From an uncultured Chloroflexia bacterium (GTDB taxonomy: Bacteria > Chloroflexota > Dehalococcoidia > GIF9 > UBA5629), in NCBI GenBank assembly GCA_963842805.1, contig CAWJIA010000013.1:123-64122 (forward strand): DNA of 64,000 nt. The letters run 5' to 3'. A program made the position numbers and the translations under genes. Each line of letters begins with the position of its first letter. The first letter of the stretch is position 1. This document shows, piece after piece, positions 1-64,000 of the stretch. The notes below the pieces were generated by a model. The model was given only the letters and a program-made list of their open reading frames with translations. It did not search any database and was not told the DNA's origin.

Positions 1-727
1 CACCTGCTGGCCGACAAGGTAACACCGGCTGTGGCCCGCATGAGGGAGACCGTGCTGGGCATCTCGCTCTTCTCCCCCTTCCCCTTCCACAGCGTCTACT
101 CTATCGAAGACCATAAGAAACATATGGACTGGATCAAGCATATAAATAGAAAGACCCTGGTATCGGCCAAGGTGTCGACGCCCATCGACGTGGACATGGT
201 GGCCGTGGGCAGCTACTCCGCCGGGGCGCACATAGTGCACCTGGACGGCGGCTACGGCGGAACGGGCGCGGCGCCGGATATCGCCAAGAAGAATATCGCC
301 ATGCCCATCGAGTACGCCATCGTCAAGGTCCACGACTTCCTGGTCAAGGAGGGCGTCCGCGATAAGGTCACACTGATCGCCAGCGGGGGCATACGCAACT
401 CCCACGATATAGCCAAGGCCATAGCCCTGGGGGCCGACGGCGTGGTGGTCGGGACCGGCGAGCTGGTGGCGCTGGGCTGCCTGCGCTGCAGCCGCTGCGA
501 GAGCGGACGGGGCTGCCCGCGGCATCGCTACCACGGACGAGGAGCTGGCCGAACAGATCAGCGTGGACTGGGGCTCGCAGAGGATCATCAACCTCTACAA
601 CGCCTGGCGCATCGAACTGGTCAATATTTTAAGGAAGTTGGGACTGCGCAGTGTGGCCGAGCTGCGCGGACGCACAGACCTGCTGATGCACCTGGATTAC
701 ACCAACCAAGCGGAGCCAAAGAAATGA
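1..727 (+). pseudogene. Glutamate synthase FMN/Fe-S domain protein (archaeal-type GltB domain 2). It is 5'-partial at the window edge and its reading frame is broken near 517-521.
   Basis: Frame 1 from base 1 reads ...SLFSPFPFHSVYSIEDHKKH...DGGYGGTGAAP...LIASGGIRNSHD...GCLRCSRCESGRGCP, then becomes nonsense. Homology continues in frame 2 from 521 (GIATTDEELAEQ...LRSVAELRGRTDLLMH...) and ends at TGA 725-727, overlapping the next ATG as ATGA. The 1116-aa ORF 31..3381 in the track is a read-through artefact of this break. Confidence 0.8.
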
Positions 728-3381
728 ACGGCGATAGGATAGAACAGCTTCTGCTTTCCCGCAAAAACCTCTCTGAATCGCTCCAGCCGGCCACGCCGGA
801 CAGGAAGCTGGAGGAGGAGGGCGGCTGCGGCGTTGTGGGCTTCTGCTGCACCGAGCCGGTGGCAGCCAGGCATATTTACGAGCCTTCCAGGCAGATGCAC
901 AACCGCGGCAACGGCAAGGGCGGCGGCATCGCTGCGGCGGGCCTTAAACCGGAACAGCTCGGCGTGAGCCGGGATGTGCTGGAGAACTATTACATGCTGC
1001 ACGTGGCCTTCCTGGACCCATCCGTACGCCCGGCCCTGGAGAAGAAATATATCACCCCGCATTTCGAGATCAGCTCGTCTCAGAAACTGGAATCACTGGA
1101 CGACTGGACCAAGGTGGAGGGCCTGGAGGCCAAGCCGCCCGAGGTCTGGCGCTATTTCGTGCGCGTGAAAAAGGCGGTGCTCGATTCATTCATTGCCGCC
1201 AACAAGTTCACCGGCCTGAGCCTGAACGAGGCGGAAGCCGAGTTCATCAACCAGAACAGCATCAAGCTCAACCAGGAATACTATGCCTCGCTGGGCGAGC
1301 AGAAGGCCTTCGTCATGTCCGAGGGCAAGAATATCATGATACTCAAGGTGGTAGGCTACGCCGAAGCCATCGTAAAATATTATAAGATAGAAGAGCTCTG
1401 CGCCCATGTGTGGATCGCCCACCAGCGCTTCCCCACCAAAGGACGCGTCTGGCATCCGGGCGGCGCCCATCCCTTCGGCGGCATCAACGCCGCGCTGGTG
1501 CATAACGGCGACTTCGCCAACTATTACTCGGTATGTGAATACCTGGCCGAGCGGCACATCTACCCGCAGTTCCTGACCGATACCGAGGTCTCCATCCTGA
1601 TGTTCGACCTGCTGGAACGGGTCTACCACTATCCGCTGGAATACATCATCGAGGCGCTGGCGCCCACTTCGGAGCTGGACTTCGACCGCCTCCCCACGGA
1701 CAAACAACGCATTTACAGGGCTGTACAGGCAGCGCACATCCACGCCTCGCCCGACGGCCCCTGGTTCTTCATCATCGCCCGCAGCATACCCGAAAAGAAG
1801 AAATTCCAGCTTATGGGCATCACGGATACCGCCATGCTGCGTCCGCAGGTATTCGCCTTCTGCGACGGCGAGGTGCAGGTCGGCCTGATCGCCTCGGAAA
1901 AACAGGCCATCGACGCCACGCTGCTCAGCCTGCACAAAGACGACCCGCGCATCTGCCCCATCGCCGACCGTTACTGGAACGCCAGGGGCGGCAGCCATAC
2001 CGACGGCGGCGCCTTCATCTTCGACCTGGAGAGGAACGCCCAGGGCAAGCTGCGCATGACCTGCACCGACAAATTCGGCACGGCCGTCCCCATGCCTTCC
2101 GGCACCGAGGCCTGCGATTTTACAGCCACCACAAGCAAATCCAACGGCAATATCGGCGGCAGCATCCAGAAGTGCTTCGAGACCGGGAGCGCAGCCTCCG
2201 TTTTCGATTATGTCTCGGTCAATATGAAGAACTGGTCCTACGATGATATACGCACGGCCTGCGGCGCTATCGTGGAGATGGCAGCCGACGCCCGGAACAC
2301 GGCCGCAGCCATAGAGGCGCTCACGTTGCTCAACGACCGCAGGTACGCCTGCGGCGCCAAGAAACGCAATCATATTTTATACATAGTTCGCGAGGCCCTC
2401 AGGCGGCTGTTCGGCGGCCTGCCCAAACTGGATTCGGCCGATAGCGAGAACACCTACCGCCTGATAGATCATGCTACCCGTGACCTGCTGCGTGCCCCGC
2501 ACGGTTCCGAGACTACGCTGGTCATCAACGTAACAGGCTTCGACGCGGAGGGAGACCACTGCGATGCCTCGCTGCTGATGGACGCCTACCTCAAGGGCTG
2601 GAAGCATTTCATCAGCTATAACTGCATCGGGCAGCGCTTCATCGGCTGTGGTCTGGGGCCGGAGACCGAGGGCGTGACTATCGATGTATATGACAGCTCC
2701 GGTGATTACCTGGCCTCAGGTATAGACGGCCTGACCATTACGGTGCACGGCAATGTCCAGGACCAGGTGGGACAGATCATCAAGACCGGCAAACTCGTGA
2801 TACACGGGGATTTCGGACAGACCTTCATGTACGGCGCCAAGGGCGGCAGCGTCTATGTCATGGGCAACGGGGCGGGACGGCCGCTCATCAACTCGGTGGG
2901 AAGGCCCAAGGTGGTCATCAACGGCACCTGCCTGGACTTCCTGGGAGAGTCATTCATGGCTGGCGACGTGCTCAACGGCGGGGGCTTCGTCATCCTTAAC
3001 GGTGTCAAGTTCGATGACGAGGGCAAAATGGTTCCTTTACAGGAACCCTATCCCGGCAGCAACCTGTTCTCGCTGGCCTCGGGCGGCGCCATCTACATCC
3101 GCGATCCGGAGCAGCGTCTGGTCTGGCAGCAACTGAACGGCTGCGGGTTCTTCCGGTTGACGGACGCCGAGTGGGACCTGATACTGCCCTACCTTGAGGA
3201 AAACGAGCGTTTATTCGGCATCAAGGTAGAGGAGCTGCTGACGGTCAATGGCCGGCGTATGGAACCTTCGGCCGTCTACCGCAAGGTGGCACCCGTCATG
3301 GTAGCCGCCCTGGGCAAGAAAATGGCTGAGCCCGTCAGCGAGGTCGAGGCGCTTAGTGTATCGGACGGCGAATCAGCATAA
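724..3381 (+). CDS. Fused class-II (Ntn-type) glutamine amidotransferase-like domain plus GXGXG domain (GltB domains 1 and 3) glutamate synthase-related protein
   Basis: ATG 724 has GGAG at 712-715. The N-terminal region carries GGCGVVGF...HNRGNGKGGG and WIAHQRFPTKG...HNGDFANY. The C-terminal region has GXGXG beta-helix repeats (ITVHGNVQDQVGQ, VYVMGNGAGRPL, FLGESFMAGD). Confidence 0.8.
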   Translation: MNGDRIEQLLLSRKNLSESLQPATPDRKLEEEGGCGVVGFCCTEPVAARHIYEPSRQMHNRGNGKGGGIAAAGLKPEQLGVSRDVLENYYMLHVAFLDPSVRPALEKKYITPHFEISSSQKLESLDDWTKVEGLEAKPPEVWRYFVRVKKAVLDSFIAANKFTGLSLNEAEAEFINQNSIKLNQEYYASLGEQKAFVMSEGKNIMILKVVGYAEAIVKYYKIEELCAHVWIAHQRFPTKGRVWHPGGAHPFGGINAALVHNGDFANYYSVCEYLAERHIYPQFLTDTEVSILMFDLLERVYHYPLEYIIEALAPTSELDFDRLPTDKQRIYRAVQAAHIHASPDGPWFFIIARSIPEKKKFQLMGITDTAMLRPQVFAFCDGEVQVGLIASEKQAIDATLLSLHKDDPRICPIADRYWNARGGSHTDGGAFIFDLERNAQGKLRMTCTDKFGTAVPMPSGTEACDFTATTSKSNGNIGGSIQKCFETGSAASVFDYVSVNMKNWSYDDIRTACGAIVEMAADARNTAAAIEALTLLNDRRYACGAKKRNHILYIVREALRRLFGGLPKLDSADSENTYRLIDHATRDLLRAPHGSETTLVINVTGFDAEGDHCDASLLMDAYLKGWKHFISYNCIGQRFIGCGLGPETEGVTIDVYDSSGDYLASGIDGLTITVHGNVQDQVGQIIKTGKLVIHGDFGQTFMYGAKGGSVYVMGNGAGRPLINSVGRPKVVINGTCLDFLGESFMAGDVLNGGGFVILNGVKFDDEGKMVPLQEPYPGSNLFSLASGGAIYIRDPEQRLVWQQLNGCGFFRLTDAEWDLILPYLEENERLFGIKVEELLTVNGRRMEPSAVYRKVAPVMVAALGKKMAEPVSEVEALSVSDGESA

Positions 3382-3395
3382 AGAAGAGAAGAGCT

Positions 3396-3962
3396 ATGAC
3401 GATAAAGATTAAGAAACAGTCGGGAAAAGGCCTCAGGCAGACGGTGGAAGAAATATCCGGCGTCGACATGAGCTTATGTTACCAGTGCAAGAAATGCGCC
3501 AGCGGGTGTCCTGTCACCAAATACACCCAGTCGCCACCCTCGGAGATTATCCTTCGCCTGCACCTGGGCGCCGGGGATGAGCTGCTGGAGAGCGACCTGG
3601 TCTGGATGTGCCTGTCCTGCGAGACCTGCTATGGGCGCTGCCCCATGGAAATCAACATGCCGGCGGTCATCGACGCCCTGCGCAGCCTGGCTATAGAGAA
3701 AGGGGCCAAATCGCCCAAGGGCGACATGCCGCTCTTCAACCGCAAATTTCTCGACACGGTTAAAGCCTACGGCCGTTCCTACGACCTCTCCATGATCATG
3801 GGCTATAAGCTGGGCTCCGGCTCACTGATGAATGACGTGGAGAAATTCCCGTCTATGCTGGCCAAAGGCAAGATGGCCTTGCTCCCGCCTTCGGGCGCCG
3901 AGAAAAAGGTCGTTAAGAGGATCTTCGACCGTTCCAAACAGGCTAAAGGAAAGAAAAAATGA
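3396..3962 (+). CDS. hdrC: Heterodisulfide reductase subunit C-like 4Fe-4S dicluster protein
   Basis: It has two ferredoxin-type Cys motifs (CYQCKKCASGCP and CLSCETCYGRCP). It starts 14 nt after the previous stop and overlaps hdrB by 4 nt. Confidence 0.85.
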   Translation: MTIKIKKQSGKGLRQTVEEISGVDMSLCYQCKKCASGCPVTKYTQSPPSEIILRLHLGAGDELLESDLVWMCLSCETCYGRCPMEINMPAVIDALRSLAIEKGAKSPKGDMPLFNRKFLDTVKAYGRSYDLSMIMGYKLGSGSLMNDVEKFPSMLAKGKMALLPPSGAEKKVVKRIFDRSKQAKGKKK

Positions 3963-4837
3963 GATACGCATATTATCCGGGCTGCTCGGCCCATTCCACG
4001 GCGCGTGACATGCACGAATCGGCGGACGCCGTTGCACGCCTGCTGGGCATCGACCTGGTAGAGATGAAAGGCTGGTCCTGCTGCGGAGCTACCTCAGCTC
4101 ACCAGACCGACCGTGTCATGGCCGCTTCACTGCCGGCCGCTAACCTGCTGCTGGCCAAAGAGATGGGGCTGGATACCGTCGTCACCTGCGCAGCCTGCTA
4201 CAGCCGCATGAAGACCGCCAACCACGAGATTACTTCTTCGGCGGACATGCGCGCCGCAGTGGCCGACGCCGTGGGACAGGCTTATGACGGCTCGGTCAAA
4301 GTACGCCATTTCGTGGAGATTTTATTAGAGGACGTCGGCATCGATAAGCTGCGCAAGCGTTTCAAAAAGTCCCTCAACGGACTCAAGGTCGCCAGCTACT
4401 ACGGGTGCCTGTTGGTACGCCCCGGCAATGTTACGCATTTCGACGACCCGGAGAACCCCACCTCGCTGGATAGGCTGGTGACGGCCATGGGCGGGGAAGG
4501 CATCGACTGGCCGCACAAGGTCGAGTGCTGCGGCGGCGGGCTCAACCTGACCCGCACCGACGTAGCGGTCAAGCTCTCAGCCTGCATCGTAGAGATGGCG
4601 GCCGCCTCCGGAGCGGACTGCATCGCCGTAGCCTGCCCCATGTGCCAGGCCAGCCTGGACCTCCGGCAGAAGGATATCGACGCGGCCACGGGCAAAAAAC
4701 ACCATATGCCCGTGCTTTATATCACCCAGCTCCTGGGCCTGTGCCTGGGCATCCCCGAAAAAGAGCTGGGACTCAACCGGCTGATGGTATCTCCGGCGGG
4801 AGTATTGAAGGCTTTGCAGCCTGCATCCTCACATTAA
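3959..4837 (+). CDS. hdrB: Heterodisulfide reductase subunit B (two CCG domains)
   Basis: The sequence shows YYPGCS...WSCCGATSAH and YYGC...VECCGGGLN...CPMCQASL, which is the duplicated CX(n)CCGX(m)CXXC signature. Confidence 0.9.
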   Translation: MRYAYYPGCSAHSTARDMHESADAVARLLGIDLVEMKGWSCCGATSAHQTDRVMAASLPAANLLLAKEMGLDTVVTCAACYSRMKTANHEITSSADMRAAVADAVGQAYDGSVKVRHFVEILLEDVGIDKLRKRFKKSLNGLKVASYYGCLLVRPGNVTHFDDPENPTSLDRLVTAMGGEGIDWPHKVECCGGGLNLTRTDVAVKLSACIVEMAAASGADCIAVACPMCQASLDLRQKDIDAATGKKHHMPVLYITQLLGLCLGIPEKELGLNRLMVSPAGVLKALQPASSH

Positions 4838-4856
4838 GTTTAAGAAGGTTACCGAT

Positions 4857-7800
4857 ATGGATAAGACTACTGATAAAAAGACCGGAGCGGTGCTGGTACA
4901 GGGCGGCGGCATAGCCGGCATTCAGGCTGCCCTCGACCTGGCCAACTCAGGCTTCAAAGTCTATTTGATAGAGCGTTCACCGGCCATCGGCGGCATGATG
5001 TCCCACCTTGACAAGACCTTCCCCACCGGGGACTGCGCCACCTGCATCGTCTCACCCAAGCTGGTGGAATGCGCACGCAACGTTAATGTGGAGATACTGA
5101 CGCTTTCCGAGCTGGTGGATTTAGAAGGCCAGCCGGGCAATTTCAAGGCCACCGTCAAACGCTACCCGCGCTACGTGGACGAGGTGAAATGCACCGCCTG
5201 CGCACAGTGCACCGACGCCTGCCCGGTCAACGTGCCCAACCGCTTCGACCGCAACATGAGCACGCGCAAGGCCATCGCCCAGTACTACGCACAGGCCACA
5301 CCCAATATCTTCGGCATACTCAAGAACGGGCACGCACCCTGCAAGGTGACCTGCCCGGCCAATATAAACGTACAGGGCTATATTCAGCTCATCAAGAAGA
5401 AGGAATACGTCAAGGCCGTTAATTTGATCAGGGAGAGGAATCCACTCTCAGCCATTTGCGGACGTGCCTGCAACCATCCCTGCGAGGCCGCATGCACACG
5501 CAATTCCGTCGACTCGCCGGTCGCTATCAGGCTGCTCAAGAGGTTTGCCTCCGATAAGGAGATGGAGATGGTTGAGGCAGGCCTTATCGCACTGCCGGAG
5601 GAAAAGACCCCTCCCGCCAGCGCAAAGAAGGTCGGGATAATCGGCGCAGGGCCCGCCGGCCTCACGGCCGCAGCGGATCTGGCGGACCGCGGCTTCGCGG
5701 TGACTGTGTATGAAGCCGCACCGGCGGCGGGCGGCATGCTGCGCTGGGGTATTCCGGAATACAGGCTGCCCAAGAATATACTCGATTATGAGATTGAGCT
5801 GATCAGGCGCAAGGGCGTCACATTTAAATATAACTGCAATGTCGGCAGGGATATCACCCTGGAGCAGATACGCCGTGACAACGAGGCGGTATTTGCAGGA
5901 GTAGGCGTGCAGACCAGCCGCAAGCTGGGTGTGGAAGGCGAGGACAAAGCCGGCATCAATTACGGCGTGGAGTTCCTCAGACAGGCCGGGGACAAAGATA
6001 ATCCCCCAGAGGTCAAGGACAGGGTCATCGTGATTGGCGGCGGCAACGTCGCTGTGGACGTGGCCCGCACAGCCCTGCGCCTGGGCGCAGGACATGTCGA
6101 TATGGTCTCACTGGAGCAGAGGCAGGAGATGCCCGCACTGCCCGAAGAGGTAGAGGCAACGGTTGAAGAAGGAATCACGGTGCATAACGGCTGGGGACCC
6201 CAGCGCATACTGGGCAACGGCAAGGTCGAAGGTATCGAATTTAAGCTCTGCACCAGCGTTTTCGACAAAGAAGGGCGCTTTAGCCCCACTTACGATACAT
6301 GCACCCTTACCGTACTCAAGGCAGACCAGGTGATCATCGCCATCGGCCAGTCGCTGGACAAAGGGTTCCTGGATAACAAAGATGTGGCCGTCGAGCGGGG
6401 CGTGCTGAAGGCCGACCCGGTCACCCTCGAGACATCGGTCAAAGGGCTTTTCGCCGGGGGCGACAGCGTGTCAGGCCCGGCTTCCATCATACAGGCCGTG
6501 GCTGCCGGCAAACGCGCAGTTGAATCCATCGAACGCTACATGAAGGGCGAGGACATGAGGCCCGCCCGTTTCAGCGACGGCGTAAGGCCGGTCCCGGAGG
6601 AATTGCTCCCCACCACGAACGATAAGGAGAAGAAAGCCAGGGAGGTGCCCGGCAATATAGCCGCCGAAGAGAGGAATCATAATTTCGTGGAAGTCGAGGG
6701 CGGCCTGAGCGAAGAGCAGGCGCTGGCGGAATGCGAGCGCTGCCTTAACTGCGCCATGTGCTCGGAGTGCCAGGAATGCGTGGCTGCCTGCGAGCAGAAC
6801 GCTATAGACCATTTTATGCTGGAAAAGACTGTCCGGCTGGATGTGGGCTCGGTTATTCTGGCCCCCGGTTTCGAAGAGTTCGCCGCCGAGAGAAAGGGCG
6901 AGTTCGGCTTCGGCCGCTATCCCAACGTGATGACCAGCGTCCAGTTTGAGAGGATGCTCTCCGCCTCCGGCCCCTTCGAAGGGCACGTCATCAGGCGGTC
7001 GGATGGGGAAGAGGCCAGGCGTGTCGCATGGATACAGTGCGTCGGCTCGCGCGATTCCAAATGCGGTAACGACTACTGTTCATCGGTCTGCTGCATGGTC
7101 TCGACCAAGCAGGCACTGATTGCTTCGGACCATTCACCCGACCTGCAGGCTTCGGTTTTCTATATGGACATACGCGCCCACGGCAAGGACTTCGACCAGT
7201 ATTACGAGCGCGCCAGGAATCAGGGAAATATCAATTATATTAAGAGCATGCCCTCCAGGGTGGTGCAGGTGCCCGGGTCGAAAGACCTGCGCCTGCAATA
7301 TTATGATGAATCAGGCAAGCTGGCGGAAGCTGATTTCGACCTGGTGGTGCTGTCGGTTGGCATGGAGCCTGGATCGGCGGCCAGGACCAGTGCAGGGCGT
7401 ATCGGCATCGACCTGAATGAATACGGTTTCTGCGCCACCGACCGCTTTAGTCCGCTTTCGACCTCCAAACCGGGCGTATTCGTAGCCGGGGCCTTCCAGG
7501 AGCCCAAAGACATCCCCGAGACGGTCACGCAGGCCAGCGCTGCTGCATCCATGTCAATGGAGCTGCTGGCATCGGCCCGCAACTCGCTGGTTACCAAGCG
7601 CGTGTACCCCAACGAGCATGATGTAACCGATGAGGAGCCGAGGATCGGCGTCTTCATCTGCCACTGCGGCAAGAACATCGCCTCGGTAGTGGACGTAGAG
7701 CATGTAGCTGAGGTGGCTGCGCAGCAGCCCAACGTGGTCTTCGCCACACACACCATGTATACCTGCGCCGACTCCAATTTGAATAACATCCGCGACATGA

Positions 7801-9335
7801 TCCATGAGCACCGGCTCAACAGGATCGTGGTCGCATCCTGCACTCCCAGGACACACGAGCCCATCTTCCGCGACACACTGCGCGAGGCGGGGCTTAATCC
7901 CTATCTCTTCGAGCTGGCCAATATCCGGGACCAGTGCTCATGGGTACACTCGGCAGAGCCCGAAAAGGCTACGCAAAAGTCCATCGAATTGATGAAGATG
8001 TCCGTGGCACGCTCCCGCCTTCTTTCACCTCTCATCGGCACCTCCTTTGCCGTCAACCAGACGGGCATGGTTATCGGGGGCGGCGTCAGCGGTATGACCG
8101 CCGCTCTGGCGCTGGCCAACCAGGGTTTCAAGGTGCACCTGGTAGAGAGATCGGAGAGGCTGGGCGGAAATGCCCTGGACCTGAACTATACGCTGGAGCA
8201 CGACGACGTCCAACGCTTCGTCTCAGAACTGGCCGGACAGATCGAAAGCCATGAAAACATCACCCTGCACATGGAGACCGAGGTCTCCGCAGTGGCTGGC
8301 TTCATAGGTTCTTTCGAAGTTACCCTTTCCAGGGAAGGCCTGGACAAGGAAGTAAAATGCGGGGCCATCATAGTAGCTACCGGCGCCGGACCGGCAGCGA
8401 CCCAAGAGTTCCTCTACGGGAAGTCCGACAGGGTTCTCACTCAGGTGGAGCTGGAGAAAAAGCTGGCCAAACAGGCTATGCCTCTTAAGGGACGTAATAT
8501 AGTCATGATACAGTGTGTGGGCTCACGCAACGACGAGAGGCCGTACTGCAGCCGCATCTGCTGTTCGATGGCGGTCAAGAACGCCCTCAAGATCAAGCAG
8601 CAGGACCCTACCGCTGATGTTTATGTGTTATACAGGGATATCCGGACCTACGGCTTCAGGGAGAAATATTACAAGCAGGCGCGTGAGGCGGGCGTGGTAT
8701 TCATCCGCTATGAGCGAAACACGCCGCCGGTGGTATCCGACGGTGGCAGTCTGACGGTTACAGTCAACAGCCCCGACTTCCCGGAAGCCGTGGAGATAGA
8801 GGCCGACAACCTGGTGCTCAGCACCGCAGTGGATGCGCCCAAGGACAGCCGCCGCCTGGCCGACATGCTCAAGGTGCCGCTCAACGCCGACGGCTTCTAC
8901 GTAGAAGCGCACTTGAAGCTGCGCCCGGTGGATTTCACTACCGAAGGCATTTTCCTGTGCGGCCTGGCCCATTCACCCAAGATGATGGACGAGAATATCT
9001 CGCAGGCGCGTGCCGCTGCAGCCAGGGCCGCCACCGTGCTTTCCAAGACCCTGCTCGAGGTGGGAGTGCAGGTCTCGCAAGTCGACCAGCAGAAATGCAT
9101 CTCCTGCATGACGTGCACCAAGGTCTGCCCCTATGGAGCTCCTACTGTGAACGCCGACAGGAAGGCCGAGATCATCGCAGCCAAATGCATGGGCTGCGGC
9201 ATCTGCGCCGCCGAATGCCCGGCCTGCGCCATACAGTTGAACCATTTCGAATCGAGGCAGTTCAAGACCATGCTGGACGAGCTTTTCAGTGTCCATGAGG
9301 AAGAAACTACTGAGCCGGTCGGAGCGCCGCAGTAA
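4857..9335 (+). CDS. hdrA: Giant tandem HdrA-like flavoprotein with an embedded GltD/NfnB-type NAD(P)H-binding module
   Basis: The N-terminus has GGGIAGIQAALDLA...TGDCATCI. The insert has GRACNHPCEAAC, IIGAGPAGLTAAADLA...GGMLRWGIPEYRLPK and VIGGGNVAVDVART. Further HdrA motifs are CVGSRD...YCSSVCC. A second HdrA unit follows (GVFICHCGKNI, VASCTPRTHE, IGGGVSGMTAALALA, CVGSRN...YCSRICC) with a terminal 2x[4Fe-4S] motif. Confidence 0.9.
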   Translation: MDKTTDKKTGAVLVQGGGIAGIQAALDLANSGFKVYLIERSPAIGGMMSHLDKTFPTGDCATCIVSPKLVECARNVNVEILTLSELVDLEGQPGNFKATVKRYPRYVDEVKCTACAQCTDACPVNVPNRFDRNMSTRKAIAQYYAQATPNIFGILKNGHAPCKVTCPANINVQGYIQLIKKKEYVKAVNLIRERNPLSAICGRACNHPCEAACTRNSVDSPVAIRLLKRFASDKEMEMVEAGLIALPEEKTPPASAKKVGIIGAGPAGLTAAADLADRGFAVTVYEAAPAAGGMLRWGIPEYRLPKNILDYEIELIRRKGVTFKYNCNVGRDITLEQIRRDNEAVFAGVGVQTSRKLGVEGEDKAGINYGVEFLRQAGDKDNPPEVKDRVIVIGGGNVAVDVARTALRLGAGHVDMVSLEQRQEMPALPEEVEATVEEGITVHNGWGPQRILGNGKVEGIEFKLCTSVFDKEGRFSPTYDTCTLTVLKADQVIIAIGQSLDKGFLDNKDVAVERGVLKADPVTLETSVKGLFAGGDSVSGPASIIQAVAAGKRAVESIERYMKGEDMRPARFSDGVRPVPEELLPTTNDKEKKAREVPGNIAAEERNHNFVEVEGGLSEEQALAECERCLNCAMCSECQECVAACEQNAIDHFMLEKTVRLDVGSVILAPGFEEFAAERKGEFGFGRYPNVMTSVQFERMLSASGPFEGHVIRRSDGEEARRVAWIQCVGSRDSKCGNDYCSSVCCMVSTKQALIASDHSPDLQASVFYMDIRAHGKDFDQYYERARNQGNINYIKSMPSRVVQVPGSKDLRLQYYDESGKLAEADFDLVVLSVGMEPGSAARTSAGRIGIDLNEYGFCATDRFSPLSTSKPGVFVAGAFQEPKDIPETVTQASAAASMSMELLASARNSLVTKRVYPNEHDVTDEEPRIGVFICHCGKNIASVVDVEHVAEVAAQQPNVVFATHTMYTCADSNLNNIRDMIHEHRLNRIVVASCTPRTHEPIFRDTLREAGLNPYLFELANIRDQCSWVHSAEPEKATQKSIELMKMSVARSRLLSPLIGTSFAVNQTGMVIGGGVSGMTAALALANQGFKVHLVERSERLGGNALDLNYTLEHDDVQRFVSELAGQIESHENITLHMETEVSAVAGFIGSFEVTLSREGLDKEVKCGAIIVATGAGPAATQEFLYGKSDRVLTQVELEKKLAKQAMPLKGRNIVMIQCVGSRNDERPYCSRICCSMAVKNALKIKQQDPTADVYVLYRDIRTYGFREKYYKQAREAGVVFIRYERNTPPVVSDGGSLTVTVNSPDFPEAVEIEADNLVLSTAVDAPKDSRRLADMLKVPLNADGFYVEAHLKLRPVDFTTEGIFLCGLAHSPKMMDENISQARAAAARAATVLSKTLLEVGVQVSQVDQQKCISCMTCTKVCPYGAPTVNADRKAEIIAAKCMGCGICAAECPACAIQLNHFESRQFKTMLDELFSVHEEETTEPVGAPQ

Positions 9336-9347
9336 AGAAGTTTAGAA

Positions 9348-9791
9348 ATGAACACGAATAATAAAGAAATCACCGTCGTTGCCTTTTGCTGCCTGTATTG
9401 TGCCTACGCGGCCGCCGACCTGGCCGGCTCCATGCGCCTTCAGTATCCGGCCAATGTCAGGATCGTTCGCACGCCCTGCACGGGCAGGCTGGAAGTCGAG
9501 TTTTTCCTCAAGGCCTTCGAGAGCGGCGCCGATGGAGTGCTGGTGGCCGGCTGCGAAGAGGGCAGTTGCCATTTCAAGGAAGGCAACCTGGTGGCCAAGC
9601 GCCGCGTTAACTACGCGCGCAAATATTTGCAGGAGAGCGGCCTTGAGCCGGAGCGCCTGCGTATGGTCAACGTCAGCTCCGCCATGGCGCGCCAGCTTAC
9701 CGACCACATTAAAGATATGGTTGAGACGGTGCGCAAGCTGGGTCCCAGCCCGCTCAACAAAGCCAAAAGACGACAGGAGATAAAGTCATGA
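9348..9791 (+). CDS. mvhD: MvhD-type (methyl-viologen-reducing hydrogenase delta subunit-like) Fe-S protein
   Basis: The sequence VAFCCLYCAYAAADLAG...YPANVRIVRTPCTGR...GADGVLVAGCEEGSCHF shows the canonical MvhD Cys pattern. Confidence 0.9.
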   Translation: MNTNNKEITVVAFCCLYCAYAAADLAGSMRLQYPANVRIVRTPCTGRLEVEFFLKAFESGADGVLVAGCEEGSCHFKEGNLVAKRRVNYARKYLQESGLEPERLRMVNVSSAMARQLTDHIKDMVETVRKLGPSPLNKAKRRQEIKS

Positions 9792-10457
9792 TAGTCGCAG
9801 AGAGAAAAACCATCCCCGAAATAGTCGACATACTCAAGGGGCATAAAAACATACTGGTGCTGGGATGCGGCACCTGCGTTACCGTGTGCCTGGCCGGCGG
9901 CGAGCGCGAGGTCAGCATTATGGCCTCGGCACTGCGCATCGCTTCCCGCGCCCAGAGCCTGGGTTTCAAGGTCAGCGAGCTGACTATCGAACGTCAATGC
10001 GACAACATCTTTATCGAACAGGCCGCCGAAGCCATTGAGAAGGCCGACGCCGTGTTATCCCTGGGCTGCGGGGCAGGCGTACAGGCCATAGCCGAGCGTT
10101 TCGCCAAGAAGCCGGTCTACGCTGGGCTCAATACCAAGTTCCTGGGCATCCTGGAGGAGAGGGGCACCTGGACCGAGAAATGCGCCCAGTGCGGCGAGTG
10201 CGTTCTGGCCGATTACGGCGGCATCTGCCCCGTAACGCGCTGCGCCAAGCATCTGCTTAACGGCCCCTGCGGAGGTTCGCAGTGAGGACCGATGTGAAGT
10301 GAATCCCGAGCGTCCCTGTGCCTGGCAGTTGATTTATAAGAGGCTCAAGGATATCGGGCAGCTCGATAAACTGGAGAAGATATCCATGCCCAAGCAGTGG
10401 GGCGCCAGCTTGAGCGGGGGGCCGCGCGTTATCATCCGCGAAGACCACCGGATTTGA
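9788..10457 (+). pseudogene. metV: MetV-like protein (methylene-THF reductase C-terminal-domain family). The frame is broken at the in-frame TGA 10283-10285.
   Basis: ORF 9788..10285 ends ...CAKHLLNGPCGGSQ*. Family-like sequence (EDRCEVNPERPCAWQLIYKRLKDIGQLDKL...) continues in the +1 frame from 10284 to TGA 10455-10457. The two parts together give about 222 aa. Confidence 0.75.
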
Positions 10458-10478
10458 TTTCGAACGTCGTAAAAACCG

Positions 10479-11207
10479 CTATTTGGTAGCCACGTAAACT
10501 GCGGCGGCGCCGAAGAACAGCCTTTTGAAAGTAGCCTGTTTGAATCCCGCCTTAATGAGGAACTCCTGAGCCTCTTCCGCCGAGAAGAAGTGCTCGGCCG
10601 ACTCCACCAGGTATTTGTAGGCTGCTTTATTTCCGGATATCAGCAGGCCCGAGAGGAAGACCCACAGCCGCAGGTAGAGGTGGTCCAGCTTGCGGATTAA
10701 GGCTGATTTCGGCTGGCTGCTTTCCACGATAACGTATTTCCCGCCCGGCCTGAGCACGCGCAGCACCTCATCCAGGTATTCCTGAACGAGCGGGTTTTTA
10801 TAGGTCAGGTTACGGAAGGCGAACGAGATGCCCACACAGTCGAACCAGCCATCTGGGAAGGGGAGTTGGGCTATCTCGGAGTTGATGAACTTGATATTCT
10901 TGCCTCTGGCCAACTTCCCGGCTTTTTCGGCAGCCTTGTCCAGCATGGGCTGGCTGTAATCGACGCCTATGATCTCCGGATTATAGTCTGCCAGCCGGGC
11001 GATGGCGATCATCAGGTCGCCCGTGCCGCAGCAGATATCCAAAATGCGCTCCGGCCATGAGGAGAGGCATGCCAGGACGGCCTGCTTCCTCCAGCTCGTA
11101 TCCATTCCCAGAGTGATGACATGGTTGATCAGGTCATAACGTTCGGGGATAGCGGTGAATATGCGGTACAGCGGTTTGGGTTTCTGAGGGGGCTGATTTT
11201 CCGCCAT
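10479..11207 (-). CDS. ubiE: Demethylmenaquinone/ubiquinone methyltransferase (UbiE/MenG family)
   Basis: Key motifs are YRIFTAIPERYDLINHVITLG, ILDICCGTGD (the SAM motif) and VLRPGGKYVIVE. Confidence 0.85.
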   Translation of the reverse strand: MAENQPPQKPKPLYRIFTAIPERYDLINHVITLGMDTSWRKQAVLACLSSWPERILDICCGTGDLMIAIARLADYNPEIIGVDYSQPMLDKAAEKAGKLARGKNIKFINSEIAQLPFPDGWFDCVGISFAFRNLTYKNPLVQEYLDEVLRVLRPGGKYVIVESSQPKSALIRKLDHLYLRLWVFLSGLLISGNKAAYKYLVESAEHFFSAEEAQEFLIKAGFKQATFKRLFFGAAAVYVATK

Positions 11208-11216
11208 ACGTATTTC

Positions 11217-12129
11217 CTAGACCTTGAAAATCCCCGAAAGGATATAGCCGATGCCCGTCAGAAGCTGGGTCAGCAGCACCACCATCACATTGTTCGCCAT
11301 GGCCGGCATCAGTTTGCCCATATCTTCCGATTTGAACGAGCCATGGATGGCCTTTATAGCCAGGGGCAGCGTGAATATTGCTATCAGGCAGAATACCGGC
11401 ATGGCTTTGAATATCACTGCGCCGATGATCCACACATAGACGAGCACCGTGAAAACGGTGTAAAAAATAGCCGCATTGCGCCTTCCCATGGTTATGGGCA
11501 GCGTTTTCCTGCGACCTATCTTATCGGCCTCGACATCCGGAAACTCATTGAGCAGCAGCAGGTTGTGCACGAGGAATCCCGGAGGGTATGGCCGCGATCA
11601 AGGCCGGCAAGGTGTACATGCCGGTTTGAGCGAAATAGATACCCAGCACGGGCAGGACGCCCAGGCCCAACCCGGGCGACCATTCAGGCCAGTATCCCTG
11701 CAGGATCAGCGGGCTGTAAAAAATAATGCATATGGCTGCGATTACAATCAGGGGCAGCAGCATCCAGCCTTTGCCCCACACGAAATAAGCGCCGATGAAG
11801 ACATCTATGATAAGGCAGATAATCCCGATCCAGAGCGCCTCGCTGGGCTTGATCAGTCCGGCCTTGAGCATGCCGCTCCCGCCGCTGAAGGGTGTCACAT
11901 CAGTAGCCTTATCCACACCGCTTTTATAGTCGAAGTAATCGTTGAGGGTGTTGCAGGCGGCGTGGGCCAAAACAAGCCCTATACCGGCGATGATGGCATT
12001 GGCAAGATTGAAATAGCCGTCATACCAGGCCATGCAGGTGCCCAATATAGCCAGGACAACCGCCAGGATTAAAAACTGCGGCCTCGTCTCCAGAAAATAT
12101 AGCTTTAATTTCATCTTGTCCTCCGACAT
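11217..12129 (-). pseudogene. menA: 1,4-dihydroxy-2-naphthoate prenyltransferase-like (UbiA family), frame broken near 11574-11580
   Basis: The N-terminal ORF 11545..12129 carries NTLNDYFDYKSGVD. The C-terminal ORF 11217..11570 carries LLLLNEFPDVEADKIGRRKTLPI. Together they form one protein of about 300 aa if one base in the GGGATT stretch (minus strand) is skipped. Confidence 0.8.
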
Positions 12130-12235
12130 AGGAACGTACGATTATAGCATAAATAAACGGCCGCCGAGACCGATATTTGCTTGACCGCAATATGATGGAA
12201 TGTTACGCTTAAGTTGTAGTTAAAGGGGTGCTGTG

Positions 12236-13033
12236 ATGATCGACGAAAAGGCCATTGAAAATGTAAGGCAATACGGTTGTGCGGTGGGTACCGGTGAGAG
12301 GAAAAGACGGATACTGGTAGACGAGATAGGTTTTCCCATCAATAAAAAAGCGGAATACGCCATTATTGCAGGGTGCTTTCAACCGGAAGGGATGCCGCAC
12401 GTCCTGCACGCCTTCAAGAAGGTGCTGGACCATTTAAGGGTGGACTATACGCTGCTTGATAAAGAGTACTGCTGCGGCTGGCTGGCTTTCGGCCAGATGG
12501 CGGTGATAACCAAAAATGAAGAGGACATAGCCAGGTTCAAAGAGCTTTCCCCGGAGTTTCTGGCAGAGAACTTCAAGCAGGCCAAAGAGCTGGGCGCCCG
12601 GTCCATTGTACTCTTTTGCAGCGCCTGCGAGCCCAATTACACCAACTACAAGGGTTTACCCGACCTTGAGGTTATTACCTACCCCCAGCTTATCGACCGC
12701 TATTTCCAGGGCGGCAGGTTGAAAAGGAAAATCGATTTCTACGCGGGCTGCTATCGTTTCCGCCGCCGCATAACCGATATCCCTGTAGACACCAGTGCCG
12801 CCATGAGTATCATGGACAAGATCGAAGGACTCGAGGTAAATCCTTTGGACGGCAAACTATGCTGCAACATACCGCCGCATATGGAACAACTGGCGGGTTC
12901 GATCAAGAGCGATACGGTAGTTAACATCTGCACCGGCTGTTACTACGCTCTCAAAGCCAAGCTGGGCGGGAATCCAAATATCGACGTTAAAATGCTGCCC
13001 GAAATAGTGTGGGAAGCAATAGAGGGACAATAA
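12236..13033 (+). CDS. CCG-domain (HdrB/GlpC-like cysteine-rich) Fe-S oxidoreductase subunit
   Basis: It contains IAGCF...EYCCGW...FCSACEP and YAGCY...KLCCNIPP...CTGCYYAL. The RBS AAAGGGG lies 7 nt upstream of ATG 12236. Confidence 0.7.
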   Translation: MIDEKAIENVRQYGCAVGTGERKRRILVDEIGFPINKKAEYAIIAGCFQPEGMPHVLHAFKKVLDHLRVDYTLLDKEYCCGWLAFGQMAVITKNEEDIARFKELSPEFLAENFKQAKELGARSIVLFCSACEPNYTNYKGLPDLEVITYPQLIDRYFQGGRLKRKIDFYAGCYRFRRRITDIPVDTSAAMSIMDKIEGLEVNPLDGKLCCNIPPHMEQLAGSIKSDTVVNICTGCYYALKAKLGGNPNIDVKMLPEIVWEAIEGQ

Positions 13034-13063
13034 TACCCGGTTTAATATCAGGCAATCCCATAT

Positions 13064-13999
13064 CTAAAACGGAAGTTTTTCAACTTTAATATCCGGCAAC
13101 AGTCTCTCGACATCTTCCTTATGGCATAGCTCGGTGCCCGGCGCCAGGGTAGCGGCCGTGCCGCAGGCAGCGGCAAGGCGTGAGGCTTCCTCCAGGCTAC
13201 CGCCCTGGCTAAGCTTGAGCACCAGGCCAGCCACCGCCGAGTCACCAGCGCCCACCGTGCTCAAGATCTGCACATCGGGCGGCACCACTTTATAGACGGC
13301 GTCTTTGTCGGCGATGATCATGCCGTCCCGGCCCCTTGAAATACAGACTATTTTGATACCGCTGCCGACCAGCGTTTTTACAGCGTAAATTATATCTTCT
13401 TCGGTCTTAAGCTCCGTGCCGAGCAGGCCCTGCGCCTCCCTGACATTGGGCTTGATGATATCCGGCGTGGCCTTCACTCCCTCTTTAAGCCACTGGTCGG
13501 CCGAGTCCAGCACCGTCACTATCCCCTGGCTTTTCATCTTATCTATCAGCACATGGTAGATATTGTCAGGGACCCCCGGCGGCACGCTGCCGGCAAAAAC
13601 CATGTAGCGGGGACGGCGCTTGAGATGGGTGATCTTATGGACCAGCTTCTTCAGTTCGCCGGGAGATATCTCAGGTCCGGGTGCAGATATTCTGGTCTGC
13701 TGGCGGGTCTTGAGGTCGGTAATTATGAAATTGCTCCTGATCTCCAGCTTGATCGGCGTAAAATCGTAGGGCACATCCTTCTGCTTCAAAATGGTCTTCA
13801 GAACCCCTCCGTCAAGGCCCCCCAGGAACCCGTAAGCCATGGTATCGCCGCCCATCTGGCAGACGACCCGAGACACATTTATCCCTTTGCCGCCGGGCAT
13901 ATATGAGAAGCTTACCCAGCGGTTAGTATCATCGAGCACCAGGTTTTCTACTGCTACATGCCTGTCCAGCGACGGGTTCATCGTCACTGTCGATATCAC
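13064..13999 (-). CDS. PfkB-family sugar-phosphate kinase (1-phosphofructokinase / tagatose-6-phosphate kinase type)
   Basis: Motifs are MISTVTMNPSLD, PGGKGINVSR and TVGAGDSAVAG. The GTG start directly abuts the pyk stop. Confidence 0.85.
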   Translation of the reverse strand: MISTVTMNPSLDRHVAVENLVLDDTNRWVSFSYMPGGKGINVSRVVCQMGGDTMAYGFLGGLDGGVLKTILKQKDVPYDFTPIKLEIRSNFIITDLKTRQQTRISAPGPEISPGELKKLVHKITHLKRRPRYMVFAGSVPPGVPDNIYHVLIDKMKSQGIVTVLDSADQWLKEGVKATPDIIKPNVREAQGLLGTELKTEEDIIYAVKTLVGSGIKIVCISRGRDGMIIADKDAVYKVVPPDVQILSTVGAGDSAVAGLVLKLSQGGSLEEASRLAAACGTAATLAPGTELCHKEDVERLLPDIKVEKLPF

Positions 14000-15451
14000 T
14001 TAGATCTTCTCCACTTTAAGCATATTGGTCGTGCCAGCCTTACCGATGGGGATACCCGCCGTCACCACGACCAGGTCCCCTTTTTGTACACAACCCAACT
14101 TTTTAGCCGCCCGCGCAGCCTGCGTAAACATATTCAATATGGACCTCGGCTCGGGCACCTTAAGGGCAATCACTCCCCAGGTCAGGGATAACTGCCTTTG
14201 CGTAGATTCGTCAGGCGTAATCGCCAGTATCTGCGTACGCGGCCTGTATTTCGAGACCCGCCTGGCCGTGCTGCCCGAGGCTGTATAAGCAATAACGGCT
14301 TTGGCGCCGAGCTGGCGCGCAGTATGGCAGGCGGCGTAGCTGATGGCGTCATCAGTAAGCGGCTGAAGGTCTTTGCCTTTGCTGGCAAAGTTCTCGTCAT
14401 AAGGCAGGGCGCCCTCCGCCTCTACAGCTATGAGGGACATCATTTTGACCGCCTCCACGACGTAATGTCCAATCGCCGTCTCCTCCGAAAGCATGGTCGC
14501 GTCCGCCCCGTCGAAGATGGCGTTAGCCACATCCGTAGCCTCTGCACGCGTAGGCATGGGCGAATCAACCATAGACTCGAGCATCTGCGTGGCCACGATA
14601 ACCGGCTTGCCGGCATGGTTACTTTTGCAAATCAGGTCTTTCTGGACGACAGGGACTTTCTGTATGGGTATCTGAACGCCCAGGTCGCCGCGCGCCACCA
14701 TTATGCCGTCGGCCGCCGCCAGTATCTCATCGAAGTTATTCAGCCCCTCCACCCTCTCGATCTTGGCGATGATCTTGGCCAGGGAACCCTTGTCCCGCAG
14801 GAACCGCCTTACTTCAATGACATCGTTGGCCTTGCTTACAAAGGAAAGCCCCACGAAATCGATTTCGTGTTTTATAGCGAAATAGAGGTGCTGCCAGTCT
14901 TCCTCGGTTACAGCATCCACGTCCCAGGTCACGCCCGGGACGGTTACTCCCTTGTTATCGAAAAGCCTGCCGCCTGTGATGACTTTGCACTTAACATCAT
15001 GATGGCTGATGGACACCACTTCCAGCTTGATGAGACCGTCATCCAGGAAAATGTCCTGTCCAAGCTTCACATGATTCGGGAGCTCGGGGAGGTCCACGGA
15101 GACCTGCGTCTCATCGCCCAGTACATCCCTGGTCGTCAATATAAATTCGGCGCCGTCTTTGAGCTTTATCCCGCCCTTCTTGACTTTGCCCGTGCGGTCC
15201 TTAGGGCCGGGCAGGTCGAGCAAGAAGGCCAGCGGCAATTTGAGCTTCTGCGCTTCCTGCCGCAGCGTTTCGATATAATGCAGATGCTCGTCCGGTGTAC
15301 CGTGCGAGGCGTTAATGCGCGCCACGTTCATGCCCGCCTCAAGTAACTGCCTTACAACCGGGGCAGAGTTGCTGGCCGGGCCGATAGTACAGACTATTTT
15401 CGTTTTACGCGCCGGCACGAATTCCGGAGCTGGTTTTTTACTTCTTGGCAT
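14000..15451 (-). CDS. pyk: Pyruvate kinase
   Basis: Motifs are KTKIVCTIGPAS, NVARINASHG, MVARGDLGVQIP and ATQMLESM. I place the start at ATG 15451 (MPRSKK...), 10 nt after the upstream stop, rather than at the longer track ORF. Confidence 0.9.
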   Translation of the reverse strand: MPRSKKPAPEFVPARKTKIVCTIGPASNSAPVVRQLLEAGMNVARINASHGTPDEHLHYIETLRQEAQKLKLPLAFLLDLPGPKDRTGKVKKGGIKLKDGAEFILTTRDVLGDETQVSVDLPELPNHVKLGQDIFLDDGLIKLEVVSISHHDVKCKVITGGRLFDNKGVTVPGVTWDVDAVTEEDWQHLYFAIKHEIDFVGLSFVSKANDVIEVRRFLRDKGSLAKIIAKIERVEGLNNFDEILAAADGIMVARGDLGVQIPIQKVPVVQKDLICKSNHAGKPVIVATQMLESMVDSPMPTRAEATDVANAIFDGADATMLSEETAIGHYVVEAVKMMSLIAVEAEGALPYDENFASKGKDLQPLTDDAISYAACHTARQLGAKAVIAYTASGSTARRVSKYRPRTQILAITPDESTQRQLSLTWGVIALKVPEPRSILNMFTQAARAAKKLGCVQKGDLVVVTAGIPIGKAGTTNMLKVEKI

Positions 15452-15461
15452 TTTGGAATCC

Positions 15462-16457
15462 TTAATATCTTCGATACCAATCCTGATCGACGTCGACCAG
15501 GTGCGACGGCTGCAAGCCCAGCTTTTCATACCAGGGACGGGCGTATTTCTCCGTTATATGAGCCAGTTCCTCCAGCCTTTTGCCCGCCACTGTCTTGAAA
15601 TATTCGATCCTCTTCTGCCTGTCGGCGATCTGCATGGCCTCCTGCCAGATGGCCCTGCCGCCCAGGAATCCTGACGCGCCTGCCTTGCAGGCGATGGTCA
15701 CTTCGTCCTTGAAAGTCTCATAATCCACGCCGGCGCTGAGTATGACCCAGGGAGTCCGCGAGGCCGCGTCGAGCTGTTTGCAATATTCACCCAGCTCGGA
15801 GACATCCTTGTCATATTTCATATCCGCCGGGAACTCGGCCTTCAGCACGTCGATGGGCAGGGCCGTGATCTGCCTGGCGGTCTCCACGACCATCTCCGGC
15901 AGCTTGGCGGCAAACTCTTTGGAATCCATTTTTTCGCCCTCTACCCGGTATGTCTTGGGCTCGACCAGGAAGGGGATATCATATTTAATGCACTCATCGG
16001 CGACCCTGGCGATGGTCTTGAGCTGTTTATCGGCTAGTTTCTTGATATCGGGACGATAATAGACCAGCATCTTTACGGCCGAGGCTCCCATGCGCTTAAT
16101 CTTTTCCACACCCCAGTCTTTGAGCAGTTCGGTCAGGCGCCCCATGGGGTCTTTCTCATAGCCGGTGGCTTCAACGCTGACCAGCAGGCCGACCCTGCCA
16201 CCCAGAACATTGCCCGCTATGCACTGCGCGGCGCCGTATTCGGGATCGAGCAGCACGCCGCTGGCATGGCGACCGAAGGCCGCGCACATATCCAGCTTCA
16301 TATTAACCAGCTCCGCGTAATCCGGAACGCCGTGCTGCGCATTCTCGATCATCGAGATCAACCCGGCCCTGTGGTCCATAGCGCACATGACGAAGATGCC
16401 CGGTTTTCTGGATATTTGCTGCAGTCCCCGTATCTTACCGATCGTCAAACTCTTCAT
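15462..16457 (-). CDS. Class-I tagatose-1,6-bisphosphate / fructose-bisphosphate aldolase family protein (LacD/YihT-like)
   Basis: The sequence shows FVMCAMDHR...LLDPEYG...SAVKMLVYY...FLVEP...ILSAGV...ASGFLGGRAIW. A strong SD (GGGGAGGG) precedes the start. Confidence 0.75.
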   Translation of the reverse strand: MKSLTIGKIRGLQQISRKPGIFVMCAMDHRAGLISMIENAQHGVPDYAELVNMKLDMCAAFGRHASGVLLDPEYGAAQCIAGNVLGGRVGLLVSVEATGYEKDPMGRLTELLKDWGVEKIKRMGASAVKMLVYYRPDIKKLADKQLKTIARVADECIKYDIPFLVEPKTYRVEGEKMDSKEFAAKLPEMVVETARQITALPIDVLKAEFPADMKYDKDVSELGEYCKQLDAASRTPWVILSAGVDYETFKDEVTIACKAGASGFLGGRAIWQEAMQIADRQKRIEYFKTVAGKRLEELAHITEKYARPWYEKLGLQPSHLVDVDQDWYRRY

Positions 16458-16862
16458 TATCCCTCCCCAGTATAGTCATAGCTACAGATAAATATAACTG
16501 TTTACGGATGCCGTGACAAGTCTACGCCCCTACCTTTGGCGAAACTCTAAATTCTAAATCCTTAGGGCTGTGAGAAACCCACTGAACTATGAAAATTATC
16601 CTATTCAACGATATATTAATGAAGCTGGAAAAATTTTCACCCCAAACTGAAGTCTATTAGTTGAAGCAGTACGATTCAATATTGGTAAGCTAACCCGTAC
16701 TAATCCTGTGAGTCCATTTGTGCCATTTAAATGTATATGACAGGCTCATAACGGAAGAATCGTAATTGACCATTGAAGTAATGCGCACTCTTGGATAGAC
16801 AGCCGGACGTTCCTGAATGGAATTGCCCTTAAACTGCAGCATTGAACCGGCAAATATAATCC

Positions 16863-17168
16863 TCAGCTCAACTTTATCTTCTTGATAAGTTTGGAGACGG
16901 CCTTATTATAGCGCGGCTCAAAGAACAGTAAGGGCTGAATAGGATACCTGGTACCCTTTTCATCGGTTTCCCTGAGCCCTGCAAGAAGATCCTGCAATTT
17001 TGCTGTGGGCAAAGCAAAGGCCATCTCGTCGTCGGCGGCCATACCTATCTGCCTCTCACCCCGGCCGGGCACTATATAAACAGCTTTGCCGGAAACAACC
17101 GGCTCGATCCCGGATGTATGGTGATGTTCAAGGACGCCGTCAAAGCCGAAAACCTGGAAAACAAACTT
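16863..17168 (-). pseudogene. Degraded or 5'-truncated hypothetical gene
   Basis: The coding-looking frame (KFVFQVFGFDGVLEHHHTSGIEPVVSGKAVYIVPGRGERQIGMAADDE...KKIKLS*) extends about 30 codons upstream of the only start codon (GTG 17072) with no start of its own. Upstream pieces lie in two other frames. Confidence 0.25.
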
Positions 17169-17272
17169 CAGGTAAAGGATATCTCCACAATTATCAAGGA
17201 ATCAATGGTACCATAACGACAGAACCTTTTGCTGACGTTTGTGCTAAAGATAGTTTATGTGTAGCCAGTAAT

Positions 17273-18443
17273 TTACAATAGTATTATAGAAACGATAATC
17301 CCTACTATTACTACCCAGTAGATTTCTACCTTTAAGAACAGGGCAACAAAGGCGGCCAGTGATATCACTATGCGCAATAAATCCCAGGGTATTTTTAAAG
17401 CGAATAACAAGGTAACAGCTAATAAAAGACCGACGAATGAGCTTAATACACCTCTTACTGCTCTATTAAAATAGGGAAAGCCGCGCAACTTATCGAAATA
17501 GGGGGCGACACCTGCCACGATCAGAAAAGAAGGTAAAAATACACTGACCGTGGCAATAATTCCTCCTAAAAGACCATAAAGTATATAGCCAATAAAGGTA
17601 GCAGTAATTACGATAGGGCCGGGTGTTATCTGCCCCAGGGCAATTCCATTCAAAAATGTCTTACTATCCATCCAGGAGTTTACGTTCACTACCTCATGGA
17701 ACATGAGAGGAACGGAAGTGAAACCGCCTCCGAAGGCAAATAAGTCAACACGGGCCATAAGCGCGGCCAGGTTGAAAAGACTACGGTCAGTAAAGAAGAG
17801 AATAATGAATCCTATTATGGCAGCCAATATTATAATCAGCACAGACCGGTATGTGGTCATTCGTTTAGCTGGCGTTACACGATAGGGCGATGGTTCCCTA
17901 AGGTAAAGCAAGATTCCCACAATTGCAGATAGTAGTATTACAAAGAATGGATTTACCCCGAAGCCAAAAAGAATACCGGCAGCAATTGCGATAGCCGCAC
18001 CTTTCCAGTTCTTAATAGACGCCATGCCGAATGTAATAGCTGCGTTAGCTACTATGGACACCACAATGGTTTGCAACCCATTAAATGCGGATATCATCAT
18101 CGGTAAATTCAGGGTTTGCATATAAAAAATCGAGAGGACCATCATGAACAAAAATGCAGGTAAACCGAAGCCTATGAAGCTGACCGCAGCCCCTGCCTCT
18201 CACCCTTAGCCCCACATAGGCAGCAACCTGCATGGCAGTAGACCCAGGCACCATCTGGCAGAAAGCAACACCAGTGCGGAATAACGCATCATCCATCCAT
18301 TTCTTTTGCTCGACGGCCATCTTGCGAATGAAGGCCACCATGGCAGGGCCGCCAAATGCGGTAGCCCCTAACCGGAGAAAAGACAGGAATAACCTGGCAA
18401 GAGAAGGTGCCTTGTCGGCTGATTGATTTTGAACTTGTTCCAT
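17273..18443 (-). pseudogene. chrA: Chromate transporter ChrA (two CHR domains), frame broken in a G4/C4 run at 18190-18193
   Basis: ORF 18081..18443 reads LRLGATAFGGPAMVAFIRK...GSTAMQVAAYVGLRVRG and then nonsense. In the +1 frame it continues GAAVSFIGFGLPAFLFMMVLS... into ORF 17273..18151, which has the second FGGGFTSVPL motif. Confidence 0.8.
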
Positions 18444-18506
18444 AGGTTATTGTCTATATAATAGCCTTCTTTTAAAAGACTACGTACGAATATCATCATT
18501 CAAGAA

Positions 18507-19340
18507 TTAATCCGGCAATGCAAAACTAGTGCCTGCATTATTAAGGAAGAATGAATCCGGAAACTCCTGAGCCAGTCGCACCGAGGCGGCAAAGCCTGTA
18601 CAGTGAGAAACGCCTAATTTTTGAATCCCCATATCCTTTAGACCGGCGATGGTCCTTTCAATACGCTCCTCATTAGCACGAAAGAGGTGAGTACCGCCGA
18701 TCACGGCATATATAAATTCTTTACCTGTTATTTTCTGTGAGTGACGTAAAGTATTAATTAAACCACGGTGAGCACACCCGAGAATGACTACTAAGCCATA
18801 TTCTGTATCGATCACCAATGCAAGATCATCAGCAAGTTTGTCCGGCAGCATCTGTCCATCATCTTTAACAAACAGATTTCCGTCAATTTTCTCGTAATCC
18901 GTGAGCATCTCAATTTCACCAGTTGTGGTTATGTGTTCAGCAATGGAAACCGGTTTCCCACTAAAAATGAAACGGGCACCACAGCTTTCTAATTCTTTGC
19001 GCGAAAAGGGCATGCCTATATACTGAAAATCATCTCGATTACGTTCGGCGAATTTAGAAGTCAAAATATCCGGGTGAGCAATTACATCAACGTTTTTATT
19101 TCTTTTTAAAACTTCGAAAAGGCCGCCGGTATGGTCTACATGACCGTGGCTTAATACAACGATACGGATCCCTGTAAGATCGATACCCATGAGGTCAGCA
19201 TTATAAACTGTTGATATGCTCATCCCGGTGTCCATAAGGATTTTCTTCCCATCCGCTTCGACTAATATACTTAGGCCCCACTCGCCAAGAAAACCATAAT
19301 TTGCCGTATTCTCACTTAACGTGGTTATTCGAATTTCCAC
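18507..19340 (-). CDS. MBL-fold metallo-hydrolase (COG1237-like)
   Basis: It has LSHGHVDHTGG, ILGCAHRG and VSHCTG. Confidence 0.8.
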   Translation of the reverse strand: MEIRITTLSENTANYGFLGEWGLSILVEADGKKILMDTGMSISTVYNADLMGIDLTGIRIVVLSHGHVDHTGGLFEVLKRNKNVDVIAHPDILTSKFAERNRDDFQYIGMPFSRKELESCGARFIFSGKPVSIAEHITTTGEIEMLTDYEKIDGNLFVKDDGQMLPDKLADDLALVIDTEYGLVVILGCAHRGLINTLRHSQKITGKEFIYAVIGGTHLFRANEERIERTIAGLKDMGIQKLGVSHCTGFAASVRLAQEFPDSFFLNNAGTSFALPD

Positions 19341-19368
19341 GATATATCCTCCTTTCCTTGGCTATGTT

Positions 19369-19521
19369 TCACATCAATATTTGCCGAGCCATATTTACTG
19401 CCTTCCTTACGATCATAGCCGTCAGATCCTGAGGTGTAAAGACAACAATAACACCTGAGATTGGCAGCGATTGCAAAACGGCGAGAGGAGCATCAGCGGT
19501 CCCTGGTGGCAGATCGACCAC
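19369..19521 (-). pseudogene. Internal fragment of an Mrp/NBP35/MinD-family Fe-S cluster carrier ATPase
   Basis: The minus strand reads VVDLPPGTADAPLAVLQSLPISGVIVVFTPQDLTAMIVRKAVNMARQI. This matches the Walker-B/switch region of the family. The P-loop and C-terminal half are absent, and an in-frame TAG lies just upstream. Confidence 0.5.
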
Positions 19522-19533
19522 TCTGTTCTACAA

Positions 19534-20427
19534 TTAGTGCAACCTGTTGATCAGGTTGGGCAGTTTGCCTTCCGTATAAAGCTTAACCGCTTCGTCAATA
19601 TTCGTGATATCGGTTACTATGGGCTCTATTTTATAGCTCTTCATACTTTCGTAGGCACCCATGCCCATACCGCCAGCTATTAACACCTGGCTGTCTTTAA
19701 TCGCCTCAGCCATGCTTGCATGTTTTTGCTGGGAAGCGGCGTCAAAACCGTGCTTGGCTCCATGAGCTGAATGTGGGCCCTCAGCAGATGCAAAGTGGCT
19801 GTGACCCATCTTTGGCCGCTTCTCTTTGCCGGTTATTTTGCCATTCTCCACCGTGTAAACGACGTACCAGGATGCCCGTCCGAAATGTTGGCTTATAGTA
19901 ATCTCATCGTCTGTAATAACTGCAATTTTCATACCAGTTTTTCTCCTTATCTCAATTTCGTTATATTGCTCAAGGCTATTCCGATCTTCACTTGCCATAC
20001 CTCCACTGATTGCCACAGGCACCAGCGCGTCATTGCATAGCTTGTGGCAAATAGAGCAGGATTCAGTCGACCACCTGGCCAACATATCTGCAGGCAAATC
20101 CAGGTTGCAACCAATCCTGCAGCAACATTGCGGTGCCTCCAATTCAAAGGAGCCGCCATCTATTTTTATAGCTTTGCCACCTAGCAGACCTACAGCTATC
20201 TTTTTCCTGGCCGACTCAAGTATTCGCTGAAAAGTCGCTCGCGAAACATTCATGTATTTGGCACATTGTTCCTGATCCAAATTCTCAATATCCCGCAGCC
20301 GCAGGGATTCTACTTCCTCAATAGTAATGCAGACTTCATCCAGCGTTCGCAGAGGCACACCAGCCGGCTTAAAGTAAGTAGTATCCGGCAGGAAAGCTAC
20401 CCTACATCTCTTCTTGGGTCGAGGCAT
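19534..20427 (-). CDS. DUF134 (UPF0251) DNA-binding domain fused to a NifB/NifX-family (dinitrogenase FeMo-cofactor-binding-like) domain
   Basis: The N-terminus reads MPRPKKRCRVAFLPDTTYFKPAGVP...MNVSRATFQRILESARKK. A Cys-rich linker (CCCRIGC...CSICHKLC) follows. The C-terminus reads MKIAVITDD...HFGRAS...VLIAGGMGMGA. I place the start at ATG 20427. Confidence 0.85.
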   Translation of the reverse strand: MPRPKKRCRVAFLPDTTYFKPAGVPLRTLDEVCITIEEVESLRLRDIENLDQEQCAKYMNVSRATFQRILESARKKIAVGLLGGKAIKIDGGSFELEAPQCCCRIGCNLDLPADMLARWSTESCSICHKLCNDALVPVAISGGMASEDRNSLEQYNEIEIRRKTGMKIAVITDDEITISQHFGRASWYVVYTVENGKITGKEKRPKMGHSHFASAEGPHSAHGAKHGFDAASQQKHASMAEAIKDSQVLIAGGMGMGAYESMKSYKIEPIVTDITNIDEAVKLYTEGKLPNLINRLH

Positions 20428-20535
20428 GTAAACAGCATCCTTGTATTTTGTGCATATGCTCATAACAATTATATTTTAGCTATTATATTCTGTCAAGTGG
20501 ATACAACTTGATAGGGGACAAAATATATTGTATAC

Positions 20536-20565
20536 TTGCAATAGTTCGCAACTATTATATTGCAA
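20536..20565. promoter_or_regulatory. Imperfect inverted repeat in the divergent promoter region (candidate operator)
   Basis: The repeat is TTGCAATAGTT-cgc-AACTATT(ata)TTGCAA. The motif CTATTATATT also occurs at about 20480-20490. Confidence 0.3.
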
Positions 20566-20673
20566 TTGAATGAATTGCCCGACTACGTTTCGCCATTTAC
20601 TTGCGAGGTTCCCTTACTGCAAACGAAGGATCGGGACTAACTAAATAATAAAAACAAAAAGGAGTGAGCAAAT

Positions 20674-21204
20674 ATGGCTGACCTGGCAGTTATTACAGAA
20701 GAGAAACGTCATGAAGCTGAGAGGAAAATAGAAGGCCTATCAATGGTCGTCTTTTCCGGCGACCTGGATAAGGCACTGGCAGCTTTTATTATTGCCAACG
20801 GAGCCGCTGCCATGGATATCCCGGTGACCATGTTCTTTACGTTTTGGGGGACGAATATTATGCGGCGTGAAGGTCCGATCAAGCTTCTGGAAAAGAAGAC
20901 CTTCATGGAGAAAATGTTCGGTTGGATGATGCCCAGGGGGCCCAATAAGCTGGTGCTATCCAAAATGAACATGGGAGGAATGGGGACAATGATGATGAAG
21001 AATGAAATGGCAAAGAAGAATGTCTATAATTTGCCCAAATTGATTCAAGAGGCTCGTGATCAGGGCATAAGGATGATAATCTGCACGATGTCCATGGATA
21101 TTATGGGTTTCAAAAAGGAAGAGCTTCTGCCGGGCGTCGAATTCGGCGGCGTAGGTAAGTTCATGGCAAGCGCCGATGATAGCAGGACGACCTTATTTAT
21201 ATAG
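20674..21204 (+). CDS. DsrE/DsrF-like family protein (COG2210 'peroxiredoxin-family' type)
   Basis: The sequence shows LSMVVFSGDLDKALAAFIIANGAAAMD...TFWG...ICTMSMDIMG. An AAAGGAG RBS is present. Confidence 0.7.
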   Translation: MADLAVITEEKRHEAERKIEGLSMVVFSGDLDKALAAFIIANGAAAMDIPVTMFFTFWGTNIMRREGPIKLLEKKTFMEKMFGWMMPRGPNKLVLSKMNMGGMGTMMMKNEMAKKNVYNLPKLIQEARDQGIRMIICTMSMDIMGFKKEELLPGVEFGGVGKFMASADDSRTTLFI

Positions 21205-21245
21205 GTCGATAGTACGTATTGTTTTATTGTTATGGAGCATAGAAT

Positions 21246-21575
21246 ATGGAAGTAAATCCCAACCACATTTTTGAATTGCAGGCGGAGATGCTAAGCGTTC
21301 TTTCCAATCCAAAACGTCTCATGATACTCAAAGTACTGGGCAAAGGGGAAAAAACAGTGGGAGAAATTGCTGTGCAGGTTGGCATCGAGATGCAGAACGC
21401 ATCTCAACATCTCCGTATCATGAAGGCCCGTGGGATAGTGACGGCCAGAAGGGATGGTCAGACGGTCTATTATGAGCTTACGACCCCTATCTTCGCGGAA
21501 TGCTGTGAACTAGTGCGGAAGGCCATCGTGGAAGACCTGGAAAAAAGAAGAGCGCTCATACAGGATATTAAATAG
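21246..21575 (+). CDS. ArsR/SmtB-family transcriptional regulator
   Basis: The sequence LSVLSNPKRLMILKVL...TVGEIAVQVGIEMQNASQHLRIMKARGIV...DGQTVYYEL is typical of the family. Confidence 0.85.
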   Translation: MEVNPNHIFELQAEMLSVLSNPKRLMILKVLGKGEKTVGEIAVQVGIEMQNASQHLRIMKARGIVTARRDGQTVYYELTTPIFAECCELVRKAIVEDLEKRRALIQDIK

Positions 21576-21602
21576 AATTGAATTATCACGGGAGGTTAAA
21601 GG

Positions 21603-21857
21603 ATGACCGAAATCGATTTGAAAAACATGAAAACAGACAAAACTGTAGATGCCCGCGGCACGGCTTGCCCTGGTCCGCTCCTGGAAGCTAAACGTGCCAT
21701 GGCGGCAGTGCCCATGGCCGGTATACTTGAAGTGTTGTCTTCCGATATCGGCACAACTGAGGATCTTCCCCTATGGGCCAACAAGGTTGGACATCAGTAT
21801 CTGGGAACCATCGAGGAAGCGGGTTATTGGAGGGTCTTCGTCAAAAGAGGCAAGTAG
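21603..21857 (+). CDS. tusA: TusA/SirA-family sulfurtransferase
   Basis: DARGTACPGPLLEAKRAM contains the CPxP active-site motif. The protein is 84 aa. Confidence 0.85.
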   Translation: MTEIDLKNMKTDKTVDARGTACPGPLLEAKRAMAAVPMAGILEVLSSDIGTTEDLPLWANKVGHQYLGTIEEAGYWRVFVKRGK

Positions 21858-22270
21858 TGATTTCACACAGTTCGTCCCAAAGCAGTGGTCCGAAGATATT
21901 GGTCTTCTCCACTAACAATATATCCGATCCCGGTATCGACCTGGCGGGAAGTTCACATATGGACTATCCAACTTCCGTCCAGGTCATAGCGTTGCCATGT
22001 TCCAGCGGTATTAATCCCACATGGGTATTACATGCGCTTGAAGCCGGGTTCGATGGAGTCTTCATCGCCGCCGATGGGACTGACTGCGCTTACCTGCCGG
22101 ACTGCACCGACCGTACGGCATCTATAGTTCAGAAGGCGCAAGACCTGATCAAAGAACATGGCCTCGATCCCAGAAGATTAAAAATGGCTGCCATTTGCTC
22201 GGTCTGCTCCGAATCCTTCGTGTCACATATGGATAAATTTCATAAGGCACTCAGCGAGCTTAAAACATAA
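21857..22270 (+). CDS. MvhD-like protein lacking the N-terminal CCxxC motif
   Basis: KILVFSTNNISDPGIDLAGSSHMDYPTSVQVIALPCSSG...GFDGVFIAADGTDCAYLPDC aligns with the mvhD at 9348, but FCCLYCAY is replaced by FSTNNISD. The start is uncertain; I propose GTG 21857, which overlaps the tusA stop. Confidence 0.65.
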   Translation: MISHSSSQSSGPKILVFSTNNISDPGIDLAGSSHMDYPTSVQVIALPCSSGINPTWVLHALEAGFDGVFIAADGTDCAYLPDCTDRTASIVQKAQDLIKEHGLDPRRLKMAAICSVCSESFVSHMDKFHKALSELKT

Positions 22271-22291
22271 GGTGCGCTAAGCAGAACTGTC

Positions 22292-25018
22292 ATGGAAAAA
22301 AACTCTAACGTAGATTATGATGCCCTGATTGTAGGGGCTGGCATAGCAGGTATGGAATCGGCTCTGACGCTGGGCGACATGGGATTCAGGGTATTGCTTG
22401 TGGAAAAGGAAGCCAGCATAGGCGGGAAAATGATCCTGCTAAGCAAAGTATTTCCGACGCTTGACTGCTCGAGTTGCATCTCCACACCCAAAATGGCAGC
22501 CACGGCCAATCATCCAAACATTAAAGTATCCACATATTCGGAGATCGATGAAATATCACGAAAGGAAGACGGCAGCTTTGCCATTGCTCTCCGGCGAAAA
22601 CCCAAATTTGTCGATCCGCTAAAATGCACGGGTTGTGCACAGTGTGAAACCGCCTGTACCGTAGCCATTGCCGACGAATTCAATTCGGATTTGATAGCAC
22701 GAAGGGCGGCCCATATCGCCTTTCCCCAGGCTGTACCCAAGAAGGCAATTATAGACCGCAAGGGCACATCGCCGTGCTCATTTACCTGTCCTGCAGGAGT
22801 AAAACCCCACGGATACGTCTCACTGGTTAGAGCAGGAAAATACGATGAAGCATTCCGCTTACACCTGGAGGATGCCCCACTTCCCGGATGCCTGAGCAGG
22901 GCATGCTACGCTCCCTGCGAGGAAGAGTGCACTAGAGGACAGCTGGAGGGGTCTGTTCCCATAAGGGCGATCAAGCGTTTTATGGTTGACCGTTATTATG
23001 CCGGCCATCCGGAACCAGAATACGGCATCCCCGACAAATTGAACGGCAAAAGGGTAGCAATCGTCGGATCGGGCCCTGCCGGTCTATCTGCAGCTTATTT
23101 CCTGGTCCGTTCAGGATACTCTGTCACCGTCTTTGAGTCGGAACCGGAAGCGGGCGGCATCATGCGTTGGGGCATACCGTCCTACCGATTACCCAAGGAC
23201 ATATTAACTCGCGACATCAAGAACATCACCTCCCTCGGCGTGAAGATCACCACCGGCACAAAGGTCGGCAGCACGCAATATCTGAAGGAGGACGGCTTTG
23301 ACGCGGTATTCCTGGCCGTCGGCAATACCGGGGGACGCCTCATATCTATCCCGGGAGAGGATCTGAATGGAGTTGTCGATTGCATGGATTTCCTGAAAGC
23401 TTGTAATTCCGGAAGCAGGTCAGACATAAAAGGAAAGAAGGTGGTGGTGATAGGTGGGGGCAATGTCGCAATAGACTGCGGACGCAGTGCTCTCCGGCTG
23501 GGCGCACGTGAGGTACAGCTGGTCTGCCTTGAGTCCGGTGAAGAAATGCCCTCCCATAGATGGGAGATTGAACAGGCAATTGATGAGGGTATTGCCATAA
23601 ACTGTTCATGGGGCCCCAAATCTATCAGTGACGTTGGAGGAACCAAAGGGGTTGAGTTCGTTTGCTGCACATCTGTTTTTGACGCCGGCGGAAAATTTAA
23701 CCCTTCGTTCGACGAGTCCAAAAGGAAGTCTTTCGACGCCGACATGGTCATAATGGCCGTCGGCCTTCTTCCAAATACTTCTCCATTCGCGAATGAGCTT
23801 GAATTGAACCGTAACAAGACCATTTGCGCTGATAAGGAAACGCTACAGACTTCGAAACCCTGGGTTTTCGCCGGCGGAGACGCCGTAACAGGACCGGCCA
23901 TGATAGTACAGGCCGTCGGCCAGGGCAAGAGAGCCGCCTATTACATAGATCGTTACCTGCAGGGAATGCCTATGAATTCAGGCCATTTCGATGAACGGTT
24001 GCCCATGGTAGACAAAGAGTCCGTCCTCAGCCGACCAGCAGGTGATATCTCTGTTAGAAAACCTGTATCCCCCAAGCTTAAACCCGTTGAGGAGTGGACA
24101 CGTTCGTTTGATGAATATGAGATAACCATGACTGAGGATGAGGCCCGCTACAGCTCCAACCGTTGTCTTGATTGCGGCGGTTGTTCGCAGTGCCAGCAAT
24201 GCGTAGGTATCTGCCCGGCCGATGCCATATCCTTTGACATGCGGACAGAGATGGAGGATGTAACTGCTGGTTCTGTAATGCTGTCAACGGGGTTCGATAT
24301 CTTCAACGCCGCCAACAAACCGGCTTTGGGATACGGAAGGTTCCCTAATGTTATCAATGCCATGCAGATGGACCGTATTTTGGCCCCTACACGGCCATAC
24401 AATGCGGTAATCCGTCCCTCTGATGGAAAAGCCCCCAGCAATATAGCCTTTGTTCTATGTACCGGCTCCAGGGATCAAAAGGTCAATAACCGTATATGCT
24501 CGCGTGTTTGCTGCATGTATTCTCTTAAGCAGGCGCAGCTCCTTATGGGCGCCTTACCTCTGGCTGATATCACAATCTACTACATCGATATACGCGCTTT
24601 CGGCAAAGGTTACGACGAGTTTTATGAGCAAGCAAAAGGGATGGGGGTCTATTTTGTCAAAGGCAAGGTAGCCAGAATCGAAGAAACGACTGAGCAGAAC
24701 CTGAAGGTATTTTACGAGGATATCGAAGGTGATGGAGGTACTAAGCAGGCCGAGCATGATCTTGTCGTGCTGTCGGTTGGAGTGCTTCCCACGCAGGGCG
24801 CCCTATGCCTGTTCAAAGACGGCTCGCTGGAAGCGGACCCCTATTCCTATATCCGCGAAGTGGACGAAGACCTTGAACCGGGCAAGACAAGTATTGACGG
24901 CGTTTTCGTTGCAGGGACAGCGGCTGCTGCGCGTGACATACCTGATTCTATTCTGCATTCGGATGCCGCTGCGGCACAGGTGGCTGCCTATCTAAAGAGA
25001 TCAAGGGACGGCTCATGA
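22292..25018 (+). CDS. HdrA-like flavoprotein with an embedded GltD/NfnB/SudA-type NAD(P)H module
   Basis: The sequence shows VGAGIAGMESALTL...LDCSSCI, CTGCAQCETAC, ACYAPCEEEC, IVGSGPAGLSAAYFL...GGIMRWGIPSYRLPK, VIGGGNVAIDCGRSA, FAGGDAVTGPAMIVQAV and CTGSRD...ICSRVCC. It is colinear with residues about 1-900 of the 1492-aa HdrA. Confidence 0.9.
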   Translation: MEKNSNVDYDALIVGAGIAGMESALTLGDMGFRVLLVEKEASIGGKMILLSKVFPTLDCSSCISTPKMAATANHPNIKVSTYSEIDEISRKEDGSFAIALRRKPKFVDPLKCTGCAQCETACTVAIADEFNSDLIARRAAHIAFPQAVPKKAIIDRKGTSPCSFTCPAGVKPHGYVSLVRAGKYDEAFRLHLEDAPLPGCLSRACYAPCEEECTRGQLEGSVPIRAIKRFMVDRYYAGHPEPEYGIPDKLNGKRVAIVGSGPAGLSAAYFLVRSGYSVTVFESEPEAGGIMRWGIPSYRLPKDILTRDIKNITSLGVKITTGTKVGSTQYLKEDGFDAVFLAVGNTGGRLISIPGEDLNGVVDCMDFLKACNSGSRSDIKGKKVVVIGGGNVAIDCGRSALRLGAREVQLVCLESGEEMPSHRWEIEQAIDEGIAINCSWGPKSISDVGGTKGVEFVCCTSVFDAGGKFNPSFDESKRKSFDADMVIMAVGLLPNTSPFANELELNRNKTICADKETLQTSKPWVFAGGDAVTGPAMIVQAVGQGKRAAYYIDRYLQGMPMNSGHFDERLPMVDKESVLSRPAGDISVRKPVSPKLKPVEEWTRSFDEYEITMTEDEARYSSNRCLDCGGCSQCQQCVGICPADAISFDMRTEMEDVTAGSVMLSTGFDIFNAANKPALGYGRFPNVINAMQMDRILAPTRPYNAVIRPSDGKAPSNIAFVLCTGSRDQKVNNRICSRVCCMYSLKQAQLLMGALPLADITIYYIDIRAFGKGYDEFYEQAKGMGVYFVKGKVARIEETTEQNLKVFYEDIEGDGGTKQAEHDLVVLSVGVLPTQGALCLFKDGSLEADPYSYIREVDEDLEPGKTSIDGVFVAGTAAAARDIPDSILHSDAAAAQVAAYLKRSRDGS

Positions 25019-26748
25019 CCGACAGGACAGACCGAAAACTGGGCGTATATATTTGCCACTGCGGCGGCAATATTTCCGACTACGTGAACGTGGAAAAGGT
25101 GGTGGACGCAGTTAAGGGAGAGCCTGATGTGGTCACGGTCAAGACCAACATATTTACTTGCTCTGATGCAGCACAGCAGGACATGATCTCGGAAATTAAG
25201 GAAATGAAATTAGACGGGATTGTGATCGCTTCCTGTTCGCCCAAGCTTCACCTGAATACATTCAGAGCGATGGCGGAGCGTGCCGGTCTCAATCCCTATC
25301 AGTACACCCAGGTGAATATCCGTGAACAATGTTCCTGGGCCCATACTCATTCAAAGGATGCAGCAACGGACAAAGCAATCAAATTGGTCCGGGCGGGCAT
25401 CGCCCGCACAGGGTTGTCAATGCCCCTCAGCCGGCTGCGCGTCGATACTACGCCTGCTGCACTGGTCATAGGCGCCGGGGTGGCGGGATTGCGTGCCGCC
25501 CTTGCACTATCTGATATGGGCATATCTGTACATGTAGTCGAACTGGCAGAGCAGCCAGGTGGAATGGTAGGGAAATGGGGAAAGATGTTCCCCAACGGAA
25601 AGAAGGGCTCAGATATTATTGGTTCACTGGTGAAGAAAGTCCGCGAACGTGAAAACATCAACTTGTTTGTCAACGCGAAAATAATCGAGAAATCCGGCAA
25701 TGTTGGAAAATTTTCAATAAAGCTATTAGTTAATAATAAGGATACGATTCCCCTCACTGTAGGCGGCATAATTGTGGCTACCGGTTTTGACCCATACGCT
25801 CCGCTTAGCGGTGAATTCGGCTTTGGACTATCTGGTGTGATAACGCTGCCTGAATATAAAGAGCTGCTCGCCCAATCGGCCGGATCTTTGAAATATAATG
25901 GCAGAGATATCGGCACCGTCACTTACATATACTGTATTGGATCAAGGGAGCATTTCAAGGAGGATAACCCTCACGCTTATTGTTCCCGCTATTGCTGCAC
26001 TGCCGGCGTGCACGCAGCTCTGCGCACCGCTGAATTGACACCCGGGGCACAGCAGTTTCACATTTTCCGCGATATGCGCACCTACGGCAAATATGAGGTG
26101 CTTTACGACGAGGCTTTAGAAAAGGGCTCTGTTTTCCTGCGCTATGAAGAAAGCGAGCCTCCGGTGGTAACCCTCGAGAACGGCAGCCTGAAAGTCAGAG
26201 TTAAAGACCGCCTCACCGGCGGAGAAGAAATTGAAATTGCCACTGACCTTGTAGTACTGGTCACAGGTATGGTTCCCAGGACCAATCCCGAATTGGTTAA
26301 CGTGCTCAAACTCCCGGTGGGAAAAGACGGTTTCTTCAATGAAATCCATCCCAAATTGAAGCCGGTTGAGACCGTGATAGACGGGCTTTTCATCTCTGGA
26401 GCGGCGCAGGGCCCAAAGACGCTTGCCGAAAGCGTGGCCAGTTCCATGGCTGCATCAGCCAAGGTGGCTGGCCTTCTGCTTAAAGGATATATTGATCTGG
26501 AGCCGCTTATAGCCAAAGTCGATCCAGACCTGTGCGTGTGGTGCGGCGCCTGTGAGCATGTCTGCCCGTACGGAGCGGTCCAGCATATCAATTGCGACGG
26601 CAAAGAAATCGCAGACATAAACCCCGTCCTGTGCAAAGGGGAAGGGGCATGCGTCCCGGTTTGTCCCAAACAGGCCATAGATGTTGCCGGGTACACAAAT
26701 AAGCAGATTGAGTCTATGATTGAAGCTCTTGCGAGGGAGGCTGCCTGA
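25015..26748 (+). CDS. HdrA-like flavoprotein (second unit, with a C-terminal 2x[4Fe-4S] domain)
   Basis: The sequence shows GVYICHCGGNISDY, IASCSPKLH, NIREQCSWAH, IGAGVAGLRAALAL, YCSRYCC, and CVWCGACEHVCP...CKGEGACVPVCP. It has an ATGA overlap with the preceding gene. Confidence 0.9.
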   Translation: MTDRTDRKLGVYICHCGGNISDYVNVEKVVDAVKGEPDVVTVKTNIFTCSDAAQQDMISEIKEMKLDGIVIASCSPKLHLNTFRAMAERAGLNPYQYTQVNIREQCSWAHTHSKDAATDKAIKLVRAGIARTGLSMPLSRLRVDTTPAALVIGAGVAGLRAALALSDMGISVHVVELAEQPGGMVGKWGKMFPNGKKGSDIIGSLVKKVRERENINLFVNAKIIEKSGNVGKFSIKLLVNNKDTIPLTVGGIIVATGFDPYAPLSGEFGFGLSGVITLPEYKELLAQSAGSLKYNGRDIGTVTYIYCIGSREHFKEDNPHAYCSRYCCTAGVHAALRTAELTPGAQQFHIFRDMRTYGKYEVLYDEALEKGSVFLRYEESEPPVVTLENGSLKVRVKDRLTGGEEIEIATDLVVLVTGMVPRTNPELVNVLKLPVGKDGFFNEIHPKLKPVETVIDGLFISGAAQGPKTLAESVASSMAASAKVAGLLLKGYIDLEPLIAKVDPDLCVWCGACEHVCPYGAVQHINCDGKEIADINPVLCKGEGACVPVCPKQAIDVAGYTNKQIESMIEALAREAA

Positions 26749-26999
26749 TGGAAAGGAAACCGGCGCGCGATAACGCCGAGGTGCTGCGGGACGAAATGTA
26801 TATGCGTGACCGGATAATCGGAATCCTGGCAGAGGGTCCCAAAACCATATCGGAGATTGCAGGTGAACTTGGTTACCCATCCGATGAAGTGCTCAAATGG
26901 GTCATGGCTATGAGACGATATGGAGTTATCACAGAAATGCCCAAGGCCAGGGCCGATGACTATTATCATTACAAACTGCGGGACCAGGAAGAAAAATGA
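26748..26999 (+). CDS. Small winged-helix (wHTH) protein embedded in the hdr-like operon
   Basis: RDRIIGILAEGPKTISEIAGELGYPSDEVLKWVMAMRRYGVITE looks like a wHTH. The gene overlaps the stop of the previous gene and the start of the next one. Confidence 0.6.
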   Translation: MERKPARDNAEVLRDEMYMRDRIIGILAEGPKTISEIAGELGYPSDEVLKWVMAMRRYGVITEMPKARADDYYHYKLRDQEEK

Positions 27000-27307
27000 T
27001 AAAAACAGACACGCAATTTGTTGAATCCGTGAAGGCGGGCACTGAATTCAATGCCTTCGCCTGCATCAACTGCGGTTCCTGCACGGCGCTTTGCCCCCTG
27101 GGTATCGATCTGCACCCCAGGACCCTATTCCGCTACGTACTGATTGGAGCACGGGACAAAGTATTGCAAAATACTGCCAACATCTACTCATGCCTTTTGT
27201 GCAAAATGTGCGAGGATAATTGTCCCGCGGACGTGCCAATTGCCGAAAATATCAGGTCGCTACGCAGCTATATCAACCGGGATGTTTTTCGGCTCTCAAG
27301 AGGTTAA
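26996..27307 (+). CDS. HdrC-like 4Fe-4S dicluster protein
   Basis: It has the motifs CINCGSCTALCP and CLLCKMCEDNCP. Confidence 0.8.
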   Translation: MIKTDTQFVESVKAGTEFNAFACINCGSCTALCPLGIDLHPRTLFRYVLIGARDKVLQNTANIYSCLLCKMCEDNCPADVPIAENIRSLRSYINRDVFRLSRG

Positions 27308-27310
27308 TTC

Positions 27311-28282
27311 ATGCCGTTACCGATACATAACATTTTAGGAATACTCTCAGATAATCTGAAGAACAGAAAAGGCGTTATCCCTCTTTCCCCGGGGAAAGTT
27401 GACGCCTGGACCCGCGGACTGGATATACCCTTTGGCGGGGATACCGTTATCTACACTGGCCAGATGTATCAATTGATACCGTCGATAAATTCGATGTCCG
27501 CCGTGATGGCCAAATTCGAAGATTCATGGGTTACTCGATTTTTCGGCATGGGCCGCATCATGAATAGAATTATAAATATCTCATGGTTAATGGCTCTCGG
27601 TTCCGGCAAAGAGCAAAGGGTGTATGACAACATTTTGAAGAACATTGCCATCCTGCTTAAAACGGCCGGGGTGAAATTCAGTTATCTATATGGAAAGGAG
27701 CTGTACTCCGGAGCACTGGTCTACGATGAGGGGCTTGACGACGCATTTGTGGAGCATGCCCGAAGGGTATACCGGACATTCAAAGAGAATGGCGTTAAGC
27801 AGGTCATCACGGTGGACCCTCATACTACCAATATGTTGAAAAGCGTATACCCTAAAATTATCAATGGGTATGACCTTATTACAAAGAGCTACCTGGAAAT
27901 ACTCGCAGAAAAAGACCTGAAATGCAGAAAACAGATTCCTTTGGAACTCGTTGTCCACGATTCTTGTGTCTATGCAAGGCACGAAGGTATAGTTGATGAA
28001 CCGCGCCGTTTGCTGAAAACTGCCGGGGCAACGATTCATGTGCCTGAGTTATCCGGAAGGTTAACGCAGTGCTGCGGCGGCCCCCTGGAATCATTATTCC
28101 CCGGTAAGGCCTATGAAGTCGCCGGGAAACGCGTGGCCCAGTTAGCGGACTGCGGCAACAGCATTGTGACAATGTGTCCAATATGCATGGCCAATTTGAA
28201 GCGTGTGGCTAATAATACTACACTGGAAATCAAGGATATATCTGAACATCTTGTTAACGGTTACTGCATGCCCGACTTATGA
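27311..28282 (+). CDS. HdrB-like protein with a single intact CCG domain
   Basis: The C-terminal half has HDSCVY...TQCCGGPLE...MCPICMANL. The N-terminal half (VIYTGQMYQLIP...) lacks the cysteines. Confidence 0.75.
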   Translation: MPLPIHNILGILSDNLKNRKGVIPLSPGKVDAWTRGLDIPFGGDTVIYTGQMYQLIPSINSMSAVMAKFEDSWVTRFFGMGRIMNRIINISWLMALGSGKEQRVYDNILKNIAILLKTAGVKFSYLYGKELYSGALVYDEGLDDAFVEHARRVYRTFKENGVKQVITVDPHTTNMLKSVYPKIINGYDLITKSYLEILAEKDLKCRKQIPLELVVHDSCVYARHEGIVDEPRRLLKTAGATIHVPELSGRLTQCCGGPLESLFPGKAYEVAGKRVAQLADCGNSIVTMCPICMANLKRVANNTTLEIKDISEHLVNGYCMPDL

Positions 28283-28375
28283 TTAGGGGAAATGAGGAAT
28301 GGCAGGGATCCATAAAATTAGCTTCACAATTTCAGTCAAGCGATAAAACATTAAGGAGGTTGAGACAAGAAGACT

Positions 28376-28738
28376 ATGGCAGAGAAAATGGTAATTTTTG
28401 CGACTCATGGAGGTGAAGACCCCGAGAAGGCCACGTTGCCCTTTGTTGTGGGTAACGCCGCGTTGGCAATGGACGTCCAGGTGACTATAGTGCTTCAATC
28501 AATGGGCGTTATGCTTGCCAAAAAGGGATGCTACGATCACATCTACGCATCCGGTTTCGATTCAGTCAAGAAAATGGTTGACAGCTTCATCGAGTTCGGC
28601 GGCCAGATTTTCGTATGCATTCCGTGCATTGAGTCCAGGAAGATAACCCCTGATTTACTGATTGACAAGGCACAGTTGGTTAAGGCAGGAAAAGTTGTCC
28701 AGGAAGTGCTGGAAGCTAAAGCGGTGTTGAACTACTAG
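28376..28738 (+). CDS. DsrE/TusD-family sulfur-relay protein
   Basis: The sequence shows MVIFATHGGEDPEKATLPFVVGNAALAMD...FVCIPCIESR. The protein is 120 aa and has an AAGGAGG RBS. Confidence 0.8.
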   Translation: MAEKMVIFATHGGEDPEKATLPFVVGNAALAMDVQVTIVLQSMGVMLAKKGCYDHIYASGFDSVKKMVDSFIEFGGQIFVCIPCIESRKITPDLLIDKAQLVKAGKVVQEVLEAKAVLNY

Positions 28739-28837
28739 TACCGGTTATCCGGCGGGTATCTTTACCGGTGGAAAGTCGGCCTTTATAACTGCAGAAGTCA
28801 TTACCATTAGACGATGAATACTCATGTGGAATAGCAG

Positions 28838-29638
28838 CTATGTCTGCTCATCTATTCTAGATACTAGGTTACGTTGCCGTCTGAACAGCGCAAAGAAAAT
28901 AACAACGGCAACTACTATGACTCCTATGGCGGTCAACTGTGCCTGTTTAAGGCCAAGGAATACCACCTCATTGTCTCGCCATGTAAACACGATTATTTGA
29001 CTCATAGAATAGCCAAGTATGTAGATAAAAAATAGTATACCCGGCTTCAGCTTGTTCCGTAGCAGCCAGAGAAGACCGAATAGCAGTATGTCTATTAAAG
29101 CTTCATAAACAGCGGCTGGGTGATAGGCTATATCGTGTCGAGGAGCGAATGAATTGGGGTTAGCGTATACCACTCCCCAAGGAAGATTAGTGGGATAGCC
29201 GATAACATCCCCGTTGATAAAGTTACCAATACGGCCGAAGAACTGGCCGACTACAGCAAAGAGTGCAGTGACATCCAGGAGTTTCAAGATTGAGATTTTC
29301 ATACGCCAGCCTGCTATCAGCAGTACAATGACCACGGCAAAGATGGCCCCATAAAAAGCCATCCCGCCTTCCCAGAACGCCAGGATGCGCCACGGCTCCG
29401 CTAGATACGGTCCCAGAGGTTGCTGGAGGACGAAGTATAGTCTGGCGCCGATAAGACCGGCTAGAACGGCCCAATAGACGACCGTTTCCATCTGACTCTG
29501 AGCCAACCCTTTGGACCTGGCATAAGGCCAGGCTGTAAGCAGACCGGCCACAATGCCCACCACGTACATCAAGCCATACCAGTGGACGGCTATGGAACCG
29601 ATGGAAAAAACTACTGGATTGACATTAACAATTATCAT
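28838..29638 (-). CDS. lgt: Prolipoprotein diacylglyceryl transferase
   Basis: The sequence shows VHWYGLMYVVG, GARLYFV, WEGGMAFYG, GRIGNFINGD and HPAAVYEAL. I place the start at ATG 29638, which has a GGGGAAG RBS. Confidence 0.85.
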   Translation of the reverse strand: MIIVNVNPVVFSIGSIAVHWYGLMYVVGIVAGLLTAWPYARSKGLAQSQMETVVYWAVLAGLIGARLYFVLQQPLGPYLAEPWRILAFWEGGMAFYGAIFAVVIVLLIAGWRMKISILKLLDVTALFAVVGQFFGRIGNFINGDVIGYPTNLPWGVVYANPNSFAPRHDIAYHPAAVYEALIDILLFGLLWLLRNKLKPGILFFIYILGYSMSQIIVFTWRDNEVVFLGLKQAQLTAIGVIVVAVVIFFALFRRQRNLVSRIDEQT

Positions 29639-30147
29639 AAATTCTTCCCCTAAAACTAACCTATCTTGGGATGCTCCTGTAAAGCTAGAATAGTTAACGT
29701 CATCCTTTTCATAAACTAATACCTGGCAATTCCAATATTTGTAAACTAAGTCTACCACGTATAATGCATTCCAAAGAAACGGGATCAAAAATGAGGGGGT
29801 TTTTTCGAATGTGGAAATATCCGAAGAATTAAGCCCTATAACAGTTGACTACGTGCTTAGGGGTAAGCTAGCGCAAATCACGGGCAGGAAAAAGTATCTA
29901 GTAATATATGATAGATTATGCACGTAGTTCGCAAAGACATTAAGATTCAGTATCAGCATATATTGTGATAGAATGATTTGCACATCTGTAATGAGCTGAC
30001 CAACTCCAATGAAATAGGACCAAGCGTAAGGATTACATCAGAACTGGTGAAAGCACCAAACGGGTATTAAGTTTCACTACCCGGGGGCGAAAATAACCGC
30101 TACCTGAGATCTCCAAGATATGTGGGGGCCATAATATAGATATCAGC

Positions 30148-30969
30148 ATGATTTCACTGGGGATTATCTCAATACTTGTTGGTTTCCTGGGTGCGCTCAC
30201 AGGATTGGGTGGGGCCAGCATACTTATCCCTGTACTGACACTGTTCGGTGTCCCGGTCAAGGTTGCCATAGCTTCTTCCATGGTCAGCATCATTGCCACC
30301 TCAGGAGGCGCGGCCTCGGCTTATATCAGGGACCGCATCACCAATATAAAAATCGCCATGTTCCTGGAGATATTCACCATCACCGGTGCAATTATTGGCG
30401 CAACTATAACGACCTTCATAGCCCCTGTATTCCTTTATTTTTTCTTTGCCGCATTTCTGCTCACCTCTTTTTCCAGGGTACACCTGTTTGCCCAGGACTA
30501 CGTTCCCGCCGCACATACCCAGGATAAAGTTTCCGCAGCATTTGAACTGCAGGGCAGCTATTTCGATGAAGCTCGAAAACAAGTCGTTGAATACAAGGCG
30601 ACCAACTCCCTCCTCGGAGGATTGGGGATGGCGGTAGCAGGGCTGGCAGCAGGCATGCTGGGAATAGGAGCGGGCGCCTTTAAGGTAACCGTCCAGGAGC
30701 ATATCCTGAAGCTCCCGCCCAAGGTATCCAGCACTACCAGTAACTTCATCATAGGTATGACCGCCCTGGCAGCAACCAGCGTCTACCTTTTTTCCGGGTT
30801 TTTAAATTTAACCCTGATGGCCCCCATTGCCATTGGCACTACAGTGGGTTCACTGCTGGGCGCAAGATTTTTAAACAGGCTGAACGATAAAACCGTCAGG
30901 GTCCTTTTCTTTGTCATAGTCGCCATACTAATAGTACAGATGCTGTACAAAGGGATAACTGCAATATGA
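30148..30969 (+). CDS. TauE/SafE-family (DUF81) anion/sulfite exporter
   Basis: It is a multi-TM protein with GFLGALTGLGGASILIPVL and a second GIGAGAFKV repeat. Confidence 0.8.
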   Translation: MISLGIISILVGFLGALTGLGGASILIPVLTLFGVPVKVAIASSMVSIIATSGGAASAYIRDRITNIKIAMFLEIFTITGAIIGATITTFIAPVFLYFFFAAFLLTSFSRVHLFAQDYVPAAHTQDKVSAAFELQGSYFDEARKQVVEYKATNSLLGGLGMAVAGLAAGMLGIGAGAFKVTVQEHILKLPPKVSSTTSNFIIGMTALAATSVYLFSGFLNLTLMAPIAIGTTVGSLLGARFLNRLNDKTVRVLFFVIVAILIVQMLYKGITAI

Positions 30970-31355
30970 TTAGTTTAGGCAGTGGCGAATCAAAGCTCGA
31001 AACAGCGATCAGCTATTTGCTTATAGCCGGTATTGCTGTTAGCCTAGCGCTGATCATCGTCGGATTGGTCTTTTTCTACCACTCGTACGGCAACCTTGGT
31101 ATATCCCTGAATGACAGTTCTCTGTATATCCATGGACAGAACTTCTTCAGTTTTATTTACGATCTGTTTTCCAGTCGTTACACGCAAAACAATGCAATCC
31201 TATTCATATCACTGGGGATTGCGATGTTGCTTCTCACTATTTACATGAGGGTGATTGTATCTATACTTTATTTTGTCTGGAAAAAGGATATCAGATATAC
31301 CGTTATAACCGCTTTTGTGCTAATTGCCATCACGCTGAGCTTGGTCCTGCACTAG
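30966..31355 (+). CDS. DUF1634-like small membrane protein (a usual partner of DUF81/TauE)
   Basis: It has 4 predicted TM segments, an ATGA overlap with tauE, and a size and topology typical of DUF1634. Confidence 0.55.
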   Translation: MISLGSGESKLETAISYLLIAGIAVSLALIIVGLVFFYHSYGNLGISLNDSSLYIHGQNFFSFIYDLFSSRYTQNNAILFISLGIAMLLLTIYMRVIVSILYFVWKKDIRYTVITAFVLIAITLSLVLH

Positions 31356-31576
31356 CTATTTTGACATCTTTTATATGCTTACTCTAAAAAGTACAGCGAT
31401 TTACTACCTGCCTGGCAAAAGTTCGTCGATAGGCAACGACTTTTGCGTTGCCCACTCAGTGCGATGATAATCTGGCTAAGCGTTAACTATCCATCGCATA
31501 AACGTCAATCCTAAATAAATAACACCTCAAGCCGTGACATTTGATATAATTGCTCCAAAACTTTAGGGAGGCTCCC

Positions 31577-32846
31577 TTGCCAGACAAAGCGGACATGTTC
31601 CCGCACGATAATTCGCTCGAAGAAGCTGCCGGCCCCGCAAAGGGAGAAGAAGCTGAATGAGAGGCTCAGGCAGCTTATTGAATACGCTTTTAAAAATGCC
31701 CCCGGCTTCAAAGCACGCATGGAGGCGGCGGGCATCGGGCTGGCGGATGTTAAGTCCATAGCCGACCTGCCAAAGATACCTGTTCTGCGCAAAGATGATT
31801 TGATCCAGTTACAAAAGGAAAATCCTCCCTTCGGAGGATATCTGGCCGTACCCCTGAGCGAGGTCGAGCGTATCTACCAGTCCCCCGGCCCCCTGTTCGA
31901 TCCGCAAAGGAAGATCAGGGCGAGCCTGGATACCGCCGGAACCGGCAAGGGGCAGATCGTCATGAATACCTGGTCGTACCACATTACGCCAGCCGGCATG
32001 ATTATGGACCGAGTTTTAAGGGGAATGGGCTTTACGGTTTTCCCCGCTGGCACGGGCAATACCGAGCTTCAGGTACAGATCATGCACGATCTGAAAGTTA
32101 GCGGGTTCGTGGGCACACCCTCCTTCCTGGCGGCCATCATCAGGAACGCAGAGGAGATGGGCTACGACTTTAAGAGGGACTTCAACCTGAAATTCGCCAT
32201 GGTCTTCGGCGAGATGGGCGGCGATGCATTACGCAAAATGTTCACAGAGAAATACGGCATAGCCTGCCGGGGAGGAGACACCTACGTTACCGCCGATATC
32301 GGGGTTATCGCAACCTCCTGCAGTCAAAACGCTGGTATGCACATAAGTACCGACCTCATAGTCGAGATCGTCGACCCGGCCACGGGCAAGGCCGTCTCAG
32401 CCGGGGAGGTTGGTGAGATAGTCGTGACTCCCTTTGACGAGGTCTATCCCCTCATTCGCTTCGGGACAGGCGACCTCTCATCACTGGTAGGGGAGCCTTG
32501 CCCGTGCGGCCGGACGACACCCCGCCTGCCCAAGATCATGGGCAGGAGCGGCGACGCAGTCCGGGTACGCGCCATGTTCGTCCATCCGCGTCAGACCGAC
32601 GAGGTCATGGCAAAATATCCGGAGGTAGCCGCCTACCAGCTCATCGTGACCCGCAGGGAAAACCGCGATGAGATGCTGCTTCAGGTCGAGCTAGCCGCTG
32701 AACCGAAGGATAAAGAGGCCTGGCTGGAATCGCTTAAGAAGGACTTCCAGGGCGTCTGCAAGGTCAGGTTCGACAATATCGAGTATGTGAAAGCCGGCAC
32801 CATCGCTAAAGACGCCAGAAAGATAGTCGATAAACGCGTTTATTAA
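31577..32846 (+). pseudogene. Phenylacetate-CoA ligase / coenzyme F390 synthetase-family adenylating enzyme, N-terminus frame-broken in a C4 run at 31633-31636
   Basis: AGGGAGG (31565-31571) precedes a TTG at 31577, giving (M)PDKADMFPHDNSLEEAAGP in frame 2. Homology then continues in frame 0 (QREKKLNERLRQLIEYAFKNAPGFKARMEAAG...), joining track ORF 31719..32846. Confidence 0.75.
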
Positions 32847-32854
32847 GGATCAAC

Positions 32855-33523
32855 ATGAATTACTCGTATAGATTCGTGGCCGTAGCCGCGCTATTTGTGA
32901 CCTGCCTGCTGGCGGCCAACATACTTATCGTCAAGCAGATATACTTCGTGGGGCTGACCCTGCCGGCGGCCATCGTGATTTTCCCGCTGAGCTACGTTTT
33001 CGGTGATGTCCTGACCGAGGTTTACGGCTATGCGCAGGCCAGGCGGGTCATATGGCTGGGCTTTTTCTGCAACCTGCTGCTGGTCGTTGCCATATGGCTG
33101 GTCGGCATCCTGCCGGCGGCGCCCGTCTTCGATGCGCAGGCTGCCTACGACCGCATACTGGGCAGCGCCCCGCGCTTCCTTATAGCTTCCTTCCTGGCTT
33201 ACCTGGCAGGCGAGTTCCTCAACTCGTATGTGCTGGCCAAAATGAAGATAGTGACCAGGGGCAAATGGCTGTGGACCAGGACCATCGGCTCTACAGTGGC
33301 CGGGCAGGGCGTGGATACTGTCATAGTTCTTTCAATCGGCTTTTACGGCACCCTGCCCAACGAGGTTATCCTGACCATGATGTTCTGGCACTGGATCTTC
33401 AAGTCGGCCTACGAGGCCCTGGCCACGCCTTTCACCTATTGGCTGGTGGGGCACCTCAAGCGAACCGAGAAAATGGACAAATACGACTACGGCACCAACT
33501 TCAATCCCTTGCGGGCGGACTGA
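32855..33523 (+). CDS. yhhQ: Queuosine-precursor transporter (VUT/YhhQ family, DUF165)
   Basis: The sequence shows FPLSYVFGDVLTEVYGY...RRVIW...IASFLAYLAGEFLNSYVLAKMK...RTIGSTVAGQGVDT. Confidence 0.85.
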   Translation: MNYSYRFVAVAALFVTCLLAANILIVKQIYFVGLTLPAAIVIFPLSYVFGDVLTEVYGYAQARRVIWLGFFCNLLLVVAIWLVGILPAAPVFDAQAAYDRILGSAPRFLIASFLAYLAGEFLNSYVLAKMKIVTRGKWLWTRTIGSTVAGQGVDTVIVLSIGFYGTLPNEVILTMMFWHWIFKSAYEALATPFTYWLVGHLKRTEKMDKYDYGTNFNPLRAD

Positions 33524-33547
33524 GCAGGGCATAGAATTTAGGGGAGA

Positions 33548-34048
33548 GTGGAACCGAAGTTTATCACCGATGTGAACGTCGGCAAGCTTGGCAAATGGCT
33601 GCGGCTGATGGGATATGATACTTTGTTCTTTGACGAACAGGACGACGGGCTGATGGTCAAGGCCGCTATAGCGCAGGGACGCATCATCCTCACCAAAGAT
33701 TCCGAGTTTATGAAACGCCGGGCTATCTCCACAGGCAGGGTGAAGGCCGTACTGGTCAGCAGCGACCGGCCGGACCAGCAATTATCGACAGTAATCAACA
33801 CCCTTCAACTTACTAAACAATACAGGCCATTTACACGTTGCCTGGAATGCAACTCGGCACTGGTCAGCCGGGATAAAAGCGAGGTAAAGGGATCGGTGCC
33901 CGAGAGGGTCTACGAGAAGCACGATCAATATATGCAGTGCCCTTCCTGCGGACGCATTTACTGGAAGGGGACGCACTGGCAAGCCATGTCCGGGAATCTA
34001 AGCCGGTTGACATCGTTACAAGAGGAAAAGAAAGGAGAAGACCTATGA
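33548..34048 (+). CDS. Mut7-C/DUF82 PIN-like RNase domain protein with a C-terminal Zn ribbon
   Basis: The sequence shows FITDVNVGKLGKWLRLMGYDT...ILTKD...RCLECN...CPSCGRIYWKGTHW. Confidence 0.75.
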   Translation: MEPKFITDVNVGKLGKWLRLMGYDTLFFDEQDDGLMVKAAIAQGRIILTKDSEFMKRRAISTGRVKAVLVSSDRPDQQLSTVINTLQLTKQYRPFTRCLECNSALVSRDKSEVKGSVPERVYEKHDQYMQCPSCGRIYWKGTHWQAMSGNLSRLTSLQEEKKGEDL

Positions 34049-35604
34049 AGATAGTTACCTCCCAGCAGATGATGGAGATCGATCAGAGGGCGGCTGAAGC
34101 AGGTATCGCTACGGAATTCCTGATGGAAAATGCGGGCAGGGAGGTAGCCAGGGAGACCCGCAAGTTTGTAGATTACATAGCCGCAAAAAACATACTGGTA
34201 TTTGCAGGACCCGGCAATAATGGGGGCGACGCACTGGTGGCGGCGCGCTACTTCGACGAGTGGGGTGCCAAGGTCAGCGTCTACCTCCTGAGCGACCGCA
34301 CCAGGGAAGACAAGAACCTGGCGCTGGCCAGACAGCAGAAGATACCTCTTCATTTCGCCTCCAAAGACCAGAAGTGCACGAAGTTGAAAAACCTGCTGTC
34401 CTCTGCCGAGATCGTCATCGACGGTATACTGGGTACCGGCAGGTCCAGGCCGATCGAGGGTGCCTTCAAGGACGCATTGGGCAGGATCAACCAGGAAAGG
34501 CTGAAGCGACCCGGGATGATGATCGTAGCGGTCGACATCCCGACCGGCCTGAATGCGGATACGGGAGAAGTTGAGCACAGCTGTCCCCACGCCGATCTCA
34601 CTGTCACGCTGGGACTTCCAAAACCCGGCCTCTATAATTTCCCGGGAGCGGGCAGGGCTGGCAGGGTGGTTATAGCCGATATCGGTATACCCTCTGAGCT
34701 GAGCCGTGATATCCAGACCGAGCTCATAACCGAGGAGTGGGCCAGAGCAGCCCTACCACAACGCCCAGCGTACGCAAATAAGGGGACCTTCGGCAGGGTC
34801 CTTGCCGTGGTTGGTTCGGAAAATTACATAGGCGCCGCATACCTGGCCTGCATGGGGGCTGCAAGGGTTGGTGCCGGCCTGGTGACGCTCGCAACGGCTA
34901 AAAGTGTGCAGGCAGCCCTGGCACCCAAGCTGACGGAGATAACCTATGCACCTCTGCCGGAATCTGACGGAGGGCTGCTGCCAGAGAAGGCGGCCGAAGT
35001 CGTAACGGACATACTTCCCTACTATAAGGTGGTGCTGATGGGATGCGGACTAGGCCAGCACCCGCTCACAAAGGAGTTCGTGAAAAAAATGTTACTGAGG
35101 CTGCCGGATAAGCCTCCGTTGCTTGTGCTGGATGCTGATGCGTTGAATATACTGGCAGGCACGGCCAGGTGGTGGAAGAAGCTGCCGGCCAGCACGGTAG
35201 TTACACCGCACGCCGGAGAGATGGCAAGGCTGCTGGGGATATCGATCGAAGAGGTGCAGCGCAGCCGGTTGGAAATTTGCCGCAAAGCTGCGGTACAGTG
35301 GCAGAAAATAGTCGTTTTAAAGGGGGCCTTTACGGTCATAGCCGAACCGGGAGGCAGGGTGAGGATAAGCGGGGCCGCCAACGCGGGCCTGGCTTCGGCG
35401 GGTACCGGCGATGTCCTGGCCGGGGCTATCTCAGGGCTGGCTGCGCAGGGAATACCGCTTTTCGATGCTGCCGCACTGGGCGTTTACCTGCACGCACAAG
35501 CCGGCGAATCGGTCAAGGCGGAGTTGGGCGATGCTGGTATGCTGGCCGGGGATCTGCTCCCTGTCTTGCCCAAGGTGATTAAGAAGCTTAAAACAGGGAT
35601 ATAA
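34045..35604 (+). CDS. nnr: Bifunctional NAD(P)H-hydrate repair enzyme (epimerase/dehydratase, YjeF)
   Basis: The sequence shows MENAGREVA, GPGNNGGDALVAARY, KGTFGRVLAVVGS, and GAANAGLASAGTGDVLAG. The ATGA-overlap start at 34045 has an AAAGGAG RBS. Confidence 0.9.
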   Translation: MKIVTSQQMMEIDQRAAEAGIATEFLMENAGREVARETRKFVDYIAAKNILVFAGPGNNGGDALVAARYFDEWGAKVSVYLLSDRTREDKNLALARQQKIPLHFASKDQKCTKLKNLLSSAEIVIDGILGTGRSRPIEGAFKDALGRINQERLKRPGMMIVAVDIPTGLNADTGEVEHSCPHADLTVTLGLPKPGLYNFPGAGRAGRVVIADIGIPSELSRDIQTELITEEWARAALPQRPAYANKGTFGRVLAVVGSENYIGAAYLACMGAARVGAGLVTLATAKSVQAALAPKLTEITYAPLPESDGGLLPEKAAEVVTDILPYYKVVLMGCGLGQHPLTKEFVKKMLLRLPDKPPLLVLDADALNILAGTARWWKKLPASTVVTPHAGEMARLLGISIEEVQRSRLEICRKAAVQWQKIVVLKGAFTVIAEPGGRVRISGAANAGLASAGTGDVLAGAISGLAAQGIPLFDAAALGVYLHAQAGESVKAELGDAGMLAGDLLPVLPKVIKKLKTGI

Positions 35605-35675
35605 CAATGGTAGATTTCTAATTATTAATTGATAATTTGGAGCTTTCCCATCTATTTATGTAATAATGAAATACC

Positions 35676-36443
35676 ATGCTGTTAACCATTGATATCGGCA
35701 ATACCAATGTGACATTCGGCGTGTTCGAAGGCGAACATATAAAGGCCACCTGGCGCGTTTCGACGGCCATACATCGCATGCCCGACGAGTACGCTAACCT
35801 GATGCTTTCGCTCATGGAAAGGCAGGGTGTCAAGGCGGCGCAAATAGATGACGTGGTGATATGCAGCGTAGTGCCTCCCCTACTGCTGATCTTCGAAGAG
35901 GTATGCAAGCGATACCTGAAGAAAACCCCACTGGTAGTGGAAGCCGGCGTCAAGACCGGCGTCCGCATTGATATGGACAACCCACGCGAAGTGGGACCCG
36001 ACCGCATAGTAAATGCGGTTGCTGCGCACCACCTGTACGGCGGCCCGGTGATCGTAATCGATATGGGCACAGCCACCACCATGGACGTCGTAGCCAAGGG
36101 CGGCAAATATATCGGCGGAGCCATAGCACCAGGCATCGCAATTGCCACGGAGGCGCTGTTCACCCGGACCGCAGTGCTGCCCAGGATCGAGCTATCGTTG
36201 CCTAAAAAAGCTATTGGCAGAAATACGGTGGCAGCTATGCAGTCAGGCATAGTCTTCGGCTATATAGGCCTGATCGAAGGGCTGATAACGCGCATACAGG
36301 CCGAGCTGGATGAAAAGGCTAAAGTGGTGGCGGTGGGCGGGTTTGCCACTCTGATGGCGCGGGCAACCAACCTCATAGACGAAATCAACCCCGATTTAAC
36401 CTTGATCGGCCTGCGCCTGATATATAATATGAACAGGGATTAA
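35676..36443 (+). CDS. coaX: Type III pantothenate kinase
   Basis: The motifs are MLLTIDIGNTN, GPDRIVNAVAA and VIDMGTATT. Confidence 0.9.
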   Translation: MLLTIDIGNTNVTFGVFEGEHIKATWRVSTAIHRMPDEYANLMLSLMERQGVKAAQIDDVVICSVVPPLLLIFEEVCKRYLKKTPLVVEAGVKTGVRIDMDNPREVGPDRIVNAVAAHHLYGGPVIVIDMGTATTMDVVAKGGKYIGGAIAPGIAIATEALFTRTAVLPRIELSLPKKAIGRNTVAAMQSGIVFGYIGLIEGLITRIQAELDEKAKVVAVGGFATLMARATNLIDEINPDLTLIGLRLIYNMNRD

Positions 36444-37657
36444 TGAGCCGGCAACATATGGCTACGAAGAGTAAAACGATCGTCCTGGGCATAACCGGCA
36501 GCATATCCGCCTACAAGGCGGCCGACCTGGCCGCACGCTTCACCAAAGACGGTTTCCGGGTTGATGCCGTATTCACGGAATCAGCCATGAAATTTGCCTC
36601 ACCCATGACCCTGCGCAACCTGACAGGACGCCCGGTGGTGACTACCATGTGGGAGCTGTCCACCGAATTCAGCGTAGAGCATGTGGCGCTATCCGAGGCG
36701 GCCGATGTAGTTCTGGTTGCACCGGCCAGCGCCAATATCATCGCCAGGCTGGCTAACGGGATAGCCGACGACATGCTCACCTGCACCGTGCTGGCAACCA
36801 AAGCACCGGTCATAATCGCGCCGGCCATGAACGACAACATGTGGGCCAACCAGGTGACCCAGGATAACGTGGCCAAACTTAAAAAGCGCGGCTTCATTTT
36901 CGTGGGGCCCGCATATGGCAGGCTGGCTTCCGGCAAGATGGGGTTGGGCCGCTTGACCGAGCTCGACGAGATATACGGCGTTACCCTGCAGGTACTTGGG
37001 AAGAAAGGGGACCTGGCGGGTAAGCATATCGTGGTTACGGCCGGGGGGACACAGGAACCGGTCGACCCGGTGCGCTGCCTGACCAACCGCTCATCCGGCA
37101 AGATGGGCTACGCCATAGCTGAGGCCGCCCGCAACAGAGGGGCGGCTGTGACACTGATTAGCGGGCCAACAGCAGTGACCAAACCGGCAGGAATTAAAGT
37201 CGTCGACGTAAAGACGGCCGAGGAAATGCTGAAAGCTGTGTTGGAAGCTACCAAGAAGGCTGACGCCCTGATTATGGCGGCTGCTGTGGCGGATTTCCGT
37301 CCGGCCAGGGCATCCGGCAGCAAGATCAAAAGGCGGGAACTCGGTGATCTTACTCTCAAGCTGGAAAAAACGCCGGATATACTGGAACAGGCCAGGGGAA
37401 ATTTCATTCGTGTGGGCTTTGCGGCCGAGAGTGATAACGTCATCGCCAACGCCGCGGACAAGGCCAAACGGAAGGGCCTGGACCTGATCGTGGCCAACAA
37501 CATCACGGAGAAGGGCAGCGGCTTCGGGACCGATACCAACCGCGTCGCCATCATCGACAGCAAGGGGAAAGTAGATGAGCTGCCCCTCATGTCCAAATAT
37601 GAAGTGGCCGAAAAGTTACTCGACAGGGTAGCTGGGATGCTGAAGAAGAAATCTTGA
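36443..37657 (+). CDS. coaBC: Phosphopantothenoylcysteine decarboxylase / phosphopantothenate-cysteine ligase
   Basis: The motifs are GITGSISAYKA, APAMNDNMW, TAGGTQEPVDPVR, SSGKMGYAIA and AAAVADFRP. Confidence 0.9.
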   Translation: MSRQHMATKSKTIVLGITGSISAYKAADLAARFTKDGFRVDAVFTESAMKFASPMTLRNLTGRPVVTTMWELSTEFSVEHVALSEAADVVLVAPASANIIARLANGIADDMLTCTVLATKAPVIIAPAMNDNMWANQVTQDNVAKLKKRGFIFVGPAYGRLASGKMGLGRLTELDEIYGVTLQVLGKKGDLAGKHIVVTAGGTQEPVDPVRCLTNRSSGKMGYAIAEAARNRGAAVTLISGPTAVTKPAGIKVVDVKTAEEMLKAVLEATKKADALIMAAAVADFRPARASGSKIKRRELGDLTLKLEKTPDILEQARGNFIRVGFAAESDNVIANAADKAKRKGLDLIVANNITEKGSGFGTDTNRVAIIDSKGKVDELPLMSKYEVAEKLLDRVAGMLKKKS

Positions 37658-37669
37658 GGAATAAATCGC

Positions 37670-38644
37670 ATGTTGTTAATTGACGGAGTAAGGTATGAGT
37701 TATGGGTGCCCAAAAAAGAAGAGGAGGAATTTGAACCACTCGTAACGGATCACATTTTCGAGATTTTTGGTGAGCAATCTGCATTTATTAATATAAAACA
37801 GAAAATGAAAACAAAATCAGGAATCGGTTCTATCCCTGACGGATATGTGATTGTGATCGACAAAATCCCTTCTTGGCACGTGATTGAAATAGAATTGTCA
37901 TGCCATCCTTTGTATGATCACATTGTCACCCAGATGTCCAAATTTAATAATGGAATAAAAAACCATTCTACGCAAAAAGACATGGTAGATATGTTTTATA
38001 ACTACATTGACGGGGAGGAGTTCCTCAAAATTAAGATAAAAAAGTTAATCCATCCAATAGAGTTACATAAATACCTGACTGATCTAGTCGATAAACAGCC
38101 ATCAGTCACCGTCATTATTGAACAGAAGACTGAGGCCCTACAGGAAGCGCTGAGTGCGCTTCCATTTGCCACCACAGTGGTCGAATTTAAGACTTATGTC
38201 AGAGAGGGCGTTAATAACATCAACGTTCACGCACATATCTTTGAGCCTTTATATAAGGTGTCGACAACCCAAAACTCACACTTAATTGCTTCTGTAGATA
38301 CAGAGAATCAATCAGCTAGTCCTATCATAATAAAATTAGGATTGTCTCATATCACTTATCCTTATATCCATATTCCCAAAAACGTCGAAAACTGCTTCCC
38401 GCCCGGAGATAACAATATCATACAGTTCCATACAAACATAGGAATCATTAAAGCGCGTACGTGTGTAGGGTGTTCAAATGGCAAAGACTATCTTGACATT
38501 TTAAAATTGAAAAAAGAGCAAAAATCCGGAGATATCAAGGACTTGAAGGATTGGTTCGAGTTCAACAAAAATCTCAAGCCAGGCGATAAGATACAAATAG
38601 ATGTCGTTGTCCCCAAAAGTGAATTCAAGTTACATACACTCTGA
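37670..38644 (+). CDS. Hypothetical protein in an AT-rich insertion; putative PD-(D/E)xK-like N-terminal domain and B3/EcoRII-N-like DNA-binding C-terminal domain
   Basis: It is a clean 324-aa ORF with markedly lower GC than its flanks. The N-terminus reads GSIPDGYVIVIDKIPSWHVIEIELS. The C-terminus reads ITYPYIHIPKNVENCFPPGDNNIIQFHT...DLKDWFEFNKNLKPGDKIQIDVV. The functional assignment rests on motif resemblance only. Confidence 0.5.
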   Translation: MLLIDGVRYELWVPKKEEEEFEPLVTDHIFEIFGEQSAFINIKQKMKTKSGIGSIPDGYVIVIDKIPSWHVIEIELSCHPLYDHIVTQMSKFNNGIKNHSTQKDMVDMFYNYIDGEEFLKIKIKKLIHPIELHKYLTDLVDKQPSVTVIIEQKTEALQEALSALPFATTVVEFKTYVREGVNNINVHAHIFEPLYKVSTTQNSHLIASVDTENQSASPIIIKLGLSHITYPYIHIPKNVENCFPPGDNNIIQFHTNIGIIKARTCVGCSNGKDYLDILKLKKEQKSGDIKDLKDWFEFNKNLKPGDKIQIDVVVPKSEFKLHTL

Positions 38645-38704
38645 TAACCTCTTGTCATGAGATGAAAGACTGCCATAAAATCGCGATTAAAAGAAAGGCA
38701 ACTC

Positions 38705-38863
38705 GTGCATAGGCATATTGACAAAGTGTTTGGATTCAACACACGGGGGCGGACTCTAAAAGAGGTGCGGGAAAATATAATAGAGGCGCTGCAACTATTA
38801 ATCTTGGCTAATAGAGAAGTAAATTCTTATAATGGCCCTAGCATAAAAATACTACCGCCATAA
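38705..38863 (+). pseudogene. HicB/UPF0150-like antitoxin remnant (C-terminal half only)
   Basis: ...FGFNTRGRTLKEVRENIIEALQLLILANRE... resembles the PGCxTxGxTxEEAxxNxxEA core. The N-terminal beta-strands are missing, and the only possible start is a GTG. Confidence 0.35.
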
Positions 38864-39029
38864 CGCCATTCCAATAATTCCGCGAATCCAATGCCACTTA
38901 GTAACCTTGTTAGCCATATCAAAGAGCCGTTGACAAAACAATCAGCGCAGCCGGTATCAGACGCGGTATAATATTAACTCTTGCAGTATCAACTATCTAA
39001 AAAGATATTTAGAAATTCCGGGGTAAGAC

Positions 39030-41687
39030 ATGAGTGAAATACCTAAAGCCTACGAACCGGGGCCCATTGAAAAGCAGCGCTATAAGTTCTGGATGGACGG
39101 CGGCTATTTCAAACCTAAAATCGATCCAAAAAAGAAGCCGTTCACTATTATTATGCCCCCGCCTAACGTTACCGGCGAGCTGCACGTCGGCCATGCGCTG
39201 ACGGCCACCCTGGAAGATATTATGATCCGCTGGCACCGCATGCTGGGCGATCCCTCCCTCTGGCTGCCCGGAGTGGACCATGCCGGCATCGCCACGCAGG
39301 TGGTGGTGGAGAAGGAGCTGGCCAAAGAGGGGCTGGACCGACATCAAATAGGCAGGGAGAAGTTCGAAGAGAGCGTCTGGCAGTGGGCCAATAAGTCCCG
39401 CTCCGCCATAACAATCCAGCATGAAAGGCTGGGCGCCTCCTGCGACTGGTCCCGTGAGCGTTTCACGCTGGATGAAGGCCCGGTCAAAGCAGTCAAGACT
39501 GCCTTCGTACGCCTTTATAACAAGGGCCTCATCTATCGCGGCGAACGCATTATCAACTGGTGCCCCAGGTGCCGCACAGCGCTTTCCGACCTGGAGGTGC
39601 AGAGCAAGGACCTCACCAGCAATATGTGGCATATGAAATATCCCTACGAGGACGGCAGCGGTTATATCACCGTAGCCACTACGCGTCCCGAGACCTACCT
39701 GGGCGACGCCGCAGTGGCGGTGAATCCTGAGGACGGGCGATATACGAAGCTGATCGGTAAAAAGGTGGTGTTGCCCTTCATCAATCGCGCCATACCCATA
39801 ATTACAGATGAAGCTATCGATAAGGAATTCGGCACCGGCATGGTCAAGGTTACGCCGGCCCACGATCCGGTCGACTTCGAGATATCCGAAAGGCACCATC
39901 TGCCCGTCATACACATATTTAACCCTGACGCCACCATGAATGACAATGCCGGCCCGTACGCCGGGCTCGACCGGTTCGAAGCGCGCAAAAAAGTGGTGGA
40001 AGACTTCGAAAAAGCCGGGCTGATGGAGAAGATCGAACCCTATTCCCACGCCATCCCGCATTGCTTCAGGTGCTCGACAGTGATAGAGCCTGAGGTCAGC
40101 AAGCAGTGGTTCGTTAAAATCGCTCCGCTGGCCGCTCCCGCCATCGAGGCGGTCAAAGACGGCAGAATTAAAATAATTCCCGAGCGATTCAACAAGATTT
40201 ACCTGAACTGGATGGAGAATATACGCGATTGGTGCATCAGCCGCCAGCTCTGGTGGGGACACCGTATACCGGTCTGGTATTGCCAGACCTGTGGGGAAAT
40301 GATCGTCTCCATCGATGCACCCGCCAAATGCACCAAGTGCGGAAGCAGCGACCTGGTGCAGGATCCCGACGTGCTGGATACCTGGTTCAGCTCCGGCCTC
40401 TGGCCGCACTCGACCCTGGGCTGGCCCGACCAGACCCAGGACCTGAAGTATTTCTACCCGACCTCGGTCATGGAGACCGGCTACGATATCCTTTTCTTCT
40501 GGGTAGCCCGCATGATCATGATGGGCATCGAAGATACTGGGAAAGTTCCCTTCCGCGTGGTCTATCTGCACGGGCTGATACGAGATGAGAAGGGCGAGAA
40601 GATGAGCAAGATGAAGGGCAATGTGCTCAATCCGCTGACTGCCATCGACCAGTACGGATGCGATGCGTTGCGTTTCGCCCTCACAACAGGAACGGCGCCT
40701 GGCAACGACCTCAATATGGGACAGCACAGGCTGGAAGCCGGCAGGAACTTCGCCAACAAGATCTGGAACGCCGGGCGCTTCGTATTGACCTCGCTTGAGA
40801 AAGAGCCCGTCAGCAAACAGGCCCTTGAAAAAGTGGCTAAAAACAAATTGAAAGAGACCGAAGACCGCTGGATCGTCTCCAGGCTCAACGGGCTGATTAA
40901 AGAAGTCGATAAATTAATGCTGGGCTTCCAGTTCGGCGAGGCCGAGAGCGATATCCATGATTTTCTGTGGGGCGAGTTCTGCGACTGGTATATCGAGATC
41001 TGCAAACAGAGGCTGGGCAAGGAGAATTCTCCCATGCCGGTGCTGGTCTACGTGTTGGAAACATCTCTGAGGCTGCTGCATCCCTTCATGCCTTTCATCA
41101 CCGAGGAGCTCTGGCAGAACCTCAAGGAAAGGCTGCCGCAGGGTATCCTGGCGTCCCCGGCATTAATCACGGCTGCTTATCCGGTAGCCAATGAGAAGCT
41201 CATCGACCCGGATTCCGAGCGCGTCATGGAAGCCGTCATGGATATCGTGCGTTCCCTGCGCAATACTCGCGCCGACTATAAGGTTGACATCGGCAAGTCG
41301 ATCGAAGCAACGGTTTACACGGACAGCCTGCTATCCGAGATAAAGGCCAGAACGGATATCATCGGGAGGCTGGCCAAGTCCACTCTAAGCATCCTGCCCA
41401 GGGGAAAGAGGCCGTCAAAAGACGAAAAAGCTGTAGTGTCCGTGTTAAAGGAGGCCGAGGTCGTGGTGCCGCTCAAAGGCATGCTAGACATCGATGCTGA
41501 AAAAGCCCGTCTGGCCAAAGAGATGGACGTGCTGCAGCGCGAGATAGCGCGGCTGACGCAGCGACTGGGGGACGCCCAGTTCACCTCCAAGGCCCCCGCG
41601 CCCGTCATCGAGAAGGAGAAAAACAGGCTGCAGGAGTACGAGAACAAGGTTGCCAGGATGAAGAGTGAGCTTCAGCAGCTCGGCTAA
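39030..41687 (+). CDS. valS: Valine--tRNA ligase
   Basis: It has PPPNVTGELHVGHAL (the HIGH motif), KMSKMKGN (the KMSKS motif) and a C-terminal coiled coil. Confidence 0.97.
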   Translation: MSEIPKAYEPGPIEKQRYKFWMDGGYFKPKIDPKKKPFTIIMPPPNVTGELHVGHALTATLEDIMIRWHRMLGDPSLWLPGVDHAGIATQVVVEKELAKEGLDRHQIGREKFEESVWQWANKSRSAITIQHERLGASCDWSRERFTLDEGPVKAVKTAFVRLYNKGLIYRGERIINWCPRCRTALSDLEVQSKDLTSNMWHMKYPYEDGSGYITVATTRPETYLGDAAVAVNPEDGRYTKLIGKKVVLPFINRAIPIITDEAIDKEFGTGMVKVTPAHDPVDFEISERHHLPVIHIFNPDATMNDNAGPYAGLDRFEARKKVVEDFEKAGLMEKIEPYSHAIPHCFRCSTVIEPEVSKQWFVKIAPLAAPAIEAVKDGRIKIIPERFNKIYLNWMENIRDWCISRQLWWGHRIPVWYCQTCGEMIVSIDAPAKCTKCGSSDLVQDPDVLDTWFSSGLWPHSTLGWPDQTQDLKYFYPTSVMETGYDILFFWVARMIMMGIEDTGKVPFRVVYLHGLIRDEKGEKMSKMKGNVLNPLTAIDQYGCDALRFALTTGTAPGNDLNMGQHRLEAGRNFANKIWNAGRFVLTSLEKEPVSKQALEKVAKNKLKETEDRWIVSRLNGLIKEVDKLMLGFQFGEAESDIHDFLWGEFCDWYIEICKQRLGKENSPMPVLVYVLETSLRLLHPFMPFITEELWQNLKERLPQGILASPALITAAYPVANEKLIDPDSERVMEAVMDIVRSLRNTRADYKVDIGKSIEATVYTDSLLSEIKARTDIIGRLAKSTLSILPRGKRPSKDEKAVVSVLKEAEVVVPLKGMLDIDAEKARLAKEMDVLQREIARLTQRLGDAQFTSKAPAPVIEKEKNRLQEYENKVARMKSELQQLG

Positions 41688-42385
41688 GCCGACATGTTGG
41701 ACATTTTACGGTACATGAGCGCCAGCGCCTTCTTGGTATCGCTGGCGATTTTAGGTTTCTCGCTGGTCTTGACACGATACTTAAACAGCCAGTAGGTGAA
41801 TTCCTTTAGCTCGGTCAGCGTCAGGGATTTACGCTGGGGGTATTTCATCTCCTTTTGAAAGTCCTGCAGCAGATCGGCCGGTCCCATCCTGTAGACACGG
41901 CGGTAGGCTTGTTCGGACTCTTCGTCAGGTTTCAAAGCGACCATGCTCCGTTTCCGCACCTCATATATATTGGCTAGTATCAATGCCTGCTCGGTCAGCA
42001 CTCCATATAGATAGTTCAGGTAAGCCCGGTATTTGGCTGGGCCCAGCGCGGCCTTGAACTCGGCTTCGGTCATCCTGACAGGCGGCCTATCGTAAAATAA
42101 TGTGCCGACAAGCTCTTCCTCCGGTATTTTATCCCTTATCTCGCTGCACAGCCGCTCGGCCAGGCGCAGCCAGTCGAAGGCCTCGCCACTCAGCAGATAC
42201 TTATAGTTTGCGCCATCATACAGCTCCTCCGGACTGCGCCACAGGCAGATGGCTTCCAACAGAGCCAGGTACCAGTTGCGGCCCTCGTTCACCGCATTTT
42301 TGAGGTGCTGGATGGCACGTGCGTCGCCAGCCAGGGCCGCCGCCCTCTCTTCACTTTGGTCGGCGGTATTCGTGTTATCGTTCAT
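41684..42385 (-). CDS. Hypothetical protein, last gene of the polX operon
   Basis: It is a 233-aa ORF that overlaps the upstream MBL gene by 11 nt. I recognise no motif in it. Confidence 0.6.
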   Translation of the reverse strand: MNDNTNTADQSEERAAALAGDARAIQHLKNAVNEGRNWYLALLEAICLWRSPEELYDGANYKYLLSGEAFDWLRLAERLCSEIRDKIPEEELVGTLFYDRPPVRMTEAEFKAALGPAKYRAYLNYLYGVLTEQALILANIYEVRKRSMVALKPDEESEQAYRRVYRMGPADLLQDFQKEMKYPQRKSLTLTELKEFTYWLFKYRVKTSEKPKIASDTKKALALMYRKMSNMSA

Positions 42386-43184
42386 ATTTCTTAAGAAAAG
42401 ACTTCACTATATTCAGGGATGAAAATTGCTGCTGCGTCATCTCCGCTATTATGCCCTCAGCACCGAAAATCTCCTGCCTGATCTGCTCGGTATTCATTCC
42501 CCTGCTGTGAAGCTCTGCTACCCTGGCGCCCACTTTCTCCAGGTAGTCGACGGCCTTGTCCAGCTTTTCAGCCGGATCTATCACTACATGGGTCGGAGCC
42601 GGAAACATGATGCGCGGGTTAAGCGCCCGAATTTTTTTCAGATCCTCAAGAATCTGCGACATATTGAACATAGGACGGGAGGCCATGGGCCGCGTGGTTA
42701 CATATAGGTCTCCGGTGAACAGCCAGCCCTGCGATCGCTCGAAAAGGCAGACGTGGTCCAGGTCGTGGCCCGGCGTAGGGATCACTTCGAAGCGGTATTT
42801 CTCCGTCTCAATGAAATCACCCAGAGGCTTTACAAGGCTCGGGACGTGATAGCCCCATACCTCCTCCTGGTAAGGGTACAGGCTGGCCGGCTTGTTTATT
42901 TTATCAATGGCCAGGGGATGTGCGAATATCTCCACCCCATATGCATCCTGGAGGAACTTATTGGCCGATATGTGGTCCTCGTGATAATGCGTGTTCACCA
43001 CCGTCTTGACGCCCCTGTCTTTCAGAAAATCCGTAAGCTCCTGCGCGGTATGGGCGGGACCGCTGTCGACTAAAAGGCCGTCGACCAGATAGGCGCATAC
43101 CCACATGGCGGGCGGGAAATCCGGGTAGCGGCTCATCCTGATCTGCAGGACTTCCCCGTAAGCTTTCGATTCGATCATGGTCAC
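42375..43184 (-). CDS. MBL-fold metallo-hydrolase
   Basis: It has NTHYHEDHISAN and TPGHDLDH, and overlaps polX by 4 nt. Confidence 0.8.
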   Translation of the reverse strand: MTMIESKAYGEVLQIRMSRYPDFPPAMWVCAYLVDGLLVDSGPAHTAQELTDFLKDRGVKTVVNTHYHEDHISANKFLQDAYGVEIFAHPLAIDKINKPASLYPYQEEVWGYHVPSLVKPLGDFIETEKYRFEVIPTPGHDLDHVCLFERSQGWLFTGDLYVTTRPMASRPMFNMSQILEDLKKIRALNPRIMFPAPTHVVIDPAEKLDKAVDYLEKVGARVAELHSRGMNTEQIRQEIFGAEGIIAEMTQQQFSSLNIVKSFLKKYER

Positions 43185-44902
43185 CTCTTCAGGAATTCAA
43201 TCATATCTTTCAGCGGAAGCGCATTCAAAATGTCCTTGCGTTGGCACCAGGCACGCCGGGCAACTCCCACGCCGAAGCGCATCATATTCAGATGCCAGGT
43301 CGCATGTGAATCGGTGCATATGGCCAGTAGCACCCCCAGCTCACGTGCCCTGTAGGCATGCAGGTCCCTGAGGTCCAGCCTGTCCGGCATAGCATTGATT
43401 TCCAGCGCCTTGCCGTTGGCCACAGCCGCACGAAAAACAGCTTCCAGATCCACGTCTACCGGCTCACGCTCCCCTATTTTGCGTGTCGTAGGATGGGCGA
43501 TGATATCCACATGGGGATTCTTGATGGCCCCGATGATACGGTTGGTCATGGTAGCCCTATCCTGCAGAAAGGATGAATGGACGGATGCCACTACGATATC
43601 AAGCTCCGCCAGCACTTCATCGGGAAGGTCGAGGCTGCCGTCGGCCCGTATATCCACTTCCACACCATTCAACAGATAAATCCCTTCCGTTGACCGGTTT
43701 AAGCGTTTGATCTCGGCGGTCTGTCCGGCAAGGCGTTCTATTTTCTTATCGGCCGTAATGTTGCGTCCGCTCGAGTGGTCAGTTATGGCCAGGTACTCGT
43801 ATCCCAGCGCTTTAGCCGCCCCGGCCATGTCCTCCAGCGTATCGTTTCCGTCGCTGCTGACGGTGTGAATATGCAGATCGCCTCGTATATCGCCTAGCTC
43901 TATCAAGCGGGGAATGGCATTTTTCTCGGCCAGCGCTATCTCTCCCATATCCTCCCTGATCTCAGGAGGGATATATTGCAGCCCCAGGTAGCGATAGAAC
44001 GATTCTTCGTCAGCGAATTTTTCCACTTTTCCGGTATTTATATCGGTAATGCCATATTCGCTCAGGCTGAGCCCCTGCTTCTGTGACCTGGTACGCAGCG
44101 CGACGTTGTGCTCCTTGCTGCCGGTGAAGTGCTGCAGCAGGGAGCCGAAGTCCTTGTGCTCCACCATCCTCAAGTCGGCCTGCAGTCCTTTAGGCAATAT
44201 CACGCTAGCCTTGGTTGGCCCCTGCGAAAGCACTTCCCTGACCTGCGGCAGTTTTATAAAGGCCTGGATGACGGATTCCGGGTCATCGGCGGTCCCCATC
44301 AAGTCGATATCGCCCACCGTTTCCTTAAAGCGCCTCAGACTGCCTGCCGGCATCAGGTTTTGTACCCCGGGGACATGGCGCAGAGAGTTCAGTATCTCTT
44401 CAACTATGGGCAGGGCTTCGCCCAGAGGAATGCGCCTATCCTTACGCCTGAAGACTTCGATGGAGTGCAATATATTGGCGGCGGTCTTCTCACCCATGCG
44501 TTCCAGCGATGCCACCCGGCCGTCCTTTATGGCCTTTTCCAGCTGGTCCACCGAGCCCACATTAAGTTCAGTGGCCAGGCGGTAGGCGGTCTTGGGGCCG
44601 ATGCCCGGGATATCCATCAGGTTGATAATGCCCTGTGGGAACTCAGCTTTAAGGTCCTCGTAAAATTTGAGTTTACCGGTGGTTATCAGCTCCATGGATT
44701 TTTTAGCGATGGCATCGCCGATGCCGATTATATCTTGAAAGTCCTTGCCCTCCTCGTGCATTAATTCCATTTCTTGAGGAAGGTGATGTATGACCTGCGA
44801 GGCGCGGGCATAGGCGCGGATTTTGAACTTATTATCTCCTTTGAGATCCAGCAGGTCGGCTATATTCTCGAATACCGCCGCTATATCCGAGTTTTTCATC
44901 AA
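43181..44902 (-). CDS. polX: Family X DNA polymerase with a C-terminal PHP phosphoesterase domain
   Basis: It has HhH motifs (IPGIGPKTA), GSLRRFKETVGDIDL, and a PHP domain (DLHIHTVSSDG...ITDHS...). Confidence 0.9.
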   Translation of the reverse strand: MMKNSDIAAVFENIADLLDLKGDNKFKIRAYARASQVIHHLPQEMELMHEEGKDFQDIIGIGDAIAKKSMELITTGKLKFYEDLKAEFPQGIINLMDIPGIGPKTAYRLATELNVGSVDQLEKAIKDGRVASLERMGEKTAANILHSIEVFRRKDRRIPLGEALPIVEEILNSLRHVPGVQNLMPAGSLRRFKETVGDIDLMGTADDPESVIQAFIKLPQVREVLSQGPTKASVILPKGLQADLRMVEHKDFGSLLQHFTGSKEHNVALRTRSQKQGLSLSEYGITDINTGKVEKFADEESFYRYLGLQYIPPEIREDMGEIALAEKNAIPRLIELGDIRGDLHIHTVSSDGNDTLEDMAGAAKALGYEYLAITDHSSGRNITADKKIERLAGQTAEIKRLNRSTEGIYLLNGVEVDIRADGSLDLPDEVLAELDIVVASVHSSFLQDRATMTNRIIGAIKNPHVDIIAHPTTRKIGEREPVDVDLEAVFRAAVANGKALEINAMPDRLDLRDLHAYRARELGVLLAICTDSHATWHLNMMRFGVGVARRAWCQRKDILNALPLKDMIEFLKR

Positions 44903-45001
44903 CCTATATTATATCAAGGCTGATAGAAAAGCCGCCCAAGATACGAGCCGATACTAGTTAGGAATCAATCCGATAATATCCACAGCGCCGAAGGTGAGTT
45001 T

Positions 45002-47623
<2,622 letters not shown>

Positions 47624-47631
47624 ATTCAGTC

Positions 47632-48591
47632 CTAGTCCGAGAACATAGCACCGATCGACATCCCGGTATGGATGCGATGTATGGCTTCACCCAGTAGGGG
47701 CGCTATCGGCAATACCGTTATTTTGTTAATTTTCTTAGACCCGTTGACCGGTATGGTGTCGGACACCACAACTTCCTTGACGGGTGACTTGGATATGCGC
47801 TCAATAGCCGGACCGGAAAATACCGGGTGTGTGCAGCAGGAATAGACCTCTCTGGCGCCCTCCTTGAGCAGCGCGTCGACGGCATTGACCAGCGAGCCGG
47901 CCGTATCTATTTCATCATCCACGGTTATGGCGCGTTTTCCCGCCACATCGCCGATGATGTTCAGTGTCTCGGTCGAATCGTGGTTGCCCAGGCGGCGCTT
48001 TTCAATGATGGCCAGCGGGGCATTGAGCTTCTCCGCCAGGTCACGGGCGCGTTTGCTGATCCCGATATCTGTAGCGACGACCACTACATCCTTCAAATTT
48101 TTACTCTTCCAGTAATCGCTGAGTATAAAAAGCGCGGTAAGCTCGTCCACTGGTATATTGAAAAACCCCTGAATCTGCGGAGCGTGCAAATCAACCGTCA
48201 GGATGCGCTCCGCACCCGCCGTAGTGAGCAAGTCGGCGACCAGGCGTGCAGTAATCGGCACACGCGGCTGGTCTTTCTTGTCGGTCCGAGCATAACCGTA
48301 GTACGGGACGACGGCAGTTATACGTTCCGCCGAGGCTCGCCGGAAGGCATCCAGTATGATCAGAAGCTCGACCAAGTTTCGCTGGACGGGTGAGCAGATG
48401 GGCTGGATTATGAATACATCGCGTTCGCGCACATTTTCCATTATACGCACGAAGATATTCTCATTGGTAAACTCAAATACCTCCATTTTGCCAAGAGGGA
48501 TATCCAGGTAATCGCAAACAGCCTGTGCCAATGATGGGTGAGCATTGCCGCAAAAGACTTTGATCTCATCCTGGCCAGCAAACTTTTTCAT
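47632..48591 (-). CDS. prs: Ribose-phosphate pyrophosphokinase
   Basis: The motifs are VPYYGYARTDKK, TVDLHAPQIQGFF and VDDEIDTAGS. Confidence 0.95.
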   Translation of the reverse strand: MKKFAGQDEIKVFCGNAHPSLAQAVCDYLDIPLGKMEVFEFTNENIFVRIMENVRERDVFIIQPICSPVQRNLVELLIILDAFRRASAERITAVVPYYGYARTDKKDQPRVPITARLVADLLTTAGAERILTVDLHAPQIQGFFNIPVDELTALFILSDYWKSKNLKDVVVVATDIGISKRARDLAEKLNAPLAIIEKRRLGNHDSTETLNIIGDVAGKRAITVDDEIDTAGSLVNAVDALLKEGAREVYSCCTHPVFSGPAIERISKSPVKEVVVSDTIPVNGSKKINKITVLPIAPLLGEAIHRIHTGMSIGAMFSD

Positions 48592-48755
48592 ACAATTACC
48601 TCCGGACTAAATGCTAGATCATTATAGCATCAACTGCGGAAACGCCCATAACTCCAAGAGCTTATATTACTTCGCCTGCGATATATAGTGGTAACCAACT
48701 TGCGCGGTAAATAATGTATAATTTTATACTGGCAACAGGAGGAAGGGGGAAATAA

Positions 48756-50057
48756 ATGACTCATAAAGCCGTAGAGCTACTCAGAAACTATATAAAACTC
48801 GATACTACCAATCCCCCCGGCAACGAGTACCTGGGAGCTGAATTTTTCGCCCGCATCCTTGAAAGCTACAGCATCCCCTTCAAAACTTACCAGTCAAAAC
48901 CAGGCAGGGCCTCCATACGCGCTGTCATCAAGGGCTCAGGACCGAAAAAACCGCTAATTATGCTGCACCATATGGATGTGGTGCCTGCCAACGGCGATGA
49001 ATGGAGCTTCGACCCCTTCGGCGGCGAAATCATCAACGGGTATATCTGCGGTCGGGGCTCTTTGGATACCAAGTCTCTCGGAATCATACAGCTGTTGGCT
49101 CTTCTGGAAATAAAAAAACGGGGCATTAAGCTACATCGCGACCTTATATTCCTGGCAACGGCGGATGAGGAATCGGGCGGCGATTGCGGCGTAGAATATT
49201 TGCTCCGTGAATATCCGGACGATTTTCAGGCGGAACTTGTTTTGAACGAGGGCGGCTATTTGGTAAAAGACGAGAATAGCAACAGCCTGGTAGCGATGGT
49301 CTCACCTGGCGAAAAGGGCCCCTGCTGGCTGAAACTCAGCCGGAAGGGTATGTCGGGCCACGGATCTACCCCGCACAGTCAGAACTGCCTGGAAAAAATG
49401 ACCAGGGCTGTGAACCGTTTGCTCAACTATGAAATGCCCCTTAAGGTGACCCCTATTGCAGCCGAATATTTCAAAAAACTTGCGCAATCATGGGATTTGC
49501 TGAAGCCCTATGCCGATGACGGCCAGGAGGATACACTGCTTAAGACCCTGGCGAACAATGGTCTGCTGGCACTGCCCCAGATAAGCGCCATGCTGCGCAA
49601 TACCATCAGCCTAAACATGTTGAAGTCGGGAGACAGGGTGAACGTTATCCCGTCCTGCGCCGAGGCGTTGATCGATACACGTTTGCTGCCCGGCCAGGGT
49701 TTACAGGAATGGCTGCTTTTCATTAAAAATCAATTGGCCGATGACGAAATACAGATCGAGACCGTGCTTGGCAACGAGGGCAATGCCTCGGATACGTATA
49801 CCGAAAGCTATAACGTTATTGAAAAGGCACTACTCGACCATTGCCCGGGTGCCATAGTGGCTCCCTACCTGATGACGGGCACCACCGACTCCCGCTTTTT
49901 CAGGGAGAAAAATATGCTGGCCTATGGCCTGTGCCCGGCCGAGGTGTCAATGGATGACCTGAGGTCTATCCATGGAATCGATGAAAAGCTATCGATAGAC
50001 AGCCTGATCAAGGGGACCGAAGTCTATACGGACATTATCCGGAGATTGTGCGCTTAA
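48756..50057 (+). CDS. M20-family metallopeptidase/deacylase
   Basis: The motifs are MLHHMDVVP, GRGSLDTKS, ATADEESGG and NEGG. Confidence 0.85.
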   Translation: MTHKAVELLRNYIKLDTTNPPGNEYLGAEFFARILESYSIPFKTYQSKPGRASIRAVIKGSGPKKPLIMLHHMDVVPANGDEWSFDPFGGEIINGYICGRGSLDTKSLGIIQLLALLEIKKRGIKLHRDLIFLATADEESGGDCGVEYLLREYPDDFQAELVLNEGGYLVKDENSNSLVAMVSPGEKGPCWLKLSRKGMSGHGSTPHSQNCLEKMTRAVNRLLNYEMPLKVTPIAAEYFKKLAQSWDLLKPYADDGQEDTLLKTLANNGLLALPQISAMLRNTISLNMLKSGDRVNVIPSCAEALIDTRLLPGQGLQEWLLFIKNQLADDEIQIETVLGNEGNASDTYTESYNVIEKALLDHCPGAIVAPYLMTGTTDSRFFREKNMLAYGLCPAEVSMDDLRSIHGIDEKLSIDSLIKGTEVYTDIIRRLCA

Positions 50058-50060
50058 CCG

Positions 50061-50723
50061 ATGCCTAAACCGGATGTCGATCTCATACTGAGGCGTTTGA
50101 TCGGCGCCTACGGCGACCGCAAATGGAAGCGGCAACTTGAGCCGGTCGGTGAACTGGTCCAGACCATCCTGTCGCAGAATACCTCCGACACCAACTCCCG
50201 CCGCGCCTTCAAATTACTGATGGATGAGTTCGGAGAATGGCATAATGTGGCTGATGCCAGCATGGAGCAGATAGCTGACGCCATCCGTAACGGAGGCCTG
50301 GCCGATGTTAAAGCCAGATATATCAAAAATGCCCTCACAGCCCTTGAGAAACAATCAACCGGCTTCGACCTTCAATTCCTGAAAAAAATGGACATTGATC
50401 CGGCGCGGCGCTGGCTGCTGAAATTGCCGGGCGTGGGTATGAAGACTGCGAGCTGTGTCCTGCTTTTTTCACTGGGTATGCCGGCTTTTCCCGTGGATAC
50501 CCACGTCTTCAGGGTGGCCAAGCGGCTGGGGTTGATCGGCAGCAAATTATCTGTGGACGATGCCCACCCGGCCATGGAAAAACTTATCGTTGCTAAAAAT
50601 ATATACCGGTACCACGTTCTGCTAATTGAACACGGAAGGAAAACCTGCAAGGCCCAGTATCCGCTATGCCGGAAGTGCGTACTGACAGATGTCTGCCCCA
50701 GCTGTAAATTGTTCGTCAAATAA
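50061..50723 (+). CDS. nth: Endonuclease III-family HhH-GPD DNA glycosylase with a 4Fe-4S cluster loop
   Basis: The sequence shows ILSQNTSD, LPGVGMKTASCVLLF, VDTHVFR and CKAQYPLCRKCVLTDVCPSC. Confidence 0.85.
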   Translation: MPKPDVDLILRRLIGAYGDRKWKRQLEPVGELVQTILSQNTSDTNSRRAFKLLMDEFGEWHNVADASMEQIADAIRNGGLADVKARYIKNALTALEKQSTGFDLQFLKKMDIDPARRWLLKLPGVGMKTASCVLLFSLGMPAFPVDTHVFRVAKRLGLIGSKLSVDDAHPAMEKLIVAKNIYRYHVLLIEHGRKTCKAQYPLCRKCVLTDVCPSCKLFVK

Positions 50724-50862
50724 CTTCAGGCTTTCGCTTTTCCCAACTGCGTTTTTCCCTGCCGCTCCCCGCCAGCTCCACCTTCAAGCCGTCTTTTTCA
50801 AGGTAAAGGCGGACTAGTTCCTGTATATTCGGCTCATCGTCTACTACCAGTATCGTGTTCAA
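50716..50862 (-). pseudogene. Truncated response-regulator receiver domain (N-terminal ~48 aa only)
   Basis: (L)NTILVVDDEPNIQELVRLYLEKDGLKVELAGSGRE...KRKPEVI* stops where the phospho-acceptor Asp (LLD) would follow. Its 3' end overlaps the convergent nth stop by 8 nt. Confidence 0.5.
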
Positions 50863-51057
50863 CTTTTAATACCTGCTCCAGATTATGGTTCAAAAGTGCG
50901 GTCAGTTCACAAAACACCGCACTAATGGGTTGAATAATGCGCCGCTGCTTCCGAGCTTTAACTTTTCATAAACCAACTAGTATAATTAGCGACTGTAATA
51001 TCTGTATTACCTCATTGTAAAAAATAGGTAAAAAATTCAAATGCCAGGGAGATCTCC

Positions 51058-51327
51058 ATGAGAAAAGCCAGCCTGCATTACGTGCTAGATATCATTGAGG
51101 GCTTGATTTTACTATTGCTTGTAGTATCCGGCTTTATACTATGGTTTGCCCTTCCTGAAGGCAGCGAGGCGGGAAAAACCGTACTTTACGACCGCCACAC
51201 ATGGATACAAATACATCAATGGCTGGCTGTCGGGCTGCTAATTTTCTTCAGCACACACGTCTTAACACACTGGGCATGGATCTCTTATATGACCCGGTCC
51301 TATTTCAGGAGATTTAGGAGAGGTTGA
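51058..51327 (+). CDS. Small membrane protein, DUF4405-like
   Basis: It has two or three TM helices with conserved His residues (HTWIQIHQW, STHVLTHW). Confidence 0.45.
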   Translation: MRKASLHYVLDIIEGLILLLLVVSGFILWFALPEGSEAGKTVLYDRHTWIQIHQWLAVGLLIFFSTHVLTHWAWISYMTRSYFRRFRRG

Positions 51328-51339
51328 CGGTAATCGGGA

Positions 51340-51558
51340 TCAGTGTATCTCACCCGAAGACGGACTTGTAAAATCAGGATAGACCGTTTCGATCAATTTC
51401 CCGCGGACTCCCGAGCCTGAACACTCGTCCATCGGCTCGCCCGGCCTAATCCTTGATCCCAGGGGAGGGTGTTTTGGAATGTGATCGATCGAATTGGGCA
51501 ACAGGAACCTGGCTTTGCACGTCAGACACTCCACCCTGTACATTAACCTATCCGTCAT
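51340..51558 (-). CDS. Hypothetical small protein (uncertain)
   Basis: It is a 72-aa ORF with one CxxC pair and no recognisable family. Confidence 0.25.
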   Translation of the reverse strand: MTDRLMYRVECLTCKARFLLPNSIDHIPKHPPLGSRIRPGEPMDECSGSGVRGKLIETVYPDFTSPSSGEIH

Positions 51559-51616
51559 GCATCCCCCTTTTAAATTATTCTGCCCTGAATACTCTCCCCA
51601 CCAATTTCATTATATG

Positions 51617-51644
51617 CATGTCTAAATCTACATGTCTAAATCTA
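51617..51644. repeat. Perfect tandem duplication of the 14-mer CATGTCTAAATCTA
   Basis: I read it directly: copies at 51617-51630 and 51631-51644. Confidence 0.9.
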
Positions 51645-51674
51645 AAAGTAAATGGCGATTTGCAGCAATCAACC

Positions 51675-51704
51675 TTGACACCTTATACCTCGAAAACCTA
51701 TCAT
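51675..51704 (+). promoter_or_regulatory. Candidate sigma-70-type promoter (TTGACA-18 nt-TATCAT) about 13 nt upstream of ATG 51718
   Basis: The -35 element is at 51675-51680 and the -10 element at 51699-51704. No SD lies between the -10 element and the ATG. Confidence 0.35.
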
Positions 51705-51717
51705 TGTTCATTGCGCC

Positions 51718-53259
51718 ATGAATTTGTACCTGAAGGCCCGCCTTATCCTGATCACTGGACTAATATCGGCTTCGCTTTTTTTTACTTCCTGCTCTAACTT
51801 GCCGTTTTTCGGCCCGCACTTGTACGACCCGGTAATAGCTACGGGCTTGGAGGCGGACTACCGTCCAAAGGATAGTACTAATTCCTTCTATATCGACAGC
51901 CCGCAGGTCTGCTGCTCGATCAGGCTTTCCGGCGCCCATGCCGATACTGCCGTTCAGGCCCACTGGATTTCTGAAAAAAGCGCATCGCAGAAAGAGGCAA
52001 GTAAGATCATCTACGAGGATACTAAGACGCAGGGCTATGATGGTTACCTCGGCTTTACACTTAACGCCCCTGCAGAGGGGTTCAGCAGCGGCCAATACAG
52101 GGTCGATCTCTACATCGATGGCAGCCAGCAAATCTCCATTCTCTTCTCCATAAAGAGTGACCCATCAGGTTCCCTTCCCCAGATCAACCAATTCTCCGCC
52201 GAGCCACCACAAATAGTATTGGGAGAGACATCTAAATTGAGCTGGAGTGTGGCAGGGGCTGGCCGGTTAAGCATAGAGCCGTCACCGGGAGCTGTTGCAT
52301 CCGATGGCAGCATCGATATAGCCCCAACAGCAGATACATCCTACACTCTTTGGGCGGTCAACAAGCGAGGAAACACTTCCAGTCATATTAAGCTCGTAGT
52401 GCAGCCGGTTAATAACAAGGCAGACCTGGTTGTAACCGACTTCTGGACCAGCGGCAATGTGCTTTCCTACCGCATTAAGAACATAGGCAACCTGACCTCT
52501 TGCGCTACGGAGAGTTACCTTTACAGGAATAACACTCGTGTATCCAGCGACTATGTGGCGCCTCTTGCACCGGGTGAGGAAAGGGGAGGATCTTTCACCA
52601 AATATCATTTCTCACCCCGTTTCTCGTCCTTTTCAGCATCTTTAACGGACGGTGACAGCTGCTATATGAAAGTGTGCGCCAACGGCGATGGTTCCTGTCC
52701 CGAGGCTGATTACACCAACAATTGCTTTGAACATAACTTCGGGCCGCTTTTGAATTTTAACCTGCTGCAATATTCGGCCAACGCTCAATGGCAGAGCAGC
52801 TCAGGTCCGCTGAGTTGGCCCATGTATGCCAACGAGGCACAGATATCTACAGCCCAGATAACAAGCAGTATCAGCTACCCGAATGCGCTTTTAATGCGAC
52901 CTCCCACTTCCGGCGGAAGTTGGATACAGGGTACGTTCGGGGTGCCTGTAGGCAACCCGGCCGAACTACGCTCGTTCACTATCCCCCACGACTGTAAATT
53001 CAGTGCCAATATAGGGCTGACCGTGGATGCGCCGGCAGCGGCAAACGTTAAATTTATACTTGGCACCTCACAGGGAGGTGCTATAAACTACTTCCCCCCC
53101 GTGACCGTAAATTCTGGCGGCGAGATAGCGACTTACGCGGTTGATTTGTCCGGACTGGCAGGCCAGAAAGTCCTATTTATCTTACGAGTGGAATCCGGCA
53201 GTCCTCTGCCAGAGGGAAGCGCGGCTTGGATAGAACCAGTACTCAGCCAGCAAAGATAG
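51718..53259 (+). CDS. Putative lipoprotein with a CARDB-like adhesion-fold domain
   Basis: The signal peptide and lipobox-like sequence is LISASLFFTSC. The middle of the protein reads ADLVVTDFWTSGNVLSYRIKNIGNLTS, which looks like a CARDB domain. Confidence 0.7.
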   Translation: MNLYLKARLILITGLISASLFFTSCSNLPFFGPHLYDPVIATGLEADYRPKDSTNSFYIDSPQVCCSIRLSGAHADTAVQAHWISEKSASQKEASKIIYEDTKTQGYDGYLGFTLNAPAEGFSSGQYRVDLYIDGSQQISILFSIKSDPSGSLPQINQFSAEPPQIVLGETSKLSWSVAGAGRLSIEPSPGAVASDGSIDIAPTADTSYTLWAVNKRGNTSSHIKLVVQPVNNKADLVVTDFWTSGNVLSYRIKNIGNLTSCATESYLYRNNTRVSSDYVAPLAPGEERGGSFTKYHFSPRFSSFSASLTDGDSCYMKVCANGDGSCPEADYTNNCFEHNFGPLLNFNLLQYSANAQWQSSSGPLSWPMYANEAQISTAQITSSISYPNALLMRPPTSGGSWIQGTFGVPVGNPAELRSFTIPHDCKFSANIGLTVDAPAAANVKFILGTSQGGAINYFPPVTVNSGGEIATYAVDLSGLAGQKVLFILRVESGSPLPEGSAAWIEPVLSQQR

Positions 53260-56200
53260 CATGCGAAATCCTGTTATGTGCTTTTAGCCTGCTTACGGCC
53301 ATAACGATTATCTCTCCATCCCTTGCCATCTCTCCGGTGTCTGCCAATACTCCTTCGACCTGCGTTTTGAAATGGGGCACCGTCGATACGCCGGGCGGCT
53401 ATCCTCAGCGCAACGATGTGATAACTCCCTGTGAGATCAGCGACTTGGCAGTTTCCACCGACGATAAAACCGTGTACGCCATCGATATACCTGATGCCAG
53501 TAACGGACCACTGGTCAAAGCAGGAATCTGGAGAAGCTCAGACGGCGGCATATCCTGGAGCATGAGGCCTACCCTGTGGCTGGCGCAGGCGTCACCCCCT
53601 CCGGTTTTTCCAGTGGCGGATATCTCAGTCTCCCCAGATGATCCCGATTTCATAGCTGCCGTCTGCATGGACAGCGGCGGCACTCACCGTAGGGAAGTCT
53701 ATATCTCCTCAGACGGAGGAGTAAACTGGTTCTATGGCGGTCATATCCCCTGGCTTTATGGCCCGGGCGAGCAAATCGGCAGCATCGTCATATCGGCACT
53801 TTACACCTGCCGTGGAAATGCCCTGCATGATATTATAGTCGGTAGCCGCGACCCAGCTGACGGCCTGGCTCAGGGGGAGATCTACGTGCTGAGCTACCCA
53901 GCCATGGGAGGATGGAAGGCTCAGGGATATACCGGCGGCGATATCATCTCCCTGCTGGCCTCGCCCGCATATACGACCGATTCCACACTGGTCATCATGT
54001 CCAGCACCACACAGCGGACGTATATAAATCTCGGCTACCGCGATTTCGCAGCCGACACTAGCGTGTGGAACCAGTATAGCGGATGGCCGGTCGAACTGTG
54101 TGCTCCCGATCAGGCCGGGGGTACGGGCAGCGGCGAAATCAAGATTATCACCGGCGGTTTATCCCTACCATCTGACTTCGACAGCAACGTTTCTGCCAAA
54201 CGCGTCATCTTCGCCGCTTATGATTCCAATGGGTTGTCTATTGGCACTTCTCAGCCGTTGGACGATGTTTACCGCCTCAACGACACTGTTGTAACCCGGC
54301 TCAGAGTGCCGGGTAATGTGAGTAAGCCGAGGTTAAGCTCAATTGCCTACAGCGGGAGCACACTTTCTGGCAAATTGCTGGCCGGGAGCGTAATTGCCGA
54401 CCCGCTTACAGCCATGTCCGGTATCTTTTTCACATCCGACCCCCTTGGACTCTGTTCAACCTGGGTCAGACCCCTGAAAGCATCCACGGGCGGATATAAC
54501 TCCGGCTTTGCCAATGTCAGGTTGGCCTGGACGGAGGATGGTTCGGCCGCACTGTGTGGCACGGGATCGGGCAACCGGGATACGCCGCTCAAATGGTCAA
54601 ACCCCAATGATGCATCCTGGAACGCAGCACCACTGGATGAATCGGCCTTCTCCAAGAGCGAAGACGACGGTATTTCCTGGAACCAGCTCGGCCTGATAGA
54701 TACCCTGCTAAACCGCTTTGAGGCGCTGGCAGTATCAAGCGACGGTAAAACCGCATATATTTCTTCGGTGAATGACAGAGGCTTGGACAGCACCTGGTGT
54801 AGCCGCACGGACCCGATAGGAGACTCCTGGCAGAGAGTGCTGTGTACCGACTGCCCCATGCCGTTGCTCAAGCTGTCGCCCGACGATCAGAAAGGAGCGG
54901 CGGTTTTTCTGGGCACACAGCTCACGACCCGCCTGCTGCAGTCTCGTGACGGTGGGCAGACCTGGCAGGACTGCCTTCCGGATATCTTCTTGCAGGATAT
55001 GGCTGCGCCCGGCGGCGACGTGTTGCTTGTGCTACAGGCGGACGGGCTGGTCCGGCATGGAAAATACAGCGCCAAAGGTTGGCGCTGGGACTTTTCCACC
55101 GATACCGGCCTTAAGCTTGCTCACACCATAGAAGTTCAGCAAAACAAAGTCCTGGTTGGTGCTGGCATTGGGCAGCAATGCCCGGCAGCCTATTCCCTGG
55201 ATGGCGGAGATAATTGGATACAGATTACCGAACCTGCTTACAGCTATGGAAACAAACATGTCGCCTTTGACGACCAATTCAAAACCAACAACTTTATTTA
55301 CCTTGCCGACGATGCCGGCGGCCTTTACCGTTGGGCCATCGACATTAACGAGCGTTGGGACGATATGAGTCCGCCCTATAACAGCTACTATGGCCTCTGC
55401 GTTGCAGGCCGGGGCACCCTATATGCAGCATATAACCCAGCCAGATCAGGGGTCGATAGGACGCTTTACTCCCGCACTGCCATCCCCGGCAACAACGTAT
55501 CATGGGACTCCCTGGCAACCGGCTTACCCGCGGGCGTCCTTTTCAAGATGGAGCCTGATGCTCTGGTATACGCCGATGAAACCATGTGGGCTATCGATTC
55601 CCACGATTATGACCCTTATAACGGGGTAGGCCGTCTCTGGGCTTTCAAAGATACGTTGGCCAACCATTCTCCCTGGCTGATAGCGCCCAAACCAGGCAGT
55701 TACGTGTTGTGCGATCCTGTTACCGGACGCAACGGGCAAGTCGACCTAAAATGGGAACAATTATCGCTGGCGGATGCCTACGAGGTCGAGATCGGCAAGG
55801 ATAGCTGGTTCGACATGGTGGTAGATACGGCCGCGCCCTCCACCAGTCCTTTTTATGTGCCGGAAGATTTGCTTTATCCATCATACTATATAACTGACGG
55901 AGCATTACCCGAGGCAGGCAGTAGCTACTATTGGCATGTACGCGTCAGACGCGCCGTCACCGGGCAGGTCATACGCAGCCGCTGGTCTTATGGCATGAGC
56001 TTCAATATACGTCCTGGCTACCCGGTAACGTCAACAGACTACCCCGGCCTTCAGCCTCTGAAGCCCGCAAGCGGGACCCGGGATGCACCTGTTTATCCCA
56101 CCAGCTTTTCATGGACCCCGCTGCAAAATACGACGACCTACCGCTTTGTTTTGGCTTCAGACCCGGGGCTGGCTAAACCCATTATTGACGAGAAAGTCAA

Positions 56201-56453
56201 AGAGACAGCTTACAACCTGACCTGGGGACTGAGCTACAGGACGGCTTATTTTTGGCAGGTAACTCCGCTGGAACCTATGCCCGGTGAACCAAGTCCGGTC
56301 TTCTCGTTCACAACGGCCGGCGGCCCGGGTCTTCCATCCAGGTTGATTCAGACGGAAGACAACTCGACCAACGGACTTCTGATAGTCTTGATCCTGGTTA
56401 TCCTGTTCGGGCTCTCCATACAGGTCATCCTATACCACACGAGGCAGCATTGA
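53226..56453 (+). CDS. BNR/Asp-box repeat beta-propeller surface protein with a C-terminal TM anchor
   Basis: It has five SxDxGxxW boxes (SSDGGISW, SSDGGVNW, SEDDGISW, SRDGGQTW, SLDGGDNW), an N-terminal signal peptide ending VSA-NT, and a C-terminal helix LLIVLILVILFGLSIQVILY. The only canonical in-frame start is TTG 53226. Confidence 0.8.
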   Translation: MDRTSTQPAKIACEILLCAFSLLTAITIISPSLAISPVSANTPSTCVLKWGTVDTPGGYPQRNDVITPCEISDLAVSTDDKTVYAIDIPDASNGPLVKAGIWRSSDGGISWSMRPTLWLAQASPPPVFPVADISVSPDDPDFIAAVCMDSGGTHRREVYISSDGGVNWFYGGHIPWLYGPGEQIGSIVISALYTCRGNALHDIIVGSRDPADGLAQGEIYVLSYPAMGGWKAQGYTGGDIISLLASPAYTTDSTLVIMSSTTQRTYINLGYRDFAADTSVWNQYSGWPVELCAPDQAGGTGSGEIKIITGGLSLPSDFDSNVSAKRVIFAAYDSNGLSIGTSQPLDDVYRLNDTVVTRLRVPGNVSKPRLSSIAYSGSTLSGKLLAGSVIADPLTAMSGIFFTSDPLGLCSTWVRPLKASTGGYNSGFANVRLAWTEDGSAALCGTGSGNRDTPLKWSNPNDASWNAAPLDESAFSKSEDDGISWNQLGLIDTLLNRFEALAVSSDGKTAYISSVNDRGLDSTWCSRTDPIGDSWQRVLCTDCPMPLLKLSPDDQKGAAVFLGTQLTTRLLQSRDGGQTWQDCLPDIFLQDMAAPGGDVLLVLQADGLVRHGKYSAKGWRWDFSTDTGLKLAHTIEVQQNKVLVGAGIGQQCPAAYSLDGGDNWIQITEPAYSYGNKHVAFDDQFKTNNFIYLADDAGGLYRWAIDINERWDDMSPPYNSYYGLCVAGRGTLYAAYNPARSGVDRTLYSRTAIPGNNVSWDSLATGLPAGVLFKMEPDALVYADETMWAIDSHDYDPYNGVGRLWAFKDTLANHSPWLIAPKPGSYVLCDPVTGRNGQVDLKWEQLSLADAYEVEIGKDSWFDMVVDTAAPSTSPFYVPEDLLYPSYYITDGALPEAGSSYYWHVRVRRAVTGQVIRSRWSYGMSFNIRPGYPVTSTDYPGLQPLKPASGTRDAPVYPTSFSWTPLQNTTTYRFVLASDPGLAKPIIDEKVKETAYNLTWGLSYRTAYFWQVTPLEPMPGEPSPVFSFTTAGGPGLPSRLIQTEDNSTNGLLIVLILVILFGLSIQVILYHTRQH

Positions 56454-56563
56454 CCGCAGATTGAATAGCTCCTGGAATAAGCTGAAATCCTTGCGCCCTT
56501 CCATTAAACCGTTTTGCCTGATAAACTGTTGAGAAATATTCGCAATAATGGGAGGTAGAGGCC

Positions 56564-57388
56564 ATGGCCGGTAAAGATTTCTTCAATGTCCCCAAAACGA
56601 TCGCAAATACCTCGGCGGGCGAGCTTGAGTTGCCCGTACTGTATTTCGACGTATCAGTAAGGCAGTTAAATTTCTGGGTGGATTATGAGAAGGCCCTGCT
56701 CAAGCTGGAGGGCACAGGGCTGGAGCCTATCAGGTTCTCCAACGGCAAAACGATCGTGAGCATGGTCTTCTACAATTACCGCCGGACGAGTGTTTCATCC
56801 TACGAAGAGTTGGGCCTGGCCATCACGGCACAGCCACAATCTCCCAAAAATAAAACGCGCCGCTTGATAACTATATTCGGCATTCCCATGATCAGCGGAG
56901 GCATCAGCGCCTACGTCCTGGAGCTTCCCGTAACTACCGACATTGCCCGTTCTGCAGGCCGCGAGATTTGGGGCTATCCAAAGTTCGTGACCAGCCTACC
57001 TTTCAAATTTAGCGCAACCGGCTTCGAATTCGGGGCGCTGGACCCGGCAACCGGAGAATCAATCGTTTCAGTCAAAGCTGATCTTTCAAAGGGTAAGGGC
57101 ATGACCACGCGCGGGTTCGACCTGGTAACTTACTCCAATTTGAACGATTGGATCCTGAAAACCATCGTAAACGTAGACGTCAAATACAAAACATACATGA
57201 ACAGGCCTGCCGAGATAAAAGTCGGCCCGGCTAAACACAGGATGAGCGACAATCTGAGGGATCTGTGCCTGGATAACACGCAGCCATTCGTCATTCAGAC
57301 CACCGACTCCTTCCGTTCGCGACTGAACAAGGGGGAGCCCATCGCCCAATGGAAGACACCGCCGCTGCCATACCCTGTAAACAAATAA
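56564..57388 (+). CDS. Acetoacetate decarboxylase (ADC)-family protein
   Basis: The size is right, and motifs such as SYEELGLAI and AGREIWGYPKF resemble the family. Confidence 0.55.
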   Translation: MAGKDFFNVPKTIANTSAGELELPVLYFDVSVRQLNFWVDYEKALLKLEGTGLEPIRFSNGKTIVSMVFYNYRRTSVSSYEELGLAITAQPQSPKNKTRRLITIFGIPMISGGISAYVLELPVTTDIARSAGREIWGYPKFVTSLPFKFSATGFEFGALDPATGESIVSVKADLSKGKGMTTRGFDLVTYSNLNDWILKTIVNVDVKYKTYMNRPAEIKVGPAKHRMSDNLRDLCLDNTQPFVIQTTDSFRSRLNKGEPIAQWKTPPLPYPVNK

Positions 57389-57409
57389 TTCCTATTGAAG
57401 GAGCTTGAA

Positions 57410-58636
57410 ATGGCCTATCTTGATTTAGACGTGAACCTTACCGAGCAGCAACGACAGCTTAAGGCTGAAGCGCACAAGTTCGCCGTTGAAGTCCTGCGAC
57501 CGGCCGCTTTAGCGCTGGATAAGATGCCGCCCGAGAAGGTAGTTGAGAAAGGCTCCCTCTACTGGCAGACGATGGCCAAAATGTATGAGAACGGATATCA
57601 CACGGCCACCCTGCTCGGCCATCCCGGCAGCCTGGCGCAGGACCCGATCGCCCTCCATATTCTATGGGAGGAGCTGGCCTACGGCAGCGTGGGTTTTGCC
57701 GTCGCCCTGGGTGTCAGCTTTTTCTGCGCTACGGCCGCCCAGACAGTGGGCAACCCCAAATTGATCGATAAGTTTTACACCCCCTTCATTAACTGTAAAG
57801 ACGCCAGCATAATTAGTTGCTGGGGCGCCACCGAGCCCGATCACGGGTCTGATAACCTGATGATGGGCACGGATATTTATCACAACAAGAATATTACGCA
57901 GCAATGTAAAGCGGTAACACAAGGTTCGGACTGGATTATCAACGGACAGAAAGCTGCCTGGGTTTCCAATGGGCCGGTCGCCACCAATATTATGCTCTCC
58001 GTCAATCTCGTCCCGGAGATGGGCATGGCGGGTGGAGGAAGCTGTATGCTTGACCTCAACCTGCCCGGCGTTAGCCGCGGCAAGCCGCTGGACAAGCTTG
58101 GACAGAGGGAGCTGCCGCAGGGCGAGATCTTCTTCGATAACGTCGTATGCCCGGGAGACCAGATGATCATGGATCAGACGGCCTATGAGCTTGTAGGCGA
58201 GTTTACTCTGGCGCATGCCAACATGGGTATGGGAACATTCTTCACCGGCCTGGCCCAGGCCTGCTACGACCTGGCCCTCCAGTACACAAAGGAAAGGATC
58301 CAGGGCGGCAGGAGGCTATGCGAGCACGCCTGGATTCAGGCCAGGCTCTTCGACATGTTTTCCACGGTTGAGACCTGCCGGGCTTTTTCACGAAGCGTAA
58401 TGGTGTACAACACCAAGACATTCCCGCCTTCTCCGCAGCACGGCATCGCATCCAAGGTTTATTGCACTAACGCCGCTTACAAGGTAGCAACCGAGGCCGT
58501 GCAGATTTTCGGCGGGCTGGGCTTGAGCAAGGAGCTACCCATAGAGAAACTATTCCGCGACGCACGCGCGGGACTGATAGAGGACGGGACTAACGAGGCA
58601 CTCTCTATCGTGGGTGGCAACACGTTGGTGAGGTAG
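57410..58636 (+). CDS. Acyl-CoA dehydrogenase family protein
   Basis: The sequence shows CWGATEPDHGSD, INGQKAWVSNG, and IFGGLGLSKELPIEKLFRDAR. I prefer ATG 57410, which has GGAG 7 nt upstream. Confidence 0.9.
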   Translation: MAYLDLDVNLTEQQRQLKAEAHKFAVEVLRPAALALDKMPPEKVVEKGSLYWQTMAKMYENGYHTATLLGHPGSLAQDPIALHILWEELAYGSVGFAVALGVSFFCATAAQTVGNPKLIDKFYTPFINCKDASIISCWGATEPDHGSDNLMMGTDIYHNKNITQQCKAVTQGSDWIINGQKAAWVSNGPVATNIMLSVNLVPEMGMAGGGSCMLDLNLPGVSRGKPLDKLGQRELPQGEIFFDNVVCPGDQMIMDQTAYELVGEFTLAHANMGMGTFFTGLAQACYDLALQYTKERIQGGRRLCEHAWIQARLFDMFSTVETCRAFSRSVMVYNTKTFPPSPQHGIASKVYCTNAAYKVATEAVQIFGGLGLSKELPIEKLFRDARAGLIEDGTNEALSIVGGNTLVR

Positions 58637-58705
58637 GGCTTATTCTTTATCGCAAATAAAGAAAGGGCATATGTCGGCTGGTAATAAGGGGTGGCAGCGA
58701 AACTA

Positions 58706-58714
58706 TGGTATAAT
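58706..58714 (+). promoter_or_regulatory. Extended -10 element (TGGTATAAT) about 19 nt upstream of tRNA-His
   Basis: I read TGg-TATAAT directly. No convincing -35 element is present. Confidence 0.35.
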
Positions 58715-58732
58715 TGCACCCCGTAATCGCAT

Positions 58733-58810
58733 GGTGAGTGTGGCCCAGAGGCCTAAGGCGCCAGGTTGTGGCCCTGGATATCGAGGGTTCGAATCCCTCC
58801 ACTCACCCCA
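58733..58810 (+). tRNA. tRNA-His (anticodon GTG) with G-1 and encoded CCA
   Basis: I folded the cloverleaf by hand. It runs G-1 + GTGAGTG acceptor, CCAGG/TTGTGGC/CCTGG anticodon arm, GAGGG/TTCGAAT/CCCTC T-arm, CACTCAC, C73, CCA. Confidence 0.95.
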
Positions 58811-58812
58811 CC

Positions 58813-58896
58813 TTTTCCCCTCTCCCCAGAATGAAGTAAATAAAGGTTCGGCGGACATATTTAAGAATAAAGTTTGCACGTTTTCCCCTCTCCCCA
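58813..58896. repeat. Two perfect copies of the 16-mer TTTTCCCCTCTCCCCA (58813-58828 and 58881-58896)
   Basis: I read them directly. The first starts 2 nt after the tRNA-His CCA, and the second ends 17 nt before the tRNA-Arg 5' end. Confidence 0.9.
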
Positions 58897-58913
58897 ACCA
58901 GTATTGTTTACCT

Positions 58914-58955
58914 GCGCCTGTAGCTCAGCGGATCAGAGCATCGGTCTTCGGAACT
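58914..58955 (+). pseudogene. 5' half of tRNA-Arg (anticodon TCG), truncated just after the anticodon loop
   Basis: The acceptor 5' strand is GCGCCTG, the D-arm is TA-GCTC-AGCGGATCA-GAGC, and the anticodon stem 5' strand plus loop is A-TCGGT-CTTCGGA. The sequence then diverges (ACTCACGTTGAGTG...). It has no T-arm and no matching CAGGCGC 3' strand. Confidence 0.7.
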
Positions 58956-59847
58956 CACGTTGAGTGTCCCAAACCGTCATTTTACGTTCAATTTAGTACT
59001 TTTGTGTTAATTGCCTAAAATCCTCTTTTGTATGTAGAATACCTTCTTATAACAACTGATTTCGTTTGGTCCATTAGCAAATTATTAGCAAAAATTTTAA
59101 CTTTATCCTGTATCTAATGCTGGAGGCACTATAAAGAACAAGTTATAATAGCGCATATGAACTGCAGTGAGCGGTTTCCTAATTCTATGCGAGGCCTGCC
59201 CGGCTATACCATTAGATATAAATCAGAGCCCTTGTGCTAATTTACAAAACTCGTTCTGTATTTACCAAACTTTTCGCTGGCGACCAATACCTATCCATTT
59301 AACGCCAAATAACCGAACCTGTATTACATTTATGCATGAACATATTATCGGTCCGGTTTCGGGGACTTGATGCACAATTATAAACATCCAGATAAACAAT
59401 ACTTTTCGGTGTGTAATTTCCGTGGAAAAAACAGGAGTTATATACCTAAATTTACATTGAAGAATTAGCTATAAATGCGCTAGGTAAATGGCGAACAAAA
59501 GCAGCGTAATATAAATTACAAATATTTGGGTAAAATTTAACTCTTAACTGTCGACCTGATATAAGCCTTTATCTGTGCGGGCGATATCCTGGGCCAGTAT
59601 TCGAAGGTGGTGGTCTTGGCGGCTCGGTGTGGCCTCCTCGGGAATCTTCCTCCCCGTGTGGAGGTATGGCAATGGCGGCGGTAGACCCAATAGATGCGCT
59701 TTCTTTATTGGACTTTCCCGTTGGGAAAGTACCTTCAGCCTTTCAGACCAGACTCTTGCAACTTCTGCCAGATTGTTGGCATATGTTTAGCGGAAGAGAC
59801 GAGGGGAAAAATCCTGTCTTCTCTAGACCTGTAGAATATTATCTATA

Positions 59848-59923
59848 TGCCAGGTCCACGGAGTCCACTGCATGTCGGTCGGGGCTGGGAGCGGCGATCG
59901 GGATGGTCGCGCACGGGCGGGGG
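59848..59923 (+). repeat. G-run-rich repeat, copy A (TGCCAGGTCCACGGAGTCCACTGCATGT...GGGCGGGGG)
   Basis: It shares an almost identical ~30-nt core and a similar GGG-run tail with copy B at 61437-61513, in the same orientation. Confidence 0.8.
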
Positions 59924-59991
59924 TCAGCTTCCGAAGAAGGAAACGTATCCTATGATGTCAAGCATTTCTTTGCTTCGGACGGCAGCGGCCT

Positions 59992-60312
59992 CTAGTAGTC
60001 GATGTTCTTAATCCGTGGGGCGTATTTTTTATTGCCCTCAAGATTGCCTGCAATTTTGCAAAATGCCCGTAGCCACCAGTCTGATGCCGGTGGCGCAACT
60101 ACGTATAGCAACTGCCACAGCATGTCAATAAAGGCCACACAAGCGGATGTGGAAGCCGGATCATTGTGCGTCACCATTGCCGCGATGGCAGCATTCGCAT
60201 AAAGCCCGTAGCCCCCTCGCCACAAATGCGGCAGGAGAACTGGTGCGATGCGCATGATGGTCCCATTACCAGATGATGGTACACCGGCAAGGTACCAGGG
60301 CAAGCGAAGCAA
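59992..60312 (-). pseudogene. Internal fragment of an ADP-ribosylglycohydrolase-family gene
   Basis: ...SSGNGTIMRIAPVLLP...AAMVTHNDPAST... matches the family core. There is an in-frame stop just upstream, and the ORF ends about 130 aa too early. Confidence 0.55.
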
Positions 60313-60379
60313 CAGATTGCCGCCGGGCTAAGTCCACCGGCAAACACCGGAAAATTGGAATTTGCCAGGAGTTTTGAAT

Positions 60380-61183
60380 CTATTTTCCCCTGTAATGGGG
60401 TTCGCGCTTTTCACGGAAGGCCTTTAAACCTTCCTGGACATCTTCTGTCTGCAAGGCCACAGCCTGCATGTACGCTTCGACTCCCATTTGTGTGACCACG
60501 GAATTGGTTGTGAGCCCGGTGTAGGCCATGCGCTTGGCCATCTCGATAGCCAGTGAGGGCCCTTTCGCCAGCCGGTCCGCGAGTTCACGCGCCGTCGGCA
60601 TCAACTTGTTATGGGGAACCACGCGGTTTACCAGGCCGATGCGCTCAGCCTCAGTTGCGTCTATAATGTCGCCGGTCATCATTAATTCAAGTGCCCTGCT
60701 GATGCCGATCAGCCTTGGAAGGTTAAAGGAAAGGCCCATATCAGGCACCAGGCCACGCTTGACAAAGATGGAGGAGAAGATGGCCTTCTCCGAGGCGATG
60801 CGGATGTCCGCAGCGAGCGCATAAGAAAGGCCTGCCCCTAAGGCCGGCCCGTTGATGGCCGCTATGACCGGTTTGGTGAACAGGTCAAGCTGCCGGACCA
60901 CCCAGCCCATGCCGACGAACGGGTTGATCTTTTCTGCGCGGCTTATCTTCTGGTTAAGATCCGTGGCACGCGACTCATCAGACAGGTCGGCACCTGAACA
61001 AAAGGCGCGCCCTGCACCGGTCAGGATCAGTACTTTGACCCCGTCGTCCTCGTTGAGGTCCTTGATCGCATTGGCTGCTTCATCGCATATCTTTGCGTTT
61101 AGGGCATTAAGTTTTTCAGGCCTGTTGAAGGTGAGAGTGGCAACATGGCCTTTGATCTCGACTTTTATGGTCTCGTATGGCAA
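60380..61183 (-). CDS. Enoyl-CoA hydratase/isomerase (crotonase) family protein
   Basis: The sequence shows TLTFNRPEKLNALN, LTGAGRAFCSGADL and AAINGPALGAGL. The TTG start has GGAGG 5 nt upstream. Confidence 0.9.
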   Translation of the reverse strand: MPYETIKVEIKGHVATLTFNRPEKLNALNAKICDEAANAIKDLNEDDGVKVLILTGAGRAFCSGADLSDESRATDLNQKISRAEKINPFVGMGWVVRQLDLFTKPVIAAINGPALGAGLSYALAADIRIASEKAIFSSIFVKRGLVPDMGLSFNLPRLIGISRALELMMTGDIIDATEAERIGLVNRVVPHNKLMPTARELADRLAKGPSLAIEMAKRMAYTGLTTNSVVTQMGVEAYMQAVALQTEDVQEGLKAFREKREPHYRGK

Positions 61184-61230
61184 CAGGACCTCCGGGGAAA
61201 GTCATTTTGAAATGCGTGCATATTATAGCA

Positions 61231-61404
61231 TTAGAAATACAAAAATTCTTCTGACTCATAGCAGACCTGCGGCATAAAGTCCACCACTGCCATTTGAGTT
61301 AAGACCAAGTCGGATTTCATGGATGTGTATACCAGGCGCTTTATCATTTCTACCGACTGTGAAGGGCCGTCGGCAAGTTCGAGAGCAATTTGCCAAGGGG
61401 TTTT
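61231..61404 (-). pseudogene. C-terminal fragment (~55 aa) of a second crotonase paralogue
   Basis: ...IALELADGPSQSVEMIKRLVYTSMKSDLVLTQMAVVDFM... parallels ...ARELADRLAKGPSLAIEMAKRMAYTGLTTNSVVTQMGVEAYM... of the intact neighbour. Everything upstream is replaced by repeat copy B. Confidence 0.6.
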
Positions 61405-61436
61405 ATATCTCGTTACATGCCAGCAACACAATATTT

Positions 61437-61513
61437 GCCAGGTCCAACGAGTCCACTGCATGTAAGGTCGGGGTCCGGGCGGGATTAGGGCGTTGGTCGG
61501 GCCCCGGGCGGGT
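61437..61513 (+). repeat. G-run-rich repeat, copy B
   Basis: TGCCAGGTCCAACGAGTCCACTGCATGTAAGGTCGGGGTCCGGGCGGGATTAGGGCGTTGGTCGGGCCCCGGGCGGGTG; see copy A. Confidence 0.8.
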
Positions 61514-61763
61514 GTTAGCCCCACCCATCCCCCCCATTTCTCCATCTAGTGCAGCATTAGCAGCAGTAGAGGCAACTAAGAAGATGGTTTGCGTGGTTAG
61601 CTTGAGAAGGTACTGAACTTCCGGGGGGCGCTGGGCAGGCGAGTGGCGCTGAACCCTTCCCCAGGTAAGACGCAGCAGGCCTGCCCGCATCCTTTATAGC
61701 ATAATATGGACTAGTCGGTAAATAGGCAGATTGTCCGGCTGGCTGCCTTAGTTCTTTTCAAAG

Positions 61764-62266
61764 TCAGGACAGTGCCGGAACAGTGCATAAATGGCCCCTA
61801 AGAGCTTGATATAAGCCCTTAATCTGTCTGGGTGCTGTCTTTACCCATGGCTGACCGTGCTTAAGGCAGTTTGACCTGATTGGTCCAGACAGGGGACACG
61901 CCCATAAATCCCAGGCATAAAGCAGGTTATGGAAATCCTGCACATTGAGGCTTTTATATATCTCCCATCGCTTCTTGTCGGGCAGCGAGGCAATCAATTG
62001 CACTAATGAACTTGTCCTTGGGCGCTGTCATTTAGCGTATGCTCCTGATTTATCGGTCCGTCAGCGGGGCCGCTTAGTTCGTGTTTTTCGGACTGGCCCA
62101 GGCATTGCTTATCGAGCCATATCAGAATAGGTACATCGCCCTCCTGGGCTTTCTTAACCTGCATCCGTCTTAGGCTGATTATGTCGTCAACGAACAAACT
62201 TTTTAAAGACTGCCGAAAAACCCTCCCCATATTTCTTCCTTTGCAGCGTTGAAACATGGCATTCAA
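61764..62266 (-). mobile_element. Prophage remnant: terminase small-subunit-like fragment followed by a terminase large-subunit N-terminal-like fragment
   Basis: ORF 62003..62266 contains ...KKAQEGDVPILIWLDKQCLGQSEKHE, which is TerS-like. ORF 61764..62003 contains ...LLYAWDLWA..., resembling the conserved W..WAR..Q start of GTA/phage TerL, but there is no ATPase domain. This is based on motif recollection only. Confidence 0.35.
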
Positions 62267-62267
62267 C

Positions 62268-62567
62268 TCAAAATAATTCCCTTAGAGCCCGAGAAGCTGT
62301 GTAAACGCTGCCCACTCCACTGATGTATTGGGCTACTCTCAATGCTTCTGCAATTTCCTCTTTTGTGGCGCCGGCGTGCATTGCTGCCTGAGCCAACGAT
62401 TTGACGCCATCGACGGCACCGTGTGCTGCATCTAGAGCTAGCGCAATTAAAAGTTTGAACTTCTTGGGTAAAGCTCCATCACTAAGGGCAAGTTGTCTTA
62501 TGTCTTCAACCAGACTTAGAAGCTTGGGGTCGAGTTTCTCCATCGTCTTCAACGGATGTTCTTGCAT
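62268..62567 (-). CDS. Carboxymuconolactone decarboxylase (AhpD-like) family protein
   Basis: It is 99 aa, with LPKKFKLLIALALDAAHGAVDGV...GATKEEIAEALRVA. Confidence 0.8.
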   Translation of the reverse strand: MQEHPLKTMEKLDPKLLSLVEDIRQLALSDGALPKKFKLLIALALDAAHGAVDGVKSLAQAAMHAGATKEEIAEALRVAQYISGVGSVYTASRALRELF

Positions 62568-62731
62568 TGAATTACCTCCTCTGTCAGTAATTATTCAACT
62601 ACTAGGCGGCTCCCTCGCTATCGTGGTTTGTATGTCCTTAATGGAAGGGCACCGCCTTAAAAGCTACAATCAATTAAGATTATTGCAGAACACTCGAAGG
62701 AGAGGGTCAGGGTGAGGGTGATTAAGAGTGT

Positions 62732-64000
62732 TTACGGCACCATGCGGGTTGCCCGCTCGATGAAAGCATCCTGAAGTTTCTTGAAGGGTGAACGTACCAC
62801 CATGGCTGCCAGCCACACCATAAAGGCCATGCCGGCGTTCAGCGGGAAAACGTTGTTCATAATGGCTTCACCCTGTGCGAATCCCTTCTTCGCCCCGCCG
62901 GCGATGATCTTCTCCTGAGATTTAAGCAGCTTTTCTCTAACGCTCTTTATATCCACCCCCTCCAGTTCGCCATTCTTTTTCAATACGCGACCCCTTATCA
63001 TCACCGTATCAATATTGCCTACGTTGGCAGCCATAACGATCGAGTTCACGGGGTCGTTCACAGGGAACATATTTATATCATCCGTTCTCAACATGATCAG
63101 GTCTGCTTCCTTGCCCGGGGTCAGGCTGCCGGTCTTTTTATCCAGCCCTATCGCTTCGGCACCCTTGATAGTGGCTATCTCAAGCAACTGCAAGGTGGTG
63201 GGGGTAATCACCTTCGGCATCCTTCCGGCCTTATATAAAGCGTCGTTCTGCAGCGCCCGTTGGACGCCCATGTTCAAACGTATCTGCGTAAACATGTCGG
63301 CACTCTGGTTGGAGACAATATCTATACCTATGCCCGTGCGCCCGCCGAAGGAAAGCAACCTCCAGGTGACCGGGTAACCCATTCCCATCTGCAACTCCGT
63401 TTCCGGCGTATTGATTACGGCCGCGCCGTATTTGGCGCAAAGCTTCAGCTCATGGTCGGTCAGGCTCCAGCCGTGTATAAAAAGTATATCTTCGCCCATC
63501 AGCCCGGCCCGGTCCAGCCTCTCGATATACCGGGTCCACTTGTTCTGCGCTCCCATGCCAACGTGAGCGCTAATCCGCTTGGCGCCGATCTCCCTGGCGA
63601 ATCCCAACTCTCTCCGCGAGAGCTCCATAGGGAAGAAGTCGGCCTCGGTCAGCGCTATGCCCATCTGCACATGGCCCTCTGCTGAATTGAAATATTTTGC
63701 CTTAATGCGCCTGGCGTCGTCATAATGCCACTGCGGGCTCATCAGGACTGCCGGTGTCAGCCTCTCCTCCGGCTTTGCGTTGCCGTACATACCATAGCAT
63801 AAGATGCCCCGCATGCCGGACTCCGTGAAGGCCCGCACGACCTCGTCCGCATGGTCGGGTGTATTCATGATGTGAGAGTGGTCGACTATGGTTGTCACAC
63901 CAGCGTTCAACGCCTCAAGGAAACCAGCATAGGTGCCGATATAAGCATCTTCCGGATCATAGAAGGAGCTATACACGCTCCTGATCCTCGCAGAATAATC
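62732..64000 (-). CDS. Amidohydrolase-superfamily (aminohydrolase/deaminase-like) protein, 5'-partial (it runs off the window)
   Basis: The sequence shows GVTTIVDHSH, SAHVGMG, IHGWSLTDHE, INTPETELQMGMG and DLIMLR. The frame is open to base 64000. Confidence 0.8.
   Translation of the reverse strand, partial: DYSARIRSVYSSFYDPEDAYIGTYAGFLEALNAGVTTIVDHSHIMNTPDHADEVVRAFTESGMRGILCYGMYGNAKPEERLTPAVLMSPQWHYDDARRIKAKYFNSAEGHVQMGIALTEADFFPMELSRRELGFAREIGAKRISAHVGMGAQNKWTRYIERLDRAGLMGEDILFIHGWSLTDHELKLCAKYGAAVINTPETELQMGMGYPVTWRLLSFGGRTGIGIDIVSNQSADMFTQIRLNMGVQRALQNDALYKAGRMPKVITPTTLQLLEIATIKGAEAIGLDKKTGSLTPGKEADLIMLRTDDINMFPVNDPVNSIVMAANVGNIDTVMIRGRVLKKNGELEGVDIKSVREKLLKSQEKIIAGGAKKGFAQGEAIMNNVFPLNAGMAFMVWLAAMVVRSPFKKLQDAFIERATRMVP

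Follow-up and report, generated by a model that had tools for sequence, protein, structure and literature searches.

Split glutamate synthase genes and an Hdr/MvhD/MetFV-type redox module in one conserved operon: a candidate nitrogen-assimilatory GOGAT

Which reaction is served by glutamate synthase (GOGAT) genes and hdrCBA-mvhD-metV when they are packed into one apparent operon? The question arises at one end of the window, i.e., the whole stretch of 64,000 nucleotides analyzed here (uncultured Chloroflexia bacterium, GCA_963842805.1 CAWJIA010000013.1:123-64122). In a sequence-only reading, it had been proposed either that the Hdr/MvhD module serves the GOGAT rather than a methylenetetrahydrofolate reductase (MTHFR), or that the locus is a decaying MTHFR operon. 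Positions 1-10457 correspond to the downstream seven genes of a tightly packed, predicted ten-gene operon; the gene order and spacings given in that reading were correct, and all the coordinates were reproduced:

1-727, plus strand: 3' third of the gene for FMNb, the GltB-type FMN/synthase-domain subunit (PF01645, E 3e-48), cut by the window edge
724-3381, plus strand: GATase/GXGXG fusion protein, 885 aa (Pfam GXGXG and GATase_6)
3382-3395, plus strand: intergenic spacer of 14 nt, AAGAAGAGAAGAGC, with a Shine-Dalgarno-like purine run only
3396-3962, plus strand: hdrC, 2x[4Fe-4S] subunit (Pfam Fer4_8/17; NCBIfam HdrC models below cut-off)
3959-4837, plus strand: hdrB, with two complete CCG motifs, i.e., non-cubane [4Fe-4S] sites (Pfam CCG twice; NCBIfam HdrB E 3e-62, below the equivalog cut-off like every NCBIfam Hdr score)
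4857-9335, plus strand: hdrA of the "HdrL" type, 1492 aa (Pfam; NCBIfam HdrA2/HdrA and GltD-family models)
9348-9791, plus strand: mvhD, the second copy in the operon, [2Fe-2S] electron-transfer subunit (Pfam FlpD, E 3.5e-49)
9788-10457, plus strand: metV (DUF5981/MTHFR_C, NGPCGG motif; Pfam PF12225), with a 1-nt insertion at 10279
10479-11207, convergent to the operon: ubiE

The stop codon of the FMNb gene (725-727) overlaps the ATG at 724 of the GATase/GXGXG gene (ATGA), hdrC overlaps hdrB, metV begins at 9788, within the end of mvhD, and gaps of 14, 19, and 12 nt precede hdrC, hdrA, and mvhD, respectively. All the operon-internal junctions in the window and in L087, a contig 99.0% identical over window positions 1-7020, are either overlaps or gaps no longer than 31 nt. 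At the gltB/hdrC junction (3381/3396), which the earlier reading had singled out to be checked for a promoter or terminator, neither a promoter-like nor a terminator-like site was detected by scanning. A strong promoter-like site is present upstream of nrpR in L087, where a search for the canonical NrpR operator gave no match.

The absence of metF, on which both of the earlier proposals drew, turned out to be an effect of the window edge: in L087 and in every relative, mvhD, metF, and FMNa lie directly upstream of the edge-cut FMN-domain gene. The order in this species, as reconstructed from the window and from L087 and its relatives, is (nrpR)-mvhD1-metF-like-FMNa-FMNb-GATase/GXGXG-hdrC-hdrB-hdrA-mvhD2-metV. 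Since the metF-like gene and metV both belong to the conserved set of the operon, the choice between GOGAT and MTHFR cannot be framed as an either/or on the grounds of a missing metF. The frame break reported in metV is present, but consists of a single 1-nt insertion (10279), missing from the relatives, the removal of which restores a full-length MetV of 222 aa with 13 of the 13 conserved cysteines. In FMNb, a 2-nt deletion at about position 522 (CGCGCG to CGCG; frame 1 to frame 2), previously overlooked, has no counterpart in L087, where the gene is intact. The unrelated ubiA gene is broken by a 1-nt insertion at 11577, and L087 carries an indel of its own, in hdrA. Because these indels are scattered and not specific to the operon, the three found in the window are, judging from the aligned sequences, assembly or strain noise rather than operon decay. 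In addition, mvhD2 shows a 6-nt in-frame deletion near its 3' end in comparison with the relatives. Taken by itself, the window, with two frame-broken genes in the operon and without a metF in sight, might suggest a decaying MTHFR operon from which metF is gone and in which frameshifts build up, but this can hardly be the explanation: metF lies just past the edge in L087, the indels are single events without counterparts in the relatives, and the cofactor ligands are invariant in about 50-67 orthologs per subunit and across dozens of genomes.

Relatives of the GATase/GXGXG fusion were identified in no fewer than 558 species genomes. The complete order mvhD-metF-FMNa-FMNb-GATase/GXGXG-hdrC-hdrB-hdrA-mvhD-metV is found at 36 of the 80 best loci; of the others, five have a cyclic permutation of it, 10 are complete but Hdr-less, four lack both Hdr and MetVF, and the remainder are truncated yet consistent with the order. 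Linkage of gltB-domain genes to hdrCBA in relatives, the lack of which had been named as a point against the GOGAT proposal, is strongly conserved: the contiguous, same-order arrangement of gltB-domain genes with hdrCBA-mvhD occurs at the 36 complete loci and at about 17 truncated ones, in Chloroflexota, Planctomycetota, Verrucomicrobiota, Desulfobacterota, Bacteroidota, Ignavibacteriota, Spirochaetota, and Myxococcota, and loci described in other phyla have an identical order. MvhD and the three GltB-type genes are always kept in the variants devoid of hdrCBA, or of hdrCBA and metVF. The operon seems to have been passed on by lateral transfer, as a module complete in itself.

By sequence and structure comparison, the catalytic core encoded by this module is a split and permuted GltB. 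In the GATase/GXGXG protein, a class-II (Ntn) glutamine amidotransferase domain is fused to a GXGXG beta-helix domain (PF01493, E 3.7e-12). In 49 sequences, no variation occurs at Cys35 or in the motifs HQRFPTKG, HNGDFAN, and TDTE; GGCGVVG is a further invariant motif, and Cys35 is preceded by a 34-aa N-terminal extension, a propeptide which would have to be removed to expose this residue, by analogy with the GltB of Azospirillum brasilense. The AF2 model of the fusion (pTM 0.79) includes a beta-strand repeat region at residues 598-811, and the best match in a fold search against the PDB was the GltS alpha subunit, followed by GlmS and PurF. FMNb aligns with residues 857-1170 of A. brasilense GltS (E 5e-51), including the equivalents of the 3Fe-4S cysteines 1102, 1108, and 1113, and carries the motifs KxAQGAKPGxGG, SPxPxHxxYSIED, and GGTGA, with one extra cysteine beyond the GltS ligands; the full-length relatives (526 aa), to one of which (L001) the window FMNb is 98% identical, begin with a 2x[4Fe-4S] domain. 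All the GOGAT catalytic motifs and Fe-S cysteines are conserved in this core. FMNa is a paralog of FMNb which, on motif comparison, has lost the catalytic block and kept 12 cluster-binding cysteines, and is therefore probably a relay or scaffold.

The GATase domain is divergent, giving only a weak Pfam match and no match in a PDB sequence search, and the GXGXG part is nearest by sequence to FwdC. The GltB-like proteins might accordingly be assigned some other amine or imine chemistry, either N-methylglutamate-synthase-like or the reductive amination of a different 2-oxoacid, in which MetF would supply a C1-folate link; the N-methylglutamate synthase MgsABC is built of the same three domain families in the form of separate subunits. 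We hold this to be quite improbable. In its motifs and its propeptide-like extension, the glutaminase agrees with that of GltS, and the conservation in FMNb of the electron-input Fe-S ligands and ferredoxin domain implies a net reduction. The genomic context also argues against it: the recurrent neighbors are Amt (9 loci), NrpR (6), GlnA (6), NadE (5), PII (4), CarAB (4), and canonical GltB (4), and no annotation belonging to the methylamine pathway (gmaS, mgdABCD) recurs at the loci. At 18 of about 81 loci, amt, glnA, PII, nrpR, or canonical gltB is found within 6 kb, and the number rises to 27 when carAB, nadE, a class-I amidotransferase, or a sigma-54 activator is counted as well. Since a canonical GltB adjoins the operon in some genomes (the Syntrophorhabdus loci L023, L028, and L036), the putative complex is not simply the sole GOGAT of its hosts.

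The features of HdrABC are all present, namely the two CCG motifs of HdrB, the 2x[4Fe-4S] of HdrC, and the FAD and Fe-S sites of HdrA. The eight cysteines of HdrC are invariant in 55 orthologs and the 11 of HdrB, the disulfide-type active site of which is intact, in 52; the same invariance holds for the cluster-binding cysteines of FMNa, FMNb, MvhD1/2, and MetV, as judged over about 50-67 orthologs per subunit. The hosts are bacteria, so that methanogenic cofactors (CoM-S-S-CoB) would not be expected. HdrA consists of an HdrA N-terminus, a GltD/NfnB-like insertion (about aa 153-642; FAD, NADPH, and 2x[4Fe-4S]), the rest of HdrA, and a second HdrA-like unit ending in a ferredoxin domain; its second Rossmann motif is IGGGNVAVD, and its PDB sequence matches are HdrA (5odc, E 3e-179), NfnB (5jca), and GltD (6s6s). 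The statement that the only GltD-type module sits inside this HdrA is valid for the locus but not for the window, where positions 22292-26748 encode another HdrA that carries a GltD insertion. The Hdr-less variants have no GltD/NfnB-like module.

The metF-like product is publicly annotated as MTHFR. Residues are numbered here after E. coli MetF; for the key column, the only cross-check was the PDB alignment of human MTHFR, where Asp120 falls on "LRGD". This position is occupied by Y, F, H, or A in 41 of 43 Hdr-linked MetF sequences (Tyr in the species studied here), and by D in 14 of 14 Hdr-less ones; among the 150 nearest family representatives, 118 have D. Outside the clade of the query, Tyr occurs only in a single distant representative (P0489, 34% identity). 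Glu28 is kept everywhere, and the Gln183 position holds Q, H, or S. The Hdr-less MetF proteins keep all the catalytic residues and may be real MTHFRs, whereas the annotation of the Hdr-linked "MetF" as a folate reductase is probably wrong.

These residues also bear on whether two enzymes might be encoded by one operon, i.e., a Moorella-type MetFV-HdrABC-MvhD methylene-THF reductase with a folate-active MetF and an archaeal-type GOGAT, perhaps sharing the Hdr electron input, both reductions being exergonic acceptors. We find this unlikely, even though genes for all six Moorella-type subunit families occur in one cluster (L087, L001, and the 36 complete loci), MetV is perfectly conserved, the current annotation points that way, and Asp120 and Gln183 are kept along with Glu28 in every Hdr-less variant and in the divergent Hdr-linked loci L066 and L069. 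Against it stand the replacement of the folate-binding Asp by Tyr, Phe, or His in the clade of the window, the distance of eight genes separating metF from metV, unlike the acetogen metVF pair, and four loci (L073, L074, L076, and L082) that combine the GOGAT core with MvhD and have no metVF. No Wood-Ljungdahl families were found among the recurrent neighbors, nor in the window as far as it is annotated (to about 56 kb). The cluster is labeled, moreover, in Sedimentisphaerales, Verrucomicrobiota, and Bacteroidota, which are not known for this pathway.

We lean, on the basis of the sequences, towards the view that the operon encodes a nitrogen-assimilatory multi-subunit GOGAT equipped with an NADPH-oxidizing Hdr-type module. 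From the gene content, we infer the complex, its electron donor, and a possible bifurcation. NADPH would be oxidized at the GltD/NfnB-like insertion of HdrA, a functional stand-in for the missing GltD, and the electrons would pass along an iron-sulfur chain (HdrA/HdrC/MvhD/MetV/FMNa) to the FMN of FMNb. Ammonia released at the glutaminase site would be tunneled and join 2-oxoglutarate to give 2-iminoglutarate, which would be reduced to glutamate at this FMN, while the Hdr-linked MetF-like subunit would probably be a flavin relay or regulatory rather than a methylene-THF reductase. A GOGAT driven by NADPH is strongly exergonic, and the HdrA flavin might for this reason be a bifurcation site, from which one electron would go downhill to the GOGAT and the other uphill to ferredoxin, a suggestion that we regard as tentative and rather doubtful. 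The proposal that Hdr/MvhD serves a GOGAT rather than an MTHFR is supported in part, namely by the linkage, the nitrogen-related neighbors, the GOGAT motifs, and the Hdr-linked MetF, the loss of the folate-binding Asp in the latter being in keeping with it; its metF-missing premise is wrong. No description of such a GOGAT-Hdr-MvhD-MetFV operon was found in the literature searched, and the operon, which is conserved in many phyla of anaerobic bacteria, seems to represent a hitherto undescribed means of driving nitrogen assimilation.

The GltBD enzyme of A. brasilense (PDB 1ea0, 6s6s) shares with this system the Ntn glutaminase preceded by an N-terminal propeptide, the FMN/Fe-S synthase domain with the same cysteines, the GXGXG beta-helix, and the GltD-type FAD/NADPH/2x[4Fe-4S] module. 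Here, however, a single protein combines glutaminase with beta-helix, the FMN domain stands alone and has an added ferredoxin domain, a degenerate paralog of it replaces the central domain, the GltD-like module is inserted inside HdrA, and there are six more redox subunits (HdrB, HdrC, two MvhD, MetV, and MetF-like). The overall reaction of MgsABC is redox-neutral, electron-input subunits are lacking, and the genes belong to a methylamine-utilization context; the operon studied here shows none of this and is rich in Fe-S ligands and redox partner genes.

In the archaeal-type split glutamate synthase GltB1-3, e.g., A. fulgidus AF_0952-4 (PMC8359953), the GATase, FMN, and GXGXG parts are separate polypeptides, and the FMN subunit carries an N-terminal di-cluster domain, as here. 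The present operon differs in that one polypeptide combines GATase with GXGXG, that an additional FMN-domain subunit, which is inactive, occurs in every case, and that these genes are surrounded by mvhD, metFV, and hdrCBA. For the archaeal-type enzyme itself, no electron donor is known to have been established.

As summarized in PMC8515935 and PMC7325909, the Moorella thermoacetica MetFV-HdrABC-MvhD methylene-THF reductase (Mock et al., 2014) has in common with this system the six subunit families, the NAD(P)H site of HdrA, flavin-based bifurcation as the proposed mechanism, and a second acceptor yet to be identified. In comparison with the Moorella order (hdrCBA-mvhD-metV-metF), metF and metV are here far apart, one towards each end, the cluster also contains three GltB-type genes and a second mvhD, MetF has no Asp120 equivalent, and the neighbors belong to nitrogen assimilation, not to the Wood-Ljungdahl pathway. 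HdrL of Desulfobacterium autotrophicum, a fusion of HdrA with the glutamate synthase small subunit (PMC2702500), and the archaeal "type III HdrA" or HdrA9-11 with a GltD/NfnB insertion (PMC12054007, PMC9012536) resemble the present HdrA in their large size, their inserted NAD(P)H-binding GltD/NfnB-like domain, and the mvhD that follows them, but they have been described beside dsr, fdh, or other genes, and none is linked to GltB catalytic subunits. In the F420-dependent glutamate synthase FGltS of methanogens, a GltB synthase domain likewise runs on a non-GltD electron input (PMC3448663, PMC9012536), the input module being FrhB-like (F420H2) in that case and Hdr/MvhD/MetFV in the operon described here.

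The ORF map and translations of the window bear out the gene coordinates of the sequence-only reading, which had proposed an operon running from gltB-type genes through hdrCBA and mvhD to metV. The genes of this part are as follows:

Left edge to stop 725-727: FMN-domain glutamate synthase gene (FMNb), overlapping ATG 724 of the next gene
From ATG 724: GATase/GXGXG fusion (GX), 885 aa; Pfam gives GXGXG and a weak class-II amidotransferase signal
14 nt: purine-rich spacer before hdrC
3396-3962: hdrC, overlapping hdrB
3959-4837: hdrB
4857-9335: hdrA, 1492 aa
9348-9791: mvhD, second copy
From 9788: metV, overlapping mvhD
Beyond metV: ubiE, convergent to the operon

In a consensus scan, neither a promoter-like nor a terminator-like site was detected at the 3381/3396 junction. 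The G+C content is 0.58-0.62 in the operon (window 1-10500) versus 0.50-0.56 in the flanking 5 kb (10500-16000), which is compatible with lateral acquisition.

The upstream part of the operon is supplied by L087, a contig of the same species encoding an identical fusion protein, the DNA of which is 99.0% identical to window 1-7020. It carries a promoter-like site (11/12 consensus positions and an extended TG), an NrpR-family regulator gene, mvhD, metF, FMNa, and an intact FMNb. Since L087 provides this part for the same species, the earlier view that metF is absent does not hold: the gene lies upstream of FMNb. The operon order, coded D-F-a-b-X-C-B-A-D-V below, is mvhD, metF (PF02219), FMNa, FMNb, GX, hdrC, hdrB, hdrA, mvhD, and metV, and the window starts inside the fourth of these genes. 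FMNa is an FMN-domain paralog of 467 aa and FMNb a ferredoxin-FMN-domain protein of 526 aa.

Indels were mapped by aligning the window to L087 and to two relatives' loci, L001 and L007. The metV gene had been described as frame-broken, and it does carry a 1-nt insertion at 10279, without which it encodes a 222-aa MetV with 13/13 conserved cysteines; FMNb shows a 2-nt deletion at 522, (CG)3 to (CG)2, which had been overlooked. Frame breaks also occur outside the glt-hdr operon: the unrelated ubiA gene adjoining ubiE (11217-12129, minus strand) has a 1-nt insertion at 11577, not present in L001 and L007, that divides it into two ORFs. In L087, FMNb is intact, but hdrA has a 1-nt deletion of its own (at about 11612, i.e., window 6796) and ends at 649 aa, so that both assemblies carry sporadic indels of the kind typical of long-read contigs. 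Because these indels are scattered over unrelated genes and differ between assemblies that are 99% identical, they indicate assembly or strain noise, and not the decay of the operon. The 3' end of the second mvhD gene (window 9771-9773) also shows an in-frame 6-nt deletion relative to L001 and L007, which shortens a Gln-rich tail by two residues, probably without effect.

Close homologs of the 885-aa protein number in the thousands and are named "glutamate synthase"; the highest-ranking ones come mostly from Dehalococcoidia. The contigs encoding these homologs showed the same ten genes in all the cases inspected. When one genome per GTDB species was scanned, at least 558 genomes proved to encode a relative of the fusion, and the ten proteins were located by tblastn in the best 80 loci.

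Gene arrangements among the best 80 loci (D, mvhD; F, metF; a, FMNa; b, FMNb; X, GX; C, B, A, hdrC, hdrB, hdrA; V, metV)
Complete ten-gene form, D-F-a-b-X-C-B-A-D-V: 36 loci
Partial order ended by the contig end, agreeing with the complete form: about 17 loci
Cyclic permutation in Desulfobacterales, X-C-B-A-D-V-D-F-a: 5 loci
Without hdrCBA, D-V-F-a-b-X or D-a-b-X-V-F: 10 complete and 5 truncated loci
Without hdrCBA and metVF, D-a-b-X: 4 loci

The linkage between gltB-type and hdr genes is thus conserved, the complete order being present in 36 of these 80 loci. According to the record titles, this form occurs in Dehalococcoidia, Sedimentisphaerales/Phycisphaerae, Pirellulales, Verrucomicrobiota, Smithella, Syntrophorhabdus, Syntrophaceae, Leptospiraceae, Ignavibacteriae, Bacteroidetes, and Anaeromyxobacter. 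Among the 360 nearest proteins, every named source is a metagenome-assembled genome or a metagenome, that is, uncultured organisms. The fact that the identity of the fusion protein across phyla (65-72%) shows no taxonomic pattern suggests that the module has been transferred laterally as a whole. The fusion of the Hdr-less forms shares about 59% identity with that of the window. Since the variants devoid of hdrCBA or metVF keep MvhD, FMNa, FMNb, and the GATase/GXGXG protein, these four form the invariant core, with MetVF and, in a further step, HdrCBA-MvhD as additional modules.

The amino acid sequences of the glutamate synthase (GOGAT)-type subunits show a division of labor. FMNb aligns with residues 857-1170 of A. 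brasilense GltS (E 5e-51) and has every synthase-domain block, the three [3Fe-4S] cysteines, and a fourth Cys. In FMNa, the KxAQGAKPGxGG...SPxPxHxxYSIED block and the GGTGA motif are missing, but 12 invariant cysteines remain, arranged as two motifs of the ferredoxin type and one CxxCxxCx4C; this protein is a non-catalytic Fe-S subunit. In GX, Cys35 is invariant within GGCGVVG, as are HQRFPTKG, HNGDFAN, and TDTE. The conserved 34-residue extension ahead of Cys35 resembles the presequence, probably of 36 residues, that is removed from A. brasilense GltB, in agreement with the difference in chain length between 6s6s and 1ea0. The AlphaFold model of GX (pLDDT 74, pTM 0.79) matches the fold of the GltS alpha subunit best, followed by GlmS and PurF, while the sole match of GX in the PDB sequence search was FwdC, on the GXGXG part.

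All the cofactor cysteines of HdrB, HdrC, both MvhD proteins, and MetV are kept in the 31-56 orthologs compared. This conservation of the cofactor ligands, together with the synteny, rules out a chance adjacency of glt and hdr genes and leaves a decaying operon with practically no probability. No match to MetV was obtained in the PDB sequence search, nor was a solved structure of the complex found in the PDB. HdrA is interrupted after its N-terminus by a GltD/NfnB-like insertion (residues 153-642 approximately), then continues, and is followed by a second HdrA-like unit. The second Rossmann motif of the insertion is GGGNVA, and GxGxxA denotes NADP according to the rule quoted in PMC12054007.

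Another Hdr-type locus is present at window 20674-28282. It includes a DsrE-like gene (20674-21204), mvhD (21773-22270), an HdrA with a GltD/NfnB-like insertion encoded by two ORFs of 908 aa (22292-25018) and 577 aa (25015-26748) with an ATGA overlap, and a CCG-domain protein (27311-28282). These HdrA ORFs are about 38% identical to the HdrA of the operon, and their separation is either a natural split HdrL or another indel.

The MetF-like protein belongs to the MTHFR family (PF02219), scores below the cut-off of the NCBIfam MTHFR models, and is labeled "methylenetetrahydrofolate reductase (NADPH)" in public sources. In the column of E. coli Asp120, which corresponds by alignment to the Asp of the human "LRGD" motif and whose numbering follows the E. 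coli MetF sequence as we take it to be, the species of the window has Tyr. The 43 Hdr-linked MetF proteins carry Tyr (31), Phe (5), His (4), Ala (1), or Asp (2) at this position, whereas Asp is present in all 14 Hdr-less ones; Gln183 is variable only in the Hdr-linked group. In the comparison set, namely the 150 nearest representatives from 1.84 billion protein clusters, used in place of the acetogen MetF of Moorella and C. ljungdahlii, 118 have Asp in this column. Tyr is limited to those nearest to the query (62-66% identity) and to two more distant representatives, P0365 (41%), which shares the GYHQ motif of the query, and P0489 (34%). In E. coli MTHFR, Asp120 is reportedly important both in catalysis and in binding folate. 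Because its equivalent is replaced, the Hdr-linked MetF would not be classed as a normal methylene-THF reductase. A bifunctional operon serving both MTHFR and GOGAT is unlikely in our estimation, though less so for the Hdr-less forms. Other small MTHFR-family clades lacking the Asp120 equivalent (P0359, P0372, P0378, P0398, P0432, P0436, P0437, P0449, P0467, and others) show motifs such as "SGTHQT," "GRHQ," and "GNHQ," and further non-canonical MetF-like flavoproteins may therefore exist.

The flanking ORFs of all the loci were clustered and the recurrent families annotated. These include an ammonium transporter (9 loci), an NrpR-type regulator (6 loci, including the species of the window), glutamine synthetase (6 loci), glutamine-dependent NAD synthetase, a class-I amidotransferase and a GAF/sigma-54 activator (5 loci each), and PII, CarA/CarB and a canonical GltB of 1517 aa (4 loci each). 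Some organisms keep both systems, since the canonical GltB lies about 1.4 kb downstream of metV in L023 and L028 (Syntrophorhabdus) and L036 (Syntrophobacterales), and upstream in L019 (Desulfobacterales). Neither the recurrent neighbors nor the window, as far as it was annotated (to about 56 kb), include a Wood-Ljungdahl family. The context of the operon is as expected for nitrogen assimilation. Given these neighbors and the electron-input ligands, chemistry resembling that of N-methylglutamate synthase is most improbable.

The methanogen NrpR operator GGAA-N6-TTCC had no match in L087. A sigma-54 -24/-12 element was found upstream of the operon in 8 of 67 loci, but five of these are near-identical Verrucomicrobiota sequences (L014, L022, L024, L030, and L037), in which the identical element TGGCAAACAAATGGCA lies about 175-200 nt upstream of the first mvhD; the others are L013, L049, and L081. 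The five loci with GAF-domain sigma-54 activator neighbors are different ones, and the sigma-54 promoter signal is weak. Upstream of the operon, L012 (labeled Sedimentisphaerales) and L027 (Phycisphaerales) carry three consecutive Proton_antipo_M (Nuo/Mrp-type antiporter-like) genes at 0.5-5.4 kb, and L010, L016, L073, and L074 encode an additional, divergent protein with a Glu_synthase domain (about 547 aa, Cys-rich at its N-terminus). ORFs of 433 and 220 aa at window 48.7-50.7 kb match in size the pair of genes that precedes the operon in L001, but they are unrelated: no blastn match was obtained, and Pfam assigns the 433-aa ORF to a different family.

The locus thus encodes all the GOGAT catalytic domains, a GltD-like NADPH module in HdrA, and a continuous series of conserved Fe-S and flavin subunits; its genes are closely packed, the synteny extends across phyla, and genes of nitrogen assimilation are neighbors. 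In the process proposed here, NADPH would enter at the HdrA insertion, electrons would pass through the clusters of HdrA, HdrC, MvhD, MetV, and FMNa to the FMN of FMNb, and glutamine-derived ammonia and 2-oxoglutarate would there be converted into glutamate. NADPH-GOGAT is strongly exergonic (2-oxoglutarate + NH4+/glutamate, about -0.12 V, versus -0.32 V for NADPH, to which the hydrolysis of glutamine adds further energy), and HdrA-type bifurcation to ferredoxin is for this reason thermodynamically feasible; that it takes place is possible rather than probable. The stoichiometry would then be 2 NADPH + 2-oxoglutarate + Gln + oxidized ferredoxin giving 2 Glu + 2 NADP+ + reduced ferredoxin. The operon might, as a tentative and somewhat doubtful reading, represent a new class of laterally spread anaerobe GOGAT in which HdrABC-MvhD-MetV with the NfnB/GltD-like NADPH site bifurcates and "MetF" is a neofunctionalized flavoprotein that does not reduce methylene-THF. 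The model does not account for the intact disulfide-type site of HdrB, for the MetF-like protein, or for the presence beside the Hdr-less core of MetVF with its catalytic residues intact.

If this reading is correct, nitrogen assimilation would be tied directly to Hdr-type machinery, the small set of bifurcating enzymes would gain an extra member, and energy-starved anaerobes in peat, sediments, and aquifers would recover energy from an otherwise wasteful biosynthesis. Calls of "metF-HdrABC" in metagenome-assembled genomes are already described in the literature. The absence of the folate-binding Asp from the Hdr-linked MetF and its nitrogen-assimilation context call for caution with the label of MTHFR or Wood-Ljungdahl MetF-HdrABC; on the same reading, misassignment would affect many of the "MetF/HdrABC" calls that serve as Wood-Ljungdahl markers for metagenome-assembled genomes of Dehalococcoidia, Desulfobacterota, Planctomycetota, and Verrucomicrobiota.

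No description of GltB catalytic subunits linked to Hdr/MvhD/MetFV was found in the open-access literature and preprints searched, within which the GOGAT-Hdr-MetFV cluster is new. The published sources do describe the six-subunit MTHFR of Moorella, HdrL and the type III HdrA with a GltD insertion, and the F420-dependent and archaeal split GOGATs. For the split GOGATs of the archaeal type, with their unclear donor, the cluster provides a concrete candidate for the system of electron input, and it may give a hint as to which second acceptor the Moorella-type MetFV-HdrABC-MvhD complex uses.

Follow-up and report, generated by a model that had tools for sequence, protein, structure and literature searches.

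A widely conserved operon uniting three sulfur-carrier proteins with a predicted NAD(P)H-linked Hdr/Qmo-type oxidoreductase

The region at 20674-28738 of the window (the whole 64,000-nt stretch of DNA analysed, from an uncultured Chloroflexia bacterium) is one operon, and its core order, tusA-mvhD-hdrA::gltD-hdrA-wH83-hdrC-hdrB, was found in 92 unique loci of public genomes, which places the arrangement far beyond chance. With roughly even confidence, the operon is interpreted as encoding an Hdr/Qmo-type flavin/iron-sulfur oxidoreductase of several subunits that has its own NAD(P)H module and works with a TusA/DsrE sulfur relay, under thiol-based ArsR-type control.

An ORF check recovered all ten co-directional genes on the + strand with coordinates unchanged from the initial annotation, and Pfam and NCBIfam profile searches, on which the domain assignments are based, bore out the gene composition and domains that it had named. 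The first gene (20674..21204) encodes a DsrE2-like sulfur carrier of 176 aa (DrsE_2 PF13686, 194 bits), and is followed by those for an ArsR/SmtB-family regulator of 109 aa (21246..21575; ArsR/HTH_20, with HTH_metalloreg at 80 bits), the TusA sulfur carrier of 84 aa (21603..21857; Pfam 72 bits, ACPGP motif) and an MvhD/FlpD-like [2Fe-2S] adaptor subunit of 137 aa (21857..22270; Pfam FlpD, 104 bits). Two HdrA proteins come next, HdrA(908) of the 'L'/type III kind (22292..25018; 908 aa, HdrA with Fer4_20 and a Pyr_redox_2 module) and HdrA(577) (25015..26748; 577 aa, profile match to HdrA). The remaining genes encode wH83, a cluster-specific winged-helix protein of 83 aa (26748..26999; weak winged-helix profile matches), an HdrC-like 2x[4Fe-4S] subunit of 103 aa identified by profile searches (26996..27307), an HdrB-like/EtfD-like CCG protein of 323 aa (27311..28282; Pfam CCG, residues 214-297 only) and a DsrE-type sulfur carrier of 120 aa (28376..28738; Pfam DsrE, 54 bits).

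The junctions are as previously described, with overlaps of 4 nt at 25015/25018, 1 nt at 26748 and 4 nt at 26996/26999; the genes at 27307/27311 are separated by 3 nt. Translational coupling had been proposed for the six genes from mvhD to hdrB; the coupling stands but its extent does not, since tusA joins them. A start of mvhD at 21773 was rejected as a longest-ORF artefact in favour of the GTG at 21857, which shares one base with the TAG stop of tusA (21855-21857), has AGAGG upstream and gives a protein of 137 aa, where gene calls in relatives are 137-148 aa. This GTG is most likely the start, and as it overlaps the tusA stop, TusA would be coupled too, giving seven genes.

Lack of conserved gene order had been set beforehand as a refuting outcome, and the order proved to be conserved in both bacteria and archaea, the carriers of the 92 loci belonging to more than 20 bacterial phyla and to Thermoplasmata. 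Among 77 complete loci, TusA is present in 75, directly 5' of mvhD, and a DsrE-family gene adjoins in 68. There was no other conserved neighbour among the compared loci, and the module is therefore self-contained. Most carriers belong to anaerobic heterotroph lineages, but lineages that are not known to respire sulfur are among them, as are those of sulfur oxidisers. A literature search found neither a description of the cluster nor a characterised enzyme of its composition, and the initial annotation had known of none. The absence of a duplicated hdrC/B pair holds for the operon. A paralogous cluster distinct from it, hdrC-hdrB-hdrA(fusion)-mvhD-metV-like, is located at 3396-10285, 11 kb upstream. 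Outside the operon, the window has a gene of the TauE/SafE sulfite-exporter family 1.4 kb downstream and a chromate-transporter gene upstream.

HdrA(908) consists of a TrxR-like FAD domain and an inserted ferredoxin domain, the latter split by a GltD/NfnB/StnC-type NAD(P)H-FAD-2x[4Fe-4S] module (residues ~158-625), and the HdrA domains of both termini are missing from it. The NAD(P)H module reported initially is real and conserved, with GGGN(V/S)A in 98% of orthologs; it is closest to StnC/NfnB, and its GxGxxA motif is conserved. Its closest solved relative is StnC, whose flavin takes in electrons from NADPH without bifurcating them, and this weakens the suggestion that an NfnB module substitutes for the lipoamide route. 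The module sits in the ferredoxin domain that is the low-potential exit in methanogen HdrA. Among the HdrA(908) orthologs DC(A/S)SC (Cys197 equivalent) is kept in 100% and the Lys409 equivalent in 96%, and Asp replaces Glu356 in 93%. HdrA(577) has an N-terminal Cys-rich domain, a TrxR-like FAD domain and a C-terminal 2x[4Fe-4S] ferredoxin domain, and is without the inserted ferredoxin domain. The Lys409 position is occupied by His, Phe or Tyr but in no case by Lys, Lys takes the place of Glu356 in the window protein, and the DCSxC motif has been lost. At position 543, in the last cluster motif, 42% of orthologs have Cys and 41% have Glu. Judged from their sequences, a bifurcation-type Lys beside the FAD is retained in HdrA(908) alone, and the two proteins are complementary halves of canonical HdrA; as such halves they would most likely form an obligate heterodimer. 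Both HdrA types are also found colinearly (38% and 37% identity) in a Rosetta-stone fusion, a 1492-aa paralog in the same window.

The MvhD-like protein has five invariant Cys, and the HdrC-like protein has eight, in two CxxCxxCxxxCP motifs. The HdrB-like protein carries one Cys-bearing CCG motif, not two, with one noncubane-cluster site (C219, C254, C255, C289, C292 and H171) and a Cys-free N-terminal pseudo-CCG half; H171 and D169-P-H-T-T are invariant in 38 sequences. In both sequence and fold it matches M. smegmatis EtfD best (9OJN; E 6e-11, TMq 0.70), and when this match is combined with the published structure (PMC13083937), the five Cys and His171 correspond to the ligand set of EtfD cluster D2, H171 matching EtfD His583. 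Cluster D2 is fully coordinated and non-catalytic, and its coordination is completed by His583 (PMC13083937). In 17 of the 77 complete loci a single QmoC-like membrane protein stands in for HdrC and HdrB, with TusA and DsrE2 retained; HdrCB thus behaves as a module for electron entry or exit that can be exchanged. The single D2-type site and the QmoC exchange speak against the sHdr analogy and against the implicit idea that sulfane sulfur reacts at HdrB, and they place the architecture nearer to QmoAB-HdrCB/QmoABC, with an NAD(P)H module of the HdrL type, than to sHdr.

The same observations bear on the HdrB-centred model of the initial annotation, whereby TusA- or DsrE-persulfide or a heterodisulfide would be reduced at the HdrB-like CCG cluster, as CoM-S-S-CoB is in methanogens, and the QmoC-type loci would be a functionally different offshoot. 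The CCG motif is indeed intact with five conserved Cys, the HdrB fold is matched with probability 1.0 (TM about 0.5), and the gene for the 120-aa DsrE lies 3' of hdrB, in 17 HdrCB-type loci versus only one QmoC-type locus. We nevertheless consider this model unlikely, since there is one cluster where HdrB has two, which bind both sulfur atoms, the invariant His171 is equivalent to the residue that completes D2, and the QmoC-type loci retain TusA and DsrE2. The NCBIfam equivalog models for HdrB also gave no match to the protein; the paralog at 3959-4837, by contrast, reaches 212 bits (under the 345-bit cut-off).

The DsrE2-like protein scores 83 bits with NCBIfam DsrE2, under the 210-bit cut-off, and matches 3PNX (115 bits) and 2QS7 (60 bits) in the PDB; its Cys137 (ICTMSMD) is conserved in 98% of 44 orthologs. 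The TusA active-site Cys22 (RGTACPGP) is invariant in 78 sequences. In the 120-aa DsrE, which weakly matches DsrE3A 3MC3 (E 2e-4), Cys81 (VCIPC) is present in 100% and Cys84 in 95% of 19 orthologs. For sHdr systems, biochemical work has established that DsrE3 transfers sulfur to TusA (PMC11094781). It is conceivable, though doubtful, that these carriers do not deliver substrates, and that the enzyme is a general electron hub that (con)furcates among NAD(P)H, quinone or some partner of HdrCB, and ferredoxin, with TusA, DsrE and ArsR serving signalling, regulation or cluster protection against reactive sulfur and wH83 as an embedded regulator. This would fit an HdrB-like protein nearer to the EtfD electron-transfer cluster D2, and to LutA, than to catalytic HdrB, as well as the interchangeability of HdrCB with QmoC, the modelled ArsR/SmtB-like fold of wH83, and a paralogous HdrA::GltD-HdrA/MvhD/HdrCB module in the window that works without any sulfur carriers. 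It is at odds with the translational coupling of tusA to mvhD, with the occurrence of TusA in 75 and of DsrE-family genes in 68 of the 77 loci, and with the invariant active-site Cys of the DsrE-family proteins; linkage so tight across domains of life typifies substrate carriers or subunits and not accessory factors.

A putative divergent promoter/operator region (20464..20673) separates the operon from a DUF134 gene on the - strand. It contains a promoter-like TTGATA-17-TATACT at 20508-20536 (+) and a perfect consensus TTGACA-17-TATAAT at 20496-20468 (-), both candidates by consensus match only, and inverted repeats at 20484-20494/20517-20527 and 20536-20543/20558-20565. The ArsR protein, a putative thiol-based repressor of the operon, matches the BigR model at 53 bits, under the cut-off, and has vicinal Cys86-Cys87, of which Cys87 is conserved in 95% of orthologs. 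A second Cys occurs at position 16 in 70% of orthologs or at position 37 in 36%, the latter aligned to the alpha2 Cys of SqrR/BigR, so that part of the family has a Cys pattern like that of these persulfide sensors. The ArsR gene is present in 50 of the 77 complete loci. Regulation varies: upstream of the Desulfotruncus locus, where no ArsR match was found, are genes for a sigma-54 activator and a histidine kinase, and another locus (L003) combines a sigma-54 activator with arsR. The wH83 protein could be a second regulator instead of a subunit. It is encoded in 76 of the 77 loci, between hdrA and hdrC/qmoC, is without Cys, has an invariant N-terminal R..EVLRDE motif, and its AlphaFold model (pLDDT 86) has its best fold matches in SmtB/CzrA/SqrR/HlyU; the family comprises only 93 database clusters, every one an ortholog with at least 52% identity.

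In the preferred reading, the DsrE2-like protein and DsrE would gather sulfane sulfur (persulfide, polysulfide or thiosulfonate) and pass it to TusA Cys22, and TusA, made in amounts coupled to the complex, would present it there. NAD(P)H would be oxidised at the GltD flavin and single electrons would pass through [4Fe-4S] clusters to the HdrA(908) FAD, from which one exit would lead through the HdrA(577) N-domain and HdrC to the HdrB-like protein (or through QmoC to quinone), and the other to the C-terminal ferredoxin domain of HdrA(577) or to MvhD. By sequence and comparison, MvhD, HdrC and the one EtfD-D2-type cluster of the HdrB-like protein lengthen the electron wire, and a QmoC-like quinone module takes the place of HdrC and HdrB in about a fifth of related loci. 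The net reaction would be NAD(P)H-dependent conversion of TusA-bound sulfur to sulfide, possibly energy-coupled via flavin-based bifurcation. The candidate sulfur-reactive site would lie in the invariant core (MvhD, HdrA(577) or wH83) and not in HdrB, because TusA and DsrE2 persist when QmoC replaces HdrCB. Against this reading, no spare conserved Cys is left in that core once cluster ligands are counted, S-S chemistry cannot be assigned to any catalytic site, and the single HdrB-like cluster has a His cap, as does D2 of EtfD, which is non-catalytic. The potential of the sulfane/sulfide couple exceeds that of NAD(P)H by little, and bifurcation is therefore not obviously needed, or paid for, by simple persulfide reduction. 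The spread of carrier lineages, with sulfur oxidisers beside groups not known to respire sulfur, counts against the reading as well, as do the varied regulation and the possible regulatory role of wH83.

The operon might instead run oxidatively as an LbpA-independent sHdr analogue, converting TusA-bound sulfane sulfur to sulfite or thiosulfonate with electrons passing to NAD(P)+, or to quinone in the QmoC variant. The TusA/DsrE association is as in sHdr, the hdrA-small gene-hdrC-hdrB order resembles hdrA-hyp-hdrC2-hdrB2, Sedimenticolaceae, Burkholderiales and Sterolibacterium MAGs are among the carriers, and the TauE/SafE-family gene downstream would suit such a function. This direction appears improbable, as a second HdrB/HdrC pair is lacking and the sole noncubane site is His-capped, lbpA and lipoate genes are absent from the operon flanks, the TauE gene is not conserved as a neighbour, anaerobic heterotrophs predominate among carriers, and NAD(P)+ reduction from sulfane sulfur requires extra energy input. 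Very improbable is another chalcogen or toxic species (selenium or tellurium) as the true substrate, with carrier-bound Se reduced for assimilation or detoxification: NCBIfam 'diclust_near_Sec' (GltD and CCG protein near Sec genes) matches HdrA(908) and the HdrB-like protein, TusA has weak YedF matches, selenoproteins recur in the HdrA, MvhD and DsrE-like families, and an ArsR regulator and the chromate-transporter gene are present, but TusA matches TusA far better (72 bits) than YedF (29 bits), in-frame TGA variants are absent from every locus checked, and selD, yedE and sel genes are absent among conserved neighbours.

This widely conserved and so far uncharacterised operon unites three sulfur-carrier proteins with a large NAD(P)H-linked flavin/iron-sulfur enzyme akin to Qmo and heterodisulfide reductase. 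In many uncultured anaerobes its probable role is to process sulfur bound to these carriers.

Ten open reading frames (ORFs), all on the + strand, occupy 20674-28738 of the window, and were assigned by Pfam and NCBIfam profile searches. A DsrE2-like gene (20674-21204; PF13686, 194 bits) and an ArsR/SmtB regulator gene (21246-21575) precede tusA (21603-21857; 72 bits, motif ACPGP) and mvhD/flpD (longest ORF 21773-22270; 104 bits). They are followed by an HdrA of 908 aa (22292-25018), here HdrA(908), in which a Fer4_20 + Pyr_redox_2 (GltD/NfnB-type) module interrupts residues ~158-625, a second HdrA of 577 aa (25015-26748), here HdrA(577), and an 83-aa protein with weak winged-helix matches, wH83 (26748-26999). 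A 103-aa HdrC-like dicluster protein (26996-27307), a 323-aa CCG-domain protein, referred to as HdrB-like (27311-28282), and a 120-aa DsrE (28376-28738) complete the operon. The start and stop codon overlaps reported in the initial annotation for the six genes from mvhD to hdrB were exact when the ORF coordinates were re-checked, and the coupling proposed there extends to a seventh gene. The longest mvhD ORF begins at 21773, within tusA, but relatives are called at 137 aa, which is the length of the product from a GTG at 21857 that shares one base with the tusA TAG stop and has AGAGG upstream. This overlap means that the seven genes from tusA to hdrB are joined without usable intergenic space. 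There is a promoter-like site at 20508-20536, and no convincing + strand terminator was found through the operon before a weak candidate at 28833-28848, which would fit a single transcript.

Several other genes were observed around the operon. Divergent from it and upstream (19534-20463, -) is the gene for a DUF134 + Nitro_FeMo-Co (dinitrogenase FeMo-cofactor-binding-like) protein, which sits behind a perfect sigma-70 consensus. DUF134 homologs flank the cluster in eight of the relatives' loci fetched from public genomes, from different lineages (L006, L007, L009, L016, L035, L040, L070 and L084), and among the recurrent neighbours outside the core this protein alone might have a regulatory role. 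Also upstream are an MBL-fold hydrolase gene (18507-19340) and a chromate-transporter gene, chrA (PF02417; 17273-18443, -), which appears to be split into overlapping ORFs (17273-18151 and 18081-18443); a frameshift or pseudogenisation might account for this. On the downstream side, 1.4 kb away and past a convergent lgt, are genes of the TauE/SafE sulfite-exporter family and of DUF1634 (30148-31355, +), and neither is conserved beside the cluster in other loci. Elsewhere in the window, ORFs of 1075 aa (53226-56453, +) and 324 aa (37670-38644, +) had no Pfam match at E <= 1e-5.

Relatives of HdrA(908) number in the thousands in a database search. Scanning one genome for each GTDB species detected 207 encoding stretches, and 178 with a second query. 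Carriers amount to about 200 genomes at species level, mostly of uncultured lineages from wetlands, sediments and the subsurface without obvious dissimilatory sulfur pathways. Dehalococcoidia carriers show 94-95% identity, which assigns the window to that lineage, and other bacterial carriers belong to the Ignavibacteria, Kiritimatiellota, Lentisphaerae, Bacillota, Actinomycetota, Acidobacteriota, Myxococcota, Planctomycetota and several Proteobacteria; archaeal carriers are Thermoplasmata. Four carriers are cultured: Desulfotruncus arcticus, D. alcoholivorax, Pontiella sulfatireligans and a Pontiellaceae isolate.

The ten window proteins were then searched against six-frame ORFs of all fetched loci. 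This census gave 92 unique loci, comprising 60 with hdrC and hdrB (HdrCB type), 17 with one QmoC-like membrane protein instead (QmoC type) and 15 truncated by contig ends. Among the 77 complete loci, the order tusA-mvhD-hdrA::gltD-hdrA-wH83 hardly varies; TusA is present in 75 of these and wH83 in 76, a DsrE-family gene occurs in the flank at a variable position in 68, and ArsR is found in 50. Conservation of gene order, which the initial annotation had made one test of its proposal, therefore holds in loci across phyla. Chance juxtaposition of the operon genes is ruled out by this synteny. When all flanking ORFs of about 80 loci were clustered, and transporters, rhodaneses, Apr/Dsr and LbpA were sought, no further gene family was common to >10 loci, indicating that the module is self-contained. 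HdrA sequences from different domains of life are 63-66% identical, and the G+C content is 0.45-0.52 at 16001-32000, as opposed to 0.56-0.61 at 1-12 kb and 0.56 at 32-36 kb, which would fit acquisition of the operon together with the DNA around it. Together, the inter-domain identity and the lower G+C suggest horizontal spread of the operon.

To compare the two HdrAs, both were aligned to the methanogen HdrA of PDB 5ODC, and residue conservation was taken over 69-82 orthologs. HdrA(577) has the N-terminal Cys-rich, FAD/TrxR and C-terminal 2x[4Fe-4S] domains and lacks the inserted ferredoxin domain, whereas HdrA(908) lacks both terminal domains and retains FAD/TrxR and the inserted ferredoxin domain, the latter being split by the GltD module; the HdrA match of this protein is broken at residues 157/627 by the Fer4_20 + Pyr_redox_2 module. 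The DCxSC motif (Cys197 equivalent) is kept in 100% of HdrA(908) orthologs and lost in HdrA(577). Similarly, the Lys409 equivalent is Lys in 96% of HdrA(908) orthologs, and His, Phe or Tyr but never Lys in HdrA(577), and the Glu356 equivalent is Asp in 93% of the former and Lys in the HdrA(577) of the window. From the work of Wagner et al. 2017, the Cys197-equivalent cysteine reportedly completes a cluster of the partner subunit, and Lys409 is likewise said to have a structural meaning. Lys409 stabilises a charged flavin intermediate (PMC12054007). Judged from these asymmetries in domains and residues, HdrA(908) and HdrA(577) are complementary halves, of which only HdrA(908) looks competent for bifurcation. 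In the last [4Fe-4S] motif of HdrA(577) (CKGxGAC), the window protein has Glu in place of the second Cys, at residue 543, and this position is dimorphic across orthologs (Cys 42%, Glu 41%), which suggests that about half of the family has an unusual cluster, either Glu-ligated or of the [3Fe-4S] type.

Independent support for complementary halves comes from a 1492-aa protein (4857-9335, +), which is a colinear fusion of HdrA::GltD (38% identity, full length) and an HdrA(577)-like part (37%). It is encoded in a paralogous + strand cluster at 31-10285, which runs from the window edge with a glutamate-synthase-like large protein (31-3381), an HdrC-like protein (3396-3962), an HdrB with two CCG domains (3959-4837), the fusion, MvhD (9348-9791) and a MetV-like protein with a PF12225 domain (9788-10285). 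We take this cluster to resemble the hdrCBA-mvhD-metVF clusters of acetogens, from which it differs in its Glu_synthase/GXGXG partner and in that no metF was seen.

The closest solved relatives of the inserted module (~158-625) are a 9BOV chain (310 bits) and StnC (289), followed by NfnB (238) and GltD; the module differs from StnC, NfnB and GltD in being embedded in HdrA, with neither a fusion to NuoG-like domains nor a pairing with NfnA. Its FAD and NAD(P)H Rossmann motifs are both conserved across orthologs, and the second is GGGN(V/S)A in 98% of them, a GxGxxA form which by the classical rule leans towards NADPH. The module of StnC is a non-bifurcating NADPH entry, from which single electrons pass via [4Fe-4S] clusters to a separate bifurcating flavin (PMC10482914). 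The flavin of the inserted module may act in this way or may bifurcate as that of NfnB does. In the operon protein the module interrupts the ferredoxin domain that serves methanogen HdrA as its low-potential exit, as it does in 'type III HdrA' (PMC12054007).

The predicted sulfur carriers keep their cysteines: TusA Cys22 and DsrE Cys81 are invariant in the orthologs, and DsrE2-like Cys137 is 98% conserved. The nearest structures to the DsrE2-like protein are PDB 3PNX and 2QS7, and DsrE weakly resembles DsrE3A; in sHdr systems, DsrE3 proteins are established sulfur donors to TusA (PMC11094781). The YTD cluster (yedE-tusA-dsrE2-chp-chp) differs in requiring a YedE/YeeE permease gene, and no YedE-like ORF was found in the window flanks or among conserved neighbours. 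In ArsR, Cys87 is 95% conserved and, by analogy with SqrR/BigR, presumably lies on helix alpha5. A further Cys occurs in orthologs, either at position 16 (70%) or at what we take, by alignment, to be the SqrR/BigR alpha2 position (36%), and the window protein carries C86-C87 rather than a second Cys at those positions. This cysteine pattern would fit a thiol/persulfide sensor. The 93 database clusters of wH83 are all orthologs, and the protein is therefore cluster-specific; it has no Cys, an N-terminal R..EVLRDE motif is invariant, and the model is an ArsR/SmtB-like winged helix (pLDDT 86). PDB sequence and fold searches matched it to generic ArsR/SmtB winged helices alone, and to no known subunit; wH83 may act as a subunit of the complex or as a regulator embedded in the operon.

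Overall, the complex appears to work most like QmoAB-HdrCB/QmoABC combined with HdrL/type III HdrA, and its linkage to a sulfur relay is otherwise known only from sHdr. As in the Qmo complexes of sulfate reducers and sulfur oxidisers, two different HdrA-like flavoproteins form a pair, an MvhD-type [2Fe-2S] element is present, the third module is either QmoC (HdrC-like with a membrane cytochrome b) or soluble HdrCB, and the complex would serve a sulfur-metabolic partner. The MvhD-type element is fused in QmoB; here MvhD has its own gene, a GltD NAD(P)H module sits in one HdrA, a winged-helix protein is added, and the partner genes are tusA/dsrE, not aprBA. Nothing Apr-like was found in the window flanks, and no conserved neighbour past the module. 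The exchange of the third module in this family mirrors that between QmoABC and QmoAB-HdrCB in sulfate reducers (PMC10504309).

As to function, the best-supported reading, to which we give about even odds, is that the operon encodes an NAD(P)H-linked Hdr/Qmo-type complex that uses TusA/DsrE-bound sulfur. In such a complex the DsrE proteins would load TusA and, going by homology, the GltD flavin would oxidise NAD(P)H and pass electrons to the FAD of HdrA(908) via the split ferredoxin domain. One exit would lead through the N-domain of HdrA(577) to HdrC and the HdrB-like protein, or through QmoC to quinone, and the other through the C-terminal domain of HdrA(577) or MvhD; more speculatively, TusA-bound sulfur might be reduced to sulfide within the invariant core. 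That the net direction is reduction of sulfane sulfur is a tentative proposal, which we rate below even odds.

The rival to this direction is an oxidative, sHdr-like one. The cluster resembles sHdr in linking an Hdr-like complex to TusA, DsrE-family sulfur transferases and an ArsR-type regulator, which in sHdr is sHdrR, and in having a small gene between hdrA and hdrC-hdrB. It differs in that the operon has one HdrC/HdrB pair and not hdrC1B1A-hyp-hdrC2B2, the HdrB-like protein has a single His-capped cluster site, the HdrAs are large with methanogen-type extra domains and the GltD module, and there is an MvhD subunit. No lbpA or lipoate-assembly genes were found in the ORFs scanned (~16-34 kb of the window) or among conserved neighbours.

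A second rival is a general electron hub to which the carriers are accessory. Acetogens have clusters of the MetFV-HdrABC-MvhD type, and the window also holds a paralogous cluster of this kind with its fused HdrA::GltD-HdrA. HdrL/'type III HdrA' likewise has a GltD module inserted in the inserted-ferredoxin domain (PMC12054007, PMC12142623). However, the described cases adjoin mvhADG, fdh or Wood-Ljungdahl genes, and no tusA/dsrE linkage, wH83 or degenerate HdrB is described in PMC12054007 and PMC12142623. Methanogen-type HdrABC attaches an MvhA/MvhG hydrogenase or another donor module through MvhD; MvhD is present here, but neither hydrogenase nor Fdh genes were found in the flanks.

A third rival would centre the activity on the HdrB-like protein. 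This protein has one Cys-bearing CCG motif only (C219, C254, C255, C289 and C292, each >=96% conserved), its N-terminal half is well conserved and Cys-free in 53 orthologs, and it did not match the HdrB equivalog models, as compared to 212 bits (below the 345-bit cut-off) for the upstream paralog at 3959-4837. Methanogen HdrB, in contrast, has two CCG motifs and two noncubane [4Fe-4S] clusters, and the single methanogen HdrA (a homodimer) carries all four domains that are here split over two paralogs. The best match in sequence (E 6e-11) and fold (TMq 0.70, with HdrB chains about 0.5) is M. smegmatis EtfD, the HdrDE-like ETF:menaquinone oxidoreductase (EMO). When this alignment was mapped onto the ligand list of the EtfD structure paper (PMC13083937), the five cysteines corresponded, in order, to the cluster D2 ligands C637, C672, C673, C709 and C712, and the invariant H171 to H583, so the predicted site would be a D2-type set of five Cys and one His. 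The D1 ligands C538, C581 and C584 are replaced by Y132, D169 and T172; they are lost in FadF and DgcB too, and D2 of EtfD is a fully coordinated, non-catalytic noncubane cluster (PMC13083937). EtfD differs in being one membrane protein (HdrC-like, CCG and cytochrome b) that takes electrons from ETF, whereas the CCG and dicluster parts here are separate soluble subunits of an HdrA complex; the HdrB-like protein had no match to a cytochrome b or membrane domain, and no etfAB genes occur among the flanking ORFs scanned.

The QmoC-type loci (17/77) also bear on the HdrB-centred model. In these, one protein of 360-395 aa takes the place of hdrC and hdrB, with an HdrC-like N-terminus, a membrane domain and a full-length match to the qmoC model (173-219 bits, below the 300-bit cut-off), and TusA, MvhD, both HdrAs, wH83 and the DsrE2-like protein are kept. 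The swap implies for HdrCB the role of an exchangeable module by which electrons enter or leave, and the most economical reading of the retained carriers is that they serve the invariant core and not HdrB. In the QmoC-type locus L034, inspection of the translations by eye showed two genes right after dsrE2 (13371-14860), one HgcA-like with the cap-helix motif NVWCSAGK and one for an HgcB-like ferredoxin, which puts mercury-methylation genes beside the ArsR/TusA/Hdr module.

The last rival is a selenium role; selenoprotein variants were sought, and no in-frame TGA was found in the loci. In-frame TAG/TAA codons break mvhD, hdrA or dsrE2 in a few MAGs, at ~2783 of locus L017, ~10789 of L078 (the same contig as L121) and ~13217 of L077 (the same contig as L120), for example RDLRT*GRNE (Tyr elsewhere) and CAYL*DC (Pro elsewhere), and could be sequencing errors, pseudogenes or recoding.

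The operon family lacks defining features of each known system: the two CCG clusters, single HdrA and donor module of methanogen HdrABC, the two HdrBC pairs and LbpA of sHdr, the apr linkage of Qmo, and the membrane domain and ETF partner of EtfD. Literature searches yielded neither a description of the cluster nor a characterised enzyme of this composition, with a mention in the HdrA review of Appel et al. 2021 being possible. An unlikely but more far-reaching version of the preferred NAD(P)H-linked complex is a new energy-coupled class of sulfur enzyme, an electron-bifurcating NAD(P)H:TusA-sulfur oxidoreductase. Its exergonic exit, to quinone via QmoC or along the HdrCB branch, would pay for low-potential cleavage of carrier-bound sulfur, e.g. 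a TusA thiosulfonate or persulfide, in the MvhD/HdrA(577)/wH83 core.

Flavin-based energy coupling is exemplified chiefly by Hdr-type complexes, and the accepted route for moving reactive sulfur in cells is the TusA/DsrE relay. A conserved, mobile module that joins the two, with direct wiring to NAD(P)H or alternatively to the quinone pool, would let sulfur enter central redox metabolism at a new point. The four cultured carriers make HdrA heterodimers and single noncubane clusters tractable. In uncultured lineages, the operon could explain unassigned sulfur turnover and, if the bifurcating version is true, cryptic sulfur cycling would have hidden participants in Dsr-less anaerobes such as Dehalococcoidia, Thermoplasmata, Kiritimatiellota and Actinomycetota.
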